Assembly: GCA_964195545.1 (NCBI GenBank)
Contig: CAXMQQ010000009.1
Coordinates: 1 to 61,506 of the forward strand
Source: an uncultured Acidimicrobiia bacterium
GTDB lineage: Bacteria > Actinomycetota > Acidimicrobiia > Spongiisociales > UBA5794
Length of the DNA: 61,506 bases
Direction: 5' to 3'
Position numbers and translations under genes: made by a program. Below the pieces are notes generated by a model. The model was not told where the DNA came from. It worked only from the letters and a program-made list of their open reading frames with translations, and ran no database searches. Below, one piece after another: positions 1 to 61,506 of this stretch. The stretch's first letter is position 1. The number at the start of each line of letters is the position of its first letter.

Positions 1-614
1 GGCATGATGCTCATCAGGTCCACAGCCTGGTGATTCGGGATGGCCTCGATCTGGAGGGTGTCCACTAGGCCGCGATGGGTGTCTCCAGGATCGGCCACGC
101 GACGAATGATCGTGATGGCCGTCTTCTCGATGCCGAAGGCGCGATCGAGACAGTCCATGGTGCGGATCAGGCCCGTGGTGTTGCAGGAAGTGAGCTTCAG
201 GTAGTCGCGGCCGATTCCTGCGTCGTAGTTGGCATAGCCGTGGAAGAAGACGTCGGCGACTTCGCCCGCCTCCCCTCCTTGGAAGACGGCTTTGACACCG
301 GCCGCCTGATACTTCACCTTGTTCTTGGCACCAATGCCGCCCGGAGCAGAATCGAGCATGATGTCGACCTCGCTGAGGAGATCGTCGAAACTGCCAGAAA
401 CCGGGATGCCTGCGCCTTCGAGGTGCGCCTCGGAGCCGGGCACCGCGGCAAACATCCGGTAGGGCATCCCACGCTCCGCGAGGGCACGCACGGGGAGCGT
501 CGCAGCAACGTCGGCGACGCCGACGAGCTCCATGTCTTCCTGGCGGGCTACACCGTCCGCCAGGCGCTGCCCGATCACCCCGAACCCTGCTACTCCGACC
601 TTCACCTTGGTCAT
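1..614 (-). CDS. gap: Glyceraldehyde-3-phosphate dehydrogenase, type II (archaeal type); N-terminal part only, gene runs off the left edge
   Basis: Absent from the ORF track because it is open at the window edge. My minus-strand translation from ATG 614-612 reads MTKVKVGVAGFGVIGQRLADGVARQEDMELVGV...GIGAKNKVKYQAAGVKAVFQGGE...LKLTSCNTTGLIRTM...IIRRVADPGD. It has an N-terminal GxGxxG, the SCNTT catalytic-Cys block and the FQGGE and RRxADP blocks, as in archaeal type II GAPDH. The plus ORF 75..638 is the antisense artefact. Confidence 0.85.
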   Translation of the reverse strand, partial: MTKVKVGVAGFGVIGQRLADGVARQEDMELVGVADVAATLPVRALAERGMPYRMFAAVPGSEAHLEGAGIPVSGSFDDLLSEVDIMLDSAPGGIGAKNKVKYQAAGVKAVFQGGEAGEVADVFFHGYANYDAGIGRDYLKLTSCNTTGLIRTMDCLDRAFGIEKTAITIIRRVADPGDTHRGLVDTLQIEAIPNHQAVDLMSIM

Positions 615-634
615 TTTCGAACTTCGCTTTCGTT

Positions 635-1726
635 CTAGGCAGTCGCTCGCATTGCCGCGACAACCGCTGATCCCATTTCGACGGTCGAATTCGATCCACC
701 CATGTCTCGGGTGCGGACCTCTCCGGCACCGAGCGTGCCTGCAATGGCGGATTCGATGTGGTCGGCTGCTTCGCTCTCACCGACATTGTCCAACATCATC
801 CGGACCGCCTCGATGGTTGCGATCGGATTGACGACAAGCTGGCCGGTGTACTTGGGAGCGGAGCCGTGAATGGGTTCGAACATCGACGGGTAGTCACCTT
901 CCGGATTGATGTTGCCGCCGGCGGCAAACCCCATGCCTCCCTGGAGCATCGCACCAAGGTCGGTGATGATGTCACCGAACAGATTGGATGCGACGACGAC
1001 ATCGAAGTAGTCCGGGTTCTTGACGAACCACATCGTCAGGGCATCCACCAGCGCCATATCCGTCTCGATATCGGGAAAGTCCTCCGCCACGGAATCGAAG
1101 GCTTCATCCCAGAACACCATCGAATAGTTCAGAGCATTCGATTTCGTGCAATTGGTTACCCGACCCACAGGGTTCGACGAACCGAGTTTTGCTCTCTTCC
1201 TCGCCGCCTCAAAACCGTACCGAATCGCGCGCTCACAACCCTTCCAGGTAAACACTCCGGTCTGAAGAGCAAACGCATCGGGGGTACCGCGCTTGAAGAA
1301 GCCCCCTGTGCCGGAATACTCCCCCTCCGTGTTCTCTCGGACGACCAAGATGTCCAATGTCTCCGGGTTGGCCGTTGCTATCGGGGAGGAGACGCCCGGG
1401 TAGAGTTTGATCGGGCGGAGATTTATGTATTGATCGAAGCCCTTCCGGATGGCGAGCAACATCTGCAGCGAAATGTGATCCTCGACCTTGTTGGCGTCAC
1501 CGATGCAGCCCAGGAATATCGAGTCGAATCCACTCAACGTCTCGAGAGCGTTCTCCGGCATCATCGAGCCGGTCTGCAGGAAGCGATCACAGGACCAGTC
1601 GAACGTCTCTGTGGCGATATCGAATCCGTGGATACTCGCAGCAGCATCCAAGACACGTACCGCCTCTTCCGCGATCTCAACACCCACGCCATCCCCAGGT
1701 ATCGAAGCGATTCGGTATGTGTTCAT
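635..1726 (-). CDS. Tartrate dehydrogenase/decarboxylase-like enzyme (isocitrate/isopropylmalate dehydrogenase superfamily)
   Basis: 363-aa ORF starting [30 protein letters not shown]...[19 protein letters not shown]. The N-terminus, length and IPGDGxG motif fit TtuC/D-malate dehydrogenase-type members better than LeuB. Its stop lies 20 nt from the gap start. Confidence 0.75.
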
Positions 1727-2017
1727 CGGTCCTCCTCAGGAAGCTATGGATGTATGAGGCGAACCCCGACTTCGGGCGTTCGCCCTGATCTCACCCCGAG
1801 ACTAGACGCGAGACGGGGAGCCGGCACAATCCTCATCGATAATCGATGACCTACCAGCCTGGAGTCGCAAGACAGTTGTCGACGCGATGTAGTCGATGGA
1901 CATGAGCTTTGGACTGTTCTGCACGGGATTGATCTCATCGCCATCTATGACTGGCCATTGGCGGCAGGCCTTTCGGGCGCCGACCAACGAGAAGAGGGTG
2001 GTGCCGGTGGAGCCAGC

Positions 2018-3313
2018 TCAGAGGTTGAGGGCTGCGAGTCGACTGAACACCACATCCGTATTTCTGAGGAAGTGTTCTGTCGAGAAGCAGGATTCGAGTT
2101 CCTCGGTCGTTAGGTCGCAGTCGGGGTCAGCTGCCAGGCGATCCTTGAGCATGCCACCTTCGTCCCATGTGGCCATGGCGTTGTTCTGCACGATCCGATA
2201 TGCGGCATCGCGGCTGTGGCCACCTTCGGCGAGTGCGAGAAGCACGGCTTGCGAAAACACCAGACCACGGGTCTCTTCGAGGTTCTCGGCCATGCGATCG
2301 GTATCCACGACGAGACCATGAACGAGCCTGGCCATCCGGGCGAGCGCAAAATCGAGGAGGCCGGTCGCGTCCGGGAGTGCCACCCGCTCGGCGGCGGAGT
2401 GACTGATGTCTCGCTCGTGCCACAGTGCCACGTTTTCCATCCCGACCGAGGCATATCCACGAAGAAGCCGGGAGATCCCTGTGATGTTCTCGGATGCGAT
2501 CGGGTTGCGTTTGTGGGGCATCGCCGACGAACCCTTCTGACCCGATTCGAACGACTCCCTTACTTCCCCAATCTCGCTTCGTTGGAGGTGACGGATCTCG
2601 GTGGCGAAGCGCTCGAGCGAGGAGCCCGTGAGGGCGATCGTGCTGAGGAACTCGGCCTGGCGGTCCCTGTGGGTGATTTGCGACGAGGCCGACTCGATCC
2701 CGATCCCGAGCCGCTCACAGACGAACGCCTCGACCGAGGGAGGGGTGTGGGCGTATGTGCCCACGGCGCCCGAGATCTTGCCGACTGCAACCGCATCCCT
2801 CGCGTGTTGCATCCGGCGATGATCCCTGGCGATCTCGAACGCCCAGTTCGCCAGCTTGAGGCCGAATGAAGTCGGTTCTGCCCAGATGCCGTGGGTACGG
2901 CCGATGATCGGCGTGTCACGGTGCTCCATCGCCTTGCTTCGAACGATGTCAAAGAGCGCTTCGATACGACCGAGCAGCAGGTTGCCGGCGTCCCGGAGGA
3001 GAACGCCGTTGGCCGTGTCGAGAACGTCCGATGACGTCAGCCCGAAGTGGACCCACTCGCCTCCGGGATCGACCGATCCCGCGAGCAGGTCGACGAATGC
3101 CGCGACGTCATGGTTGGTGATCTGTTCGCGATCCTTCCATGCGATCGGATCGACCTCCGGAGCCGAACGAAGTGCCGTGCCAACCTCTGCGGGAACGACA
3201 CCGAGGTTGCTCCACGCCTCGACGACGAGGGTCTCGACTTCCTTCCATACGGCGAGCTTGCGCTCTTCGCTCCAAACGGCCGCCATCTCGGGGAGGGAGT
3301 ATCGGTCGATCAT
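2018..3313 (-). CDS. purB: Adenylosuccinate lyase
   Basis: 431-aa ORF starting MIDRYSLPEMAAVWSEERKLAVWKEVE. It carries the fumarate-lyase signature GSSAMPHKRNP. Confidence 0.95.
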   Translation of the reverse strand: MIDRYSLPEMAAVWSEERKLAVWKEVETLVVEAWSNLGVVPAEVGTALRSAPEVDPIAWKDREQITNHDVAAFVDLLAGSVDPGGEWVHFGLTSSDVLDTANGVLLRDAGNLLLGRIEALFDIVRSKAMEHRDTPIIGRTHGIWAEPTSFGLKLANWAFEIARDHRRMQHARDAVAVGKISGAVGTYAHTPPSVEAFVCERLGIGIESASSQITHRDRQAEFLSTIALTGSSLERFATEIRHLQRSEIGEVRESFESGQKGSSAMPHKRNPIASENITGISRLLRGYASVGMENVALWHERDISHSAAERVALPDATGLLDFALARMARLVHGLVVDTDRMAENLEETRGLVFSQAVLLALAEGGHSRDAAYRIVQNNAMATWDEGGMLKDRLAADPDCDLTTEELESCFSTEHFLRNTDVVFSRLAALNL

Positions 3314-3407
3314 GATCCGTAGTCTGCAGGCCGTAGTCTGTAGTCCGTATGTCGGGGTTCGCGACCGGTCACGCGATCCCCGATGTCGTCGATGGGACGG
3401 GGTCCTG

Positions 3408-4697
<1,290 letters not shown>

Positions 4698-4713
4698 TCA
4701 CTAGTGAAAGGAG

Positions 4714-4719
4714 ATTGTA
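4714..4719 (-). promoter_or_regulatory. Candidate -10 box (TACAAT) of the purA promoter
   Basis: The minus strand reads gggcggTACAATctcctttcactagtGAGGAGtccacATG. The TANNNT hexamer ends 25 nt before the purA ATG. No good -35 is present, which is common in actinobacteria. Confidence 0.3.
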
Positions 4720-5157
4720 CCGCCCTGTTACCGGTCCGGCACAAAGCGTCGGACCACCAACAGGCGTAGTCCATGGTCCACCAGCGGTCGTCAGTAGTCG
4801 GTACTCCGACCGGCTGTGAGCCCGCGTCATACTCCTGCAAGCCTCAGAGCATCTTGCGGATTCGGCGCGTCTCTTCGACTGCCGTGCCGACAGCTGCTGA
4901 CTCGCCGAATCCGAGATCCGCCGCCAACCGCAGTTGGGTCCAGTCTCGGAGCCATTGCCTGCCGCGATGCGAAGGAGCTAGACGAAGGATCGGTCTCCGC
5001 CTCTACCTGCGCCATGCGCGGCAACGGCCAACCGCTTGCTGCATCCCCTCTCGCACTACTAGGTTCCTGGGCTATCCCTCGGCCGCGGGTCGGGGGTACG
5101 CGTCCTGAGGCAGGGCGCCGGAGGAAATGTCGGAAGTTAGAAAAGGGGAAATCCCAT

Positions 5158-6300
5158 ATGATGAAAAGACTTGTACTGCTCTTTGCAGTGCTCGCCCTTG
5201 TTGCCGCAGCATGCGGTAGTAGTGACGATGCAGACGAGACGACCACGACCGCAGCCGGTACGGAGACGACTGTGGCCGACGCCGGGCAAGAGACGACAGA
5301 CACCGGTGAGAGCACGCTCGACAGGGTGATCGCTCGCGGCACGCTCAAGTGCGGCATCTCGACCGGCGCTCCCGGCTTCTCCGAGACGGACCCGCAGGGC
5401 AATTCGACGGGCCTCGATGCCGACTACTGCCGTGCCGTTGCGGCCGCAGTTCTCGGTGACGCGACTGCCGTCGAGTTCCGCGGGTTGACGGCAGCCGAGC
5501 GGTTCGCAGCGCTGGACACAGGCGAAGTCGATGTCCTGATGAGGAACACGACGTGGACCCAGTCCCGTGATGGTGACTTGGCACTCGACTTCGTGGCAAC
5601 GACATTCTACGACGGCCAGCAGATCATGGGGAACCCCGCGACTCTGACGGCCCTAGAGGATGGCATGACAAACGAAGAGGCGTTCGCAGCCATCGACGGC
5701 GGCATTGTTTGCACCAACGCCGGCACGACCACTGAGAAGAACATCAGTGAAGGTGCCGCCCAGAGTGGCGCGTCGATCTCGCTCGAGACGGTTGAGAACT
5801 TTGCCGAGGCGATGGACAAGTTCATCGCCGGTACGTGCGACCTGGTCACAACCGACGGTTCTGGTCTCTTCGGGCACCGTTCTGCGAACATCGCAGCCGG
5901 TACCGAGGGCGCTGAGAACTGGGTCATCTTCCCCGATGCTCCCATCTCCAAGGAGCCGCTGGGTCCTGTCGTCCGTCAGAACGACTCCACTTGGATGGAT
6001 GTTGTGCAGTGGACGGTCTTCGCGACGTTCATCGCGGAAGAGAATGGCGTCACGGCGGCCAGCGCCGAGGCGGACAAGGACAAGACGCCCGAGATCGCTC
6101 GACTCTTCGGTGTTTCCGAGGACGAGGTTCAGACCAAGATGGGTCTGAGCGCGGACGCCTTCTTCCAGGTGATCTCGCAAGTCGGAAACTACGGCGAGAT
6201 CTACGAGCGGAACCTCGGACCGCTGAACCTGAAGCGCGACGGTACGCGCAACATGCAGTGGTACGACGGGGGTCTGATCTACGCCCCGCCGGCACGCTGA
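5158..6300 (+). CDS. aapJ: Amino-acid ABC transporter substrate-binding lipoprotein (AapJ/BztA type)
   Basis: The real start is MMKRLVLLFAVLALVAAACGSSDD at 5158, with a purine-rich AAAAGGGGAA stretch just upstream and a lipobox Cys. The track ORF 4816..6300 is an in-frame non-protein-like extension. The mature part (LDRVIARGTLKCGISTGAPGFSE...DADYCRAVAAAVLGD) matches the general L-amino-acid binding family. Confidence 0.85.
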   Translation: MMKRLVLLFAVLALVAAACGSSDDADETTTTAAGTETTVADAGQETTDTGESTLDRVIARGTLKCGISTGAPGFSETDPQGNSTGLDADYCRAVAAAVLGDATAVEFRGLTAAERFAALDTGEVDVLMRNTTWTQSRDGDLALDFVATTFYDGQQIMGNPATLTALEDGMTNEEAFAAIDGGIVCTNAGTTTEKNISEGAAQSGASISLETVENFAEAMDKFIAGTCDLVTTDGSGLFGHRSANIAAGTEGAENWVIFPDAPISKEPLGPVVRQNDSTWMDVVQWTVFATFIAEENGVTAASAEADKDKTPEIARLFGVSEDEVQTKMGLSADAFFQVISQVGNYGEIYERNLGPLNLKRDGTRNMQWYDGGLIYAPPAR

Positions 6301-6322
6301 TCGAACCGAACGACGAGTGAAG

Positions 6323-6348
6323 AGCGGGGGCGCGATAGCGCCCCCGCT
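6323..6348 (+). terminator. Hairpin after aapJ (attenuator or partial terminator between the binding-protein and permease genes)
   Basis: AGCGGGGGCGC-gata-GCGCCCCCGCT forms an 11-bp perfect GC-rich stem with a tetraloop. It is followed by tcctttgtgtct and starts 23 nt after the aapJ stop. Confidence 0.6.
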
Positions 6349-6412
6349 TCCTTTGTGTCTATGGTGCACCAAGCGGTTGAGCCGGTGAGCGCCGGTGGGA
6401 GGACATCTAGGC

Positions 6413-7957
6413 ATGGCGGTTACCGTCAGGGAAAGCGAGAGGACGCCCCTCTGGCGCAATGCCGCGTTCCTCAAGTGGGCGTCTCAACTGTCAGTGTTGG
6501 TGGTCACCCTCGCCTTCTTCGTCATCCTCGGTCGCCAGGCCTTTTCCAACTTCAGCGCTTCAGGGACGACCTTCGACCTGGATTTCCTGACCGACCCGAT
6601 CGGGGTCTTCCTTCGCGAGGGCATCGACACCGAGCCCGACAGCTCGATCCGGGCGCTGGCCGTGGGGGCGATGAACACGCTGCGCGTCGCGATCACCGGC
6701 ATCATCGCCGCGACCATCATCGGAACGCTGATTGGAATCGGGAGGCTGTCCAGCAACTGGATCGTCAACAAGGTCGCCACGTTCTACATCGAGACGATCC
6801 GGAACATCCCGCTGCTCGTCCAGATCTTCTTCTGGCAGGCGATGGTGATCGCCCTTCCGAGCCTCGTCGCTGCAGACATCGGTGAGTACTGGTTCAAGAG
6901 TTCGAACAAGGGAATAGCGTTCGCGTGGGTGAGCTGGAACGGCGGGTTCTGGCCCTGGATCGTGTTCGTGGGCGCCGGCATCATCGTCGGACGTTTCGTC
7001 TCGCGGTGGCGCTATCGGGTGCAAGAGGAGACCGGCGAGGCGAGCCACGCCTCATACTATGTGGCGGGGACACTGATCGTGTTCGCAGCTGTCGGGTGGT
7101 TTGCATGGCCGCTCCTCAGCTTCATGGAGCCGATCTTCCACGGCATCGCTAACTTCGTCGACGCCGTTCCGGCGATTCTCGTTCCGATCATCGTCGCACT
7201 GGCTGCGTTGCTCGGGGCGGGATGGTGGATCAGGAGCTTCTTCGAATCACGGCGCACGCCGGCCGGCTTCGGGAAACTCACCGATGATGACTGGTTCCGC
7301 GTGATCTTCGCCGGCACCATGGGCGTTGTCGTTGCCGCCATCGCATTCCTGGTGAGCGGCATCACCGTCACCACCGTCGCCGGTGAGGTGCTCACAGTCG
7401 CCGAGATGATCCGCCTGGGAATCGGGAACTTCTTCGACTGGTTGGGCAACGGCTTCGCCGCAGATGGTGGGAAGCCGCTGAACTTCTCCAAAGCATCAGT
7501 GGTGCAGAGGGGGAACTTCCCTCAGTACGGCGACACGGGAGCCGTGATGACGGTTCCGTTCTTCGCCGTGTGGTTCTCCATAACGCTGTACACAGCGGCG
7601 TTCATCGCGGAGATCGTGCGCGGCGGCATCCTTGCCGTCTCCAAAGGTCAGACCGAAGCAGCTCAAGCGGTTGGGCTCAAGCGCTCGCAGTTCCTTCGCT
7701 TGATCATCCTCCCTCAGGCGTTCCGGATCATCCTGCCGCCGATCGGGAACCAGTATCTCAATCTGTTCAAGAACACGTCGCTCGGGATCGGCGTTGCATA
7801 CGCAGAGATCGTCGCCGTCGGCAGCACCATCCTGAACCAGACGGGACAGACGCTTCCGATCGTGCTGATCTGGATGGGGTTCTTCCTGACCGGGAGCCTG
7901 ATGATCTCCGGGGTCGTCAACTACTACAACCGCAAGATGAAGCTCGTGGAGCGATGA
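6413..7957 (+). CDS. aapQ: Amino-acid ABC transporter permease (AapQ type) with a long hydrophobic N-terminal extension
   Basis: ATG 6413 has GGGAGGA 9 nt upstream, whereas the track start is GTG 6395. The C-terminal part carries the polar amino-acid permease EAA loop (AVSKGQTEAAQAVGLKRSQFLRLIILPQAFR). Confidence 0.85.
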   Translation: MAVTVRESERTPLWRNAAFLKWASQLSVLVVTLAFFVILGRQAFSNFSASGTTFDLDFLTDPIGVFLREGIDTEPDSSIRALAVGAMNTLRVAITGIIAATIIGTLIGIGRLSSNWIVNKVATFYIETIRNIPLLVQIFFWQAMVIALPSLVAADIGEYWFKSSNKGIAFAWVSWNGGFWPWIVFVGAGIIVGRFVSRWRYRVQEETGEASHASYYVAGTLIVFAAVGWFAWPLLSFMEPIFHGIANFVDAVPAILVPIIVALAALLGAGWWIRSFFESRRTPAGFGKLTDDDWFRVIFAGTMGVVVAAIAFLVSGITVTTVAGEVLTVAEMIRLGIGNFFDWLGNGFAADGGKPLNFSKASVVQRGNFPQYGDTGAVMTVPFFAVWFSITLYTAAFIAEIVRGGILAVSKGQTEAAQAVGLKRSQFLRLIILPQAFRIILPPIGNQYLNLFKNTSLGIGVAYAEIVAVGSTILNQTGQTLPIVLIWMGFFLTGSLMISGVVNYYNRKMKLVER

Positions 7958-7958
7958 G

Positions 7959-9797
7959 ATGACCACCAGGATCGAACTACCCGAGATTCCCGATCTGGCA
8001 CCCGAGCCGCCTCCACGCGGTCCGCGCGTATGGCTGCGCGAGAACCTGTTCTCTACACCGGTGAGCGGTGTCCTGTCGATTGTCACGATCATGGTTGGTC
8101 TCGCCGCATACCGCGGTGTGCTCGCATTCGTCTTCGCCCCCGATCGCAGGTGGGAAGCGGTCACCTACAACGCACGACTGCTGATGATCCAGGCGTACCC
8201 GAGCGAACAGATGACCCGCATCTGGGTCTCGGTCGCCATCGTTGTGCTGTTGCTGGCGGCGACTGTTGCGGTGTACCGGATCGGCGGCCAAACGACTCCG
8301 CGCAAGGTTGGGATCGGGCTGATGTCCCTCGGATCGATCATCGTTGTGGGCGGCGTCATCGGGCCGTGGGGGATCGCGCTCTCTCCGTTCGGCGTTGAAT
8401 CGATGCGCGGCTTTCTGGGATGGGTGATCGTGGGGGTCGTCCTTGTCGTCGGCGGACATCTGTTGCGGACGGTGCCGGGAGAAGAGCGCGCGAGGGATTC
8501 TTCGATTCCGATCCTGGGAGTCGTGCTCGTTGCGATCTTCGTGGTGCTGAGTGCCCTCTGGACGGTTCTGCTGCCTCAACCCATCTTCGACGAGGCGGGC
8601 AAACAGACCATCACCATGGAACCGATCGCGATGAGCACCCGGCTGCCGTGGACGTACATCGCGGTTCTGGGGATCGTCATCTACTTCGTGATGTGGTTCC
8701 TCCGAGACCGGATCCCCATCGGGCTGGCCCGCAGGACACTCGTGGGGCTTTGGGTCGGATCCTTCCCGTTCATCGTGCTCGTGCTCCTGCGAGACCCTCA
8801 TATGGACTACGGGCGTGTCTTCACCTGGTACCTACCGGTGGCCCTTGGATTCATCGTCATCGGCGGACTGATCCTCAACTTCGTCGCCGGCGGCAGGGGT
8901 GAGCTTGGCAGGGTGATCGGTGCGGTTCTCCTCATCATGGCGCTCGCCTCGTTCATGTTCCCAATGGAGTTCCTGATCCGATTCCTCCTGCTGTCGCTTG
9001 CCCTGTTCGCTTTTGCCGCGCCCACGTTCGGAGGCAAGGGCGGCGGTCGCGTCGCGTTCCTGTCGATCTGGGCTGGCACGGCAGGACTACTGACGTTCTT
9101 CCTTGCGCTGCTCACGGCTCCCTCCACCGTCGAGGTTGCCGGTTCGTCGTTCCTCGGCGGACTCCTCCTGACCATCGTGCTGTCGGTGGTCGCCATCACG
9201 CTCTCGCTCCCGATCGGCATCATGCTCGCTCTTGCGCGAACATCGAGGATGCCGATCTTCCGGCTGATGGCGACGACGTACATCGAGATCGTGCGCGGCG
9301 TCCCACTTATCACATGGCTCATCGTTGCTTTCATCATGCTGCCGGTGGCGCTGCCGGCCGGCGTCGAGATCGGTGGCGTAGCGAGGGCGATGGGTGCGAT
9401 GACGTTCTTCTCGGCCGCCTATCTGGCGGAGAACGTTCGCGGCGGCCTCCAGGCGATCCCCAAGGGCCAGTACGAGGCATCGGAGGCAATGGGCCTCACC
9501 ACGAGTCAGACGACAGTCTTCATCGTCCTCCCACAGGCGTTGCGAGCCGTCATTCCCGCACTCGTCGGCCAGATCATCTCGTTGTTCAAGGACACGTCGC
9601 TCGTGACGATCGTCGGTTTGTTCGACTTCCTCCACATCGCACGTCTTGTCATCCCGTCGCAGACGCAGCCCTTCAACTTCCTCGGGGTCCTGCGCGAACC
9701 CCTCCTCTTCGCTGCTGTCGTCTACTGGATGTTCACCTTCACGTTCAGCCGCATCTCACAGCGGCTGGAGAAGAAGCTTGGTGTTGGCGAACGGTGA
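7959..9797 (+). CDS. aapM: Amino-acid ABC transporter permease (AapM type) with a very long multi-TM N-terminal extension
   Basis: 612 aa. The ATG lies 1 nt after the aapQ stop. The EAA loop AIPKGQYEASEAMGLTTSQTTVFIVLPQALR sits in the last ~220 aa. The preceding ~380 aa are almost entirely hydrophobic segments. Confidence 0.85.
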   Translation: MTTRIELPEIPDLAPEPPPRGPRVWLRENLFSTPVSGVLSIVTIMVGLAAYRGVLAFVFAPDRRWEAVTYNARLLMIQAYPSEQMTRIWVSVAIVVLLLAATVAVYRIGGQTTPRKVGIGLMSLGSIIVVGGVIGPWGIALSPFGVESMRGFLGWVIVGVVLVVGGHLLRTVPGEERARDSSIPILGVVLVAIFVVLSALWTVLLPQPIFDEAGKQTITMEPIAMSTRLPWTYIAVLGIVIYFVMWFLRDRIPIGLARRTLVGLWVGSFPFIVLVLLRDPHMDYGRVFTWYLPVALGFIVIGGLILNFVAGGRGELGRVIGAVLLIMALASFMFPMEFLIRFLLLSLALFAFAAPTFGGKGGGRVAFLSIWAGTAGLLTFFLALLTAPSTVEVAGSSFLGGLLLTIVLSVVAITLSLPIGIMLALARTSRMPIFRLMATTYIEIVRGVPLITWLIVAFIMLPVALPAGVEIGGVARAMGAMTFFSAAYLAENVRGGLQAIPKGQYEASEAMGLTTSQTTVFIVLPQALRAVIPALVGQIISLFKDTSLVTIVGLFDFLHIARLVIPSQTQPFNFLGVLREPLLFAAVVYWMFTFTFSRISQRLEKKLGVGER

Positions 9798-9814
9798 TCT
9801 GAAAGGATGAAACC

Positions 9815-10594
9815 ATGACCGGAAATGGAAATGGAGATGGTGCTGCGAGGGGCCACACGCTGGGTGGGCCTATGATCGTCAGCGAGGACGTCAAGAAGTG
9901 GTTCGGTGACTTCCAGGCGCTCAAGGGCGTGACGGCGACGGTTCGCGAGCGCGAAGTGGTCGTCGTGATCGGTCCGTCCGGCTCGGGGAAGTCGACGTGG
10001 ATCCGGTGCATCAACCGCCTCGAGGCGCACCAAGAGGGCACGATCATCGTCGATGGACTCGAGTTGACGAACGACATCAAGCACATCGAGAAGATCCGTT
10101 CAGAAGTGGGGATGGTGTTCCAGCAGTTCAACCTGTTCCCACACCTCACCGTGTTGGACAACATCACGCTCGCCCCGCAATGGGTGCGCAAGCTCCCAAA
10201 GGCAGAGGCCGTAGACCTGGGCATGGAGTTGTTGGAGCGGGTTGGGATTCCGGAGCAGGCGAGCAAGTATCCGGGCCAGCTGTCTGGTGGTCAGCAGCAG
10301 CGTGTGGCGATTGCCCGTTCGCTGGCGATGAAGCCGAAGATCATGTTGTTCGACGAGCCGACGTCTGCACTGGATCCTGAGATGATCAAAGAGGTCCTCG
10401 ACGTGATGAAGGAGTTGGCGCTGTCGGGCATGACGATGATCGTGGTGACCCACGAGATGGGGTTTGCCAAAGAGGTCGCCGACCGGGTCATGTTCTTCGA
10501 CTACGGCACGATCGTGGAGGAAGGCACACCGGAGCACTTCTTCACAAACCCGCAGCACGACCGCACGAAGTTGTTCCTCAGTCAGATTCTGTAG
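9815..10594 (+). CDS. aapP: Amino-acid ABC transporter ATP-binding protein
   Basis: Walker [10 protein letters not shown], signature [17 protein letters not shown] and Walker [13 protein letters not shown] are present. An alternative start at M20 (9872) cannot be excluded. Confidence 0.9.
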
Positions 10595-10607
10595 CCCGGA
10601 GGGCTAC
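10591..10607. terminator. Short bidirectional hairpin containing both convergent stop codons
   Basis: GTAGCCC-gga-GGGCTAC has a 7-bp stem. The aapP TAG (10592-10594) pairs with the CTA (10604-10606) that is the ATPase TAG on the other strand. Confidence 0.4.
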
Positions 10608-13381
10608 AGAACCTGACAGTACTCAGTACTCAGCACGGAGCGCCTGCGCTCCCACAGCTTCCACGCTTCTGCTGCTATCAGGATCGCTACCGCTGCAGTG
10701 AGTGAGATCAGCAGGTCTCTCGGTCCGAGGGCCACAGTTCCGAAGACGTTCTGGAGGAACGGAACGTAGATGAGAGCGAAGTGGGCTGCGATGCCGATGC
10801 CCACCGCGGCGAGCATCGCCCGATTCGAGAACAACCCCACGGAGAACAGTGACTTCTTCTCAGCTCGCACCTCGAGGGCCAACGCCAACTGACTGAAGAT
10901 CAGTGTCGTGAAGAGCATCGTTCTCCACGCCGGATCATCGGCGTTCCAAGCCATCCAGCCCACAAGCAGCGAGAGGGCTGCCATCAGTGAGCCGAACCCG
11001 CCGATGTACTGAACGACACCGTCACCGAAGATGGTCTCACTCGCCGATCGCGGAGATCGATTCATAACGTCGTCCTCGGCCGGTTCGACGCCGAGGGCAA
11101 GGGCAGGGAGTCCGTCGGTAACAAGGTTCATCCAGAGGATCTGAAGGGGGAGCAGCGGTATGGGCATGCCGAGGAACGGTCCGATGATCATCACCGCCAG
11201 CTCGGAGGCGTTGCAGGTGAGGAGGTACTTGATGAACTTCCTGATGTTGTCGTAGATGACCCGACCCTCTTCGACCGCCGATACGATCGTGGCGAAGTTG
11301 TCGTCGAGGAGCACCATGTCGGCAGCTTCTTTCGATACGTCGGTGCCCGTGATTCCCATTGCTACGCCGATGTCGGCGCGCTTGAGCGCGGGAGCATCGT
11401 TGACACCATCTCCGGTCATGGCCGTCGGATCGCCGTCCTCCCGATAGGCAGAGATCAGTCGGAGCTTGTGCTCGGGTGAGACGCGGGCGAAGACGGACGT
11501 GTTCTCTACCACCGTTGCGAGTTCGGCGTCGTCCATGCGATCGATATCGGATCCGATGAGGAAGTCGTCACCCCCCTCGATGCCTACTTCTGTGGCGATG
11601 TGCCGGGCAGTAAGCGGGTGATCGCCGGTGATCATCACGGTCCTGATGCCGGCCGCCTTTGCGGTGGCAACGGCTTCGGCGACTTCGGCTCGAGGAGGGT
11701 CCATGAGACCGAAGAGCCCAATGAAGACGAGGTCGTGTTCAGCCTGTTCGTCGGTTGGGACGGCGTCCCAACCGCGTGCTGCGACGGCGAGGACGCGGGT
11801 CCCGGTGGCCGCGAGTTCCTCTGCTCGCTCTGTGATGCGGCGTTCCCACTCCTCCGTGATCGGTTCGATCTCTCCGCGGACGAGGACCGATGTTGATCGT
11901 TCGGAGACTCGTTCCACAGCCCCCTTGGTGAACGACGCGGCGACTGCGCCGGGCGGGAACGCTGTGGCGATGCCGTCGACCCACTCCGGCAGTGAGTCGG
12001 GGATCGAGTGGATCGTCGTCATCCGTTTGCGTGTCGAATCGAACGGAACCTCTCCCACTCTCGGGAACAGTTCTTCGAGGTCAGGTTTCGGGATCCGGAG
12101 CTCTGCCGCGGCCAGGACGAGCGCGGTCTCGGTCGGATCGCCGACCGATCGGTTGCCGTTCTCCGTGACGGTGAGTGTCGCGTCGTTGCAGAGGGCACCG
12201 GCGGCGAGCGAAGCTTCGAGACCCTGAGCTATCTCGTCCGCTCCGGTCTTCGTGATCGTGAACGGTCCGGTTGCTTCTCCCGTGAGCGCGACTTGCTCGT
12301 TGGCCAGGTCGAGCACCGTCACGGTCATGCGGTTCTGGGTCAGCGTCCCGGTCTTGTCGGTACAGATCACCGAGACGGAGCCGAGTGTCTCGACCGCTGG
12401 CAGTCGCCGGATCAACGCTTTCCTTTGCAACATGCGCTGTGCCCCGAGCGACAAGGCGATCGTGACGACAGCAGGCATGGCTTCAGGAATCGCTGCCACG
12501 GCGAGGCTCACGGAGGTGAGCAACATGATCTCCACGCTCTCGCCGTTCATGATCCCGATCCCGAAGAGCAGCGCAACGATGCCGAGCGCCACAATGGCAA
12601 GAACTTTCGCGAGGTGGTCGAGTCTGCGCTGGAGGGGTGTGCGTTCCTCTTCAACGGCCTGGAGCATCTCAGCGATTCGCCCGAGTTCGGTCTGCATCCC
12701 GGTGTCGGTGACAGCGACTACCCCGCGCCCACGGGTCACCGTTGTTCCGCGATAGACGACGTTCCTCCGGTCGGCAACGGCGAGGCTCTTGTCATAGACC
12801 TTGCCGGCCTCCTTGCCGACGGGCACGGACTCACCGGTGAGGGGCGCTTCTTCGACCTCAAGGTTGATCGATTCGACGAGGCGACCGTCGGCGGGGATGA
12901 TGTTCCCCGTCTCGAGGGTCAGGATGTCGCCGGGCACGATGTCGCTGGCAGAGGTGACGATGGTCTCTCCCGACCGTACCAGCGTCACTTCCGGTACTGC
13001 CATGCGTTTGAGGGCAGCCATCGCTTCTTCGGCCTTCTTCTCCTGGACAAAGCCCATCACCGCGTTCAGGACGATGATCGCCAGGATGGCCACCGCCTCG
13101 ATCCAGTCTTTCAGAAACGCCGAGACGACGGCCGCGACGATCAGAATCGCTGTGAATAGGTCCCGGAACTGGGAGAGGAAGATCCGGAGGGATGACCGCC
13201 CGCCGCGATCCTCGAGCTCATTCGTGCCGTACCTCTCGAGGCGTTCTGCGACTTCCGGCTCGGAGAGACCTTCTCGCGATGACCCGAGCTGTTCGAGCGT
13301 CGAGTCGGCGGAGAATCGATACCAGTCAGTTTCGGCAGTGCTCGTATCGGTGCTCACCCTCAAACGATAGGCACACCCCAC
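10604..13381 (-). CDS. Cation-transporting P-type ATPase, type II (Ca2+/Mg2+-like)
   Basis: 925 aa with TGES (LTGESVPV), the DKTGTLT phosphorylation site, a PEAMP TM4 motif and the TGDGVNDAPALK hinge. There is no CPC/CPH motif, so it is not a heavy-metal pump. The start is ambiguous (GTG 13381 or GTG 13357). The last residues STEYCQVL are encoded by a CAGTACT heptamer repeat. Confidence 0.9.
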   Translation of the reverse strand: MGCAYRLRVSTDTSTAETDWYRFSADSTLEQLGSSREGLSEPEVAERLERYGTNELEDRGGRSSLRIFLSQFRDLFTAILIVAAVVSAFLKDWIEAVAILAIIVLNAVMGFVQEKKAEEAMAALKRMAVPEVTLVRSGETIVTSASDIVPGDILTLETGNIIPADGRLVESINLEVEEAPLTGESVPVGKEAGKVYDKSLAVADRRNVVYRGTTVTRGRGVVAVTDTGMQTELGRIAEMLQAVEEERTPLQRRLDHLAKVLAIVALGIVALLFGIGIMNGESVEIMLLTSVSLAVAAIPEAMPAVVTIALSLGAQRMLQRKALIRRLPAVETLGSVSVICTDKTGTLTQNRMTVTVLDLANEQVALTGEATGPFTITKTGADEIAQGLEASLAAGALCNDATLTVTENGNRSVGDPTETALVLAAAELRIPKPDLEELFPRVGEVPFDSTRKRMTTIHSIPDSLPEWVDGIATAFPPGAVAASFTKGAVERVSERSTSVLVRGEIEPITEEWERRITERAEELAATGTRVLAVAARGWDAVPTDEQAEHDLVFIGLFGLMDPPRAEVAEAVATAKAAGIRTVMITGDHPLTARHIATEVGIEGGDDFLIGSDIDRMDDAELATVVENTSVFARVSPEHKLRLISAYREDGDPTAMTGDGVNDAPALKRADIGVAMGITGTDVSKEAADMVLLDDNFATIVSAVEEGRVIYDNIRKFIKYLLTCNASELAVMIIGPFLGMPIPLLPLQILWMNLVTDGLPALALGVEPAEDDVMNRSPRSASETIFGDGVVQYIGGFGSLMAALSLLVGWMAWNADDPAWRTMLFTTLIFSQLALALEVRAEKKSLFSVGLFSNRAMLAAVGIGIAAHFALIYVPFLQNVFGTVALGPRDLLISLTAAVAILIAAEAWKLWERRRSVLSTEYCQVL

Positions 13382-13394
13382 CCCGACCCGCGCT

Positions 13395-13519
13395 GCATAC
13401 CCAGGGTTGGTGTCCTTGTATTTGACGCCGTCAGCCCGCGGAATGTGGTGGGCAGACCGGTCCGCGTATTCTGTGGGCCCACAGCTGCATATACGAGGAC
13501 ACCAACCCTGGGTATGCGG
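13395..13519. repeat. Inverted pair of a ~51-nt REP-like element (REPIN-like hairpin)
   Basis: Copy 1 (+) is 13395-13443 and copy 2 (-) is 13469-13519. The arms are 22 bp and perfect: GCATACCCAGGGTTGGTGTCCT (13395-13416) against its reverse complement at 13496-13517, separated by 79 nt. The same element occurs twice at 43360-43470. Confidence 0.85.
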
Positions 13520-13527
13520 ATTTGGGT

Positions 13528-14685
13528 TTAGGGGGTGGCGGTGCCGAGGTCGCCCCAGCGGTCGCCTTCTGCCAGGTCGATGATCGTCATCGCCATCGCA
13601 AGCGCACCATCCCGAATGGCTGCCTTGCCGGTCGGGGTCAGCGTGTGAGCAGCGAACTCCTTCTGATGGTTCACCGCAGGCTCCGCCTTGATGTCGAGCA
13701 TCGGGTGGATCGACGGGACCTCATAAGACACGTTCGACATGTCGGTCGAGGCCGTCGCCCCCGGGTCGTACTCGATTGCCCGGTGCATGGGTCGACCGAG
13801 CGCTGCAGAGTTCTCGGCGAACAGGTCCGCCATCACGGGATCGACGATCATGTCGGTGTACGCATGGCCCTGTGCCTCGATCTCGACCGTACACCCTGTC
13901 GCTATGGCAGCCCCATCGATAGCGGCCACGACCTTCGCATAGAGCTCGTCCAAGCGCTCCTTCGTCAGTGCACGGACGTACCACGACATCGAGGTGAACG
14001 CCGGGATGACGTTCGGAACGCCGCCTCCGTAGGTGATGACGCCATGGACCTTGTCCGTCGGATACATCGCCTGGCGCAGGGTCGAGACGTTCACGTAGGC
14101 CTGCACCGCGGCATCGAGAGCGTTGATGCCCACCTGCGGCTTGAACGCCGCGTGGGATGCCTTGCCGTGGAACTCGACATCGATCTGCGTTACGGCAAGG
14201 AAGTTCTTGTCGACGACGTCATCGTTGGCGGGGTGGACCATCATCGAGGCCGCGGCGTCGGCGAATGCACCGGCGTTGATCAGGTCGACCTTGCCGCCGT
14301 ATGCTTCTTCCGCCGGTGTGCCGAGGACGGTGACGCGAATGCCCAGCTTCTCAATGAGAGGCGCCAGAGCGATGCCCGCTCCGATCGCCGACGTGGCGAT
14401 GATGTTGTGGCCACAGGCGTGCCCGACCTCGGGGAGCGCGTCGATCTCGCAACAGATGACTACCTCGGGGCCCTTGGAACCGATGCGGGCGGCGAATGCT
14501 GTGTCGAGACCGTACGCGGGATACTCGACGGCGAAACCCTTCTCCGTCAGGAACCCTGCCAATTGGGCAGACGTCTCGAACTCTTCGAAGGCGATCTCGG
14601 GATGCTGGTACATCCACCGCGACAGATCCCGCAGTTCGTGCTCAACCCCGTCAAACGCCTGGGCCGCTGCTTCTTTGGTGGTCAT
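13528..14685 (-). CDS. M20 family amidohydrolase/peptidase (M20D, AbgB/hippuricase-like)
   Basis: 385 aa. The region HPEIAFEEFETS...CEIDALPEVGHACGHNIIATS...GTPAEE is typical of M20D metal-binding regions. The 423-aa plus ORF 13522..14793 is its antisense shadow. Confidence 0.8.
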   Translation of the reverse strand: MTTKEAAAQAFDGVEHELRDLSRWMYQHPEIAFEEFETSAQLAGFLTEKGFAVEYPAYGLDTAFAARIGSKGPEVVICCEIDALPEVGHACGHNIIATSAIGAGIALAPLIEKLGIRVTVLGTPAEEAYGGKVDLINAGAFADAAASMMVHPANDDVVDKNFLAVTQIDVEFHGKASHAAFKPQVGINALDAAVQAYVNVSTLRQAMYPTDKVHGVITYGGGVPNVIPAFTSMSWYVRALTKERLDELYAKVVAAIDGAAIATGCTVEIEAQGHAYTDMIVDPVMADLFAENSAALGRPMHRAIEYDPGATASTDMSNVSYEVPSIHPMLDIKAEPAVNHQKEFAAHTLTPTGKAAIRDGALAMAMTIIDLAEGDRWGDLGTATP

Positions 14686-14704
14686 CTTTGCTCCCTGCGG
14701 TCGC

Positions 14705-14739
14705 CAGTACCCAGTACCCAGTACCCAGTACTCAGTACT
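14705..14739 (+). repeat. Tandem heptamer array (CAGTACC)3(CAGTACT)2
   Basis: Five exact 7-nt units read directly. The array lies in the divergent spacer between the M20 gene start (14685) and the AhpD-like gene start (14827). Confidence 0.95.
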
Positions 14740-14826
14740 CGCCGTCAGGCGAGGCTACACACGACGGGAATTGGCACAGCCGTCAGGGGTTGAAAAGCCG
14801 TAGCATTGCTCCGGCCAGGAGGTGCC

Positions 14827-15174
14827 ATGGGACAGTATCAAGACGAAATCAAGAAGATCGGCCCGCCGTCGGCGGAGTTGCGAGCGCTCATACCCGAGGT
14901 CTACGAAGGCTTCGCCAAGACGTACGGCGCCGTCTATCGGGACGGCGCGCTTCCTGCAGCCACTAAGGAACTGATGGCCGTCGCTATTGCGATTTCCCAA
15001 GGATGCAAGGGTTGCATCGCCAGTCACGTCCGAGGAGCCGCACGCAGGGGGGCGACCGAAGAGCAGATGGCCGAGACCATCGGCGTCACCATCCAGATGG
15101 GTGGAGGACCTGCCTCGGTCTACGGGCCTGAAGCCTGGGAAGCTTTCAAGGAGTTCAAGGAGCGGTACAGATGA
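14827..15174 (+). CDS. Carboxymuconolactone decarboxylase / AhpD-like family protein
   Basis: ATG 14827 has AGGAGG 4 nt upstream, whereas the track start is TTG 14806. An AhpD-core CxxC is present (ISQGCKGCIASHV). Confidence 0.8.
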   Translation: MGQYQDEIKKIGPPSAELRALIPEVYEGFAKTYGAVYRDGALPAATKELMAVAIAISQGCKGCIASHVRGAARRGATEEQMAETIGVTIQMGGGPASVYGPEAWEAFKEFKERYR

Positions 15175-16196
15175 CCCCGATCCTCGCTTCCTTTCCTTCA
15201 CCATCTGAGAACGTTCTCGAGATCGGTCCGCTGACGATCCACTACTACGGGATCATGATCGCCATCGGTGTGATCGTCGCCGTCCTCGTTGCCAAGCGCC
15301 GTTACGAGCGCTTCGGTGGTAGCAGCGAACTCGTCGAACGGGTCTCGATCTGGGCCGTCGCCATCGGCTTCCTTGGGGCACGGCTCGGATATGTGATCAC
15401 CCACACGGGAGACTTCATCGACCGTCCCTGGGGCGTTCTGTTCATCTGGGAGGGTGGGCTCGCTCTCTACGGCGGTCTCGCTCTCGGAGCGCTCGCAGCG
15501 GTCTTCCTCCTTCGCCGATCGAAGGGCGACATCTTCGCCTTCACCGATGCCGTCGCCGTGGGAATCCCTCTTGCCCAGGCCATCGGCCGATGGGGCAACT
15601 ACTTCAACCAAGAGCTCTTCGGTACACCGTCGGATCTGCCGTGGGCCGTGCAGATCGATCCGAACATGGCTGCGGTCGCCGGCTACCCGGGGTTCACGAC
15701 CTTCCACCCGACCTTCCTCTACGAGTCGCTCTGGAACATCTTTCTCACCGCTGGGATCATCCTCTGGCTCGAGCGCCGCAACAAACTGGCGAAGGGATCG
15801 TCTATCGCCCTCTATCTCATCATCTATGGGGCAGGTCGATTCCTCATGGAGTTGATGCGGACTGACACCACCTTCCGCCTTCTCGGCTTGAGTCGCAACG
15901 GCTGGATCTCCGCAGGTGCGGTCCTGTTCGGGATCGGATTGTTCTGGTGGATGCAACGCCGTCATGAGCCGCGAGTGCTCGTAGGCCCGTCCGTGTTCAT
16001 CGCTCCGGGTGAGCAGACGGTTGCGAAGCCGATCGAAGGTGATGAACCGTCCGGTGACGGATCCAAGGACGCCTCCGGGTTGTCGTTCGGTGACGGCATG
16101 GGTGGACATGCCTCGTCGTCGTCCCCATCAGATGGAAGCGGGGGCAACGAAGGGGTCGACGGAGAGGGTCAAGTCGCTCCACCGTCGTCTAGCTGA
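15171..16196 (+). CDS. lgt: Prolipoprotein diacylglyceryl transferase with a Gly/Ser/Asp-rich C-terminal tail
   Basis: IHYYGIMIAIGV, WEGGLALYGG and GRWGNYFNQELFG motifs are present. The start overlaps the upstream stop as ATGA. About 80 low-complexity C-terminal residues follow, and the 3' end overlaps the convergent MoeA-PBP gene by 8 nt. Confidence 0.9.
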   Translation: MTPILASFPSPSENVLEIGPLTIHYYGIMIAIGVIVAVLVAKRRYERFGGSSELVERVSIWAVAIGFLGARLGYVITHTGDFIDRPWGVLFIWEGGLALYGGLALGALAAVFLLRRSKGDIFAFTDAVAVGIPLAQAIGRWGNYFNQELFGTPSDLPWAVQIDPNMAAVAGYPGFTTFHPTFLYESLWNIFLTAGIILWLERRNKLAKGSSIALYLIIYGAGRFLMELMRTDTTFRLLGLSRNGWISAGAVLFGIGLFWWMQRRHEPRVLVGPSVFIAPGEQTVAKPIEGDEPSGDGSKDASGLSFGDGMGGHASSSSPSDGSGGNEGVDGEGQVAPPSSS

Positions 16197-18120
16197 GTCC
16201 CATCTCCACAAGGTCCGCTCGCACCTGTTCGTTGTCGAGCAGGCGCCGGAGTGCAACGACGGCTGGGCGATCCCAGCGGTCCTTTCTGACGGCGAAGTCG
16301 TAGCGCTCGTTCGCGACGAAGTGGAACCCGAGACCTGCTGCGCTAGCAACCGTGTCGAGGGTCATTCCCCAATCGGCCCGTCCCTGTTCGACAGCTGCAG
16401 CCACGCCGTTGTGCGTCTTGACCTGGTGCAGGTATCCCGCGGGTTGGTGCCCATCCAGGAGTTGATCGATCAAGATGCGCGTGCCGCTACCGGGGTTTCT
16501 GTTGACCATGCGGTAGCGACCGCCTCTGATCTCCTCGAGGAGCTGTTCGTCGCCGATGCCGGCAAGTCCCTGTTCGCCGGGCCGGTACACGATGCCCTGC
16601 CGCCGGTCGTATCCGGAGACGAGTCGAATGCCGCCGGGGAGGAACGGCTGGTTGTAGCGGCCCGTGGCGGCATCCAGCAAGTGCGTGCCGGCGACGTCAC
16701 CCTCACCACGCGCTAGTGCTGTGAGACCGGCACTCGAACCGACCGGAATCGCCTTGATTCGATATTCGTCTGCGGCGAGCAAGCCGAGGAGATAATCGAG
16801 GCCCACACAGTGGCTCCCGATGACCACGAGATCGGGGAAGCGAATACCATCTTCGAGAAGACGGACGGTCATCCGCTCTCCCTCTGCCACGTATTCGGTG
16901 GATGCCGGGATGCGAACAAATCCGTCGGCCCGGCCGAACGCAGTGACGCTACCCGAGCCGGCGCCGAGTGGGTAGGCAGCCAGTCCGTCATCTCCTTCGA
17001 CGAGGTCGACAAGGGAGTACTCGGTGCGCCCGGGGACCGAAGTGATCCGCATCGGTGCAATGCACTCCACGGTGTGAATAGCGTCATCGGGTACACCGGA
17101 GAGACGTCGGAGCAAGGGTGCGACGAACTCATGGAAGGTGAAGACAGCCGAGGTCGGAAAGCCGGGAAGCACGACGACGGGAGTTCCGGCGATAACGGAG
17201 AGCAGGATCGGCTTGCCAGGTTTGAGCGCCACACCGTGAACGACGATTCCGGGTGAATCGGGAAGACGCTCTGCCAGGCGGTTCACGGCTTCCGAGTTCA
17301 CGTCGCCCTCGCCTTTCGACGTTCCACCGGAAAGCAGCACGACGTCGACAGCATTCGGTCCGGTGACGAGCTCCTCCACCAGTGACTCGACGACGTCGAG
17401 GTCATCGGGGGCGATGCCGGCCGGCACGGGCTCACACCCGAGTTCGCTGACGGCGTCGAGCAGCATCGGCTGGTTCGAGTCGAAGACCTGCCCAAGTGCA
17501 AGCGCACCGCCCGGTGCCACGATCTCGTCACCAGTAGAGACGACGGCGACCCGGGGCCGAGAGATCACATCGATGTGAGCGATACCAACGGCGGCCAGCA
17601 CTGCCGTATCTCGAGACGTCAAGGCAATACCGCGGCGAAGTACCGTGTCGCCGCGACCGACATCCGAACCGGCGTACGACACATTTGCACCCGGAGCGAC
17701 CGAGCGAGAGACCTCGATGCCCGCGTCGACCGGATCTGTGTGCTCGACCATGACGACCGCGTCGGTGCCCCGCGGGACAACCCCGCCGGTGGCGATCTGC
17801 ACGACAGTACCGGCGGGTGTATCGAATCCCTCGCGAGGCGTGTCTCCGGCAGCGAGCGTCACCTCCGAGACGGTGAGAACGATCGGTTCGAGCTCCTCCG
17901 CTCCGTAGGTGTCGGCGGCATGTACGGCGAACCCATCGACATTGCTTCGATCGAAGCCGGGAACGTCGACTACCGCGGTCACATCGCTTGCCAGAATCCG
18001 ACCCAAGGCTCGATCGAGCGGGACTTGTTCGATCAGCGGACCGAGGTGGCTGCACGCGCTGGAGAACGATGCGTGGGCGGCATCCTCTTCAATGACGTTC
18101 AGGAACTGGCGTTGCCTCAC
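16189..18120 (-). CDS. Molybdopterin molybdo/tungsto-transferase MoeA fused to a C-terminal PBP-like (ModE/molybdate-binding-like) domain
   Basis: The N-terminal ~400 aa form a MoeA fold (PGFDRSNVDGFAV...). The C-terminal ~230 aa are periplasmic-binding-protein-like (VVIGSHCVGLDYLL...NRNPGSGTRILID). I prefer GTG 18120 (GTGA overlap with the upstream moeA stop) to the track TTG 18129. Confidence 0.8.
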   Translation of the reverse strand: MRQRQFLNVIEEDAAHASFSSACSHLGPLIEQVPLDRALGRILASDVTAVVDVPGFDRSNVDGFAVHAADTYGAEELEPIVLTVSEVTLAAGDTPREGFDTPAGTVVQIATGGVVPRGTDAVVMVEHTDPVDAGIEVSRSVAPGANVSYAGSDVGRGDTVLRRGIALTSRDTAVLAAVGIAHIDVISRPRVAVVSTGDEIVAPGGALALGQVFDSNQPMLLDAVSELGCEPVPAGIAPDDLDVVESLVEELVTGPNAVDVVLLSGGTSKGEGDVNSEAVNRLAERLPDSPGIVVHGVALKPGKPILLSVIAGTPVVVLPGFPTSAVFTFHEFVAPLLRRLSGVPDDAIHTVECIAPMRITSVPGRTEYSLVDLVEGDDGLAAYPLGAGSGSVTAFGRADGFVRIPASTEYVAEGERMTVRLLEDGIRFPDLVVIGSHCVGLDYLLGLLAADEYRIKAIPVGSSAGLTALARGEGDVAGTHLLDAATGRYNQPFLPGGIRLVSGYDRRQGIVYRPGEQGLAGIGDEQLLEEIRGGRYRMVNRNPGSGTRILIDQLLDGHQPAGYLHQVKTHNGVAAAVEQGRADWGMTLDTVASAAGLGFHFVANERYDFAVRKDRWDRPAVVALRRLLDNEQVRADLVEMGLS

Positions 18121-19358
18121 GAATCGCAACCCCCGTGAAAGCAGTGCACCGTCACGTCGGTGCCTTCTGCATATCCTTCGAGGGCAGCGGGGATCACGAC
18201 GAATCCCGAGGCCTTGGAAACGGACGAGAGAACGGATGAACCCGAAATCGCCAGAGGTTCGACGAGACCCGCATCGATGACGACCCTGGCGTAGTCGGTT
18301 CGTCCGATCTGCGAAACGATTCTGCGAGCAAGCGTGCGTCTGACGGCCAGATAGGGCCAGTTGGGGGACCGGCCGCCGAGCAGTCGAATGACCGGACCGG
18401 CAAAGAAGTCGTAGGCAGCGAGACAGGAGACCGGATTGCCGGGGAGGATGATGACCCGGACCCCGTTGATTGTGCCGATCCCGGTTGGTGCCGACGGTCG
18501 CATCGTGATGCCGTGAATGGACAGGGAGCCCAGTTTGCCGACGAGGATGGGAACTCGATCCTCGGATCCGACCGATGCCGCCCCGGCCGTGACGATGACA
18601 TCGGCGCCGGGGCGAGCGAGAGCTTCTTCCATGACGCCCTCGTCATCAGGGAGGCGGGCTAGCTCAGCGATGCCTCCGTCTCGTTCGACGAGCGCCGCCA
18701 GCATCGGGGAATTGGAGTCGACGATCTTCGTGCCCTTCGGTGATGCGCCGGGCGGTAGGAGTTCGTCACCTGAGACGATGATCCGGACGGTGGGTCGGCC
18801 GACGACCTCGATCGGGTCATAGCCGATGGAGGAGAGAAGTCCGACATCTTGGGGGAGGAGGGTCCTTCCGGCGTTGAGGATCTGGTCGCCGGCCGCAACG
18901 TCCTCGCCGACCCGCCCGACATTCCTGCCGACCGGTACCGGCGCCGTGGCCTCGATCTGATCTCCTGAGCCGCGTGTGTCCTCGACCATCAGAACGGCAT
19001 CGGCGCCGTCCGGTATGGGTGCGCCGGTCACGATCGTCACACATTGCCCGTGCCTGACATGGGCATCGGGCACGGTGCCCGGCATCGACCTGCCCACGAC
19101 CTCGAGCGGGATGGGGTTGTAGGAGGTAGCTCCGTAGGTGTCCTCAGCGCACACGGCGTATCCGTCCATCATCGAGCGTCGAAAGGCCGGAACGTTCACA
19201 GCACTTACAACGTCGAGAGCGAGCACCCTGCCGGTCGCAGCCATGACAGCCACCGGATCCGACGGGAGCGGTGAGACGCCGTCCATGGCAGCCTCCAGGG
19301 CTTCCTTGACCGTAGATCGATCGCGAAAGCCGCGCATGCGGATGTCAGGGTTCGTCAT
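18117..19358 (-). CDS. moeA: Molybdopterin molybdotransferase MoeA
   Basis: 413 aa with FRRSMMDGYAV, the SGDEL motif (IIVSGDELLPPG) and AGAASVGSEDRVP, as in MoeA/gephyrin E-domain proteins. Confidence 0.85.
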   Translation of the reverse strand: MTNPDIRMRGFRDRSTVKEALEAAMDGVSPLPSDPVAVMAATGRVLALDVVSAVNVPAFRRSMMDGYAVCAEDTYGATSYNPIPLEVVGRSMPGTVPDAHVRHGQCVTIVTGAPIPDGADAVLMVEDTRGSGDQIEATAPVPVGRNVGRVGEDVAAGDQILNAGRTLLPQDVGLLSSIGYDPIEVVGRPTVRIIVSGDELLPPGASPKGTKIVDSNSPMLAALVERDGGIAELARLPDDEGVMEEALARPGADVIVTAGAASVGSEDRVPILVGKLGSLSIHGITMRPSAPTGIGTINGVRVIILPGNPVSCLAAYDFFAGPVIRLLGGRSPNWPYLAVRRTLARRIVSQIGRTDYARVVIDAGLVEPLAISGSSVLSSVSKASGFVVIPAALEGYAEGTDVTVHCFHGGCDS

Positions 19359-19390
19359 GGGAAAGCGATGCTAACGAAGTAGCAGGACGC

Positions 19391-19429
19391 AAGTAGCAGG
19401 ACACAAGACGGGCTTCGTTCCTGCTACTT
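19391..19429 (-). terminator. Hairpin between the AOR stop and the moeA start (terminator or attenuator)
   Basis: AAGTAGCAGGA ... TCCTGCTACTT forms an 11-bp perfect stem with a 17-nt loop. It is built from the 12-mer AAGTAGCAGGAC, which is also tandemly duplicated at 19377 and 19391. Confidence 0.45.
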
Positions 19430-19434
19430 GCTAC

Positions 19435-21393
19435 TCAGACACCCAGCTTGTCTGCCACCCAGCCGAGATCGAGTTCTTCAAGCGTCTCTCTGGGCGGGTT
19501 GCCGGTCTCCGGATCCCACCCTGCCAATCGGTAGTAGGTGTCAATGGCTTCGGCGATCGTCTCCCGATCCATCGTGGCACCGGCGCTCGGCCCATCCTGC
19601 AAGGGATCGTCATAGAGACGCTTCGGGAGCGTGTCCTGGTCGCGGGTGAGGCCCTCCCGAGCGTTGAATGCTCGCAGCAAGTTGATACGCCGGCGGCCGT
19701 ACGTGAGGAGGTCGTCGACCGTCGTCTCCATGCCGGTGACGGCCGTCACCACCGCTGCGAGGTCATCCATGCCGAGCAATTCCCAGCCCGGTCCGAAGAC
19801 GAACTGGCAGACGTTGGCGGTGTCCATCGCGGAGTAGGCGTACTGGGTCGTGAGGGCGTAGCGCACCTTCTCCTCGTTGAGAGAGTCGGCCGGCTGAGGG
19901 TTGGTCAAGCCGATGTCGGCCATGCGCTTCCCATATTTCTCCGGCCAGCTTGCAAGCGTCTTGGGCGTGTACATCCCGTCGTGCTCGCTGGATTGGTGAT
20001 CCGCCCCGAACGGATTCACTGCGTAGATGACGCCCAGCGTCGGCTTGACCTGAGGCATGTGCGCCGGAAGCTCGGCGCCCTTCACGGCGATGGAGAGGTC
20101 TTCTGCCCCGTTGCCGATTGTGGCGGCGGCCACAGCTGATCCCTCGGCAAGGATGTCACCAAAGCCGTCACGATGGAGCGTCTTCTCGAGCATGGCGATC
20201 ATCGCCTCGGCGTCGCCCCACTTCAGTTCAATGCCACCGGTGTCCTCAACGGTGATCAGGCCCTGCTCGAAACAATCAATCGCGAACGCCATCGTGGCAC
20301 CCGCAGCGATCGTGTCGACCCCGTATTGATTGCAGAGTTGATTCGCGTATGCGATCGCATGGAGATCGTCGATGCCGCAGTCGGATCCGAACATGGCCGC
20401 CGTCTCGTACTCGGGTCCTCCCGATTCAGGGTTGAGCACCTTGTCCATCCATTCGTCCTTGACGACTCTCTTGCATCGGACTGCACACGAATAGCAGGTG
20501 TCACGACCCTGCTTCAGCTTGCTGACTTCGTCGGTTCCGCGAAGGAGTTCGTCGAAGAGTCGCTCGCCGCCGATCTTCCTCGCAGCCTCGAACCCGAAGG
20601 ATCCGCTCTGGTAGTTCCGTGTCGGCAGACCTCCGACCGCACTCTGGCTTTCGAGAATGCCGATCGTGCCGTACTTGGCGAGCTCCCACACATCCTCATC
20701 GCCTCGAACGAGCGGTACCGCTCGCTGAACGATTGACCTCAGTGCCTCCGGGTCGGCCATCGGAAGCTTCTTCTTGCCTCCCCGAACGGCGATCGCCTTG
20801 AGCATCTTGCTCCCCATGACAGCCCCCATGCCGGTCCGTCCATGGGCGCGGGTTGCCATTGACATGATGGCGGCGAAGCGGACCTTCTTCTCACCCGCCG
20901 GTCCGACCTGGAGGACCTCGATGCGGTTGTCGTCGAGTTCGGTCTTGAGCGCCTGCTCGACTTCCAGTGTCGTCTCTCCCCACAGATGCGATGCATCACG
21001 CAGTTCGGCTTCCCCCTGGTTGATCCAGAGATACACCGGCTTTGGTGAGATGCCGCGAACCACGATTCCGTCGAACCCGGCGAACTTGAGTTCTGCCGGC
21101 CAAAACCCGCCGGCCTGGCTGTCGCCCGCACCCCCGGTGATGGGTGACTTGGCGACGACCGTGCATCGGCTCTGGCCGGCGATTGGTGCCCCGGTCGGTC
21201 CGGCAAGCATGAATGCCAAGGTGTTCTCTGGTCCGTACGGATCCACGCCGGCCGGCGTGTTCTTGAGGAGGTAGTAGAGGCCGAGCGCACTGCCACCCAG
21301 GTAGGTGCGGTATAGCTCGTCCGGCGGTTCCTCGATGTCGAGGGTTCCGGTGGTCAGATCGACATGAAGGATCTTCCCTGCAAAACCGAACAT
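19435..21393 (-). CDS. aor: Aldehyde:ferredoxin oxidoreductase (tungsten-pterin AOR family)
   Basis: 652 aa starting MFGFAGKILHVDLTTGTLDIEEPPDELYRTYLGGSALGLYYL, an AOR N-terminal domain. The CYSCAVRC motif (CxxCxxxC) matches the [4Fe-4S] ligands of AOR-family enzymes. Confidence 0.9.
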   Translation of the reverse strand: MFGFAGKILHVDLTTGTLDIEEPPDELYRTYLGGSALGLYYLLKNTPAGVDPYGPENTLAFMLAGPTGAPIAGQSRCTVVAKSPITGGAGDSQAGGFWPAELKFAGFDGIVVRGISPKPVYLWINQGEAELRDASHLWGETTLEVEQALKTELDDNRIEVLQVGPAGEKKVRFAAIMSMATRAHGRTGMGAVMGSKMLKAIAVRGGKKKLPMADPEALRSIVQRAVPLVRGDEDVWELAKYGTIGILESQSAVGGLPTRNYQSGSFGFEAARKIGGERLFDELLRGTDEVSKLKQGRDTCYSCAVRCKRVVKDEWMDKVLNPESGGPEYETAAMFGSDCGIDDLHAIAYANQLCNQYGVDTIAAGATMAFAIDCFEQGLITVEDTGGIELKWGDAEAMIAMLEKTLHRDGFGDILAEGSAVAAATIGNGAEDLSIAVKGAELPAHMPQVKPTLGVIYAVNPFGADHQSSEHDGMYTPKTLASWPEKYGKRMADIGLTNPQPADSLNEEKVRYALTTQYAYSAMDTANVCQFVFGPGWELLGMDDLAAVVTAVTGMETTVDDLLTYGRRRINLLRAFNAREGLTRDQDTLPKRLYDDPLQDGPSAGATMDRETIAEAIDTYYRLAGWDPETGNPPRETLEELDLGWVADKLGV

Positions 21394-21717
21394 GTCGTCC
21401 TCCCTGGTGGCACGGTGATGGGGTCACAATAGTTGAGTGGCCGGAGACGTATACAGCCCGGGGTGAGTGACCGACTGGATGTCATGGCGTGTCACGCCCC
21501 TTAGAATGGAGGGGCGATGGGGTCCGGCGATCACGGCGACATTGGCGTTGGAGAGTGTCCTAGCGACCTTCCACGTCGATAGCGGTGCAGCGTCGTGGAT
21601 GATGTATGCGGGAGCGACGATGAGGTCGCCCGGTTCCAGGGCCGAAGCACTCGGACTGCCATCGTCGGCACCGGCGAGCGTTCACCGACTGCCGACTGCC
21701 AGCCACCGACAACGCAA

Positions 21718-21756
21718 CAGGGAAGAGGAGAGCGCTCGTCGCACTCCTCTTCCCTG
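21718..21756 (-). terminator. Intrinsic terminator of the PadR-NfeD-SPFH operon
   Basis: CAGGGAAGAGGAG-13 nt-CTCCTCTTCCCTG forms a 13-bp perfect stem starting 20 nt after the SPFH stop. On the minus strand it is followed by TTGCGTTGT. Confidence 0.65.
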
Positions 21757-21775
21757 TTGCTTCCTTGTTGCTTAG

Positions 21776-22699
21776 CTACTCGGAGGAGCCGATGCCCGCG
21801 TCCGCGAAGATCTCGCCGATTGCACCGAGGGATCCGAGAATCCCGCTGGCTTCGAGCGGCAGGAAGAGCTTCGTCGCCTGACCGTTCGCGACGCCTTCGA
21901 GTGCCTCGAGATACTTGATGGCGATGAGGTCCGGTGTCGGGTTACCGTTGTGGATCGCTCCGTATACCCGTTCGACTGCCTGGCCTTCACCCTCGGCCAC
22001 CGTGAGCAGGCGGAACTTCTCGGCATCGGCGACTTCCCGGACCGCCTGTGCCTGACCCTCAGCCTCCAGGATTCGGGACTGTTTCACACCCTCGGCTTTG
22101 AGGATTTGGGACCGCTTCTCACCCTCGGCCTCGGTCACGACCGCTCGGCGCTCGCGCTCGGCTTTCATCTGACGGTGCATCGCCTGGGTGACGTCGACCG
22201 GCGGGTCGATCCGCTGGATCTCGACACGCACGACTCTCGTGCCCCAGACATCGGTCGCCTCGTCCAGGATCTCCCTGAGTTCAGTGTTGATCGTCTCGCG
22301 AGATGTCAGCGCGGAATCGAGGTCCATGTCTCCGATGACGTTACGAAGGTTCGTCTGGGCCAGCTTGGTTGCCGCGAGGATGAAGTTCGCCACGTTGTAC
22401 TTCAGCTTCACCGGATCGGTCGCCTGGTAGTAGACGACGGCGTCGACGGTGACGACCACGTTGTCCTTCGTGATGACCTCTTGCGGGGGCACGTCGACGA
22501 CCTGCTCTCGCATGTCGACCTTCCTCATCTTCTCGATGAATGGGACGATCATGTGGAAACCCGGGCCGACGGTCTTGCGGTACCGACCGAACCGTTCGAT
22601 GAGGCCCTGCTCGTGCTGCTGGACGATCTTGATGGCGAGTGCCACGTAGATCACGAGGAGCAGGATGAAGGCCAGGACTACTACTGCTGCTGCAGCCAT
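21776..22699 (-). CDS. SPFH/band-7 (stomatin/prohibitin-like) membrane scaffold protein
   Basis: 307 aa with an N-terminal TM ([22 protein letters not shown]). The SPFH core follows ([36 protein letters not shown]), then a coiled-coil region rich in Ala and Glu. Confidence 0.9.
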
Positions 22700-22742
22700 T
22701 GCTTTCCCTTTCTGTCAGATGGCTTGTTCGTTCCGTACATAT

Positions 22743-23543
22743 CTAGTCGGTGGCCGGGGGGAGTGGCTCCACGACGAAGCGGGTACCCCGTACTTCGACG
22801 ATTCTCACGACGGCGCCTTTCGGGATCTCGATGTCGGCGTCAACGGTGGCGCGCCACTCCTCCGTTCCCATCTTGACCATGCCGCTCGTATCGAAGTGAC
22901 CAACCGGCCGGAGGACGATCGCGTTCCGGCCGACGTACCGATCTGCCCCGGCCTGGGCGGAAACGTCGGACTCCTGTTCCTGCTTGGCGAACCGTTGAAG
23001 CACGGCCAGGAAGATGACCGAGATCACAACGAATGTGACGAGCTGGATCGGCACCGAGACTCCCATGAAGGCGAGGATCGCAGCGGCGACTGCGCCCACG
23101 GCGAAGGGGAGGAGGAAGAACCCTACGGTGAGGAGCTCTCCGATCGAGAGGATCACCGCTGCGGCGATCCAGATCCATCTCCATTGTTCAGCGTCCACAT
23201 CTGCTCCCTTCGGTGCGAGGATCGCTACGGCGGCAAATGCGATGCCGAGCAATCCGATCGTGAGCCAGATCCAGAGTGCGCTGGATCTGGTCTGAATGTA
23301 TTCGCGTCGATCGACTCGTGCCGAGCCGCGATAGGCAGCGGCCCAAGCTTCGGCGAACACCGCGAGGTCGGTGCCGATGACGCTACCAACAGACTGCCCG
23401 GCCGCGGTTGCCTCGCTGAGGTGATCGGTCAACTCGTTGCGCATCTCTCCGACTGTGTTGTCGGGAACGCCGGTATCTCTCCAGTAGCGGGCGCATTCGT
23501 TGACGGTTCTGTCAACGTTCCGGTCAGCCACGTTCACCTCCAT
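22743..23543 (-). CDS. NfeD-family membrane protein with an N-terminal HAAS/DUF1700-like helical domain
   Basis: The C-terminus is an NfeD OB domain (GRNAIVLRPV...GMVKMGTEEWRATV...GAVVRIVEVRGTRFVVEPL) preceded by 3-4 TM segments. The N-terminal ~75 aa (EMRNELTDHLSEATAAGQSVGSVIGTDLAVFAEAWAAAY) resemble the PadR-associated DUF1700/HAAS module. The start overlaps the PadR stop (ATG 23543, or GTG 23531). Confidence 0.75.
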   Translation of the reverse strand: MEVNVADRNVDRTVNECARYWRDTGVPDNTVGEMRNELTDHLSEATAAGQSVGSVIGTDLAVFAEAWAAAYRGSARVDRREYIQTRSSALWIWLTIGLLGIAFAAVAILAPKGADVDAEQWRWIWIAAAVILSIGELLTVGFFLLPFAVGAVAAAILAFMGVSVPIQLVTFVVISVIFLAVLQRFAKQEQESDVSAQAGADRYVGRNAIVLRPVGHFDTSGMVKMGTEEWRATVDADIEIPKGAVVRIVEVRGTRFVVEPLPPATD

Positions 23544-23859
23544 CCACTATCGCTGAGACTCCTGCGCTCAGATCATGCCACTCTTCCGTCCAGTCCTTGA
23601 GGCGGGTCTTCCCGGGCTTGACGATCCGGTAGTACTTCCGGGGTGGACCGCTCCCGTCTGCCTCGACGAAGTACCCCTCGACCAGTCCAGCTTTCTGGAG
23701 CCGCGAGAGCGTCGGATAGATACTGCCATCGCTCACGAGCTTGACGCCTCGTTTGTTCAGTTTCGCCGCCATCTCGTATCCATAGCTCGGTTCTTCGTCG
23801 ATGAGCGAGAGCAGGCACATGTCGAGTACTCCCTTGAGGAGTTGCGAGCTGTGATCCAC
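23524..23859 (-). CDS. PadR family transcriptional regulator
   Basis: 111 aa containing LLKGVLDMCLLSLIDEEPSYGYEMAAKL...SIYPTLSRLQKAGLVEGY...RKYYRIVKPGK, a canonical PadR winged helix. Confidence 0.9.
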   Translation of the reverse strand: MDHSSQLLKGVLDMCLLSLIDEEPSYGYEMAAKLNKRGVKLVSDGSIYPTLSRLQKAGLVEGYFVEADGSGPPRKYYRIVKPGKTRLKDWTEEWHDLSAGVSAIVDGGERG

Positions 23860-23910
23860 TGTCCACTCCTTCCAGCCCTTGTGATGTCAGATATCGTGGT
23901 TCATAGAATA

Positions 23911-23950
23911 CCTTGTATCAAGGAATATCATGGATTGGCTAAGTTGTCAA
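23911..23950 (-). promoter_or_regulatory. Candidate padR promoter (TTGACA-17-TATTCC) overlapped by a 13-bp palindrome (putative PadR operator)
   Basis: The minus strand reads cTTGACAacttagccaatccatgaTATTCCTTGATACAAGGtattc. The palindrome CCTTG-ATA-CAAGG (plus 23911-23923) overlaps the -10 region. The spacer is AT-rich. Confidence 0.4.
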
Positions 23951-24026
23951 GAAGATTGTCAGCTACGAGCTGTGAGCTACGAGCAAATAGCGACAGTCTC
24001 TCCGAACACCGACAACCGACGACCGA

Positions 24027-24953
24027 CTATGGACAGGCTGGTCGCCAGTCTGTCTCACCGAAGACTTGTGACAGCAGTTCATACAGGAGTGGGTCGTAGG
24101 CCCGGAGTTCGTCTCTGGTGTCGACGTGGTTGTGGATCTGGTCCTCCTCGTCGATCTCTTCGTTGTTGGCATCAAAGAACGATTGAACACCCTCGGCCCA
24201 GTACATGTCCGAGTTCACCTCGGCGACGGTGTTCCGCCACAGGTCGGCCGCTATGGCACGTCCGTAGGCAGCTTCGATGGCATGATCCAAGCCATGGTCG
24301 ACGAGGGCGATCCCGAACCGTCGGATCGTCCATCCGAAGTCGCGGACGAACATGTCTTCCCCCTCGAAGCGGTCGGATTCGAGGCACAGGAGATTCTCTT
24401 CGGATCCGGCGACAACCGGGATCTCTTCGGTGCCGGGGAAGGAGCGGCCGAGTCGGTGCCAATCGGTTCCCGGATGGATCTTGTAGACGTCCTCGAATTC
24501 GGGCAGATCCGTGATGCGTTGATCTTGCCCGATGACGGCGATACCGTCGATCGAGACGGCAACGGACCCGGCGAGGTCGGGTCGCTCGGCAAGCAGACCG
24601 GCCATCCGGGCGGCGGCAGCTTCGAGCGCTCGGTCGTCGATGGACTCCGCCGCAAAGATGGCGATACCGTGCTGTTCGCACGTCTTGCGGTAGAAATCAT
24701 CGTCGGTGCCGATGCCTTCGATCACGCACGTTGGCTGGGGAAGCGTCGTTGTAGTGGTCGGCGTGGAGGTCGTCGTCGTGGAGGTCGTCGTGGAGGGGAG
24801 CGCGGTCGTGGTCGGGGAGAGCGTGGAACTCGTGGTTGCCAGCGGGGCGAACGTTGTGGCTGTCGCGGTTTCGACCTCTTCGGACGCCGTCTGGCATCCG
24901 GCAGCAAGGAACGCTACTGCGCACAGCAACACGGTCGATCGGAGGGCTCGCAT
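24027..24953 (-). CDS. Secreted lipoprotein of unknown function with a Thr/Ser-rich linker
   Basis: The signal ends at a lipobox (AVAFLAAGC). A ~55-aa Thr/Ser/Pro linker follows, then a ~230-aa globular domain I cannot assign. Confidence 0.6.
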   Translation of the reverse strand: MRALRSTVLLCAVAFLAAGCQTASEEVETATATTFAPLATTSSTLSPTTTALPSTTTSTTTTSTPTTTTTLPQPTCVIEGIGTDDDFYRKTCEQHGIAIFAAESIDDRALEAAAARMAGLLAERPDLAGSVAVSIDGIAVIGQDQRITDLPEFEDVYKIHPGTDWHRLGRSFPGTEEIPVVAGSEENLLCLESDRFEGEDMFVRDFGWTIRRFGIALVDHGLDHAIEAAYGRAIAADLWRNTVAEVNSDMYWAEGVQSFFDANNEEIDEEDQIHNHVDTRDELRAYDPLLYELLSQVFGETDWRPACP

Positions 24954-25090
24954 AGAGCGAAGATGCTACGGGTCCCGCGGGCCAAGGACGGTATTCGCCC
25001 CAAATGCGCGTGTCATGGCCGCGAGCGCGCTAACTTGTCCACAGGGCATAACGGGCGGTTGTACATGCAACCGAACGAAATGGTAGGAAG

Positions 25091-26371
25091 ATGCGGTCAA
25101 GACACGACCGGATCCTCGATCTCGCCGAGCGCAGGCTGAGCCTCGGAGTTGAGCTGGGTATTATCCAGCGGAGAATCGAAGACGAAGAGCTCGATGGTGC
25201 ACTCATCACCATCGATGGTCGACGGATGGTCAATTTCAGTTCATGCTCGTACCTTGCTCTCGATCGCGACGACCGACTCAAGAAAGCCGCGATCGACGCT
25301 ACTGAGCGGTATGGCACCAGCTATTCGTCATCGCCGACGTATACGGCGCTTCCTCTCTATGACACCCTCGAGGAACGGCTCCGCTTGATCACGGGCGGGG
25401 CGGTAGCGATCGCTCAGACCACGACACTCGCTCATATCGCGGCTCTGCCGATCATGGTGTCTCCCGAGGATCTCGTTCTCATCGATGCTCAGACACACGA
25501 CTCCGTGCACCTTGCGACACAGAATCTGAAGGGTGCAGGTGTCCGTGTCGAAACGGTGCCACACAGTGATATTCCTGCACTCGAGCGACGATTGACCGAG
25601 TTGGCCGGTGATTTCAACCATGTCTGGTATCTCGCGGACGGCGTGTACTCGATGCACGGCGATCTTGCCCCGGTGAAACAGGTCGCTGCCTTGCAGGATC
25701 GGTTCGACAATCTCTACACCTACTACGACGACGCGCATGGTTTCGGATGGCAAGGGGAGAGAGGCAGGGGGTATGTGCTGTCAGAGACTCCTCTCAACGA
25801 ACGCATGGTCATGGCGGCGGGATTCGCCAAATCGTTTGGATCTGTCGGTGCCGTCTTGGCGTTCGGCGATCCGGCGATTGCACGCCGGGTGCGACTGGTT
25901 GGCGGTCCGTTGACGTTCTCCGGTCCGATACCACCGCCCGACCTTGGGGCGGCAACGGAGTCCGCAGCGTTCCATCTCTCTCCGGCATATGGCGATCGGC
26001 AGGCTCGGCTTCTTGAGGACATTGAATGGGTCCGGTCGGAATTCGTAAGACGCCAACTGCCTGTGGCATCGCTGGCGACAAGTCCGATCTGGTTCATCCG
26101 AGTCGGCTCCCCCGAACTTGTCGCCGAAATGATCCTGCGCCTCATGGGTGAGGGGTACTATCTCAATGCAGCCGCGTTCCCGGCTGTTGCGCTGGGCGAC
26201 GGAGGCGTCAGATTCGCTCAGACCCTCCACAACACACGCGGGCAACTAACCGGACTCCTGGACGCTATTGAGCATCATCTACCGCAGGTGACTTCCGATC
26301 CCGACATGGTCATTGACCTGAGATATGAGACCGATGTTCGTGTAACCGGCGCCGAGTCACACCGGGTCTGA
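25091..26371 (+). CDS. Alpha-oxoamine synthase family PLP enzyme (BioF/Kbl/SPT/CqsA superfamily)
   Basis: 426 aa with NFSSCSYLALDRDDRL, DDAHGFG and the PLP-lysine context AAGFAKSFGSVGAV. No biotin, threonine-dehydrogenase or sphingolipid genes lie nearby. Confidence 0.8.
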   Translation: MRSRHDRILDLAERRLSLGVELGIIQRRIEDEELDGALITIDGRRMVNFSSCSYLALDRDDRLKKAAIDATERYGTSYSSSPTYTALPLYDTLEERLRLITGGAVAIAQTTTLAHIAALPIMVSPEDLVLIDAQTHDSVHLATQNLKGAGVRVETVPHSDIPALERRLTELAGDFNHVWYLADGVYSMHGDLAPVKQVAALQDRFDNLYTYYDDAHGFGWQGERGRGYVLSETPLNERMVMAAGFAKSFGSVGAVLAFGDPAIARRVRLVGGPLTFSGPIPPPDLGAATESAAFHLSPAYGDRQARLLEDIEWVRSEFVRRQLPVASLATSPIWFIRVGSPELVAEMILRLMGEGYYLNAAAFPAVALGDGGVRFAQTLHNTRGQLTGLLDAIEHHLPQVTSDPDMVIDLRYETDVRVTGAESHRV

Positions 26372-26410
26372 TCGCTACACCTCGGTTCGATCCCTGCCGA
26401 TAGTTCAAAC

Positions 26411-28129
26411 ATGCAGGTCTCTGCACCTATCGGATCGACGCGGGATCGAGTCAGTGTTCCGTGGTACGTCAGTGCCACGTTCGCTCTGCTCGCCGTTGTG
26501 GCTGGAATCGTCGCGTTCGGGAGTCCGGACATGGCTCACAACGTTGCGCCGATCGGGATACTGATCGGCAACGTCGTTGCCGGGATCGTGTTCATACGTC
26601 GATCTATCCGTCTGGAGCGCGCTGAGCGGCGAGCTTGGAGGCTGGTCGGCATTGGCCTGATCATCGCAGCCTCCGGGATCGTTGTGGTCGCGATGCAGTT
26701 GGCCATCGTCGGTGATGCACCCACATTCGGCTTCACCGACCTGTTCTTCATCGGCGGGTACGCACTCATCCTCGTCGGTTTCGCATCGCTTCCGCACACC
26801 GCCGGCGATTCGTTGCAGCGTACGCGGGTGGCGTTCGACGGAATCATCGGAGCGATCTCTGTCGGTGCTCTCCTGTGGGTGTTCGCTCTCGACCGAATCG
26901 TTGTGGGCCTCGAAGATGCATCTCTCGGTGATCGGGTCTTCGGCTCGATGTATCCGCTGATCGATCTCGCAGTCGTTGTCATCATCATGATCGTGACGGT
27001 GCGTCGATCCAGCCATCGATTCGATCTACGGATGCTGCTGTTCACCGGTGCTGTCCTCCTCCAGTCCATCGCCGACGTGAGCTATTTGGTCGAGGGCGTC
27101 GGCCAGAGTTTCACCGAGGCGAAACCACTGTTCGTGGTCTACTTGGCGGCTGCTGCCCTGTTCCTTGCAACAGCGCTTGTTGTTGACCGGGTGCCGCCCC
27201 CGAGAGAGTATGCGGACCGGCGGCTCCCGCTCTGGTCCGTCCTCGCACCGTACTCCGCGGCGGCGATCATGGTCGGTGTACTGGTGTTCCGGCTGTGGGA
27301 TACGGACCTCGACCAGGGCGATCGCGTCCTTCTCGTCGCGACCCTGATCGTTGCAGTGCTTGTAATCGGTCGCCAAGGCATCGCTATTCGAGAGAATCGA
27401 AAGATCGTTGAGCAGCAACGATCCGATCTTGTGTCTTCGATCTCCCACGAGCTCAGGACACCGCTCACTGCCATGGTTGGCTTCGTCGCCGTGCTCCGGG
27501 AGGATCCGAAGCTCCACCTAGAAGAACGAGTCGAGATGATCGACGTGGTGGCGGAACAGGGATCCCACCTCGAGAGGATCGTTGAGGACCTCTTGGTCCT
27601 GGCTCATGACGAACCGAGCCGGATCGGACTCACGACCGCAGAACATCCCATCGGTCCGATCGTCGAGAGCGCGATTCGGACCGCTGGATACGAACCGCCG
27701 TATGTAACGACTGAGGTCGAACCCGGACTCACGGCAGTCGTCGATGGCGGGCGTATCGTTCAGATCCTCGTCAACCTCCTCTCCAATGCGCAACGATACG
27801 GCGGAGATAGGTGCCTGATTGTCGCAAAGGAGGAGAGCACCCGGTTGGTCATTGAGGTTCACGACTCAGGGCCCGGCGTCCCGAAGAAGTACGAACTGAC
27901 GATCTGGGAGCGGTTCGAACGCGGTCCGAACCGCTACAACGCAAGCATCCCTGGATCAGGCATCGGCCTGGCGATGGTCCGCACAATCGCAGCGGCTCAC
28001 GGCGGCCGGGTCGGCTACCGCGAGTCCGAGCGGCTCGGTGGAGCATGCTTCTCTATCGATCTCCCGGGCATCGTCGGCAAGATCGAGCCAAGCGTGATGG
28101 GGTCGTCCACGACAATGGCGATTGGCTAG
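26411..28129 (+). CDS. Sensor histidine kinase with a ~330-aa polytopic membrane input domain
   Basis: I count about ten hydrophobic segments with short loops by eye. An H-box follows (SISHELRTPLTAMVGFVAVL), then an HATPase domain (NLLSNAQRYGG...DSGPGVP...GSGIGLAMVR). There is no receiver domain and no response regulator nearby. Confidence 0.85.
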   Translation: MQVSAPIGSTRDRVSVPWYVSATFALLAVVAGIVAFGSPDMAHNVAPIGILIGNVVAGIVFIRRSIRLERAERRAWRLVGIGLIIAASGIVVVAMQLAIVGDAPTFGFTDLFFIGGYALILVGFASLPHTAGDSLQRTRVAFDGIIGAISVGALLWVFALDRIVVGLEDASLGDRVFGSMYPLIDLAVVVIIMIVTVRRSSHRFDLRMLLFTGAVLLQSIADVSYLVEGVGQSFTEAKPLFVVYLAAAALFLATALVVDRVPPPREYADRRLPLWSVLAPYSAAAIMVGVLVFRLWDTDLDQGDRVLLVATLIVAVLVIGRQGIAIRENRKIVEQQRSDLVSSISHELRTPLTAMVGFVAVLREDPKLHLEERVEMIDVVAEQGSHLERIVEDLLVLAHDEPSRIGLTTAEHPIGPIVESAIRTAGYEPPYVTTEVEPGLTAVVDGGRIVQILVNLLSNAQRYGGDRCLIVAKEESTRLVIEVHDSGPGVPKKYELTIWERFERGPNRYNASIPGSGIGLAMVRTIAAAHGGRVGYRESERLGGACFSIDLPGIVGKIEPSVMGSSTTMAIG

Positions 28130-28187
28130 ACGGCTCCACCATCGGTAGTCGGTATCCGGTGAAGACTGCACTTGTACTGCTTGCTGC

Positions 28188-28211
28188 TCATAGCTCATAG
28201 CTCATAGCTCG
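28188..28211 (+). repeat. Tandem heptamer array (CTCATAG)3
   Basis: Read directly in the convergent spacer between the kinase stop (28129) and the clpB stop (28218). The word GCTCATAGCTCG recurs at 33164-33175. Confidence 0.95.
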
Positions 28212-28217
28212 CCCCTG

Positions 28218-30797
28218 TCACCCCTCAATTCTGTGGAAACCCAGGGCATCACCGTCCGCCACCACCTCGATCGTGTCTCCGTCGCGGAAGGTTCCGTCCA
28301 GGATCGCCAACGCGAGAGGATCGCCGATCGCCGTCTGGAGAAGACGCTTGAGGGGGCGTGCCCCGTACACGGCGTCGTAGCCGTGCTCCGTCAACCAGTC
28401 AGCGGCTCCGTCCGTGAGCTCGAGGCCAATACGTCGATCGGCGAGACGCGCCGCGAGTCCGGCGAACTGGATGGTCGCGATCTTCCTGAGATCATCCTTC
28501 GTGAGCCGATGGAACACGATCACGTCGTCGATCCGGTTCAGGAACTCGGGACGGAAGTGGGCCTTCACGGATTCCATCACGCGGGCTTCGATGAGATCCT
28601 CCGGGAGCTCTGGATCGATGAACTCAGACCCTAGATTCGATGTCATGATCAGCACCGTGTTCGAGAAATCGACGGTGCGGCCTCGTCCGTCCGTCAATCT
28701 TCCGTCGTCGAGCAATTGGAGGAGGACGTTGAACACGTCCGGGTGGGCCTTCTCGACCTCGTCGAGGAGGATCACGGAGTAGGGTCGACGGCGTACCGCT
28801 TCGGTCAACTGGCCACCTTCGTCGTACCCCACGTAGCCTGGGGGTGCACCGATCAGACGGCTCACCGAGTGCTTCTCCATGTATTCCGACATGTCGATTC
28901 GCACCATGGCTCGCTCGTCGTCGAACAGGAAGCCCGCGAGGGCACGGGCGAGTTCGGTCTTGCCGACACCCGTAGGTCCGAGGAAGAGGAACGAGCCGAT
29001 CGGGCGATTCGGATCTGAGAGTCCGGCACGGGAGCGCCGGATGGCGTTCGCTACAGACTCAACTGCGTCGTTCTGACCGACGACCCGTTCGTGGAGATGC
29101 TCTTCGAGGCGGACGAGTTTGTGAACCTCACCCTCCATCAGCTTCGCCACCGGAATCCCGGTCCAACGACTCACCACTTCGGCAACGTCTTCTTCGTCCA
29201 CTTCCTCTTTCAGCATCTTGGTGGTCGACTGAAGCCCCTCGAGCTCCGTCTGGCGATCCGCGAGGTCGCTCTCGAAGGACGGAAGGGATCCGTAACGGAG
29301 TTCGGCAGCCTGTTGCAGGTCACCGTCCCGCTCCGCTCGATCAGCAACCGCACGGGTCTCTTCGATGTCGTGCTTCACAGAACGAATGCCGTCGATCGCA
29401 TCCTTCTCCGACTGCCAGTGAGCCGAGAGCTCGTCGAGGTCTTCAGCCAGATCAGCGAGCTCCTGCTCGATCGTTGCGAGTCGCTCCATCGAAGCTGTAT
29501 CGGTCTCTTTGGCGAGCGCTTGGCGTTCGATCTCGAGCTGCCTGCGTCGTCGGGTCAGTTCGTCGATCTCCTCCGGCATGGAGTCGATCTCGATTCGGAG
29601 ATGCGAGGCAGATTCGTCGACGAGGTCGATCGCCTTGTCGGGGAGGAGGCGACCGGTGATGTACCTATCAGAGAGCACAGCAGCCGCGACCAGAGACGCG
29701 TCGGTGATACGAACGCCGTGATGGACTTCGTAGCGTTCTTTGAGGCCACGGAGTATCCCGATGGTCTCCTCCACCGTAGGTGGTTCAACCAGGATGGGCT
29801 GGAATCGACGTTCGAGTGCCGGGTCCTTCTCGATGTACTTCCGGAACTCGTCGAGGGTTGTCGCTCCGATCATCCGTAGTTCGCCGCGGGCGAGCATCGG
29901 CTTCAGCATGTTGGAGGCGTCCATCGAGCCTTCGGAGGCGCCGGCTCCCACGATGGTGTGCATCTCGTCGATGAACGTGACGACGCGTCCTTCGGCAGCC
30001 TCGATTTCGTTCAGAACCGCCTGAAGTCGCTCCTCGAATTCGCCCCGGTACTTGGCGCCGGCAACGAGTGTTCCCATGTCGAGGCCGACGATCCGCTTGT
30101 TCTTCAGGCCTTCGGGGACGTCACCTTCGATGATCCGTTGGGCTAGACCTTCAACGATGGCGGTCTTGCCAACACCGGCTTCACCGATGAGCACAGGGTT
30201 GTTCTTCGTCCGGCGTGACAGCACCTGGATCGTGCGGCGGATCTCCTCGTCTCGACCGATCACCGGATCGAGTTTGCCCTGCTTGGCGAGTTCGGTGAGG
30301 TCGCGCCCGTACTTCTCGAGCGGCGCGAACGTGTCCTCGGGGTTCTGCGATGTGATCCGCTGGCTGCCGCGAACCTCGGTGAGTGCTCCAAGGATCGCAT
30401 CCTTCGTGACACCTGCCCGGCGCAAGATGGCGCCGGTCGATCCGGCGGAAACGGAGAGAGCCAACAGCAGGTGCTCGACCGAGATGTAGTCATCCTTGAG
30501 AGCCCGGCGTTCGTTCTCGGCTCCCTCGAATACGGCAAGCGACTCCGGGGAGAAGGAGGCCTCGCTTCCACCGACGATGGTGGGGATCGCTGCGAGAGTC
30601 CGCTCAACCGGGCGGGTGATGTCCGTCGCGTGAATGTCGAGTTTCGCAAGGAGGGGGTAGATGAGTCCGTGGGTCTGGGCGAGGAGACCCGCGAGCAAGT
30701 GTTCGGGTTCCACATACGGTTGGGTACGCTGAGTCGCGAGGTCACGTGCGGAGAGGACGGCCTGTTGCGATTTCTGTGTGAAGGCGTTGAAGTCCAT
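28218..30797 (-). CDS. clpB: ATP-dependent chaperone/disaggregase ClpB
   Basis: 859 aa with a Clp N-domain, two AAA+ modules (Walker A GEAGVGKT and GPTGVGKT) and a long middle coiled-coil. Confidence 0.97.
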
Positions 30798-30869
30798 GAG
30801 GATCCGTTCTTCGTCGTTTGGAGTCTGTCAGTTGTTCAACACCAGAAATGATACACGTATGCCAGAAAA

Positions 30870-30890
30870 TTTGAGTCAATATATGTCAAG
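30870..30890. promoter_or_regulatory. HAIR-like inverted repeat (candidate HspR operator) upstream of clpB
   Basis: The minus strand reads CTTGACA-tatattg-ACTCAAA, against the HAIR consensus CTTGAGT-N7-ACTCAAG (11 of 14 matches). It lies 73-93 nt upstream of the clpB ATG in an unusually AT-rich spacer. Confidence 0.45.
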
Positions 30891-30911
30891 TTCAATACAG
30901 TGGGGTCTGTC

Positions 30912-31382
30912 ATGAGCTTCGTCGATCGAGGTGGCTGGTGGGTCGTTGCCCAACTCATCCTTTTTGGCCTGTATGCCCTTGCGATGCTCGGAACCGAGAG
31001 CATCACCGAAGGGATCGGCCTGGAGTTCGCCAGGGTCGTTGGCATCGCCATGGTGATCGTCGCCGTGGTCATCGGGGTCTGGTCGTTCGTCCTTCTCGGT
31101 CGGAATCTCACGATCTACCCGTATCCGGTTCATGAAGCCACGCTCACGGACCGTGGGCCGTATCGCCTGGTCCGGCACCCGATCTACCTGGCGGTCATCG
31201 TCGGTGGCGTCGGTCTGGGGCTTGCGTTGCTTAGCACGGCGGGCGTTCTCGTGGCGCTCGTGTTCATTCCCTTCTTCAGCGCGAAGACCGGATTCGAGGA
31301 GGACGGACTGGTCGAGCGCGTCCCCGGGTATCGCGAATACCGATCCACGATCCCATATCGGATCATCCCCTGGGTGATGTGA
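30912..31382 (+). CDS. Isoprenylcysteine carboxyl methyltransferase (ICMT)/phospholipid methyltransferase family membrane protein
   Basis: GPYRLVRHPIYLAVIVGGVG and EEDGLVERVPGYREYRSTIPYRIIP match the ICMT-family C-terminal motif. I prefer ATG 30912 to the track GTG 30900. Confidence 0.75.
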   Translation: MSFVDRGGWWVVAQLILFGLYALAMLGTESITEGIGLEFARVVGIAMVIVAVVIGVWSFVLLGRNLTIYPYPVHEATLTDRGPYRLVRHPIYLAVIVGGVGLGLALLSTAGVLVALVFIPFFSAKTGFEEDGLVERVPGYREYRSTIPYRIIPWVM

Positions 31383-31459
31383 GGCGCTCTCGTTCGGACC
31401 AATCGGAAATGGAAACGCGGGCTGCGGCGTTATCCAACGACCGAACAGGGAGTTCAATA

Positions 31460-31744
31460 GTGCCGAAAGCAGTATGGAACGGAGCCGTCCTCGCTGAGAG
31501 CGACGACATCGTGATGGTCGAGGGGAATCACTACTTCCCGCCATCGTCACTCAACAGGGAGTTCTTCGCTCCAAGTAACCAGAAGAGCCGGTGCCCGTGG
31601 AAGGGGTTGGCGGGGTACTACGACGTCACCGTGGGCGGCAGGACGAATCCCGGTGCCGCGTGGTTCTACGCCGAGCCGAAGGCGGGAGCGGAAGACATCA
31701 AGAACAGGGTCGCCTTCTGGCGAGGAGTTCGAGTCGAGGAGTAG
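31460..31744 (+). CDS. DUF427 domain protein
   Basis: AVWNGAVLAESDDIVMVEGNHYFPPSSL...CPWKGLAGYYDV...AWFYAEPK is the DUF427 pattern. GTG 31460 has GGGAG 9 nt upstream. The track start 31379 and ATG 31409 remain possible. Confidence 0.7.
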   Translation: MPKAVWNGAVLAESDDIVMVEGNHYFPPSSLNREFFAPSNQKSRCPWKGLAGYYDVTVGGRTNPGAAWFYAEPKAGAEDIKNRVAFWRGVRVEE

Positions 31745-31810
31745 GACCCTGCCGGCACCAGGCAGATTCGTCCGCAACGTTATCCTGGCGTTCCGCGACC
31801 ACGGAGCCCC

Positions 31811-32467
31811 ATGATTCCCATCCGCATCGTCGAGACCGAACGAGAGGGCTTTGACGAACCCGTCGTCGAACTCTGGATGGAGAACGAGTTCGTCGGGATG
31901 GTGTTCTGGGATGGCTCGGCGACGGTCGTCCAGGTCTACCCAGCCGGGGACGATGACGTTCACGACCTCGAATTGCGGGATCTCTTCCGTGCCCTCGAGA
32001 TGGCCGAGCGGATCGTCGATCCGTTGGCGTTCGATCAGGTGGAGGGACTCGTTCAGCTCGATGGAGGACGCGCTCAGGCGAAGCGGGAAGAGGTCGAGGA
32101 CGACTGGTCGGACGAGGATCCGTCAACGGTTGAGCTCCTTTCGGAGTTCGACCCGCTGGCCGCCTTCCGGTCAGAGGACGGTGAAGGATTCTTTCCGAAG
32201 GACGTCGCCGAGCGGTTCATCCGGCGTTGCGAGGAACTGCGACTCGCTGTGGTCGAGATGGAGGGCTTCGATCTCATCACGGGCGAACTGAAGGCTCGGC
32301 CCGGTCTCGAACTCGTGGTCCAGCCTCAGTCGATCATGTCGGCTGCCGAGTTCTGCTCGCACGCGAACGCCACAGCGCTCGACCACCTCACCGGGTGGCC
32401 CGTCCGAGACTCGTTCGTTGTTGCTTTCGTCGTCCAGCAGCAGAACGGCGAGACGATTGTGGCGTGA
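31811..32467 (+). CDS. Hypothetical acidic protein
   Basis: 218-aa ORF in the coding-like frame with no family recognised. The 7-bp hairpin ATCCAGC-ctc-GCTGGAT (32470-32486) follows the stop. Confidence 0.5.
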   Translation: MIPIRIVETEREGFDEPVVELWMENEFVGMVFWDGSATVVQVYPAGDDDVHDLELRDLFRALEMAERIVDPLAFDQVEGLVQLDGGRAQAKREEVEDDWSDEDPSTVELLSEFDPLAAFRSEDGEGFFPKDVAERFIRRCEELRLAVVEMEGFDLITGELKARPGLELVVQPQSIMSAAEFCSHANATALDHLTGWPVRDSFVVAFVVQQQNGETIVA

Positions 32468-32561
32468 GGATCCAGCCTCGCTGGATGCAGTCGGTACTCA
32501 ATGATCGGTTCTAGGCCAAGTAGCATTGCCGGAACGATCCGAATGAGGGAGATTCTCGTCG

Positions 32562-33071
32562 ATGTTTGACTACAAAGAATTGAAGGCCTACTGGTGGCTG
32601 TTCCTGGTCTCCGGACTCTTCAGTCTCTTCATCGGGGCTGCACTTGTGTTCTGGCCGGGCAAGACACTCACCGTGGTTGGTTGGCTCATTGGCCTCTGGA
32701 TGCTCTTCTTCGGCGTTCTCCGGGTCGTGATGGCTCTCTTCGGTGGCAAGGCAGACGGACGATGGATCGTCCTGGTCGTCGGCATCGTCGTGATGAAGAA
32801 CCCTGCCGAGACGATCGGGATCATCGCTCTCCTCGCAGCCATCTTCTGGATCATCAGTGGAATCATCGATGTGTTCCGTGCCTTTACGGACGGCGACATG
32901 CCGTCCCGAGGCTGGGTCATATTCGGCGGCATCGCGGCGATCGGGGCAGGTGCCGTCTTGCTGCTGTGGCCTGCAGCAACCGTCACTGTCCTCGCGATCA
33001 TCGCCGGGATCTTCTTCTTCATCGACGGTGTCATGCAGATCCTTGCCGGCTTCGAACTGAAGAAGGGCTGA
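32562..33071 (+). CDS. HdeD/DUF308 family membrane protein
   Basis: 169 aa with six hydrophobic segments and the repeated G..G...G...(L/F)WP pattern typical of DUF308. Confidence 0.75.
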   Translation: MFDYKELKAYWWLFLVSGLFSLFIGAALVFWPGKTLTVVGWLIGLWMLFFGVLRVVMALFGGKADGRWIVLVVGIVVMKNPAETIGIIALLAAIFWIISGIIDVFRAFTDGDMPSRGWVIFGGIAAIGAGAVLLLWPAATVTVLAIIAGIFFFIDGVMQILAGFELKKG

Positions 33072-33181
33072 TCCAGCGACGCTGAACGTAGTCCGTAGCC
33101 GGTAGTCGGGTTCCCCCGTCGCGGGGTGGGCGACGTGGAGCGTCAAGGACTGAGTGGGATCGTGCTCATAGCTCGGCGCCT

Positions 33182-34411
33182 CTACTCGGCTGGCTTGCCT
33201 TCTCCCGGCGGTCCGGACGCGGCTTCGCACCAATCGGCGTACCTGTTGGCACCCCAGGGGGCCGTGACACCGTGGAGGACCACGCTGAAGGCCACCGTGA
33301 CGATGATGGCACCGATAACGAGTTGGCTCTGCTCGAGGCCGGCTTCCTCGACGAGGACACCGGCGAAGATGATCGACGCGAGACCCCGCGGTCCGAACCA
33401 GCCGAGGTAGGTGAGCGTGGGTGCCTTGAGCCCTGTGCCGATCATCGAGATGGCAACCGGAATCATCCGCACGACGGTGAGGCTCAAAACGGCGTAGAAC
33501 ACCGTCGCCGTGGTAAAAGCGGCGAGATTCGGCGCCAGTAGGTACGCCCCAAAGATCAGGAACGATGTCATCGTGAGAACCGTCCCGAGGTCATTGCCGG
33601 TCTCTGCGAAGTGCTCCGAGGGTGTTTCGAGACGATTGACGATGCGGCCGAAGGTGATCCCGGCGAGGTAGGCCGCTATGAAGCCGCTGCCGCCGAGATG
33701 GTCGGCCACGATGTATGTTCCGAGTGCCACGATGATCCAGTCCATCCGGATCCACTCCGCTTCGATCCAGGATCGCTTCAACGCGAATTGAATGGCGTAG
33801 GCAGCGCCGATGCCCATGGCGAGCCCAACAAGCACGGCGATGCCGATGCCTTCGACGAAGAACCTCCACAAGGGGTCTCCCCCGTCGGCCAGGCTGAGAG
33901 CCATGAGGAAGAGCAGGATTGGGAGAGCGATGCCGTCGTTGAGTCCCGACTCGATGCCGAGTGCTTCGCGCAGTCTGGTTGGGACCCTCTGGTTTGAGAG
34001 CACGGCCGACCCGAGAGCTGCGTCGGTCGGGGCAAGGATCGTCGCGATGATGGCTGCTCCGATGACTCCGGTCGAAGGGAAGATGAGGTAGGCGGCGACT
34101 GTTCCGAAGACAATCGTCAGAGGCATTCCGATCGTGAGCAGTCTTGTTGGGAGGTCCATGTCGACTTCCCACGATCGGATTTGGATCTTCGAAGCGTCGG
34201 TGAACAGCAAGAGCGCCAGGGTGAGTTCGAGCACAAGAACGACCGGAGAATCGATCGTGGTGATCGGTGGTATGACCCCTGCTGCGTAGCCGATCAAGCC
34301 GAGCGTGGCGAAGAACAGGGGGCCGGAGATCGGTGATGACACAAGCCGTTTGGAGACAAGGCCGTAGGCGAGGAGTGTCGCGCCGATGTAGATGATGGCT
34401 CCGATATCCAC
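33182..34411 (-). CDS. Na+/H+ (cation:proton) antiporter, CPA1/NhaP type
   Basis: Polytopic protein with GLNDGIALPILLFL and LGGSGFIAAYLAGI motifs. The real start is probably GTG 34411 (GGAGAG upstream, 29 nt after the upstream stop). The track start 34567 would overlap the upstream gene by 127 nt. Confidence 0.8.
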   Translation of the reverse strand: MDIGAIIYIGATLLAYGLVSKRLVSSPISGPLFFATLGLIGYAAGVIPPITTIDSPVVLVLELTLALLLFTDASKIQIRSWEVDMDLPTRLLTIGMPLTIVFGTVAAYLIFPSTGVIGAAIIATILAPTDAALGSAVLSNQRVPTRLREALGIESGLNDGIALPILLFLMALSLADGGDPLWRFFVEGIGIAVLVGLAMGIGAAYAIQFALKRSWIEAEWIRMDWIIVALGTYIVADHLGGSGFIAAYLAGITFGRIVNRLETPSEHFAETGNDLGTVLTMTSFLIFGAYLLAPNLAAFTTATVFYAVLSLTVVRMIPVAISMIGTGLKAPTLTYLGWFGPRGLASIIFAGVLVEEAGLEQSQLVIGAIIVTVAFSVVLHGVTAPWGANRYADWCEAASGPPGEGKPAE

Positions 34412-34440
34412 GGCTCTCCGCTCAGCAGTGGATTTGCACG

Positions 34441-35406
34441 TTAACGCCCAGACGTTCCGATCACGCGACCGAACGAGTCCTCGATCGCAGCCACGAGAGT
34501 GCCCTTGTGCATCCAGAGCAGCGTGGTGTGCCCTCCGCCGACCCGGCGAAGCTCGGACCCCGGCCAATGGGCGTGCAGTGCTCGTGTTGCGGCGGGCGGA
34601 ACGTATCCATCCGAGCGAGCCGCGACCATCACGGCACGCCGTGCGTGGGCCGGTGCGGGACGATCGAGCACCGACGCCCTGAGAAGCATCTCGCGGAGCC
34701 TGGGTGCGGCAGACGATTCTCCGCCGAGAGCGGCCCAGTCGATCCCACCGCGCAACGCACCGTCGAGATACACGGGCGCAGGCGAGTACGACGCGGCGAG
34801 TGGTGCCGTGGCAACCGGGAACGGCATCGTTGAACTCACCAAAGCGGCGATGTTCCCACCCATGGAGTATCCGGCAACGCCGGGAGTGAGACCCTCATCC
34901 CGAACGGTGGCGAGCAGTCCGCGTCCTTCGGTCACGGCCCCGATTCCCATTTGAAAGAAGTCGGCGACCGTTCGTATCGGCTGGCCATCGTGGTGCGCCG
35001 GGCGTCGGATTCCGTAGTAGGGGTTCTCGAGAACAAGGCTGGCGATGCCCCGCTGTGCGAGTCTCCTGGCGATAGCGAACCTCGCTCGCGAGTCGTGTTC
35101 GTTCCATGCCGCCATCAACACCACCATGCGGTCGGCTCCCCCTTCCGGCAGGATCCGGGTCACCGCACCATGCCGTGCATGTTCAGGCAGCGTCGCAACG
35201 GGACTCTCGAAGATTCCGACGGAGATACCGAATCCATCTTCTTCGGTGTTCGAAGTCCACTCGATCGCGATGGGGAGCGGATCCCCGGATGGCATGCCTG
35301 TGGCATCGATCGCTGATGGGTCGCCCCAGCCATCGGTGAAGAAGCGGAGCCGGTCTGGTCCACGGCTCACGATCGTCCCGCCGAGTTGGTCGATCGGGTG
35401 GATCAC
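34441..35406 (-). CDS. Alpha/beta hydrolase (ABHD18/DUF2048-like)
   Basis: 321 aa with the nucleophile elbow GYSMGG. The start overlaps the upstream stop as ATGA. Confidence 0.65.
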   Translation of the reverse strand: MIHPIDQLGGTIVSRGPDRLRFFTDGWGDPSAIDATGMPSGDPLPIAIEWTSNTEEDGFGISVGIFESPVATLPEHARHGAVTRILPEGGADRMVVLMAAWNEHDSRARFAIARRLAQRGIASLVLENPYYGIRRPAHHDGQPIRTVADFFQMGIGAVTEGRGLLATVRDEGLTPGVAGYSMGGNIAALVSSTMPFPVATAPLAASYSPAPVYLDGALRGGIDWAALGGESSAAPRLREMLLRASVLDRPAPAHARRAVMVAARSDGYVPPAATRALHAHWPGSELRRVGGGHTTLLWMHKGTLVAAIEDSFGRVIGTSGR

Positions 35407-36059
35407 GGATTCAGCGCTTCGATCACATCTTGGTAGAGACGCTGTTTGATCGTGCCGAGCGTCTCGGCATCCTTCCCCGAGTGCCGCTCGGCGATCTCGA
35501 TCGACATGGGCACCACGGCGTCCTCCGGCACGGCCCGATGAACGACGTGACGACTTGACGCCTCCCTTCCACCGAAGCGATCACCGGAGATGGCGAGGTC
35601 GTCAGACCACGGCGGCGGCACCTTTCGAGAGATCAACACCGTCATTCCGCGAGTGAACGGGATCCCAACGTCGACCGAGGGCAGCGCGAAGAATCCGCGG
35701 TCGGCTCGCATGACGCGGTAGTCGTGGGCGAGGGCGAGGAGGGCCCCCGCTGCGATGCAATGCCCGTTGATCGCAGCGACCGTAACGAACGGGGCAGCGA
35801 CGATCCGGGCAAGGAGATGGTCGACCATCGAGAGGAACGTCTGCAGGTCGTGCGCATCGAGGGTTTCCACGTATTGGAGAGACAATCCGGTCGAGAAGAA
35901 CCGGCCGGATCCTGTGGTGACCAGCGTTCGGGGGCCAGAGGTGGCGGTGACTTCGTCGACTACAGCGGTGAATCGTTCGACGAATCGTGGGTCGATGACG
36001 TTCTCATCGCGGTCAAGGGTCGCAATGAAGACGGATCCCCGTCGCTCGAGTTCGATCAT
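35403..36059 (-). CDS. Enoyl-CoA hydratase/isomerase (crotonase) family protein
   Basis: MIELERRGSVFIATLDRDENVIDPRF...GSGRFFSTGLSL...AAINGHCIAAGALLALAHDY is a crotonase fold. I chose ATG 36059 because the track start 36146 would overlap the divergent thioesterase gene. Confidence 0.8.
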   Translation of the reverse strand: MIELERRGSVFIATLDRDENVIDPRFVERFTAVVDEVTATSGPRTLVTTGSGRFFSTGLSLQYVETLDAHDLQTFLSMVDHLLARIVAAPFVTVAAINGHCIAAGALLALAHDYRVMRADRGFFALPSVDVGIPFTRGMTVLISRKVPPPWSDDLAISGDRFGGREASSRHVVHRAVPEDAVVPMSIEIAERHSGKDAETLGTIKQRLYQDVIEALNP

Positions 36060-36118
36060 CCACCACGCCGATCTGTCGTCGATCCGGTCACGCTCAGGCC
36101 GGGTACAGTCTGGCGCAT

Positions 36119-36490
36119 ATGCAGATCGAAGTCGGCACCAGCGCAACCGTTCGCTTCGTGGTCGGTGATGATGACACCGCGATCGCCCTGGGAAGTGGAG
36201 ACGTACCTGTTCTGGCCACGCCGCGTGTTGTGGCTCTCATGGAGCAGGCGGCCGTTGCGGCGCTCGCCGGCTCCCTCGATGAGGGCATGACTTCCGTTGG
36301 AACCCGAATCTCCATCGATCATCTCGCGGCATCTCTCGTCGGTGCTGTTGTCACCGCGTCGGCAAAGGTCGTAGCCCTCGACGGTCGGGCGGTGTCCTTC
36401 CGCCTTACGGTTCAAGAAGGGGACCGACAGGTGGCGACCGGAGATCACGTCAGATTCGTGGTGAATCGGGATCGATTCCTCGGTCGATAG
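36119..36490 (+). CDS. Hotdog-fold thioesterase (FlK/FcoT-like)
   Basis: 123 aa. VGDDDTAIALGSGDVPVLATPRVVALMEQAAV...GTRISIDHLAASLVGAVVTASAKV matches the thioesterase-superfamily pattern. Confidence 0.7.
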   Translation: MQIEVGTSATVRFVVGDDDTAIALGSGDVPVLATPRVVALMEQAAVAALAGSLDEGMTSVGTRISIDHLAASLVGAVVTASAKVVALDGRAVSFRLTVQEGDRQVATGDHVRFVVNRDRFLGR

Positions 36491-36517
36491 CGACGGGCGC
36501 ACGGCTGGGCGAACTCG

Positions 36518-36844
36518 TCAGCCAAGCCACTCGACGCGACACCACGATCGACGTTGGCAGTTCGGGCATTGCATCCAACGGCTGTAGTGCTTGCCGGGCA
36601 TCCACATCGAGATCATGACGATGCGAACGCCGATGTCGAGGTGTGAGGCACGGGTCTTCGTGTCGCAGTGGGAGCACTCGATGACGCCGGTGCCGTGCTG
36701 ATGCTTACCGGTCGAGAACAGGGCGGCCTGTCCTTCGCGTTCTTCCGGTTCGCGGAGCACGTCGTCTGCGAGCGGATCGTCGACACTGGTCGGCGCTGTC
36801 TCGAAGAGAGCCCTCTTGCCTTGGGGGTCTGAGCGTCCTGTCAT
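36518..36844 (-). CDS. Small zinc-ribbon protein
   Basis: 108 aa with two Cys pairs (CSHCD ... CPNCQ). The start overlaps the parA-like stop as ATGA, which suggests translational coupling. Confidence 0.55.
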   Translation of the reverse strand: MTGRSDPQGKRALFETAPTSVDDPLADDVLREPEEREGQAALFSTGKHQHGTGVIECSHCDTKTRASHLDIGVRIVMISMWMPGKHYSRWMQCPNCQRRSWCRVEWLG

Positions 36845-37596
36845 GTCCGTCTCTCGATCTCTTCTGCGAGTTGTCGGTACGCTTCCGCGCTCTTGGACCG
36901 GCGGGCATGGGCGAGGACCGACTGTCCCTTCTCGGGTGCCTCAGCCACCTTGACCGAGCGAGGAATAGGAGGTGGGAGGACCTCGATGTCGTGCGTCTCG
37001 GAGACCTCGACGAGGGTTCGTTTCCCGAGGTTGGTCCTGGCATCGAACATCGTCGCCACGGCACCGAGGACTTCGAGGTTCTCGTTGGTGTAGGCCCTGA
37101 CATCCTCGATCGTCTCGAGAAGTTGCCCAACCGCCCGGTGGGACAGTGTCTCCGCCTGGAACGGAATGAGGACATGCGATGCAGCCGTCAGACCATTGAG
37201 GGTGAGGATGCCCAGAGAGGGAGCACAGTCGATAAAGGTGTAGTCGTAGTCGTCGACCAGCGTCTTGAGCGCACGACCGAGAACAAACTCTCTCCCTGTC
37301 TTCGTGAGCAGGTGGATTTCGGAGCCGGCGAGGTCGATAGATGACGGCACGAGATCTATGCCGTTCACATCAATGACGGTGTCGGCGATCTCGGCCCTGC
37401 CCAGCATGACGTCGTGCACGGTTGTCTCGAGATCATCCGGGTCTATTCCGTTCTCATACGTGAGGCATGCCTGCGGGTCGAGGTCGACGATGAGTACCCG
37501 ATTGCCGCGTTCAACGAGCGCCGCCGCGAGTGTATGGACGGTGGTGGTCTTCGCTACCCCACCCTTCTGATTCGCAACAGCGATGACAGCTCCCAT
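36841..37596 (-). CDS. ParA/Soj-family ATPase
   Basis: It has the deviant Walker A IAVANQKGGVAKTTT and is 251 aa long. No parB or parS is visible. Confidence 0.85.
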   Translation of the reverse strand: MGAVIAVANQKGGVAKTTTVHTLAAALVERGNRVLIVDLDPQACLTYENGIDPDDLETTVHDVMLGRAEIADTVIDVNGIDLVPSSIDLAGSEIHLLTKTGREFVLGRALKTLVDDYDYTFIDCAPSLGILTLNGLTAASHVLIPFQAETLSHRAVGQLLETIEDVRAYTNENLEVLGAVATMFDARTNLGKRTLVEVSETHDIEVLPPPIPRSVKVAEAPEKGQSVLAHARRSKSAEAYRQLAEEIERRT

Positions 37597-37711
37597 GGGA
37601 AGATTGTAGATGGTGCCGCTGAGGCGTGTCCCTGAAAGGCGGTGCTCCGCAGTCCGTAGTCCGTATTCCGTATGGAGTGAGCCTTGGGCTCTGAGACATC
37701 AGCCGTCAGAC

Positions 37712-37745
37712 ATGAGACATGAGGTGCGGTTGTCTCATGTCTCAT
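37712..37745 (-). terminator. Hairpin downstream of the CapA-family gene
   Basis: ATGAGACATGAG-10 nt-CTCATGTCTCAT forms a 12-bp perfect stem 29 nt after the stop at 37774. It is built from the CATGTCT/GAGACAT heptamer word. Confidence 0.5.
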
Positions 37746-37773
37746 ACCTCGAATCTGTCGGACCGACAACCGC

Positions 37774-38904
37774 CTACTCGGGTCCCTCGGGAGCGCACGG
37801 TCCCTCATATCCAGCCTGCAACACCGGATGCCCGGTCGCTTCGATGACGACCGGGACGAGGCACGCTCCGATCCGGCCGTCGGGTTCGAACACGAATTGA
37901 GCCACGGCGGTCGTGCGGGCCTGTGCGGATCCGGCCTGCCAGACGAAATTCCCGAGCCCCCAGGCGATCGGCTTGCCCGAATACCAACCGAGGGGTTGGA
38001 GGACATGCTGATGGTGTCCGAAGATGCCGTCCGCGCCGGCGTCGATGAAGGCCTCGGCGAGGCGGATCTCGAACGGCCGGGGCTGGGTTGTGCCCTGCTC
38101 TCCCCAGTGGATCGTTACGAGGACGAGGTCCGCGATCTCGCCGGCTGCCCTGATGGCTTCGGTCATGGCCTCGGCGGAGTCGCCATCTGTCATGCCGGGT
38201 CGGTCCTCGGTAGCGATCCAGGATCCCGTCTCGGGATGGACGCCACCGCCGCCCAGGATCGCGATCGTCCAGCCGTTCTTCTGTATGAGTACCGGCTCGT
38301 ATGCCTCGGTAGCGTTGGCCCCCGCTCCGACCGGGTCGATACCAACTCCGACCAGGTTGTCCCTGGCGTCGAGCATCGCGTCGAAGCCGTAGTCCACTGC
38401 GTGGTTGTTGGCGAGATTGGCAACATCAACCCCGGCCGCCGCCATCGAAGGGAGAGATTCAGGATCGCACCGGAACGTCCACGGCTTGTTCCAGGCTGTG
38501 CCGAGATTCGACGCCGAGCACTCCAGGTTGATCACCGTCAGGTCGTCCTGATTGAGGATGTGGTTGAGGCCGGACCAGGCGTAGTCGTAGCCGGTGGACG
38601 GGAATGACCGGACGAACGTCGGATCGAGGTTCACGTCTCCCGTTCCGCTGACGACGAGGCGCTGCTTCTCGTTAGGAAACGACAGAGCCGGTTCAACAGG
38701 GGTGGTAGTCGTCGTGGATTCGGGTGTCGTTGTCGTTGTGGTTGTCGGCGAAGGGGCAACGACAGTCGTCGTCGCAGCAATCGCGGTGATCGAAGTGAAC
38801 GCTGGCGGCGGTCGAGGCGACGCTGAAGTATCTGCCGTACAGGCGCCGAGAAGCATCGCGAATGCCGTCCAACCGATCACGCCAAGGAAGCGACTCCAAT
38901 GCAT
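37774..38904 (-). CDS. CapA-family (PGA_cap metallophosphatase-like) lipoprotein
   Basis: I chose ATG 38904 (MHWSRFLGVIGWTAFAMLLGAC, ending at a lipobox). A Thr-rich linker follows, then the CapA domain (GDVNLDP...NLANNHAVDYG...HWGEQG...GHHQHVLQP). Confidence 0.8.
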   Translation of the reverse strand: MHWSRFLGVIGWTAFAMLLGACTADTSASPRPPPAFTSITAIAATTTVVAPSPTTTTTTTPESTTTTTPVEPALSFPNEKQRLVVSGTGDVNLDPTFVRSFPSTGYDYAWSGLNHILNQDDLTVINLECSASNLGTAWNKPWTFRCDPESLPSMAAAGVDVANLANNHAVDYGFDAMLDARDNLVGVGIDPVGAGANATEAYEPVLIQKNGWTIAILGGGGVHPETGSWIATEDRPGMTDGDSAEAMTEAIRAAGEIADLVLVTIHWGEQGTTQPRPFEIRLAEAFIDAGADGIFGHHQHVLQPLGWYSGKPIAWGLGNFVWQAGSAQARTTAVAQFVFEPDGRIGACLVPVVIEATGHPVLQAGYEGPCAPEGPE

Positions 38905-39009
38905 CGAGACAACGGTACCTTTCAGACATCGAAACACGGTCGTTCATGCCCATCCGCGCGGCCGGGGGACACCGCGCCGTAGCGAGCGGATGCAGAGAAG
39001 GAGCACACG

Positions 39010-41730
39010 ATGGAGAAGTGGGTCTACCGGTTCGACGAGGTCGATCAGGCTGAAGCAGCCCTCGACAACGATTGGGATCAAGTTCGAGGATTGCTCGGTG
39101 GCAAGGGTGCCAACCTCGGTGACATGTCGAGGATCGGTGTGCCGGTACCCCCGGGATTCACACTCACGACACAGGCGTGCAACGCCTACCTCGACAACGA
39201 CGAGCAGTTCCCGGATGGGCTCACGGACCAGCTCGATGCTGCACTCGCGGCGACCGAGGCGAAGCTCGGCAAGAAGTTCGGCTCTGCGGACGCGCCGCTC
39301 CTCGTTTCATGTCGCTCCGGCGCCAAGTTCTCAATGCCCGGGATGATGGACACCGTTCTCAACATCGGTGTCAACGACGCAGTTCTCCCCGGCATGGTTG
39401 AAGCGTTCGGCAGTGAGAGATTCGTCTATGACTCCTATCGCCGTCTCGTTCAGATGTTCGGAAGTGTTGTCATGAATGTCGACGACCACGCCTTCGAAGA
39501 GGTGCTCACTGAAGCTCGCGCCGCTGCGGGTGTCGAGACAGATTCTGATCTCGACGTTGCCGCCCTATCGGGCGTGCTGGAGCGTTTCAAGGAGATCTTC
39601 AAGAACGAGACGGGTCAGGACTTCCCCCAGGATCCCAAGAACCAGTTGATGTTGGCTGTGGAAGCCGTCTTCAAATCCTGGAACTCTGACCGTGCGTTCG
39701 CTTACCGCAACGCGGACGGAATCCCCCATGATCTCGGAACCGCCGTCAACATTCAGGCAATGGTGTTCGGCAATATGGGAGAAGGATCCGGAACCGGCGT
39801 GGCGATGTCCCGAAACGCAACGACCGGCGAACCACACCTGGAGGGCGACTACCTGCTCAATGCCCAGGGCGAGGACGTCGTTGCAGGAATCCGGAGGACC
39901 GATCCCGTCGCGAAGCTCGGCGATGACATGCCTGCGGTGTATGCGGAGTTCGACGCTTTCGCGACGAAGCTCGAAGACCATTACCGCAACATGCAGGACA
40001 TGGAGTTCACGATCGAGAACGGGAAGCTCTGGCTCCTCCAGACCCGTGACGGCAAGAGGACCGCTCAGGCGGCCGTTCGGATCGCGGTCGACATGGTCGA
40101 AGAAGGGATGATCTCAACAGATGAAGCCCTCATGCGGGTCTCTCCGGATCACGTCGACTTCTTCCTGCATCCACAGTTCAACGTCGATTCCAAGACGGCG
40201 GCAGCCGAGGAGGGCCGACAGATCGCCCTCGGTCTCAACGTCTCCCCGGGCGCCGCGGTCGGCATGGTCGCTTTCGACCCGGACCTCGCTCAAGAGTGGG
40301 CGAAGGACGGCAAAGATGTGATCTTGGGTCGTCCCGAGACCAAGCCGGATGACGTGCACGGCATGCTCGCCGCCAACGGCATCGTCACTTCTCGCGGTGG
40401 CCGTACGAGCCACGCAGCACTCGTTGCTCGTCAGTTCGGCAAGCCCGCCGTTGTTGGGGCGCACGAACTCGACATCGACGTTGCAGCCCGGACGATGACC
40501 GTCGGCGACGTCGTCGTCAACGAGGGCGACTGGCTCTCAGTCGACGGAACCACCGGAGAGGTCTTCCTCGGGATGGTCGAAACAAAGGTTCCAGACATCG
40601 ACGATCCGTGGTTGACGAAGCTCCTCGGCTGGGCCGATGATCGGCGCGAGCTGGACGTCTGGGCGAATGCCGACTACCCGAGCGACGCCGAGCGCGCCCG
40701 TTCATACGGTGCTCGCGGTATCGGGCTGTGCAGGACCGAGCACATGTTCTTCGAGCCTGAGCGTCTCCCCGTCGTTCAGCGCATGATCCTCGCCGATTCG
40801 CAGGAAGAGCGAGAGGAACTGACGTTCTCCCTCCTGCCCTATCAGCGCGAGGACTTCGCCGGTCTGTTCAGGGCGATGGACGGCTATCCGGTCGTCATTC
40901 GACTCATCGATCCGCCGCTCCACGAGTTCCTGCCGGGATTCGACGAGCTCGTCAACGAGATCGCAGATCTGCGGATCAAATTGGCCACCACGACAGACGC
41001 GACCGAGCGGGAGTCCATCCAGACAGAGATTGAAGAGAAGTCGGAGATGCTCGACCGGGTGGAGGCCCTGAAGGAGCAGAACCCGATGCTCGGACTGCGT
41101 GGGGTGCGTCTTGGCATTCTCCGCCCGGAAATGACACGGATGCAGGTCAGGGCGATCTTCGAGGCTGCATGCACGGTGACCCGCGAGGGCATCGACGTGC
41201 ATCCGGAGATCATGATTCCGCTGACCAGCCATGTGAACGAACTGGAGCGCCAGCGTTCCGTTCTCGAGAAGGAGGCCAAGGATGTCATGGTCGAACAGGA
41301 CATCCAGATCGACTACAAGTTCGGCACGATGATCGAGATTCCGAGGGCGGCTCTCACCGCCGATCAGATCGCTGAGTTCGCCGAGTTCATCTCGTTCGGT
41401 ACGAACGACCTTACGCAGATGACCTACGGCATCAGCCGTGACGATGCCGAGGGTGGATTCCTCATCGACTACGTGTCTCAGGGAATCCTCGATGACAACC
41501 CGTTCTTCACGATCGATCGTGACGGCGTTGGGCAGTTGATGGGCATCGCCCTCGAGAAAGCGAAGTCAGCCCGTCCGGGGATCGAGGCCGGGATCTGTGG
41601 TGAGCACGGCGGTGAGCCGCGTTCGATCGGTCTCTGCCACGAACTCGGTCTGGACTACGTCAGCTGCTCCCCGTTCCGTGTCCCGGTAGCCCGCCTGGCA
41701 GCAGCCCAAGCGGCAATTGTGTCCGAGTAG
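39010..41730 (+). CDS. ppdK: Pyruvate, phosphate dikinase
   Basis: 906 aa with LLGGKGANLGDM, the phospho-His region GGRTSHAALVARQFG and a C-terminal PEP-utilising TIM barrel (FISFGTNDLTQ). Confidence 0.97.
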   Translation: MEKWVYRFDEVDQAEAALDNDWDQVRGLLGGKGANLGDMSRIGVPVPPGFTLTTQACNAYLDNDEQFPDGLTDQLDAALAATEAKLGKKFGSADAPLLVSCRSGAKFSMPGMMDTVLNIGVNDAVLPGMVEAFGSERFVYDSYRRLVQMFGSVVMNVDDHAFEEVLTEARAAAGVETDSDLDVAALSGVLERFKEIFKNETGQDFPQDPKNQLMLAVEAVFKSWNSDRAFAYRNADGIPHDLGTAVNIQAMVFGNMGEGSGTGVAMSRNATTGEPHLEGDYLLNAQGEDVVAGIRRTDPVAKLGDDMPAVYAEFDAFATKLEDHYRNMQDMEFTIENGKLWLLQTRDGKRTAQAAVRIAVDMVEEGMISTDEALMRVSPDHVDFFLHPQFNVDSKTAAAEEGRQIALGLNVSPGAAVGMVAFDPDLAQEWAKDGKDVILGRPETKPDDVHGMLAANGIVTSRGGRTSHAALVARQFGKPAVVGAHELDIDVAARTMTVGDVVVNEGDWLSVDGTTGEVFLGMVETKVPDIDDPWLTKLLGWADDRRELDVWANADYPSDAERARSYGARGIGLCRTEHMFFEPERLPVVQRMILADSQEEREELTFSLLPYQREDFAGLFRAMDGYPVVIRLIDPPLHEFLPGFDELVNEIADLRIKLATTTDATERESIQTEIEEKSEMLDRVEALKEQNPMLGLRGVRLGILRPEMTRMQVRAIFEAACTVTREGIDVHPEIMIPLTSHVNELERQRSVLEKEAKDVMVEQDIQIDYKFGTMIEIPRAALTADQIAEFAEFISFGTNDLTQMTYGISRDDAEGGFLIDYVSQGILDDNPFFTIDRDGVGQLMGIALEKAKSARPGIEAGICGEHGGEPRSIGLCHELGLDYVSCSPFRVPVARLAAAQAAIVSE

Positions 41731-41764
41731 TGAGTACTGAGCACTGAGTACTCGGTAGAGACGA

Positions 41765-41804
41765 AGAAGGCGTCCCCCCGGCGAGAGCCTGGGGGACGCC
41801 TTCT
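41765..41804 (+). terminator. Intrinsic terminator of ppdK
   Basis: AGAAGGCGTCCCCC-12 nt-GGGGGACGCCTTCT forms a 14-bp perfect stem and is followed by ctgttggctgttggctcttg. Confidence 0.8.
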
Positions 41805-41824
41805 CTGTTGGCTGTTGGCTCTTG

Positions 41825-41889
41825 CCTGTCACCCGTCGCCCCTGTCGCCCCTGTCACTCCGGTCACGCCTCATATCTCATGTCTCATGT
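41825..41889 (+). repeat. Tandem 9-mers (CCTGTCRCY) followed by (CTCATRT)3 heptamers
   Basis: Read directly: cctgtcacc cgtcgcc cctgtcgcc cctgtcact ccggtcacg c ctcatat ctcatgt ctcatgt. The array lies between the ppdK terminator and the DUF4388 gene start. Confidence 0.9.
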
Positions 41890-41917
41890 CGGGCCGCTCG
41901 TCCGCCGATACCAACCC

Positions 41918-42634
41918 ATGGACGCTCTCCAAGGTGACCTTGACTCGTTTTCGCTCGCGGACGTTGTTCGTCTCGTCGCGACTGCCGGGGGGACTGGTGT
42001 GCTCCGGGTCGAACGAGGGGCGTTGACGGGCAGGGTGTTCTTCGTCGACGGGTATCTCACGTATGCCACGACCAGAGATGGCGACGGGTCGGTTGCGGCG
42101 CTTGCCCGTCTGGGAACCGCACCCGAACGAGATCGCCGGGGTCGCAACCCTGGTGGGAGATGGCCCGATCCGGCGCGATCTCTCATCCTCCAACAGATCA
42201 GCGAGGTCCTCATTCGTCTCGCCCACGGTCCCGGCGGCCGCTTCTGGTTCGTCGAGGGAGTGGAGACCCGGGCGTACGGTGCCGAGGAGATCCAGCGGTT
42301 CGAAGCCAAAGAAGCTCTCGAAGCCGCCGCAGCCCGCCGTGCCGAATGGGCGAAGATCGTTCAGATCGTGCCCGATACGTCGACCCATTTCGTGGTGCGT
42401 CCCCGACTCGCTCTCGGTGTGTCGGAAGTCGTGGTCGATGCCGAGACCTGGCCGATCCTCGCTGCGATCGGCGGCGGTGCTTCGATCCAGGAGGTCGCAG
42501 AGCGACTCGACCTCTTCGAACTATCGGCGGCCGGTCTTGTTGCAGATCTCTACGGTCGTGGTTTGATCGTGAGGGAGTACGGTCCGGACTCTGCCCCGAG
42601 TGTCCTGGTGCACGTAGAGAGCGAACCAGCCTGA
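41918..42634 (+). CDS. DUF4388 (PatA-N-like) domain protein
   Basis: The real start is MDALQGDLDSFSLADVVRLV, the typical DUF4388 opening. The track start 41822 reads through the repeat array and is not protein-like. Confidence 0.65.
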   Translation: MDALQGDLDSFSLADVVRLVATAGGTGVLRVERGALTGRVFFVDGYLTYATTRDGDGSVAALARLGTAPERDRRGRNPGGRWPDPARSLILQQISEVLIRLAHGPGGRFWFVEGVETRAYGAEEIQRFEAKEALEAAAARRAEWAKIVQIVPDTSTHFVVRPRLALGVSEVVVDAETWPILAAIGGGASIQEVAERLDLFELSAAGLVADLYGRGLIVREYGPDSAPSVLVHVESEPA

Positions 42635-42641
42635 TCGAACG

Positions 42642-43046
42642 TCAGATCGGGGGAGTCGTGCCGGTGACCAGCCGCGCTATCCACACGATGATCAGCAATG
42701 CCGCCGTTCCACCGATGACGACGTCGACCCAGCGGCGGTGTTTCCACTGGATCCATCCCGCCTGGTGCGCGGCCCAGATCGTCCACGCACCGAGCAGTTC
42801 GGCAACGACGAGCACGATCAACGGGTGGTAGCGGAGTGCCTCGGTCAGGTTTCCGCGAATGAGGTGGCCGGCGGCCCTCGTCATCCCGCAGCCCGGGCAA
42901 GCCACACCGGTGCAGTTGGCGAAGCCGCAGATCGTCGGACTCCCATCTGACGGTGCGATCGTGGCCAACGAGATGGCCGCGACGAACGGAATCGCAAAGA
43001 GCGATCTCGTCCCAAGTCGGGACGCCGCAGGCGAGAGCGTGATCAA
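42642..43046 (-). CDS. DUF2752 membrane protein
   Basis: It has the CPGCGMTRA motif and hydrophobic segments. I chose TTG 43046 (TTGA overlap with the upstream stop). The track start 43220 would run through the upstream gene. Confidence 0.6.
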   Translation of the reverse strand: MITLSPAASRLGTRSLFAIPFVAAISLATIAPSDGSPTICGFANCTGVACPGCGMTRAAGHLIRGNLTEALRYHPLIVLVVAELLGAWTIWAAHQAGWIQWKHRRWVDVVIGGTAALLIIVWIARLVTGTTPPI

Positions 43047-43318
43047 GAAGCCGCGGCGAACAAGGCGATAATGAGGAAGAAGACGAGGAAGCCGACTCCG
43101 ATGATCATCAAGACCGTGGAGATGATCCCGAGGATTCGCCCCGCCTGGGCCGTGCCGCGATTTTCCGGCGCGCGTTTCCCGGCGTCGATCCCCGCGAGTT
43201 CCTTGTTCCCCATCACCCACGCGAACGGGCCGAGAACTTGACAGAGGACAAGGCCGAGGATGCCGAGGACAAGGATCGTCGTCGCCTGGCTGTCTTCCTG
43301 GTAATACTGATCAGTCAT
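43043..43318 (-). CDS. DUF4190 small membrane protein
   Basis: ILVLGILGLVLCQVLGPFAWVMGNKEL...AQAGRILGIISTVLMIIG is the DUF4190 pattern. The start is ATG 43318 or GTG 43342. Confidence 0.65.
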   Translation of the reverse strand: MTDQYYQEDSQATTILVLGILGLVLCQVLGPFAWVMGNKELAGIDAGKRAPENRGTAQAGRILGIISTVLMIIGVGFLVFFLIIALFAAAS

Positions 43319-43359
43319 AAGTTCAGTATGGCCTGTCAACACCCCCCGGCCAACCCCAA

Positions 43360-43470
43360 CCGCGTACCCAGGGTTGCAGACCTCGTATTTGACGCCGTCA
43401 GCCCGCGGAACGAGACGGGCCGCGTACCCAGGGTTGCAGTCCTTGTATATGACGCTGTCAGCCCGCGGAA
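43360..43470 (+). repeat. Two direct copies of the ~51-nt REP-like element, exact 60-nt period
   Basis: Copy 3 (43360-43410) is CCGCGTACCCAGGGTTGCAGACCTCGTATTTGACGCCGTCAGCCCGCGGAA. Copy 4 (43420-43470) differs from it at 4 of 51 positions by hand alignment. It is the same family as 13395-13519. Confidence 0.9.
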
Positions 43471-43491
43471 TGGATTAGGCACCGAGCGCGA

Positions 43492-43509
43492 GCCGTCCAC
43501 ATGGACGGC
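43492..43509 (-). terminator. Weak hairpin after the DivIVA-like gene
   Basis: GCCGTCCA-ca-TGGACGGC is a near-perfect palindrome 21 nt after the stop at 43530. There is no U-tract. Confidence 0.3.
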
Positions 43510-43529
43510 CCGCCCTCGGCATTGGGCCC

Positions 43530-44267
43530 CTAGCTCCGACCCAAACCTGTGAGCATTGCCTCACCATCGATGACCGTGAGATCGATGACCTCAGCGATGT
43601 GCGTCGTGTGGGGTGCCGTGAGTGCCGCGAGAGCGTTGATCTTCGTTTCGACTTCTGCGACCGCTGTCCGCAACTCTTCGAGGCGTGACGCGAGTCGAAT
43701 CTCCTCGCGGTGGGCAGCGCCGACAATCTCGTTCGCGATCCGATCTGCCTCTTCAACGGCCGCAGCTGTCATCGTGTCGATCTCGGCCTTGTTGCGCTCG
43801 AGTTCCTGCTCGGTCAGCGTCACAGTGTCCGAGCGTGCCATCTCTGCGTCGAGCAGCAATCGGTGGGATGCAGCCTCGGCTTCCGCCATCCGATTGGCTC
43901 CATCTCGGTGGGCTCGAATCATCGCTTCATCCCGCTCGAACATCATGGCCTCGGCTTCGGTCCGGGCGGTCTCGATGAGTCGGCCGGCTTCCCCCTTGGC
44001 ATCCTCGACGATCAATGCGGCGCGACCGGCGCTCTCGTTGATCATCTCGTCTCTGGTGCGCTGCGCCGCAGCAAACGTTCGGCGGATGGCGTCGACGGAG
44101 TCGTCTGCCTGTGCTACTCGCGCTTCGAGCTCGGCGGTGTCGTGCTCGTGGGATTTGAGAGTGGCGATCAGCCGTTCCATGACCCGGTCGACTTCGACGG
44201 AGTCATAGCCCTTGCGGCGCACGCGGGCGAACCTGTGTGCCTCAACAGTTGATGCTTCAATCTTCAT
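43530..44267 (-). CDS. DivIVA-domain coiled-coil protein
   Basis: The real start is MKIEASTVEAHRFARVRRKGYDSVEVDRVMERL, a DivIVA N-terminal motif, with GGGGAG 8 nt upstream. A long Ala/Glu/Arg coiled coil follows. The track ORF start 44669 overlaps the HTH gene on the other strand. Confidence 0.75.
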   Translation of the reverse strand: MKIEASTVEAHRFARVRRKGYDSVEVDRVMERLIATLKSHEHDTAELEARVAQADDSVDAIRRTFAAAQRTRDEMINESAGRAALIVEDAKGEAGRLIETARTEAEAMMFERDEAMIRAHRDGANRMAEAEAASHRLLLDAEMARSDTVTLTEQELERNKAEIDTMTAAAVEEADRIANEIVGAAHREEIRLASRLEELRTAVAEVETKINALAALTAPHTTHIAEVIDLTVIDGEAMLTGLGRS

Positions 44268-44429
44268 GCGTCCGTCTCCCCGGATCCCTCCGCCCGTCGC
44301 TGCCCCTGCAATCCTGCAGAGCGACCGGGTTGGTCGCATTCGGATCGGAACCCTACGCTGAACGTTCGACATCTGCAAGGGAATGTCAACAGGGTGGACG
44401 CCACGCTCGGAGTCGAGTAGAACAGTCAC

Positions 44430-44654
44430 ATGGATCGCATCACGGTCGATATCGAGAAGGAATGGCTCTCCGTCGCAGACATCTGCGAGTACATGGACGT
44501 GTCCACGTTCGTCGTCACCAGTCAACTGCGGACTGGCGGGCTCCCCGCGGTCAAGTTCGGTAGGGAGTGGCGGGTCTCGCGGCAGGACTTCGAAGACTGG
44601 ATCAACGACCAGCGCGTCGATACGGCTGCGAGAATCGACACCGAACTGCGATGA
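44430..44654 (+). CDS. Excisionase-family (MerR-like) helix-turn-helix DNA-binding protein
   Basis: 74 aa. WLSVADICEYMDVSTFVVTSQLRTGGLPAVKFGREWRVSRQDFEDWI matches the excisionase-type HTH_17 pattern. Confidence 0.7.
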   Translation: MDRITVDIEKEWLSVADICEYMDVSTFVVTSQLRTGGLPAVKFGREWRVSRQDFEDWINDQRVDTAARIDTELR

Positions 44655-44752
44655 GCGATCAGGGCTCAACCGTCTGACAAGAGTATTTTCGACCCTGTTC
44701 GCCTGCCGGTCGTAGGAGTAGCCTCGGTGGCGTCGACACGCAGGAGGTCAAG

Positions 44753-45907
44753 GTGCTGGATCAGGCTCGGATCGATCGACTCAAGCGGACCGACACCGGG
44801 GGGTATCCCGTGCTTTCGGTCTACGTGAACCTTGAACCAGGGCCGGAGTCACTGCGGAGCCTTCCCGCCCGGATCAAGGATCTCCTCTCACGGGCCGACG
44901 TCTCGTCGGAATCCCTTCCGAGGTCGCAGCGTCTCTCGATTCGAGAAGACGTTCATACCCTCTCGCACGATGTCGGTCGATTCGGTACGGATCTTGGCCA
45001 TGGGGTCGCCGTCTTCCGTTCCTCCGGGGCGGGGATCGATGAGCAGTTCGCGCTTCCCGGACCCGTGAGAGATCGGGCCATCGTTGACGTCGTCGCCTAC
45101 ATCCGGCCCCTCGAAGCCATGATCGAGCACTATCAGCGGTACTGCGTGGCGGTCATCGGTCGTCGCCTTGGATCGATCTTTCGATTCTCCATGGACCAAC
45201 TCGACACCTGGGAAGAGATGCGCGACGAGGAGATTCGAAAGGCGAACTATGGCGGCTTCTCCGGGTATGAGGAGCAGCATGTGCATGCGAGAGCGGACGA
45301 GATGGCGGCCCGGCACTATCGGCATGTCGCCCAGCGACTCACAGAGCTGAGGCGGTCGGATGAGGGATTCGATCTTCTCATCATCGGCGGGTCTGATCCT
45401 CATGTTGCCGGTGTTCTCGGGGAACTTCCTTCAGACGTGGCAGATCTGTTGGCCGGAACGTTCGTGATCGACCCGGGAACGATGACACCCGCGACGGTGC
45501 TCGACCATGCTCGGCGTGTGGCAGGCGCGTGGGAGGTACAAGAAGAGCATCGACTCGTGGCGGATCTCTTCGACGCTGCGGCATCGGGGAGAACGGCGGT
45601 CCTCGGTCTCGAGGAGACGTGCGCCGCAGTCGATCGTCGTTCGGTGGAGGTGCTCTACGTTCAGGCGGAGAGCACCACGCCGGGATCAACCTGCGTCGAC
45701 TGTGGGCGTGTTACCTGTGAGACCGGTTCGACATGTCCGGGTTGTGGCGGTTCGCTTCGGTCAATCCCCGATGTCGTCGACCGCCTGAGCGAGTTGGTTC
45801 GCAGCACCGGTGGGCGTGTGCGGCACGTCTTGAATCCCGGGCCCCTGGCAGCGGTCCAAGCCGGGGCTCTGTTGCGATACGCTGATGCGATGGTCGATCC
45901 GACCTGA
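44753..45907 (+). CDS. Bacterial eRF1/Pelota-like protein (baeRF-type) with a C-terminal C4 zinc ribbon
   Basis: 384 aa; GTG 44753 has GGAGG upstream. Three parts are visible: the N-terminus YPVLSVYVNLEPG, a central KANYGGFSGYEEQH loop, and a C-terminal domain with CVDCGRVTCETGSTCPGCGG. The overall layout recalls the eRF1-like families described in bacteria. Confidence 0.6.
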   Translation: MLDQARIDRLKRTDTGGYPVLSVYVNLEPGPESLRSLPARIKDLLSRADVSSESLPRSQRLSIREDVHTLSHDVGRFGTDLGHGVAVFRSSGAGIDEQFALPGPVRDRAIVDVVAYIRPLEAMIEHYQRYCVAVIGRRLGSIFRFSMDQLDTWEEMRDEEIRKANYGGFSGYEEQHVHARADEMAARHYRHVAQRLTELRRSDEGFDLLIIGGSDPHVAGVLGELPSDVADLLAGTFVIDPGTMTPATVLDHARRVAGAWEVQEEHRLVADLFDAAASGRTAVLGLEETCAAVDRRSVEVLYVQAESTTPGSTCVDCGRVTCETGSTCPGCGGSLRSIPDVVDRLSELVRSTGGRVRHVLNPGPLAAVQAGALLRYADAMVDPT

Positions 45908-45944
45908 CCTGCGGTACCGTTAGCGCCCCGTTGAAGGAGGGACC

Positions 45945-46520
45945 GTGCCACGGATCGTCGCTGTGGTTCTCGCTAATGACCCGGGTTCAGGCTTCGCCGG
46001 GTCGAAGTATCTGACCGACATCGGTGGCATCACGCTCATCGACCGGTCGTTGGCGGACGCGTCCGTGTGGCCGGTGGACGAAGTCATCGTTGTGCTGGGC
46101 CCTGATGCCGAAGAGATCGCATCAACACTCGGGTCCTGGGATGTGACCATCGTCATCGATCCGGAGTGGGAAGAGGGCCTGGCCGCCTCGCTACGTGTCG
46201 GCCTCGATGTTGCGATGCGCGGCCCAGCGGCCGACTTCGTCATTATCTCCTTCGCTGATCAGCCAGGAGTTCCTGCGAGCGACGTCTCCGCTCTGGTGGA
46301 AAGCACCGAAGATGAATCGGCTGTTGTACCGAAGTACCGGTACCGACGCGGATTCCCAATCGTGCTTGCCAGAGATGCGTGGGAGCACCTGCTCGGAATG
46401 GAAGGCGACGTTGACCTCCTCGGCCTTCTCGAGAGTCATCCTGCTGGAGTTGCCGAGGTGTGGTTCGATCACCTCGAGACCCCGCGAATCCAGCACCCTG
46501 AGGACGCCTCTGCCCGGTGA
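45945..46520 (+). CDS. MobA/MocA-like nucleotidyltransferase (molybdenum cofactor cytidylyl/guanylyl-transferase family)
   Basis: 191 aa. VAVVLANDPGSGFAGSKYL...LIDRSL...FADQPGV fits the NTP_transf_3 pattern. Confidence 0.65.
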   Translation: MPRIVAVVLANDPGSGFAGSKYLTDIGGITLIDRSLADASVWPVDEVIVVLGPDAEEIASTLGSWDVTIVIDPEWEEGLAASLRVGLDVAMRGPAADFVIISFADQPGVPASDVSALVESTEDESAVVPKYRYRRGFPIVLARDAWEHLLGMEGDVDLLGLLESHPAGVAEVWFDHLETPRIQHPEDASAR

Positions 46521-46601
46521 ATACGTTCGAGCGGGCGAGGCATCCGAGCATCCGGTAGGATTGCCGACCCGGGTTCCAGAGATGAACGGAGGGAGCAAGC
46601 A

Positions 46602-47006
46602 GTGGCATCGATCTCAGCAATCGAATCAATGGACCAGCGCGACGCAACGAAGCTTCGGAAGGCTGGCGTGCGCACAACCGGCGCACTGTTGAAGACCGCT
46701 GCCACGCGAACCGGACGTCGCCGGCTTGCGAGGGAAGCGAGCCTGAACGAGAGCGACATCCTCTCCTGGGTGAATCGCGCCGACCTCATGCGAATCAAGG
46801 GCGTTGGATCCGAATACGCAGATCTGATGGAGGCCGCAGGCGTTGACACGATCCGCGAACTGCGAAGGCGGAACCCGGATCGGCTTCTGGCTGCCATGAC
46901 CGATCTGAACACCAGGAGACGCCTGATTCGTCGGCTCCCGACGAATGCGATGGTCGCGGGATGGATAGATGCGGCGAAGGACATTGAGCCGCTCGTGACG
47001 CACTGA
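46602..47006 (+). CDS. DUF4332 (helix-hairpin-helix) domain protein
   Basis: 134 aa. IESMDQRDATKLRKAGVRTTGALL and LMRIKGVGSEYADLMEAAGVDTIRELR form two HhH-like units typical of DUF4332. Confidence 0.65.
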   Translation: MASISAIESMDQRDATKLRKAGVRTTGALLKTAATRTGRRRLAREASLNESDILSWVNRADLMRIKGVGSEYADLMEAAGVDTIRELRRRNPDRLLAAMTDLNTRRRLIRRLPTNAMVAGWIDAAKDIEPLVTH

Positions 47007-47129
47007 CGACGCGTGAGCAGTCGGAGAACGGGGTCTTTCGGCAACAGGTCTACGAGAGTTGAGCGATGAGTTCTGAGCTCTGAACGAGATGCTTTCCGAC
47101 TACCGACCGTCGACAGCCGTTCACGCGAC

Positions 47130-47160
47130 GAAGCCCCGGCCGGGAGGAGACCGAGGCTTC
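47130..47160 (-). terminator. Hairpin downstream of the HbhA-like gene
   Basis: The minus-strand RNA GAAGCCUCGG-11 nt-CCGGGGCUUC pairs over 10 bp including one G-U, which would be a C-A mismatch on the plus strand. It lies 19 nt after the stop. There is no U-tract. Confidence 0.4.
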
Positions 47161-47178
47161 AACGCGCGAACCTGAGGA

Positions 47179-47760
47179 CTACTTCTCGGTTGTGGTCTTC
47201 TTGGCTGTCACCTTGGGAGTCGTCTTCTTCGGCGTGGTCTTCTTGGCTGTCACTTTGGGAGTCGTCTTCTTGGCAGCAGTCTTCTTGGGAGTCGTCTTCT
47301 CCGGGGCTGTCTTCTTGACCTCCACGGGCTTCGGTGCGCTGACACCGGTGGTGAACTGCTCGCGCCAGTTGTTGAGTGTGGTCTCGAGTTGCTCACGCAG
47401 GATCTCGACCTTCTCCTGGAACTGATCGACGTCGACCTTCTCCTGGATCTGCTCGAGGACCTTTGCCTCCTGGATGTGCTCGACGCCATCCTGGAGCTGG
47501 CCAACCATGTTCGACTCACGGATCGAACCACCCAACTCGCGGCCTGCTGCTTCGAGTTCGGCGACCGAGGTCTCCATGAACAACTGGGTTCCGAAGTCCA
47601 TGACCATGCGGCTCGCACCGCCGAGGTCGGCGATCGAAGCATCGGCTAACAATTGTGCCCCGAAGTCCTTCGTCTTACGGCCGGTTACGACGGGGGCTCC
47701 GACGGCTACGTAGAACACTTTGACGGCATTCTCTTTCTGGGTTTCCATGACGGTGGTCAT
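47179..47760 (-). CDS. HbhA-like (heparin-binding hemagglutinin family) protein with a Lys/Thr/Pro-rich repeat tail
   Basis: 193 aa with an N-terminal coiled-coil domain. The C-terminal tail reads KKTAPEKTTPKKTAAKKTTPKVTAKKTTPKKTTPKVTAKKTTTEK. An XRE gene lies directly upstream, an arrangement I recall for M. tuberculosis Rv0474-hbhA. Confidence 0.65.
   Translation of the reverse strand: MTTVMETQKENAVKVFYVAVGAPVVTGRKTKDFGAQLLADASIADLGGASRMVMDFGTQLFMETSVAELEAAGRELGGSIRESNMVGQLQDGVEHIQEAKVLEQIQEKVDVDQFQEKVEILREQLETTLNNWREQFTTGVSAPKPVEVKKTAPEKTTPKKTAAKKTTPKVTAKKTTPKKTTPKVTAKKTTTEK
47192..47275. repeat. Two 42-bp tandem units inside the HbhA-like tail coding region
   Basis: GTGGTCTTCTTGGCTGTCAC(C/T)TTGGGAGTCGTCTTCTT(C/G)GGC(A) occurs at 47192 and 47234, and a partial third unit follows. 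Each unit encodes a 14-aa KKTTPKVTAKKTTP-type repeat. Confidence 0.85.
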
Positions 47761-48107
47761 GTCGCCTCCTTCTGTTCATTGCCAACGAAACTTCGATAGA
47801 TCTCCGTCAGCGCTTGTTGCTGGGTCTTTGTGAGCGTGGGATCGGACGCGATGGCGTCTTCAACACCCGAGTGGTCGACATCGTCGAGGAGTCCCGCACG
47901 CTCGTACAGGGACTCGGTTCTGATTTCCAATGCCCGGGCGAGTGATTTGAGGATCTCGGCCGAGGGTTTGCGAAGTCCACGTTCGATCTGTGACAAATAC
48001 GGATTTGAAATGCCCGCCTGATCGGCGAGCTTCCGAACAGACATCGCCGAGCGCGTTCGCTGCTCCTTGATGAATGTGCCGAGATCTGAAACAGTTGGAC
48101 TCTTCAC
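47757..48107 (-). CDS. XRE-family helix-turn-helix transcriptional regulator
   Basis: MSVRKLADQAGISNPYLSQIERGLRKPSAEIL is a Cro/C1-type HTH. I prefer GTG 48107 because a near-consensus promoter occupies the 5' end of the track ORF (start 48149). Confidence 0.75.
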   Translation of the reverse strand: MKSPTVSDLGTFIKEQRTRSAMSVRKLADQAGISNPYLSQIERGLRKPSAEILKSLARALEIRTESLYERAGLLDDVDHSGVEDAIASDPTLTKTQQQALTEIYRSFVGNEQKEAT

Positions 48108-48116
48108 GATGATTGC

Positions 48117-48145
48117 AACATATCGCAAAACGCTAACTATTGCAA
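48117..48145 (-). promoter_or_regulatory. Near-consensus promoter TTGCAA-17 nt-TATGTT giving a leaderless or near-leaderless XRE transcript
   Basis: The minus strand reads cTTGCAAtagttagcgttttgcgaTATGTTgcaatcatcGTG. The -10 box fits TANNNT, and the predicted start site falls 3-5 nt before GTG 48107. Confidence 0.45.
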
Positions 48146-48165
48146 GCACTTGTCGGAAGAGTCCG

Positions 48166-49374
48166 CTACGAGAAGGCGGTTCCCCTTCCAGCTAGCAGCG
48201 TGTCGAGGCTGGTCTGAACTGAGCGTCGAATGTCCTCGGATCGCTCGAGCATCCTCAGCGGGTCGGGCACAACACCGGGATTCTCCGGCATCACCGGTGG
48301 GAGGAACCGGATGCGCCAACGCACCGGCAGCGGGACCGGGTTGAGGAACACAGCGATCTCTTCGACCCGCTGCTGGGGGAAGATGAACCGCACGAGTTGG
48401 GCAAGGCGTTTCGACACGGCGACCGCCGGGTGGACTTCCTCTGCTCCGAGGATTGCGACGGGAACGATCGGTGTTCCCGTCTGTTCGGCAAGCTGTACGA
48501 AGCCGCCACGGCCGAACCGTTGCACGTGATATGCCTGCCAGACCGGTTTCATGAATCCGGATTCCCCCTCGGGGAACACGCCGAGGAGCGCTCCACGCTC
48601 GAGGAGGTGGCGAGCGTCCTCGTGGGTCGCGTACACGGCGCCGACCTTTCGGTACATGTGCGACACCCACGGGAGCATGTTGAAGATCTCCGTTGCGCTC
48701 ACGCGGACCCGACGAGGTCTAGGGGCTTCGTTCAACACGGCGAGCGCCAGCATCGCAGCGTCGTACGGAAGTGCCGCCCCACCATGGTTGGCAACGATCA
48801 TCGCCGGACCGTCCATGGGGATGTTCTCGATGCCCTCAACTTCAACCCGGAAGTAGTCGTAGTAGATCCCGTTCAAGATGTGCCACGCCATCTCGTGCAC
48901 AACCGGGTCGAGGCCGATGGCGTCGATGTCGTAGGTCGCAAGATGGAGATGTCTCAAGAGCGTCGGCCACGTGTCGAACCCGAGCTGCCCGGTGATGGGC
49001 ACTGCGGTGTCGTACCGATCCCTGCCGGAGTGCAGGGCGCAAGCGTCCCTACCCCGAACGATGGGCAGACCACAACCGTGACCCTCGATGCTGCGCCATC
49101 GACAGCGTTCATCCTGGTCCACGAGACCGGCGAGCCGATCGTAGAGATCTGTCCTGCGTGCACGGGCCTCCACCCGGTCTTCCTGGCTCACCCCGGGGAT
49201 GGGGATCATCGGGCCGGGTTCGATCTTCAGAGGGGGGTCTTCGACCCGTTCGGTCTCGGCCAGAGCTTCAACGAGTTCGGCCTTGGTCATCTTCGATCGT
49301 CCGCGAAGATCCACCGCTCTCGCGCGAGCGAGGAGTTCGGTCTTGGTGAGTGAGGAGAGTTCGTCGTGCTTCAT
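48166..49374 (-). CDS. Lysophospholipid (PlsC-family) acyltransferase with an N-terminal Rho_N/SAP-like helix motif
   Basis: The acyltransferase core reads IVANHGGAALPYDAAML...GVFPEGESG. The N-terminal LTKTELLARARAVDLRGRSKMTKAELVEALAE resembles the Rho N-terminal motif. The start overlaps the upstream stop as ATGA. Confidence 0.7.
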   Translation of the reverse strand: MKHDELSSLTKTELLARARAVDLRGRSKMTKAELVEALAETERVEDPPLKIEPGPMIPIPGVSQEDRVEARARRTDLYDRLAGLVDQDERCRWRSIEGHGCGLPIVRGRDACALHSGRDRYDTAVPITGQLGFDTWPTLLRHLHLATYDIDAIGLDPVVHEMAWHILNGIYYDYFRVEVEGIENIPMDGPAMIVANHGGAALPYDAAMLALAVLNEAPRPRRVRVSATEIFNMLPWVSHMYRKVGAVYATHEDARHLLERGALLGVFPEGESGFMKPVWQAYHVQRFGRGGFVQLAEQTGTPIVPVAILGAEEVHPAVAVSKRLAQLVRFIFPQQRVEEIAVFLNPVPLPVRWRIRFLPPVMPENPGVVPDPLRMLERSEDIRRSVQTSLDTLLAGRGTAFS

Positions 49375-50315
49375 CGATCGAATCCAGCCGATACGCGACC
49401 GTATGCGACCATCGTCGTCTGGCGGCAGTTGAGGAACGGATGGAATCCAAGAGCGTCCTCCATGCCGGAAGTGTCCATAACCCGGCCGTGCTTCAACAAG
49501 GCGATGGTGTGCTTCTCGAGAGGGATTCCGCTTCTCGCCACACCTCGCAGTGCAGCGTGGAAGGCACGTTTCGGGAGGGGCTGGGGCACTCTCCGGCCGA
49601 GGCGGAGGATACGGGAGAGATAAAGCTGGCCATTGCCGGCAACATTGAACGTACCGGGAACCGGATTGTCGATCGCATGCAGGAACACGTCCAACGCGTC
49701 CCGCTCCGAGATCACCTGCATTCGAGGATCGAATCCGAGGAGCGTCGGCACGCCGGGAAGTGTGAGATAGGCGCTGAGCGGGTTCCGGATCGTCGGCCCG
49801 AAGATCGGAGCGAGACGGAGAATCGTGTAGTCGACGTGATCGTGGCGCTGCGCTACATCACGGACGAATGCCTCCATCTGCTCGAGGTCGCTCTGGTAGC
49901 GGCCGCTCGATCGCGGTGGCTTCGAATCGGTGGACAGTATCGAAGGGGATCGAGGTCCGGCCCCGTAGATCGCACCGTCCGACTTGACCACGACGTGACG
50001 GATCGTCGTGCACCGACCGATCGCGCCAAAGAGAGCTTGAGCTCCGACGATCGACTCCTCATGGGCGCGTGTCGCACCGTGGAGTGCCGACCTGTCGACG
50101 GTCTGGAGATGCACGACCGTGTGCGGTTTGACGTCGAGGAGGAACCGGGCGAAGGAGAGTTGGTCGAGACTGAGACGCTCGAACGGGGATGAGAAATCCT
50201 CGAGTGGATCGAGATCGTCCACGGCGAAGACCTGGGTGTCGAGCGTTCGCTCGAGGCTCTGGATAAGGCGGCCACCGGTTCGGGTGGCTGCGCCCGTCAC
50301 AAGGATGCGCCGCAT
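49371..50315 (-). CDS. NAD-dependent epimerase/dehydratase (extended SDR) family protein
   Basis: 314 aa starting MRRILVTGAATRTGGRLI, a Rossmann fold. Confidence 0.7.
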   Translation of the reverse strand: MRRILVTGAATRTGGRLIQSLERTLDTQVFAVDDLDPLEDFSSPFERLSLDQLSFARFLLDVKPHTVVHLQTVDRSALHGATRAHEESIVGAQALFGAIGRCTTIRHVVVKSDGAIYGAGPRSPSILSTDSKPPRSSGRYQSDLEQMEAFVRDVAQRHDHVDYTILRLAPIFGPTIRNPLSAYLTLPGVPTLLGFDPRMQVISERDALDVFLHAIDNPVPGTFNVAGNGQLYLSRILRLGRRVPQPLPKRAFHAALRGVARSGIPLEKHTIALLKHGRVMDTSGMEDALGFHPFLNCRQTTMVAYGRVSAGFDR

Positions 50316-50464
50316 GGTTCAGAGGGTAGGACCCGCGGGGAGCGTGCGGCGAGTTGGGGGTGAGATGTGAGATGTGAGACTGGTGGCTGTGCTCGGAGGC
50401 TCATGTCTCATTTCTGGTGCATACCCTTGAGCACCTAACCTTCAACAGCCACCGGAACGAGAAC

Positions 50465-51496
50465 ATGGCAGGAGATGGAAGTTTGATCATCGTGATGCGT
50501 GCGGATGCGACGCGCGAGGACATCGACCACGTTCTCGTCAGACTCGCGGAGGTCGATGCGGAAGCTCACGTCTCCGAAGGGAGCAACCAGACGGTGATCG
50601 GCATTGTCGGCGATCGAACCAGGGTGCAGCAACTCCCGTGGGAGGCATTCCCCGGCGTCGAGCGGGCCGTTCCGGTTCTGAAGCCGTTCAAGTTCGTGAG
50701 CCGCGATTTCCAGCCAGACGATTCTGTCGTCATCGTAGGGCCGGCGAAGATCGGTGGTGGGCACTTCGCTCCGATCGCGGGTCCATGCGCTGTGGAGACA
50801 AGAGATCAACTCTTCGCCTCGGCAGCGGCCGTGCAGGAAGCCGGCGCGACAATCCTTCGTGGCGATGCTTTCAAGCCGCGGTCTTCGCCGTATGCGTTCC
50901 AGGGACTTGGTGGGGCTGGTCTTGTGCTGCTGGCTGAGGCCCGTGAGGAGTTTGGTCTGCCCTTTGTTGTCGAAGTGCTCGATCCCCGTGACGTTGAACT
51001 CGTCTCCTCGTATGCCGATCTGATACGCGTTGGCACGAGGAACATGGCCAACTTCTCTCTTCTCTCTGAACTCGGGCGTCAGTCGAAACCCGTCATGCTC
51101 AAGAGGGGATTCACCGCGACCATTGAGGAGTGGCTCAACGCCGCCGAGTACATCTACAAAGAAGGCAACCACAACGTCGTTCTCTGTGAACGGGGCATCC
51201 GTACCTTCGAGACGGCCACCCGCAACACGCTCGACATTTCGGCCGTGCCAATCGTCAAAGGCCTGTCGCACCTCCCGATCATCATCGATCCTTCGCACTC
51301 CGGTGGTCATCGCGAACTTGTCGCGCCGCTGACTCGCGTCGCAGTTGCTGCAGGCGCCGACGGATTCATCGTCGATGTGCACCCGGCTCCCGAGACGGCG
51401 CTGGTCGACGGTCCCCAGGCGATCCTGCCGGGCGAGTTCGCCGAACTCATGGATGAAGTTCGTGCGCTCGCTGCAGCGATGCACGTCGAAGTCTGA
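50465..51496 (+). CDS. aroF: 3-deoxy-7-phosphoheptulonate (DAHP) synthase, type I-beta, with an N-terminal ferredoxin-like regulatory domain
   Basis: Colinear with Thermotoga/Bacillus-type DAHPS: [14 protein letters not shown]..., [33 protein letters not shown] and IIDPSHSGG. Start M17 (ATG 50465) fits that alignment better than the track GTG 50417. The 359-aa minus ORF is an antisense artefact. Confidence 0.9.
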
Positions 51497-51501
51497 CCGC
51501 T

Positions 51502-52524
51502 GTGCGGCGTGCACTCATTTCCGGGACCGGGCTAATCGGGACGTCGATCGCTCTGGGTCTCCAGGATCTCGGATGGGAGACCCTCGGTTGGGATCCGAAC
51601 CCGGAGGCACTTGCCAGCGCCGCTCGCACCGGAGCCGTCGCTCCGATCGAGAGTTTCAATGCGGTGACGCTGGGGACGAACGACCTCCTCGTTCTCGCCG
51701 CCCCACCGTCCGCCGTTCGTTCGACACTGAGCGAGCTGGAGACGGCGGCTCTGGTCATCGATGTCGCGTCCGTGAAGGCTCCGATTCTCGAGGTCGTTCG
51801 GACTCGACGCTTCGTCGGCACGCATCCGATGGCGGGCAGGGAGGTAACCGGTCCCGATGCTGCCCGACCGGGACTGTTCCGTGGCGCCACCTGGGTGCTG
51901 GTACCGAACGGGGCGGACGAATCCGACGTTCTGGCGGTCGAAACGATCGTGACCGACCTTGGGGCGAGACCTGTCCGAATGGCCGCGAGCGACCACGATG
52001 CAGCCGTGGCCCGGATCAGCCATCTCCCTCAGATCGTTGCCGCTGCGCTCCTGAGCGGTGCGGACGAAGTCCCGGGTGCCATGGATCTGGCTGCCGGGAG
52101 CTTCCGCGACCTCACCCGGGTCGCTGCGTCTGATCCGGCCATCTGGATGGACATCCTGACGGTCAATCGGCGGGAGGTGGTGGATGCCGTCGAGACGCTC
52201 CGGGCGCGTCTCGCAGAATTCACAGCCTCCGATGCAGAACTTGACGCCACACTCGTGGAGGCTCGTCACCTGCGGGCCTCACTCGGGCCCGAACTGGCCG
52301 TCGTGCGGGTCGCTCTCGAGGATCGCCCGGGGGAGATGGCATCGGTGGGGCATGCACTTGCCGAGTGCGGCGCCGACCTTCGCGACCTTCAGCTTCGCCA
52401 TGCCCCATACGGGGGTGGCGGCATCCTGACACTGTCAGTTCGGGCGGGGGAAGAAGGCGTGCTTCGTTCGGCGCTCACGGCAGAAGGGCTCAGCGCTGTC
52501 GTTCCATCAATCGGACCAGACTGA
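51502..52524 (+). CDS. tyrA: Prephenate dehydrogenase with a C-terminal ACT-like domain
   Basis: GTGLIGTSIALGL forms a Rossmann fold and GTHPMAG is the catalytic motif. The start is GTG. The 3' end overlaps the convergent M20 gene by 35 nt. Confidence 0.85.
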   Translation: MRRALISGTGLIGTSIALGLQDLGWETLGWDPNPEALASAARTGAVAPIESFNAVTLGTNDLLVLAAPPSAVRSTLSELETAALVIDVASVKAPILEVVRTRRFVGTHPMAGREVTGPDAARPGLFRGATWVLVPNGADESDVLAVETIVTDLGARPVRMAASDHDAAVARISHLPQIVAAALLSGADEVPGAMDLAAGSFRDLTRVAASDPAIWMDILTVNRREVVDAVETLRARLAEFTASDAELDATLVEARHLRASLGPELAVVRVALEDRPGEMASVGHALAECGADLRDLQLRHAPYGGGGILTLSVRAGEEGVLRSALTAEGLSAVVPSIGPD

Positions 52525-53665
52525 GCGTCCCCACAGCGATGCCGTGTTCAATGGCGGTCTCGTCGAGGTCGAACGTCGGGGAGTGCACATCGACAGGGGG
52601 AACGTGGTTTCCGACACCGAGCCGGACGAGTGCCCCTGGAACGTGTTGGAGGAACCACGAGAAGTCCTCTGATCCCATCGACTGCGGCGTCGGTCGGACC
52701 CCCTCTTCACCGAGGATCTCTGTGGCAGCTTGTCGGATGACTTCGATCACGGAGCTGTCGTTATCGACTGGTGGAGAACCCCGGTGGTAGTCGACTCCCG
52801 CGCCGGCACCGCAAGTGGTGGCGATGTCTTTGAGATGTCGCTCGACGAGATCGGGGAGCTCCGTCCACACTGCAGCCTCGCGGACGCGGGCGGTACCCGA
52901 AATCTCGACGACAGACGGGATGGCATTCGCCGCACCGCCGCCCGCGATTCGACCGAACACGAGAGTCAGATGTCGATCCGGCCCTAGTGCGTCGATGAGC
53001 CGATTCGGGAGATCGGTCACGACTCGGGCCGCGACGTTCACGAGGTCGACCGTTCGATCGGGTCTCGAGGTGTGACCTCCGGGACCGGTGAGTCGAATGT
53101 GGATCTTGTCTGCAGCGCTGGTGATCGGACCGATCCGGAGGCCGACGTTCCCGGCCGGGATCGACGGGTCGACGTGGTAGGCGAACATGGCGTCAAGGCC
53201 ATGATGAGCGCCTTCTTCGACAAGTCGGGCTGCACCGGAGGGGCTGTCCTCCTCCGCCGGCTGGAAGATGATGCGTGCTGTACCCGGAAGGTCACCCAGA
53301 GCGGCGAGGACTCTTGCGATTCCGACACCGATCGCAGCATGTGCGTCATGGCCGCACGCATGCATGAGACCGTCTACCTGGGATCGGTACGGCGCGCCGG
53401 TCTCCTCCTGGATCGGGAGGGCGTCGATGTCGGCACGGAAGCCGACGATCGGATTGCCGGATCCGATCTCCACGAACAGCCCGATGCCGTCTGCGCGTAC
53501 CTGAGGATCGAGCCCGTCGTCCGTGAGTGCCTCGGCGATGCGATACGTGGTCCTGCGCTCGGTCCATGCGATCTCGGGATGGCGGTGCAGATCTCGCCGC
53601 ATCCGGATGGCGTCGGGCGCGATCGCACGGGCATGGGAGGTGACATGATCGGTGAGGCCTGGCAT
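52490..53665 (-). CDS. M20D amidohydrolase (N-acyl-L-amino-acid amidohydrolase/hippuricase-like)
   Basis: RRDLHRHPEIAWTERRT...RADIDALPIQE...MHACGHDAH...QPAEE are canonical M20D motifs. Confidence 0.85.
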   Translation of the reverse strand: MPGLTDHVTSHARAIAPDAIRMRRDLHRHPEIAWTERRTTYRIAEALTDDGLDPQVRADGIGLFVEIGSGNPIVGFRADIDALPIQEETGAPYRSQVDGLMHACGHDAHAAIGVGIARVLAALGDLPGTARIIFQPAEEDSPSGAARLVEEGAHHGLDAMFAYHVDPSIPAGNVGLRIGPITSAADKIHIRLTGPGGHTSRPDRTVDLVNVAARVVTDLPNRLIDALGPDRHLTLVFGRIAGGGAANAIPSVVEISGTARVREAAVWTELPDLVERHLKDIATTCGAGAGVDYHRGSPPVDNDSSVIEVIRQAATEILGEEGVRPTPQSMGSEDFSWFLQHVPGALVRLGVGNHVPPVDVHSPTFDLDETAIEHGIAVGTLSLVRLMERQR

Positions 53666-53727
53666 CGGACCAGATTGTACGGCTTTGTCGTGCCAGCGCT
53701 CTCTACGCTACGGGGACAGGAGGCACC

Positions 53728-54861
53728 ATGACGACAGAGCCGAGCTTCACCATCGGGATCGAGGAGGAGTACTTCATCGTCGATCGTGAGACCCGCGATC
53801 TCGTGCCGGACATGCCGGACGGCTTGCTCGCTGCCTGCAAAGAGATCGCAGAGGGCATCGTGAGCCCGGAGTTCATTCGCTCGCAGATAGAAGTTGGCAC
53901 GCCGGTCAGCTCGTCAGTCAAAGAGGTGCGAGCGCATCTCGCGCAGCTCCGCCTCGACGTCTCTTCCGTCGTTTCCGAGTACGGCATGGCGATCATCTCC
54001 GCCTCGACGCACCCGTTCGCGGCCTGGGGCGAGCAGCGGCACACCGACAAGTCCCAGTACAACACTCTGGCCGAGGCACTCCAGGGCGTCGTTCGGCGAC
54101 TTCTGATTTGCGGTATGCACGTACACGTCGGGATCGAAGACGAGGACGCACGCATCGATCTGATGAATCAGGTGCTCTACTTCCTGCCCCACCTGCTCGC
54201 ACTCTCGGGGTCGTCTCCGTTCTGGCACGGTGACGACACCGGCCTGAAGTCGTACCGCACCGCGGTGTTTCGCACCCTGCCTCGCACCGGGATGCCGGAT
54301 GAGTTCCTTGACTGGAGCCACTATCAACGTCACGCCCAGATCCTCGTCCAGTCGGGCGTGATCGAGGATGAGACCAAACTGTGGTGGGACATTCGCCCCT
54401 CCGCCCGATATCCGACGCTCGAAATGCGCTCGACCGACATAGCGACACATCTCGACGATGGGATCACACTCGCAGCTCTCTACATCTCGTTGCTGTCGAT
54501 GCTGTTCCGCCTGCGGCAAGACAACCAGCGGTGGCGGGTCTACTCGAGAATGTTGCTGAAGGAGAACATCTGGAGGGCTCAGCGTTACGGTGTTTCGGAG
54601 TCGCTGATCGACTTCGGCACCGGAAGCCTCGTTCCGTTCCCTGAACTCATGGGGGAGATCATGGAACTGGTCGCCGATGACGCCCGGCGCCTCGACTGCG
54701 TTGAGGAGGTGGGAAACGTGGAGGAGATCTTGCGGCGCGGCACGAGTGCAGATCGTCAACGAGCGATCTACGAAGCGGCGGTCGTGGCAGGAGCGGACAA
54801 ACATGAGGCTCTGGTCACCGTCGTTGACTTCCTGATCGACGAGACCGTCTCCGACCTATGA
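53728..54861 (+). CDS. ybdK: Carboxylate-amine ligase YbdK (glutamate-cysteine ligase family 2)
   Basis: FTIGIEEEYFIVD...CGMHVHVGI...YWDIRPSARYPTLEMR matches the GCS2 pattern. GGAGG lies upstream of the start. Confidence 0.85.
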   Translation: MTTEPSFTIGIEEEYFIVDRETRDLVPDMPDGLLAACKEIAEGIVSPEFIRSQIEVGTPVSSSVKEVRAHLAQLRLDVSSVVSEYGMAIISASTHPFAAWGEQRHTDKSQYNTLAEALQGVVRRLLICGMHVHVGIEDEDARIDLMNQVLYFLPHLLALSGSSPFWHGDDTGLKSYRTAVFRTLPRTGMPDEFLDWSHYQRHAQILVQSGVIEDETKLWWDIRPSARYPTLEMRSTDIATHLDDGITLAALYISLLSMLFRLRQDNQRWRVYSRMLLKENIWRAQRYGVSESLIDFGTGSLVPFPELMGEIMELVADDARRLDCVEEVGNVEEILRRGTSADRQRAIYEAAVVAGADKHEALVTVVDFLIDETVSDL

Positions 54862-56561
54862 CAACGATCAGGGTCGCCGGAGCCCAACAAGACTTCACCG
54901 TCGGGGATCTCGAAGGGAATGAGGCTCGCATCCTCGAGGCGATGCGCTGGGCCGATGGCGCAGACGCGGATGTCCTTGTATTGCCCGAGTTGGCGGTTGT
55001 CGGCTATCCGCCGGAGGATCTGGTCCTGCGGGAAGGATTCGTGGCGGAGAACCTTCGCGTGCTGGATCGCCTGGCCGAAGCGTCGAGAACGTGTGCCGTC
55101 GTCGTCGGATTCGTCGATCCGCTCACAGAAGGTGTTCTCGACGATGACTCGGTGGAGCGACGGGTCGCCAACGCTGCCGCAGTGTTGGCAGAGGGTCGGA
55201 TCGTGGGGGTGTACCACAAGGAGCTGCTTCCGAACTACGGCGTCTTCGACGAGGCCAGGTATTTCGCCGAGAGCCGGGATCCGGTCCGACTGTGGGAGAT
55301 CGGTGGCATCGTCACCGGCGTGTCGATTTGCGAAGACATCTGGTCCCCCAGCGGCCCGTCGGCCCGTCAGGCAAAAGCAGGGGCCGAATTGTTACTCAAT
55401 CTGAACGGGTCCCCGTTTCACATCGGAAAGGGAGAGGATCGTGCCGCGCTACTTCGCGAAGAGGCGATCCGTAGCGGCGCCGCGGTTGTCTACGTCAACT
55501 GCGTCGGGGGCCAGGACGAGCTGGTCTTCGACGGCGATTCGATGGTTTTCGACGCCGACGGAATGCTCGTGTATCGAGCGGCACAGTTCGCTGAGGAGAT
55601 GTTTGCAGTCGATCTCCCTCTCCCTGGCGCTCAAGAGACGATTGTGTCACCGGTTCCTGTCGTCCAGAAGTCCGGTGATCGGTCACCGTTGCTCGCTCCC
55701 GAATTCCCGCCCCGGCTTAGTGACGAGGCAGAGATCTATGAAGCGCTCGTCACCGGTCTCAGAGGCTATGTGATGAAGAACGGATTTGCCGGTGTCGTCA
55801 TCGGATCGTCGGGGGGTATCGACTCTGCCCTCGCAGCGACGATTGCAGTCGATGCCATCGGTCCCGATGCGGTCCACACGATCACGATGCCGACTCGCTA
55901 CTCCTCTGAGGGTTCGGTGGCGGATTCGAAGTCACTCGCGTCCAACCTCGGCTGCCGATTCGACGTGATCCCCATCGAAGACACGTTCGAGTCGTTCCTG
56001 ACGACACTCGATCCGCTCTTCCACGACACCGAACCGGACGTAGCCGAGGAGAATCTGCAGGCCCGGATCCGGGGAACGGTTCTGATGGGCGTCTCGAACA
56101 AATTCGGGGGCATGGTTGTCGCGACGGGGAACAAGTCGGAGATGGCGGTCGGCTACGCGACTCTCTACGGCGACATGGCCGGCGGATACGCCGTGTTGAA
56201 GGACGTGTACAAGACACTCGTCTATCGGCTTTCCCGATGGCGCAATCGCGATCGCGAGGTGATCCCCCTGGCGATCATCGAGAAGGCCCCCTCGGCCGAG
56301 CTCCGTCCGGATCAGTTCGACACGGACTCGCTGCCGCCCTATGACGTGCTTGATGCCGTGCTCGAGCAGTACGTCGAGCAGGATCGGACCGTCGATGAGA
56401 TAGCGGCCGTTGGTTTCGATCGGGACCTTGTGTGCCGGATCGCCCGGATGGTCGATCGCAACGAGTACAAGCGGCGTCAAGCACCGCCGGGCGTGAAGAT
56501 CACAAGCAAGGGCTTCGGCCGAGACCGAAGGCTCCCGATTACAAATCGATATCTGAACTAG
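54858..56561 (+). CDS. nadE: Glutamine-dependent NAD+ synthetase
   Basis: 567 aa with an N-terminal CN-hydrolase domain (VLPELAVVGYPPEDL, ICEDIW) and a C-terminal NAD synthetase domain (GSSGGIDSAL). The start overlaps the ybdK stop as ATGA. Confidence 0.93.
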   Translation: MTTIRVAGAQQDFTVGDLEGNEARILEAMRWADGADADVLVLPELAVVGYPPEDLVLREGFVAENLRVLDRLAEASRTCAVVVGFVDPLTEGVLDDDSVERRVANAAAVLAEGRIVGVYHKELLPNYGVFDEARYFAESRDPVRLWEIGGIVTGVSICEDIWSPSGPSARQAKAGAELLLNLNGSPFHIGKGEDRAALLREEAIRSGAAVVYVNCVGGQDELVFDGDSMVFDADGMLVYRAAQFAEEMFAVDLPLPGAQETIVSPVPVVQKSGDRSPLLAPEFPPRLSDEAEIYEALVTGLRGYVMKNGFAGVVIGSSGGIDSALAATIAVDAIGPDAVHTITMPTRYSSEGSVADSKSLASNLGCRFDVIPIEDTFESFLTTLDPLFHDTEPDVAEENLQARIRGTVLMGVSNKFGGMVVATGNKSEMAVGYATLYGDMAGGYAVLKDVYKTLVYRLSRWRNRDREVIPLAIIEKAPSAELRPDQFDTDSLPPYDVLDAVLEQYVEQDRTVDEIAAVGFDRDLVCRIARMVDRNEYKRRQAPPGVKITSKGFGRDRRLPITNRYLN

Positions 56562-56644
56562 TAGGCGACAGGGGAATAGGCGACAGGCAACAGGAGTCAG
56601 GAAGACAGATTCTTCGCCGACTACCGACTACAGGGGAGCGTCAC

Positions 56645-57574
56645 TTGTCGAATGACCGACAGTCCACGGTCGAGCCGGTGGTCGTGTGGACCCGGGGATC
56701 GGGGTGTCGCGAGCTTGCCGAGCTGATCTCTGGCGATGTCGCCATCCAAGTGGACTCCGATCCGGTCGCCACCTGTATTGGAACCCGTGCGACGCTGTTG
56801 GTGAGCCGACGCTTGAGCTCGTTCGACCTGTGCAACGTGGCCGTCCCCAGCGGCTTCTCTGCCGACGAGACCACCGGCGTCGTTGCCGCTGTGGGAAGTG
56901 GACCACACTCATCGCTCGCGGCCGCCGTAGCGGGGAGGATTGGACGGAGCCTGACCGTGCCCGCCCGTGCCGTCTACGCCCACAGCGGGTCCGAGCCGAC
57001 GGCCTCTGCGACTCAGATCGTGAAGAAGTTCGACGATCAGTTCCCCGACTTGTCCATCGAGACGATCGGTCCCGCGAGCCCGGAGGCGATGGTGCAAGGT
57101 TTGCCATCGGGGACTCTGCTCGTGGTTGGCGCCCCCGGCGGATCGTGGTTCCAACGCCAGCTCTTCGGCCCGGGACCAAGGATCAAGCACAAAGCGTCAG
57201 GTGGAACGGTCGTTGTGAAGACGGCGCCGGTTCGGGTGTACCAGGCGATGGAGGCGCCAGCCGCCTTCGGTCCCCAAATGCGTGTCGCCGACGCGCGCGT
57301 GGTCGGAGCAGGAGACGCCGTCGTAGCGTCTGACAACACCCTGATCGGTGTGGTCCCCGTGGCGGCACTCGAGGCAGCAGATCCCGACGCGGATCTCGGC
57401 GGATTGGCTCAGGAAGCGGCCTTCCTTTCTCCTGAGGCGACGATCGAGCACGCCCTGGACCTCGCTGACGACACGGAGAGCACAACGATCCCCGTGGTAG
57501 ACCGATCTGGGAACCTGATCGGCGTCTACCGAGCGGGAGCACCCGGTCCGACAGTTCTGGGGTGGGGCGGCTGA
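56645..57574 (+). CDS. Universal-stress-like plus CBS-pair domain protein
   Basis: TTG 56645 has GGGGAG 6 nt upstream; the track start 56432 lies inside nadE. The USP-like end reads GTLLVVGAPGGSWF...TVVVKTAP. A CBS-like segment follows (TIPVVDRSGNLIGVY). Confidence 0.5.
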   Translation: MSNDRQSTVEPVVVWTRGSGCRELAELISGDVAIQVDSDPVATCIGTRATLLVSRRLSSFDLCNVAVPSGFSADETTGVVAAVGSGPHSSLAAAVAGRIGRSLTVPARAVYAHSGSEPTASATQIVKKFDDQFPDLSIETIGPASPEAMVQGLPSGTLLVVGAPGGSWFQRQLFGPGPRIKHKASGGTVVVKTAPVRVYQAMEAPAAFGPQMRVADARVVGAGDAVVASDNTLIGVVPVAALEAADPDADLGGLAQEAAFLSPEATIEHALDLADDTESTTIPVVDRSGNLIGVYRAGAPGPTVLGWGG

Positions 57575-57750
57575 GATGTGAAAATGTGAGAAGAGAGGTA
57601 GGAGACAGCGGCATCGCTGGTCTCATGTCTCGAATCCCGGGTCTCGTGTCTGTCATTCACCGAGTACCGACATCTGGGCTGTTCCTTACCAAACAGTGAA
57701 CTTCTTCAATTTCGGTCACGAAAGCCTCCATCTTGTGGTTCAGTTGTCGA

Positions 57751-59301
57751 ATGACGGGTTTGCAGAATCTCAGAGCAAGGCGGTTCTCCGGCTGGGCCGG
57801 TGTTGCTGGAGTGTTCATTGCGATGGGCGCAACAGAGCTCTTCGCCGGAATCTCGGACGCGGTTCCTTCTGCGATCTCCGCGATTGGCACCTATGTCATC
57901 GATGTCTCCCCGTCATGGTTGAAGACGTTCGCCATCTCAGCCTTCGGCACGGCCGATAAGGCTGTCCTGGCGATAGGGATCCTCCTGGTCTCCGCCATCA
58001 TCGGCTGGTATCTCGGCAAGGCTTCGGTCGCCTCACCGAGGCCGATCATCATCGGGTATTCCGTCGCCGGTGCCGTCGGTGTGGCAGCCCAACTCACCCA
58101 GCCGGGTGCTTTGTGGCCGCTCGTCGCTGTTTCGACTGCGGTTGCCACTGGGCTTGGGATCGCGACCTGGTACGGCATCAAGACATGGTCGGGCGGCACG
58201 AGCAGAGGCATCACGGACGATGCCGTGACTGACATGTCACGACGGCGACTCATTGTGGGTCTCGCAGGGGCAACGATCGTGACGGCCGTTGCGATCAGCG
58301 TCGGTCGGGGAATGATCCGTGGACGGGCGGACGCTCAACTGGCTGCTCTTGTCCTCCCTGATCCCGTGGAGATCCGACTCGATCCGACATCCGCCAACGA
58401 CTTCGGTCTGGAGGGCGTCCCTCCGATCGTCGTGGGGGGTGCCGCGTTCTACCGGATCGATACGGCCCTGGTGGTCCCCACGATCGATCCGGAAGAGTGG
58501 ACGTTGACGATCAAGGGGTTGGTCGACAACGAGATAGTGCTCACCTACGACCAGATCGCTTCGATGCCACTGGTTGAGCGATACGTCACACTTGCTTGTG
58601 TGTCCAACAAGGTCGGTGACAATCTTGTGGGCAATGCCCTTTGGACGGGAGTGTTCCTCAGAGACCTGCTCGCCATGGCGGGGGTCCAGGAGGGAGCGGA
58701 ACAAGTCGTCGGTCGATCGATAGACGGCTTCACGGTCGGGTTCCCGATCGACGCCGCGCTCGACGATCGAGATGCCCTCGTGGCGATCGGCATGAACCGT
58801 GACATCCTCCCGGCAATCCACGGCTTCCCCGCTCGTCTCGTGGTACCCGGCCTGTACGGATATGTGTCTGCGACGAAGTGGCTGACGGAGATCGAGTTGA
58901 CGACATGGGATTCGTTCGATGGCTACTGGATCCCACGGGGTTGGTCCAAGGAGGCTCCGATCAAGACGCAGTCGCGGATCGATCGACCTCGGAATCGAGC
59001 GACGATCGAAGCGGGTTCCTACACCCTGGGAGGTGTCGCATGGGCTCCGACCAGAGGGGTCGAACGCGTCGAGGTCCAGATCGATGGTGGCTCGTGGGTG
59101 CTTGCCGAACTATCGGAACCACTCGCTGAGAGTGCCTGGGTCCAGTGGAAGCTTCACAGCGAGCTGCCGGTCGGGAAACACGACATCTCGGTCCGCGCCA
59201 CCGATGGCACGGGCTTCACACAGACCGAGGCGAAGGTGTCACCGGGACCGGATGGAGCGGAGGGCTGGCACACGATTCAAGTCATAGCGGAAGAGGCGTG
59301 A
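57751..59301 (+). CDS. Membrane-anchored sulfite-oxidase-family molybdopterin oxidoreductase
   Basis: About six N-terminal TM segments precede the Oxidored_molyb core (YVTLACVSNKVGDNL with the Mo-ligand Cys, HGFPARLVVPGLYGYVSATKWL). A C-terminal Ig-like dimerisation domain follows. I prefer ATG 57751 to TTG 57733. Confidence 0.85.
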   Translation: MTGLQNLRARRFSGWAGVAGVFIAMGATELFAGISDAVPSAISAIGTYVIDVSPSWLKTFAISAFGTADKAVLAIGILLVSAIIGWYLGKASVASPRPIIIGYSVAGAVGVAAQLTQPGALWPLVAVSTAVATGLGIATWYGIKTWSGGTSRGITDDAVTDMSRRRLIVGLAGATIVTAVAISVGRGMIRGRADAQLAALVLPDPVEIRLDPTSANDFGLEGVPPIVVGGAAFYRIDTALVVPTIDPEEWTLTIKGLVDNEIVLTYDQIASMPLVERYVTLACVSNKVGDNLVGNALWTGVFLRDLLAMAGVQEGAEQVVGRSIDGFTVGFPIDAALDDRDALVAIGMNRDILPAIHGFPARLVVPGLYGYVSATKWLTEIELTTWDSFDGYWIPRGWSKEAPIKTQSRIDRPRNRATIEAGSYTLGGVAWAPTRGVERVEVQIDGGSWVLAELSEPLAESAWVQWKLHSELPVGKHDISVRATDGTGFTQTEAKVSPGPDGAEGWHTIQVIAEEA

Positions 59302-59336
59302 GCTCTGAGAATGAGATCGAAGCGTTCACCGACTTC

Positions 59337-59371
59337 GTACCACGTACTACGTATTACGTAGTACGTGGTAC
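59337..59371 (+). terminator. 35-nt perfect palindrome after the molybdoenzyme gene
   Basis: GTACCACGTACTACGTA-t-TACGTAGTACGTGGTAC has 17-nt arms and is AT-rich relative to its surroundings. It lies 36 nt after the stop. Confidence 0.55.
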
Positions 59372-59408
59372 ACCCGGCGGAGCCGGATAGACGGAGTACG
59401 CTCGTGCC

Positions 59409-60245
59409 ATGGCTGTTCTCGGATCTGTTCTCATCGACGGGCTACCGGTAGATCCAGAACATGCTGCGATCTCGGTCTTCGACATCGGGTTCCAGCGCGG
59501 GTACGGGTGCTTCGAGGCGATGCGCTCCTATGCCGGTTCCATCTTTCGTCTCGAACCGCATCTCGACCGACTCGAGTCCAGCGCTACGAAGCTTCGACTG
59601 CCTACTCCCGACCGCGACTCCATCACTGCATGGTGTCGTTCGACCGCGGAAGCTGCGGGGGAGAGCGTCGTGCGGGTGTTCGTGTCGGGAGGTTCCGATC
59701 CGAGAGTGCCGGGTACCGATTCGCGCGTCGTTGTCTTTGCAGAGGCGGTTCGCCCGGACGCCCCGGCGATGACCGTTCAATCGAGGACTGCGCCGTGGCA
59801 CACCGACGGTGACTGGTCCGAACTCACGGGAGCGAAGGCCCTGTCGTATGGGTTCAATCTCGCCGCATCCGTGGCAGCCCAAGACGATGGGTTCGGCGAC
59901 GCCCTCCTGATCGGGCGCAGAGGCCACGTTCTCGAAGGACCAACCTTCTCGATCGGATGGATCAGCGATGGTGTCTTTCACACACCCGGCCTCGAGATCG
60001 GCATCCTTGAGTCGATCACGCGAGCCGCCGTGATCGAAGTCGCCGGCCGCCTTGGCATGATGGTGAGAGAGGGGATCTACGGAATCGATGACGTGTTGAG
60101 CGCCGACGAGGTCTTTGCTATGTCAACGGTCCGGGAGGTTCTCCCGATCGTGCACGTCGACGATCGCGAGTTCGGCGTCGGCGTTGGGACGAGAGGGCTC
60201 CAGGACGGTTTCACTGCGCTCGTTGACGAGGAACTCCATCGATGA
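59409..60245 (+). CDS. Class IV aminotransferase (branched-chain aminotransferase / aminodeoxychorismate lyase family)
   Basis: 278 aa. GFQRGYGCFEAMRSY...FRLEPHLDRLESSA...EGPTFSIGW...GILESITR is the fold-type IV pattern. Confidence 0.8.
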   Translation: MAVLGSVLIDGLPVDPEHAAISVFDIGFQRGYGCFEAMRSYAGSIFRLEPHLDRLESSATKLRLPTPDRDSITAWCRSTAEAAGESVVRVFVSGGSDPRVPGTDSRVVVFAEAVRPDAPAMTVQSRTAPWHTDGDWSELTGAKALSYGFNLAASVAAQDDGFGDALLIGRRGHVLEGPTFSIGWISDGVFHTPGLEIGILESITRAAVIEVAGRLGMMVREGIYGIDDVLSADEVFAMSTVREVLPIVHVDDREFGVGVGTRGLQDGFTALVDEELHR

Positions 60246-60679
60246 GCCTGTCGCTCGCGGCAGCCGTCGACGACCTCTATCGCGACGTGGTGATGGAACC
60301 CGACCGGTGGGGTGACGAGGCGTTTGGGGAATGGATGGCGAATCTCACGGTCGACTCCTCGTCGATCGATCGACTCACCGCACGGTCCCTCCGCCGAGCC
60401 GTTCGCGTCGCAACGAAGCTTCAGCGGTTCTGGGGATCACAAGATGCAGAGCGATACCGCGGGGAGGAATCGTGGGAAGCCAGAGTTGACCTCGCCGTCG
60501 GTATCCCCGCTTGGCGACCGGCTCTCGAACTCGCGGAAAAGGAACTCGGGGCATCCCCGTCGTCGGAGGGCTTTGAGGAGGTGCGACGCCGGTTCCGGGC
60601 CGTGAACGGCTCGACATGGATGGAAGGTGTCGACTACGACACTTGGGTTGAAAAAGGCAGCGACGGTTCTATCAGATAG
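60242..60679 (+). CDS. Hypothetical protein
   Basis: 145-aa ORF. Its ATG overlaps the upstream stop (ATGA), which argues for a real, coupled gene. No family recognised. Confidence 0.5.
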   Translation: MSLSLAAAVDDLYRDVVMEPDRWGDEAFGEWMANLTVDSSSIDRLTARSLRRAVRVATKLQRFWGSQDAERYRGEESWEARVDLAVGIPAWRPALELAEKELGASPSSEGFEEVRRRFRAVNGSTWMEGVDYDTWVEKGSDGSIR

Positions 60680-60684
60680 AATCG

Positions 60685-61200
60685 ATGTCCATGAGGTCGC
60701 GTTCATACCTGCTCGCTGCAATGGCACTGGTCATCGTCTCTTGCACTTCGTCGAACGAACCGGCCGCAACGACGACTACGACGACTACTTCAACCACGAC
60801 CACTACAACGACGACGCCACCCACGACTGCGACGACGTCGACCACGACGACAGCGGTCCCGACCATGCCGTCGTTCCCCGAGTACCGGATCGCCGAACGG
60901 ATCATCTCCGTCGAGACCGGAGACACGGTCGTGCTCCTCCTCGACCCCGCTTCCTACACGAGTCTGTCGGATTTGGACCTGTATGACGTGATTGCAGATG
61001 CCGTCGATCGCTTCCCACCGATCTTCGAGGCTCATGTTGTGGATTCTCAAGATGCGGTGTCGGCAGTCCTCGCGGAAGAACCGGACGAGGATCAGCAGAG
61101 AGCCCTGGTGGAGCACTACTTCGTCCGACTCGAGGAAGGCTTTCGGGTCGTGTACGTCGGACCGTTCGAAGGGACCGACGCCGCCGTCCTCGGATCCTGA
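60685..61200 (+). CDS. Lipoprotein with a poly-Thr linker, unknown function
   Basis: MSMRSRSYLLAAMALVIVSC ends at a lipobox. A ~45-aa Thr-rich linker follows, then a ~110-aa acidic domain. Confidence 0.6.
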   Translation: MSMRSRSYLLAAMALVIVSCTSSNEPAATTTTTTTSTTTTTTTTPPTTATTSTTTTAVPTMPSFPEYRIAERIISVETGDTVVLLLDPASYTSLSDLDLYDVIADAVDRFPPIFEAHVVDSQDAVSAVLAEEPDEDQQRALVEHYFVRLEEGFRVVYVGPFEGTDAAVLGS

Positions 61201-61274
61201 CTCCTGGCAGACATCGCGGTTTCTTCCCTCCCACAGAGGCGGGTGGCAGCGCCACCAGGTGCCGAAGGGAGGGG

Positions 61275-61506
61275 TCAGACGGTTCCCGATGCGTGTGACC
61301 ATTGACTCCCTCCGCCGCCCTCAGCGGCACCTCCACCTGAGCCTGAATCCACGGAGTCGCGGATCCGAATCTGCCCGGAGTCCTTGGCGGAGAAGGTTGA
61401 CCGCGGCTCCGAGGCCACACCAAGACCGTGGCTGCACCGGCGGTGGCGAAACCCGTTGGGCGACTGGGAAATCCGCCGATTCTCCATCGAGAAACCGTGG
61501 ATTGAG
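61275..61506 (-). CDS. Possible 3' end of an unidentified gene entering from the right edge
   Basis: This minus frame stays open to the window edge and has clearly the highest third-position G+C of the six frames by my hand count. It converges on a nested hairpin (GGTGGC-agc-GCCACC inside CCCTCCC...GGGAGGG) at 61226-61272. The product is not recognisable and is rich in Arg, Ser and Gly. Confidence 0.3.
   Translation of the reverse strand, partial: SIHGFSMENRRISQSPNGFRHRRCSHGLGVASEPRSTFSAKDSGQIRIRDSVDSGSGGGAAEGGGGSQWSHASGTV

Follow-up and report, generated by a model that had tools for sequence, protein, structure and literature searches.

An alpha-oxoamine synthase and a ten-helix membrane histidine kinase in uncultured Acidimicrobiia: a candidate synthase-receptor pair with exchangeable types

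The gene pair and its surroundings

The window analysed here, a stretch of 61,506 nucleotides from an uncultured Acidimicrobiia bacterium, carries a gene of the alpha-oxoamine synthase (AOS) family followed by a histidine kinase gene. A first-pass annotation had placed the two on the same strand, 39 nt apart, and this arrangement was confirmed with open reading frames (ORFs) of 426 and 572 amino acids. The AOS motifs on which that annotation relied were also found, as YYDDAHGFGWQ and AAGFAKSFGSVG. The features of the locus are the following.

24027-24953, divergent from the AOS gene and upstream of it: lipoprotein gene
24954..25090, plus strand: leader/promoter region, from the divergent lipoprotein gene to the AOS gene
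25091..26371, plus strand: AOS ORF, 426 aa, PF00155
26372..26410, plus strand: intergenic spacer between AOS and kinase, 39 nt
26411..28129, plus strand: histidine kinase ORF, 572 aa
26411..27415, plus strand: membrane input domain of the kinase (residues 1-335), ten helices, the proposed ligand-binding part
27416..28129, plus strand: kinase core, HisKA and HATPase_c (Pfam)
25089..27422, plus strand: exchangeable cassette (AOS, spacer, sensor domain), the block in which the window and its relative L009 differ
32562-33071, plus strand: HdeD/DUF308 gene, 4.4 kb downstream of the pair

Within about 9 kb of the pair lie two MoeA genes and genes for an aldehyde:ferredoxin oxidoreductase, SPFH/NfeD, the lipoprotein, ClpB, a PEMT-like methyltransferase, DUF427 and a Na+/H+ exchanger. 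Minus-strand ORFs at 30876-33233 were rejected as genes, being antisense shadows of plus-strand genes. A scan of 24800-28400 revealed no terminator-like or sigma-70-like motif in the 39-nt spacer, which makes co-transcription of the AOS and kinase genes likely. An Rfam search of 23500-28500 returned only a sub-threshold sRNA match, located inside the AOS gene on the opposite strand.

Enzyme family and membrane sensor

Pfam assigns the AOS to PF00155 and to nothing else. The top NCBIfam match is PRK07505 with 231 bits, below its cut-off of 342, followed by the bioF model TIGR00858 (169 bits against a cut-off of 426). Scores against the serine palmitoyltransferase (SPT) models fall well short of the values required (124 against 640), and the CqsA/LqsA model (NF005526/PRK07179) gives the lowest score among the named AOS classes, 56.8 bits against 428. 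In the PDB, the best match is Alb29 (8xha, 132 bits), with serine palmitoyltransferases as the second-best solved relatives (104 bits) and CqsA (2wk8) as the weakest match at 27.7 bits. By these HMM and PDB score rankings, the AOS is assigned to a PRK07505/Alb29-like subfamily outside the CqsA class. Its identity to E. coli BioF and Kbl is only 25-26% (26% to BioF).

The residues His136, Ser187, Asp213, Asp214, His216, Lys247 and Arg374 are invariant across 19 diverse AOS homologues. By analogy to BioF and SPT we take them to be the catalytic residues, with Lys247 presumably forming the Schiff base. They are unchanged in all cassette types described below, which supports the enzymatic competence of the AOS. 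We therefore regard the protein as a predicted PLP-dependent acyl-CoA:amino-acid C-acyltransferase and propose it as a signal synthase. It carries no membrane anchor or extra domain. Closest in sequence are the PRK07505 family and Alb29, the AOS of the Streptomyces albogriseolus albogrisin pathway (8xha, 8i7u). By eye, roughly one-third of ~340 aligned residues are identical in Alb29, which also shares motifs such as SSxSYLxLD and GRGYVL; it is a natural-product pathway enzyme that takes L-glutamate with acyl-CoAs (PMC11906848), whereas the AOS gene in the window is not surrounded by a biosynthetic cluster. The nearest AOS relatives that lack a kinase, of Methylobacter type and 40-44% identical, are found in heterogeneous contexts (Hsp20, M48 peptidase, PEBP and TonB-dependent receptor genes) that give no functional clue.

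The kinase contains HisKA (residues 336-399) and HATPase_c (residues 446-552) by Pfam, with the phospho-acceptor His346 in the motif SHELRTPL of HisKA, and ends at residue 572 with no receiver domain. Hydropathy and an AlphaFold2 model (pLDDT 81.5) agree on ten helices with short loops in the input domain, in line with the roughly ten-helix, short-loop sensor read from the sequence at first. The Arg-rich loops at 63-76, 128-140, 197-206 and 260-272 imply an N-in/C-in topology in the predicted structure. Several intramembrane polar residues are conserved (Asp110, Tyr117, Asp143, Tyr181, Asp185, Gln218 and Asp222). On the conservation map, the cytoplasmic loops are the most conserved parts of the sensor, and the N-terminal tail, TM1-3 and outer loops the most variable.

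Residues 1-335 match no Pfam or NCBIfam model and no PDB sequence; at a relaxed E-value the Pfam and NCBIfam searches returned only Ceramidase at E=2.3, which is noise. A Foldseek search against the PDB found no significant fold (best E 0.036), and the TM-scores of up to ~0.5 reflected only short rhodopsin or MFS overlaps, which we treated as not meaningful. The search for remote relatives of the ten-helix domain yielded 728, and in those sampled the same polytopic module stands before different outputs, namely GGDEF-EAL, GGDEF-HD-GYP, PAS/GAF and hybrid-kinase. Because it precedes such outputs, we classify the domain from its sequence relatives as an unnamed MASE-like modular sensor, neither a transporter nor an enzyme. 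MASE-type modules are likewise polytopic and N-terminal, have no large loops and precede HisKA/HATPase, GGDEF-EAL, HD-GYP or PAS/GAF, but the sensor described here corresponds to no named family model and no solved fold.

Conservation of the pair and mosaic inheritance of the cassette

Whether the two genes stay together in relatives had been left as a point to be checked, and they do so across many contexts. Where the AOS is 45% identical or more, 50 of 51 loci have a kinase with this sensor domain following it; the count is 6 of 37 at 39-45% identity and 0 of 67 at 30-39%. The adjacency is thus near-obligate, far beyond chance. As exceptions, the kinase is convergent in L133 and missing in L117. 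All carriers at 45% AOS identity or above are uncultured Acidimicrobiia represented by MAGs only. Within the ±10 kb of flanking DNA read at related loci, the pair is the sole unit common to loci with differing flanks, among them MMPL/RR, gyrA, ClpB/SPFH and several unique contexts.

The HdeD gene was rejected as a member of the module. It accompanies the pair only where the entire ClpB-side synteny is shared and is missing wherever the flanks differ, so it is part of the background synteny, as the annotation had suspected. The upstream lipoprotein, SPFH/NfeD and ClpB genes were rejected as well, being absent from loci with other flanks. In none of the contexts is a reductase, N-acyltransferase, ACP or other lipid-biosynthesis gene conserved alongside the pair.

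The kinase had been described as an orphan. This holds for the window, where neither a six-frame search for receiver domains (hmmsearch --max with an HMM of eight regulators plus CheY) nor tblastn with an L013-type regulator found any response regulator, and no exporter or regulon is linked to the pair there either. It does not hold for the subclade L013/L014/L018/L084, the only one in which a single-domain response regulator adjoins the kinase. In L013, L014 and L018 an MMPL transporter gene also lies divergently upstream.

Three pairs of genomes with nearly identical ClpB carry strongly different AOS and sensor sequences (amino-acid identities).

L022/L011: ClpB 97%, AOS 57%, sensor 51%, kinase core 77%
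L024/L027: ClpB 96%, AOS 54%, sensor 43%, kinase core 73%
Window/L009: ClpB 95%, AOS 57%, sensor 51%, kinase core 89%

The closest relative of the window, L009, was compared with it in 150-nt bins. The upstream region is 74-93% identical at the nucleotide level, the block 25089-27422 only 35-67%, and the region 27423-33090 again 79-96%, apart from two lower intergenic bins (0.67 and 0.46). At the AOS start codon, identity is cut from 0.91 to 0.65; at kinase residue ~338, where HisKA starts, it is back at 0.90. In L022/L011 the cassette is 38-66% identical against 93-99% in the flanks, and L024/L027 shows a block comparable to that of window/L009. All three pairs lose identity at, or close to, the start codon of the AOS gene. 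On the right, a sharp boundary is seen only in window/L009; in L022/L011 and L024/L027 it is graded, with kinase cores at 73-77% amino-acid identity.

The leader bin is 91% identical to both L009 and L022, above the neighbouring coding bins, and an alignment of 14 loci showed that the leader is conserved across cassette types. It holds a Shine-Dalgarno-like AGGAAG and a palindrome or hairpin, GGTTG-TACATG-CAACC, at 25057-25072, in which RNAalifold detected a single covarying pair, changed from C-G to U-A in 4 sequences. These features tentatively suggest a leader or promoter function for the region.

Conversely, similar cassettes occur in more distant backgrounds. L009 and L011, which carry one cassette type, are 89% identical in ClpB, 84% in AOS and 77% in the sensor. 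This type B is present in L009, L010, L011 and L027, whose ClpB identities are 84-89%, and types A and B are both found at ClpB identities of 95-97%. Several lineages therefore have allele classes in common, and near-conspecific genomes show a mixture of them; the syntenic genomes contain no fewer than five AOS/sensor classes. Pairwise distances among 13 syntenic loci, which are not phylogenetically independent, gave correlations with ClpB of 0.18 for AOS, 0.12 for the sensor and 0.75 for the kinase core; AOS correlated with the sensor at 0.90 and with the kinase core at 0.31. A partial Mantel test on distances of the same kind from 25 loci yielded r=0.80 (p=0.0002) for AOS and sensor given the core, and r=0.01 (p=0.44) for AOS and core given the sensor. 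The AOS and the sensor domain are co-inherited as one mosaic cassette between a conserved kinase core and conserved flanks.

Interpretation of the module

The annotation had likened the pair to the alpha-hydroxyketone systems CqsA/CqsS of Vibrio and LqsA/LqsS of Legionella. The general likeness is real, as these also place a gene for an AOS-fold PLP enzyme beside a polytopic, loop-poor membrane histidine kinase and illustrate that one enzyme can suffice for a lipophilic signal sensed in the membrane. Homology, however, is not supported. The AOS belongs by its scores to another subfamily (57 bits against 428 for the CqsA model). CqsS is a hybrid kinase with a C-terminal receiver domain, which the kinase described here lacks, and the ten helices of the sensor differ from the six of the V. 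harveyi quorum-sensing receptor (PMC4821796). In addition, CqsA/LqsA-type homologues have been found in Legionellaceae, Vibrionaceae, Burkholderiaceae, Chlorobiaceae and Oxalobacteraceae (PMC5289986), whereas the present pair occurs in Actinomycetota and shows a prominent cassette-type polymorphism. The idea of a synthase and its receptor nevertheless gained support, because the adjacency is near-obligate and the AOS and sensor are co-inherited as a mosaic cassette.

In its polymorphism the pair resembles comQXPA of Bacillus and agrBDCA of Staphylococcus, where the hypervariable block likewise consists of the signal-making gene or genes and the N-terminal membrane sensor of the kinase, whose core is conserved like the flanks, and where allele classes are common to several lineages. 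ComP's N-terminal domain is predicted to have ~10 TM helices and is variable, with a conserved cytoplasmic domain (PMC4008528), and comQ pherotype clusters share just 65-70% nucleotide identity at ~100% gyrA identity (PMC4408185). Unlike these systems, which use ribosomal peptide signals and encode the response regulator in the operon, most loci described here have no cognate response regulator there, and the signal would be small and lipid-like because the synthase is a PLP enzyme that forms C-C bonds. The best reading by analogy is thus a functionally CqsA/CqsS-like pair with agr/comQXP-like pherotype polymorphism, built from another AOS subfamily and an apparently unrelated sensor.

On balance, we lean towards the two genes forming a module in which a small-molecule synthase is matched by its cognate membrane receptor and specificity types are exchangeable. 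The AOS would join an amino acid and an acyl-thioester into a lipophilic alpha-aminoketone, or a hydroxyketone or pyrazine might arise from it through a spontaneous step or a housekeeping enzyme. The compound would partition into the membrane and bind to the neighbouring kinase within its ten-helix input domain, altering autophosphorylation of His346 and hence phosphorylation of a response regulator encoded elsewhere. Homologous recombination of the block of AOS and sensor domain would shift specificity types among closely related Acidimicrobiia, while the kinase core and promoter region would remain with the host lineage. We infer that the AOS product is the ligand of the kinase, as well as its chemistry, its action between cells and the output pathway.

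Co-inheritance of enzyme and sensor would also be expected if the product were a privately monitored membrane lipid or if the AOS protein contacted the sensor. The AOS might make a membrane-resident precursor of amino-lipids, for instance a sphingoid-like base or some other aminoketone lipid, whose level or effect on the membrane state is read by the kinase and fed back on expression, with no signal passing between cells. The rank of serine palmitoyltransferases among the solved relatives, the wholly membrane-embedded sensor and the MMPL lipid-transporter gene upstream in one subclade speak for such lipid or envelope homeostasis. However, no further lipid-biosynthesis gene is conserved alongside the pair, the SPT models score poorly, and cassette swaps at 95-97% ClpB identity together with lineage-shared alleles are typical of social or discrimination loci and not of housekeeping lipid synthesis; we consider it unlikely.

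A protein-protein partnership appears less probable still. The AOS, acting as accessory protein or trigger enzyme, would dock with the sensor from the cytoplasmic side, with its substrate flux controlling the kinase or the kinase controlling the AOS, and the cassette would reflect their interface. Tight adjacency, co-variation and the strong conservation of the cytoplasmic loops agree with docking, but docking predicts cytoplasmic loops that vary with type, whereas it is the N-terminal tail, TM1-3 and outer loops that vary, and the AOS has neither an anchor nor an extra domain. Ordinary metabolism, with the AOS as the BioF or Kbl of the genome and the kinase as a chance neighbour, is largely refuted and very improbable. 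It could draw on the second rank of the bioF model and on the JGI name of the homologues, '7-keto-8-aminopelargonate synthetase-like', but the bioF score lies far under the equivalog cut-off, the identity to E. coli BioF and Kbl is low, and tblastn with the E. coli proteins found no BioA/B/C/D or Tdh homologue in the window, as the annotation had noted for biotin and threonine dehydrogenase genes nearby. An AOS at 57% where ClpB is at 95-97% does not behave as a housekeeping enzyme, and the kinase adjoins it in different contexts.

For Actinomycetota, the quorum-sensing signals known are mainly gamma-butyrolactones and related furans. Beyond the cognate synthase-receptor module itself, we put forward only tentatively, at less than even confidence, that Acidimicrobiia use an unrecognised aminoketone communication system in which the AOS and the ten-helix receptor serve as strain-swapped pherotypes. 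We know of no earlier non-peptide system with agr/comQXP-style cassette polymorphism, and the literature search returned no counter-example, nothing on an Acidimicrobiia AOS-kinase system or PRK07505, and nothing on comparable quorum sensing in Acidimicrobiia; if true, this would be the first such system known to us. Acidimicrobiia are an abundant, almost uncultured actinobacterial class common in soils, sediments and marine water, and a two-gene module with exchangeable types would open kin discrimination in uncultured bacteria to direct study. It would also provide a natural series of matched enzyme/receptor pairs for a membrane-embedded kinase domain reading a lipid-like ligand, suggest a ligand class for an unnamed ten-helix module that c-di-GMP enzymes carry too, and widen AOS chemistry beyond biotin, haem and sphingolipid metabolism.

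PRK07505-type AOS may form a general class of signal synthases, as suggested by loci in Bacteroidota. In some of these, such an AOS is paired independently with a single-domain response regulator and a polytopic kinase; in others, it is fused to a FemAB-like domain and lies beside AraC/PAS and RteC regulators.

The gene pair and the class of the synthase

The coordinates, lengths and 39-nt spacing of the AOS and kinase ORFs in the first-pass annotation were confirmed, and the AOS motifs it quoted, DDAHGFG and GFAKSFG, are present in the 426-aa ORF. The window has a G+C content of 62%, and its relevant features are listed below.

Features of the AOS-kinase region
Upstream of AOS (-): two MoeA genes, aldehyde:ferredoxin oxidoreductase, SPFH, NfeD
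24027-24953 (-): predicted lipoprotein, 308 aa, divergent from AOS
25091-26371 (+): AOS, 426 aa
26411-28129 (+): kinase, 572 aa
Kinase aa 336-399: HisKA, H-box SHELRTPL, His346
Kinase aa 446-552: HATPase_c
Downstream of kinase (-): ClpB
30900-31382 (+): PEMT/ICMT-like methyltransferase
31379-31744 (+): DUF427
31811-32467 (+): conserved gene, 218-aa acidic protein, no Pfam match
32562-33071 (+): HdeD/DUF308

The two genes are likely co-transcribed, as the gap between them lacked terminator-like and sigma-70-like motifs in a motif scan. The sole Pfam match of the AOS is to the class I/II aminotransferase fold, and no Pfam domain was recognised in residues 1-335 of the kinase. Residues H136, S187, D213/D214, H216, K247 and R374, which we take to be the BioF/SPT catalytic set, are invariant in 19 AOS homologues of 51-86% identity, so that the enzyme is very probably active.

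Against the NCBIfam models, the AOS scored 231 bits with PRK07505 ('hypothetical protein'; cut-off 342), 169 with bioF (cut-off 426), 149 with a Kbl-related model, 124 with SPT, 122 with Kbl, 86 with ALAS and 57 with CqsA/LqsA (cut-off 428). Among solved structures, the top match was Alb29 (132 bits), followed by SPT (104), ThAOS (90) and BioF/Kbl (about 75), with CqsA (2wk8) the lowest at 27.7 bits. Assignment of the AOS as a CqsA orthologue was rejected on both the CqsA/LqsA score and the rank of 2wk8. Alb29 belongs to the albogrisin pathway and uses L-glutamate and acyl-CoAs as substrates (PMC11906848). Judged from sequence, the AOS is outside every characterised AOS class.

The ten-helix sensor

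The kinase input region, first annotated as about ten helices with short loops, indeed shows ten hydrophobic segments by hydropathy (residues 17-37, 45-63, 76-99, 108-127, 141-161, 177-197, 207-227, 238-259, 273-294 and 305-322), and the AlphaFold2 model built with 32 homologues (pLDDT 81.5, pTM 0.79) also contains ten helices. From the Arg-rich loops on alternate sides, an N-in/C-in topology is predicted, the outer loops being very short.

A word-indexed search with residues 1-330 retrieved only 103 proteins, all but one of them kinases of about 572 aa from similar MAGs; the exhaustive phmmer search retrieved 728 representatives. In the distant phmmer relatives, the module of about 330 aa precedes GGDEF-EAL, GGDEF-HD-GYP, PAS/GAF or hybrid-kinase outputs, and this variety of outputs indicates a general MASE-type membrane sensor that has no Pfam name. 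No match to PDB sequences and no significant structural match was found for the sensor. Its conserved polar residues lie within TM4-TM7 (D110, Y117, D143, Y181, D185, Q218 and D222), and its most variable parts are the N-terminal tail, TM1-3 and the outer loops. An ammonium-bearing ligand might fit the buried acidic cluster.

Joint retention and replacement of AOS and sensor

Two species-representative genome scans and one metagenome scan yielded 181 loci, with duplicates removed before counting. The first-pass annotation proposed that AOS-kinase adjacency be checked in relatives: a kinase bearing this sensor domain is the next gene in 50 of the 51 loci whose AOS is at least 45% identical to that of the window, in 6/37 at 39-45% and in 0/67 at 30-39%. 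The one exception, L117, has no such kinase within 4 kb downstream of the AOS. On the complete Acidimicrobiia MAG chromosome OZ244213.1 (L133, 5323-6687), AOS and kinase converge instead of running in one direction. The 2.7-Mb contig CAVWBO010000007.1 is another carrier. AOS and kinase are the only unit common to loci with at least eight otherwise differing neighbourhoods.

The flanks of the window are nearest to those of the related locus L009 (ClpB 95% aa, about 92% nt), with which it shares 57% identity in the AOS, 51% in the sensor and 89% in the kinase core. In 150-nt bins, identity is 74-93% up to 25088, 35-67% over 25089-27422 and 79-96% over 27423-33090, except in two bins of intergenic gaps (0.67 and 0.46). 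The left step thus falls beside the AOS start at 25091, and the right step at kinase residue 338 or so, where HisKA begins at 336. Locus L022 has the converse relation to the window (AOS 86%, sensor 84%, core 69%). Two near-conspecific pairs repeat the pattern, namely L022/L011 (ClpB 97%, flanks 93-99% nt, AOS 57%, sensor 51%, core 77%) and L024/L027 (ClpB 96%, AOS 54%, sensor 43%, core 73%), with a right-hand boundary that is graded, not sharp. The cassette of the window is termed type A; type B, found in L009, L010, L011 and L027, has mutual AOS identities of 80-84% in ClpB backgrounds of 84-89%.

Across 13 syntenic loci, ClpB correlates with the kinase core at 0.75, with the AOS at 0.18 and with the sensor at 0.12, and the AOS correlates with the sensor at 0.90. 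Partial Mantel tests over 25 loci gave r = 0.80 (p = 0.0002) for AOS and sensor given the core, and r = 0.01 (p = 0.44) for AOS and core given the sensor. Recombination of the AOS and sensor block can yield such identity rank reversals; rate differences cannot produce them and were rejected as their source. Assembly chimeras are unlikely, because contigs from separate studies show the pattern again and a single contig runs through each cassette into both of its flanks.

Candidate function and neighbouring genes

The AOS/kinase pattern is that of pherotype loci. The hypervariable region of the Staphylococcus agr locus is analogous. Clusters of comQ in Bacillus are 65-70% identical at the nt level, against about 100% for gyrA (PMC4408185), and ComP's N-terminal domain, with about 10 TM segments, is variable while its cytoplasmic domain is conserved (PMC4008528). 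The evolutionary features that define such loci are found in the pair, except for a linked regulator, whereas those sequence features of CqsA/CqsS that were tested are not. Homologues of cqsA/cqsS have been reported from Legionellaceae, Vibrionaceae, Burkholderiaceae, Chlorobiaceae and Oxalobacteraceae (PMC5289986). Actinomycetota are not among the reported carriers, and no description of the AOS-kinase pair was found in the literature searched. For the V. harveyi receptor, chimeras with the Rv1625c cyclase have been used (PMC4821796).

Selection that would keep the synthase with the putative ligand-binding part of the kinase, yet allow joint replacement of both, finds its simplest explanation if the synthase product is the kinase ligand. 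Together with the pherotype-like pattern, this leads us to favour, as somewhat probable, a module of small-molecule synthase and receptor, with exchangeable specificity types, which would work like CqsA/CqsS without evident homology to it. The CqsA/CqsS-like pair first proposed thus survives in its synthase/receptor idea, now as a co-inherited cassette, and lacks the sequence marks of CqsA and CqsS that were tested. We regard as unlikely that the kinase privately monitors a membrane amino-lipid, and as more doubtful still that the tight AOS-sensor correlation reflects a direct protein interface. A BioF or Kbl enzyme with the kinase as a chance neighbour is very improbable: E. coli BioF and Kbl queries match only the AOS in the window, at 25-26% identity, and the E. 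coli proteins BioA, BioB, BioC, BioD and Tdh have no homologues there, in agreement with the first reading.

For the favoured synthase/receptor module, one Acidimicrobiia subclade (L013, 5649-12634; L014; L018, 5624-11683; L084) offers further genes. Upstream of the AOS, L013, L014 and L018 carry a divergent MMPL gene (RND-type lipid exporter); downstream, all four loci have a convergent gene for a 128-aa single-domain receiver protein (response regulator). The two genes are candidates for exporter and phospho-acceptor, and in this subclade the signal might leave the cell through MMPL. Both are absent from the window, where, as first annotated, no receiver domain occurs in any frame. The interest of the pair lies in an unusually clean comparative signal and a pointer to testable chemistry in a lineage that is uncultured but ubiquitous.

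HdeD, ClpB, SPFH/NfeD and the lipoprotein were rejected as module members, since they are confined to loci that share the entire block of synteny; HdeD is therefore a coincidental neighbour, as had been suspected. The lipoprotein belongs to no Pfam family; its predicted signal peptide contains an LAAGC lipobox, and it has a Thr/Ser/Pro-rich linker. Between L024 and L027 it diverges somewhat more than the flanks farther out do, and it possibly hitch-hikes with the cassette. At 58-95% aa identity, for the most part over 80%, the 218-aa acidic protein is kept in all syntenic Acidimicrobiia loci. The long minus-strand ORFs at 30876-33233 (224, 138 and 240 aa), rich in Asp/Glu/Arg/His/Pro, of implausible composition and without Pfam match, were dismissed as antisense shadows of the plus-strand genes. 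A minus-strand cluster at 16189-21393, syntenic in related MAGs, comprises the aldehyde:ferredoxin oxidoreductase, which belongs to the tungsten/molybdopterin enzyme family, and both MoeA genes, of which one carries a fused PBP-like domain.

The leader at 24954-25090 is as a whole more conserved than the adjoining coding sequence, independently of cassette type. It contains a palindrome and putative hairpin (25057-25072, GGTTG-N6-CAACC) about 20 nt 5' of the AOS start codon; 14 loci retain this element, in which one pair covaries (GGCTG/CAGCC). In L013, a 374-aa ORF without Pfam match (11104-12228) lies between kinase and response regulator and consists of near-identical internal repeats (98% self-matches, offsets of about 440 nt).

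AOS relatives also occur beside other regulators. In genomes of low-G+C Bacteroidota type, as at L055 (5992-9356), a PRK07505-type AOS is followed by an opposite-strand single-domain response regulator and then a histidine kinase, a layout shared by L056, L057, L082, L128, L135, L136, L141, L155, L166 and L177. The AOS of this type is 32-42% identical to that of the window and the kinase has about 200 hydrophobic N-terminal residues without a large loop, so the locus looks like a second, independent AOS and membrane-kinase module. In L058 (5989-8397), an AOS domain and a FemAB-like domain form one fusion protein of about 800 aa, whose gene has RteC as one neighbour and, at its other end, genes for a DUF7793 protein, a PAS/AraC regulator and MauE-domain proteins. 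L061-L100 have the same layout, as do the cultured species Flavobacterium johnsoniae (L171), Aequorivita antarctica (L158, L164) and Algibacter lectus (L161). This fusion, recurrent in many Flavobacteriia including culturable strains, is a further tie of the AOS subfamily to regulators.
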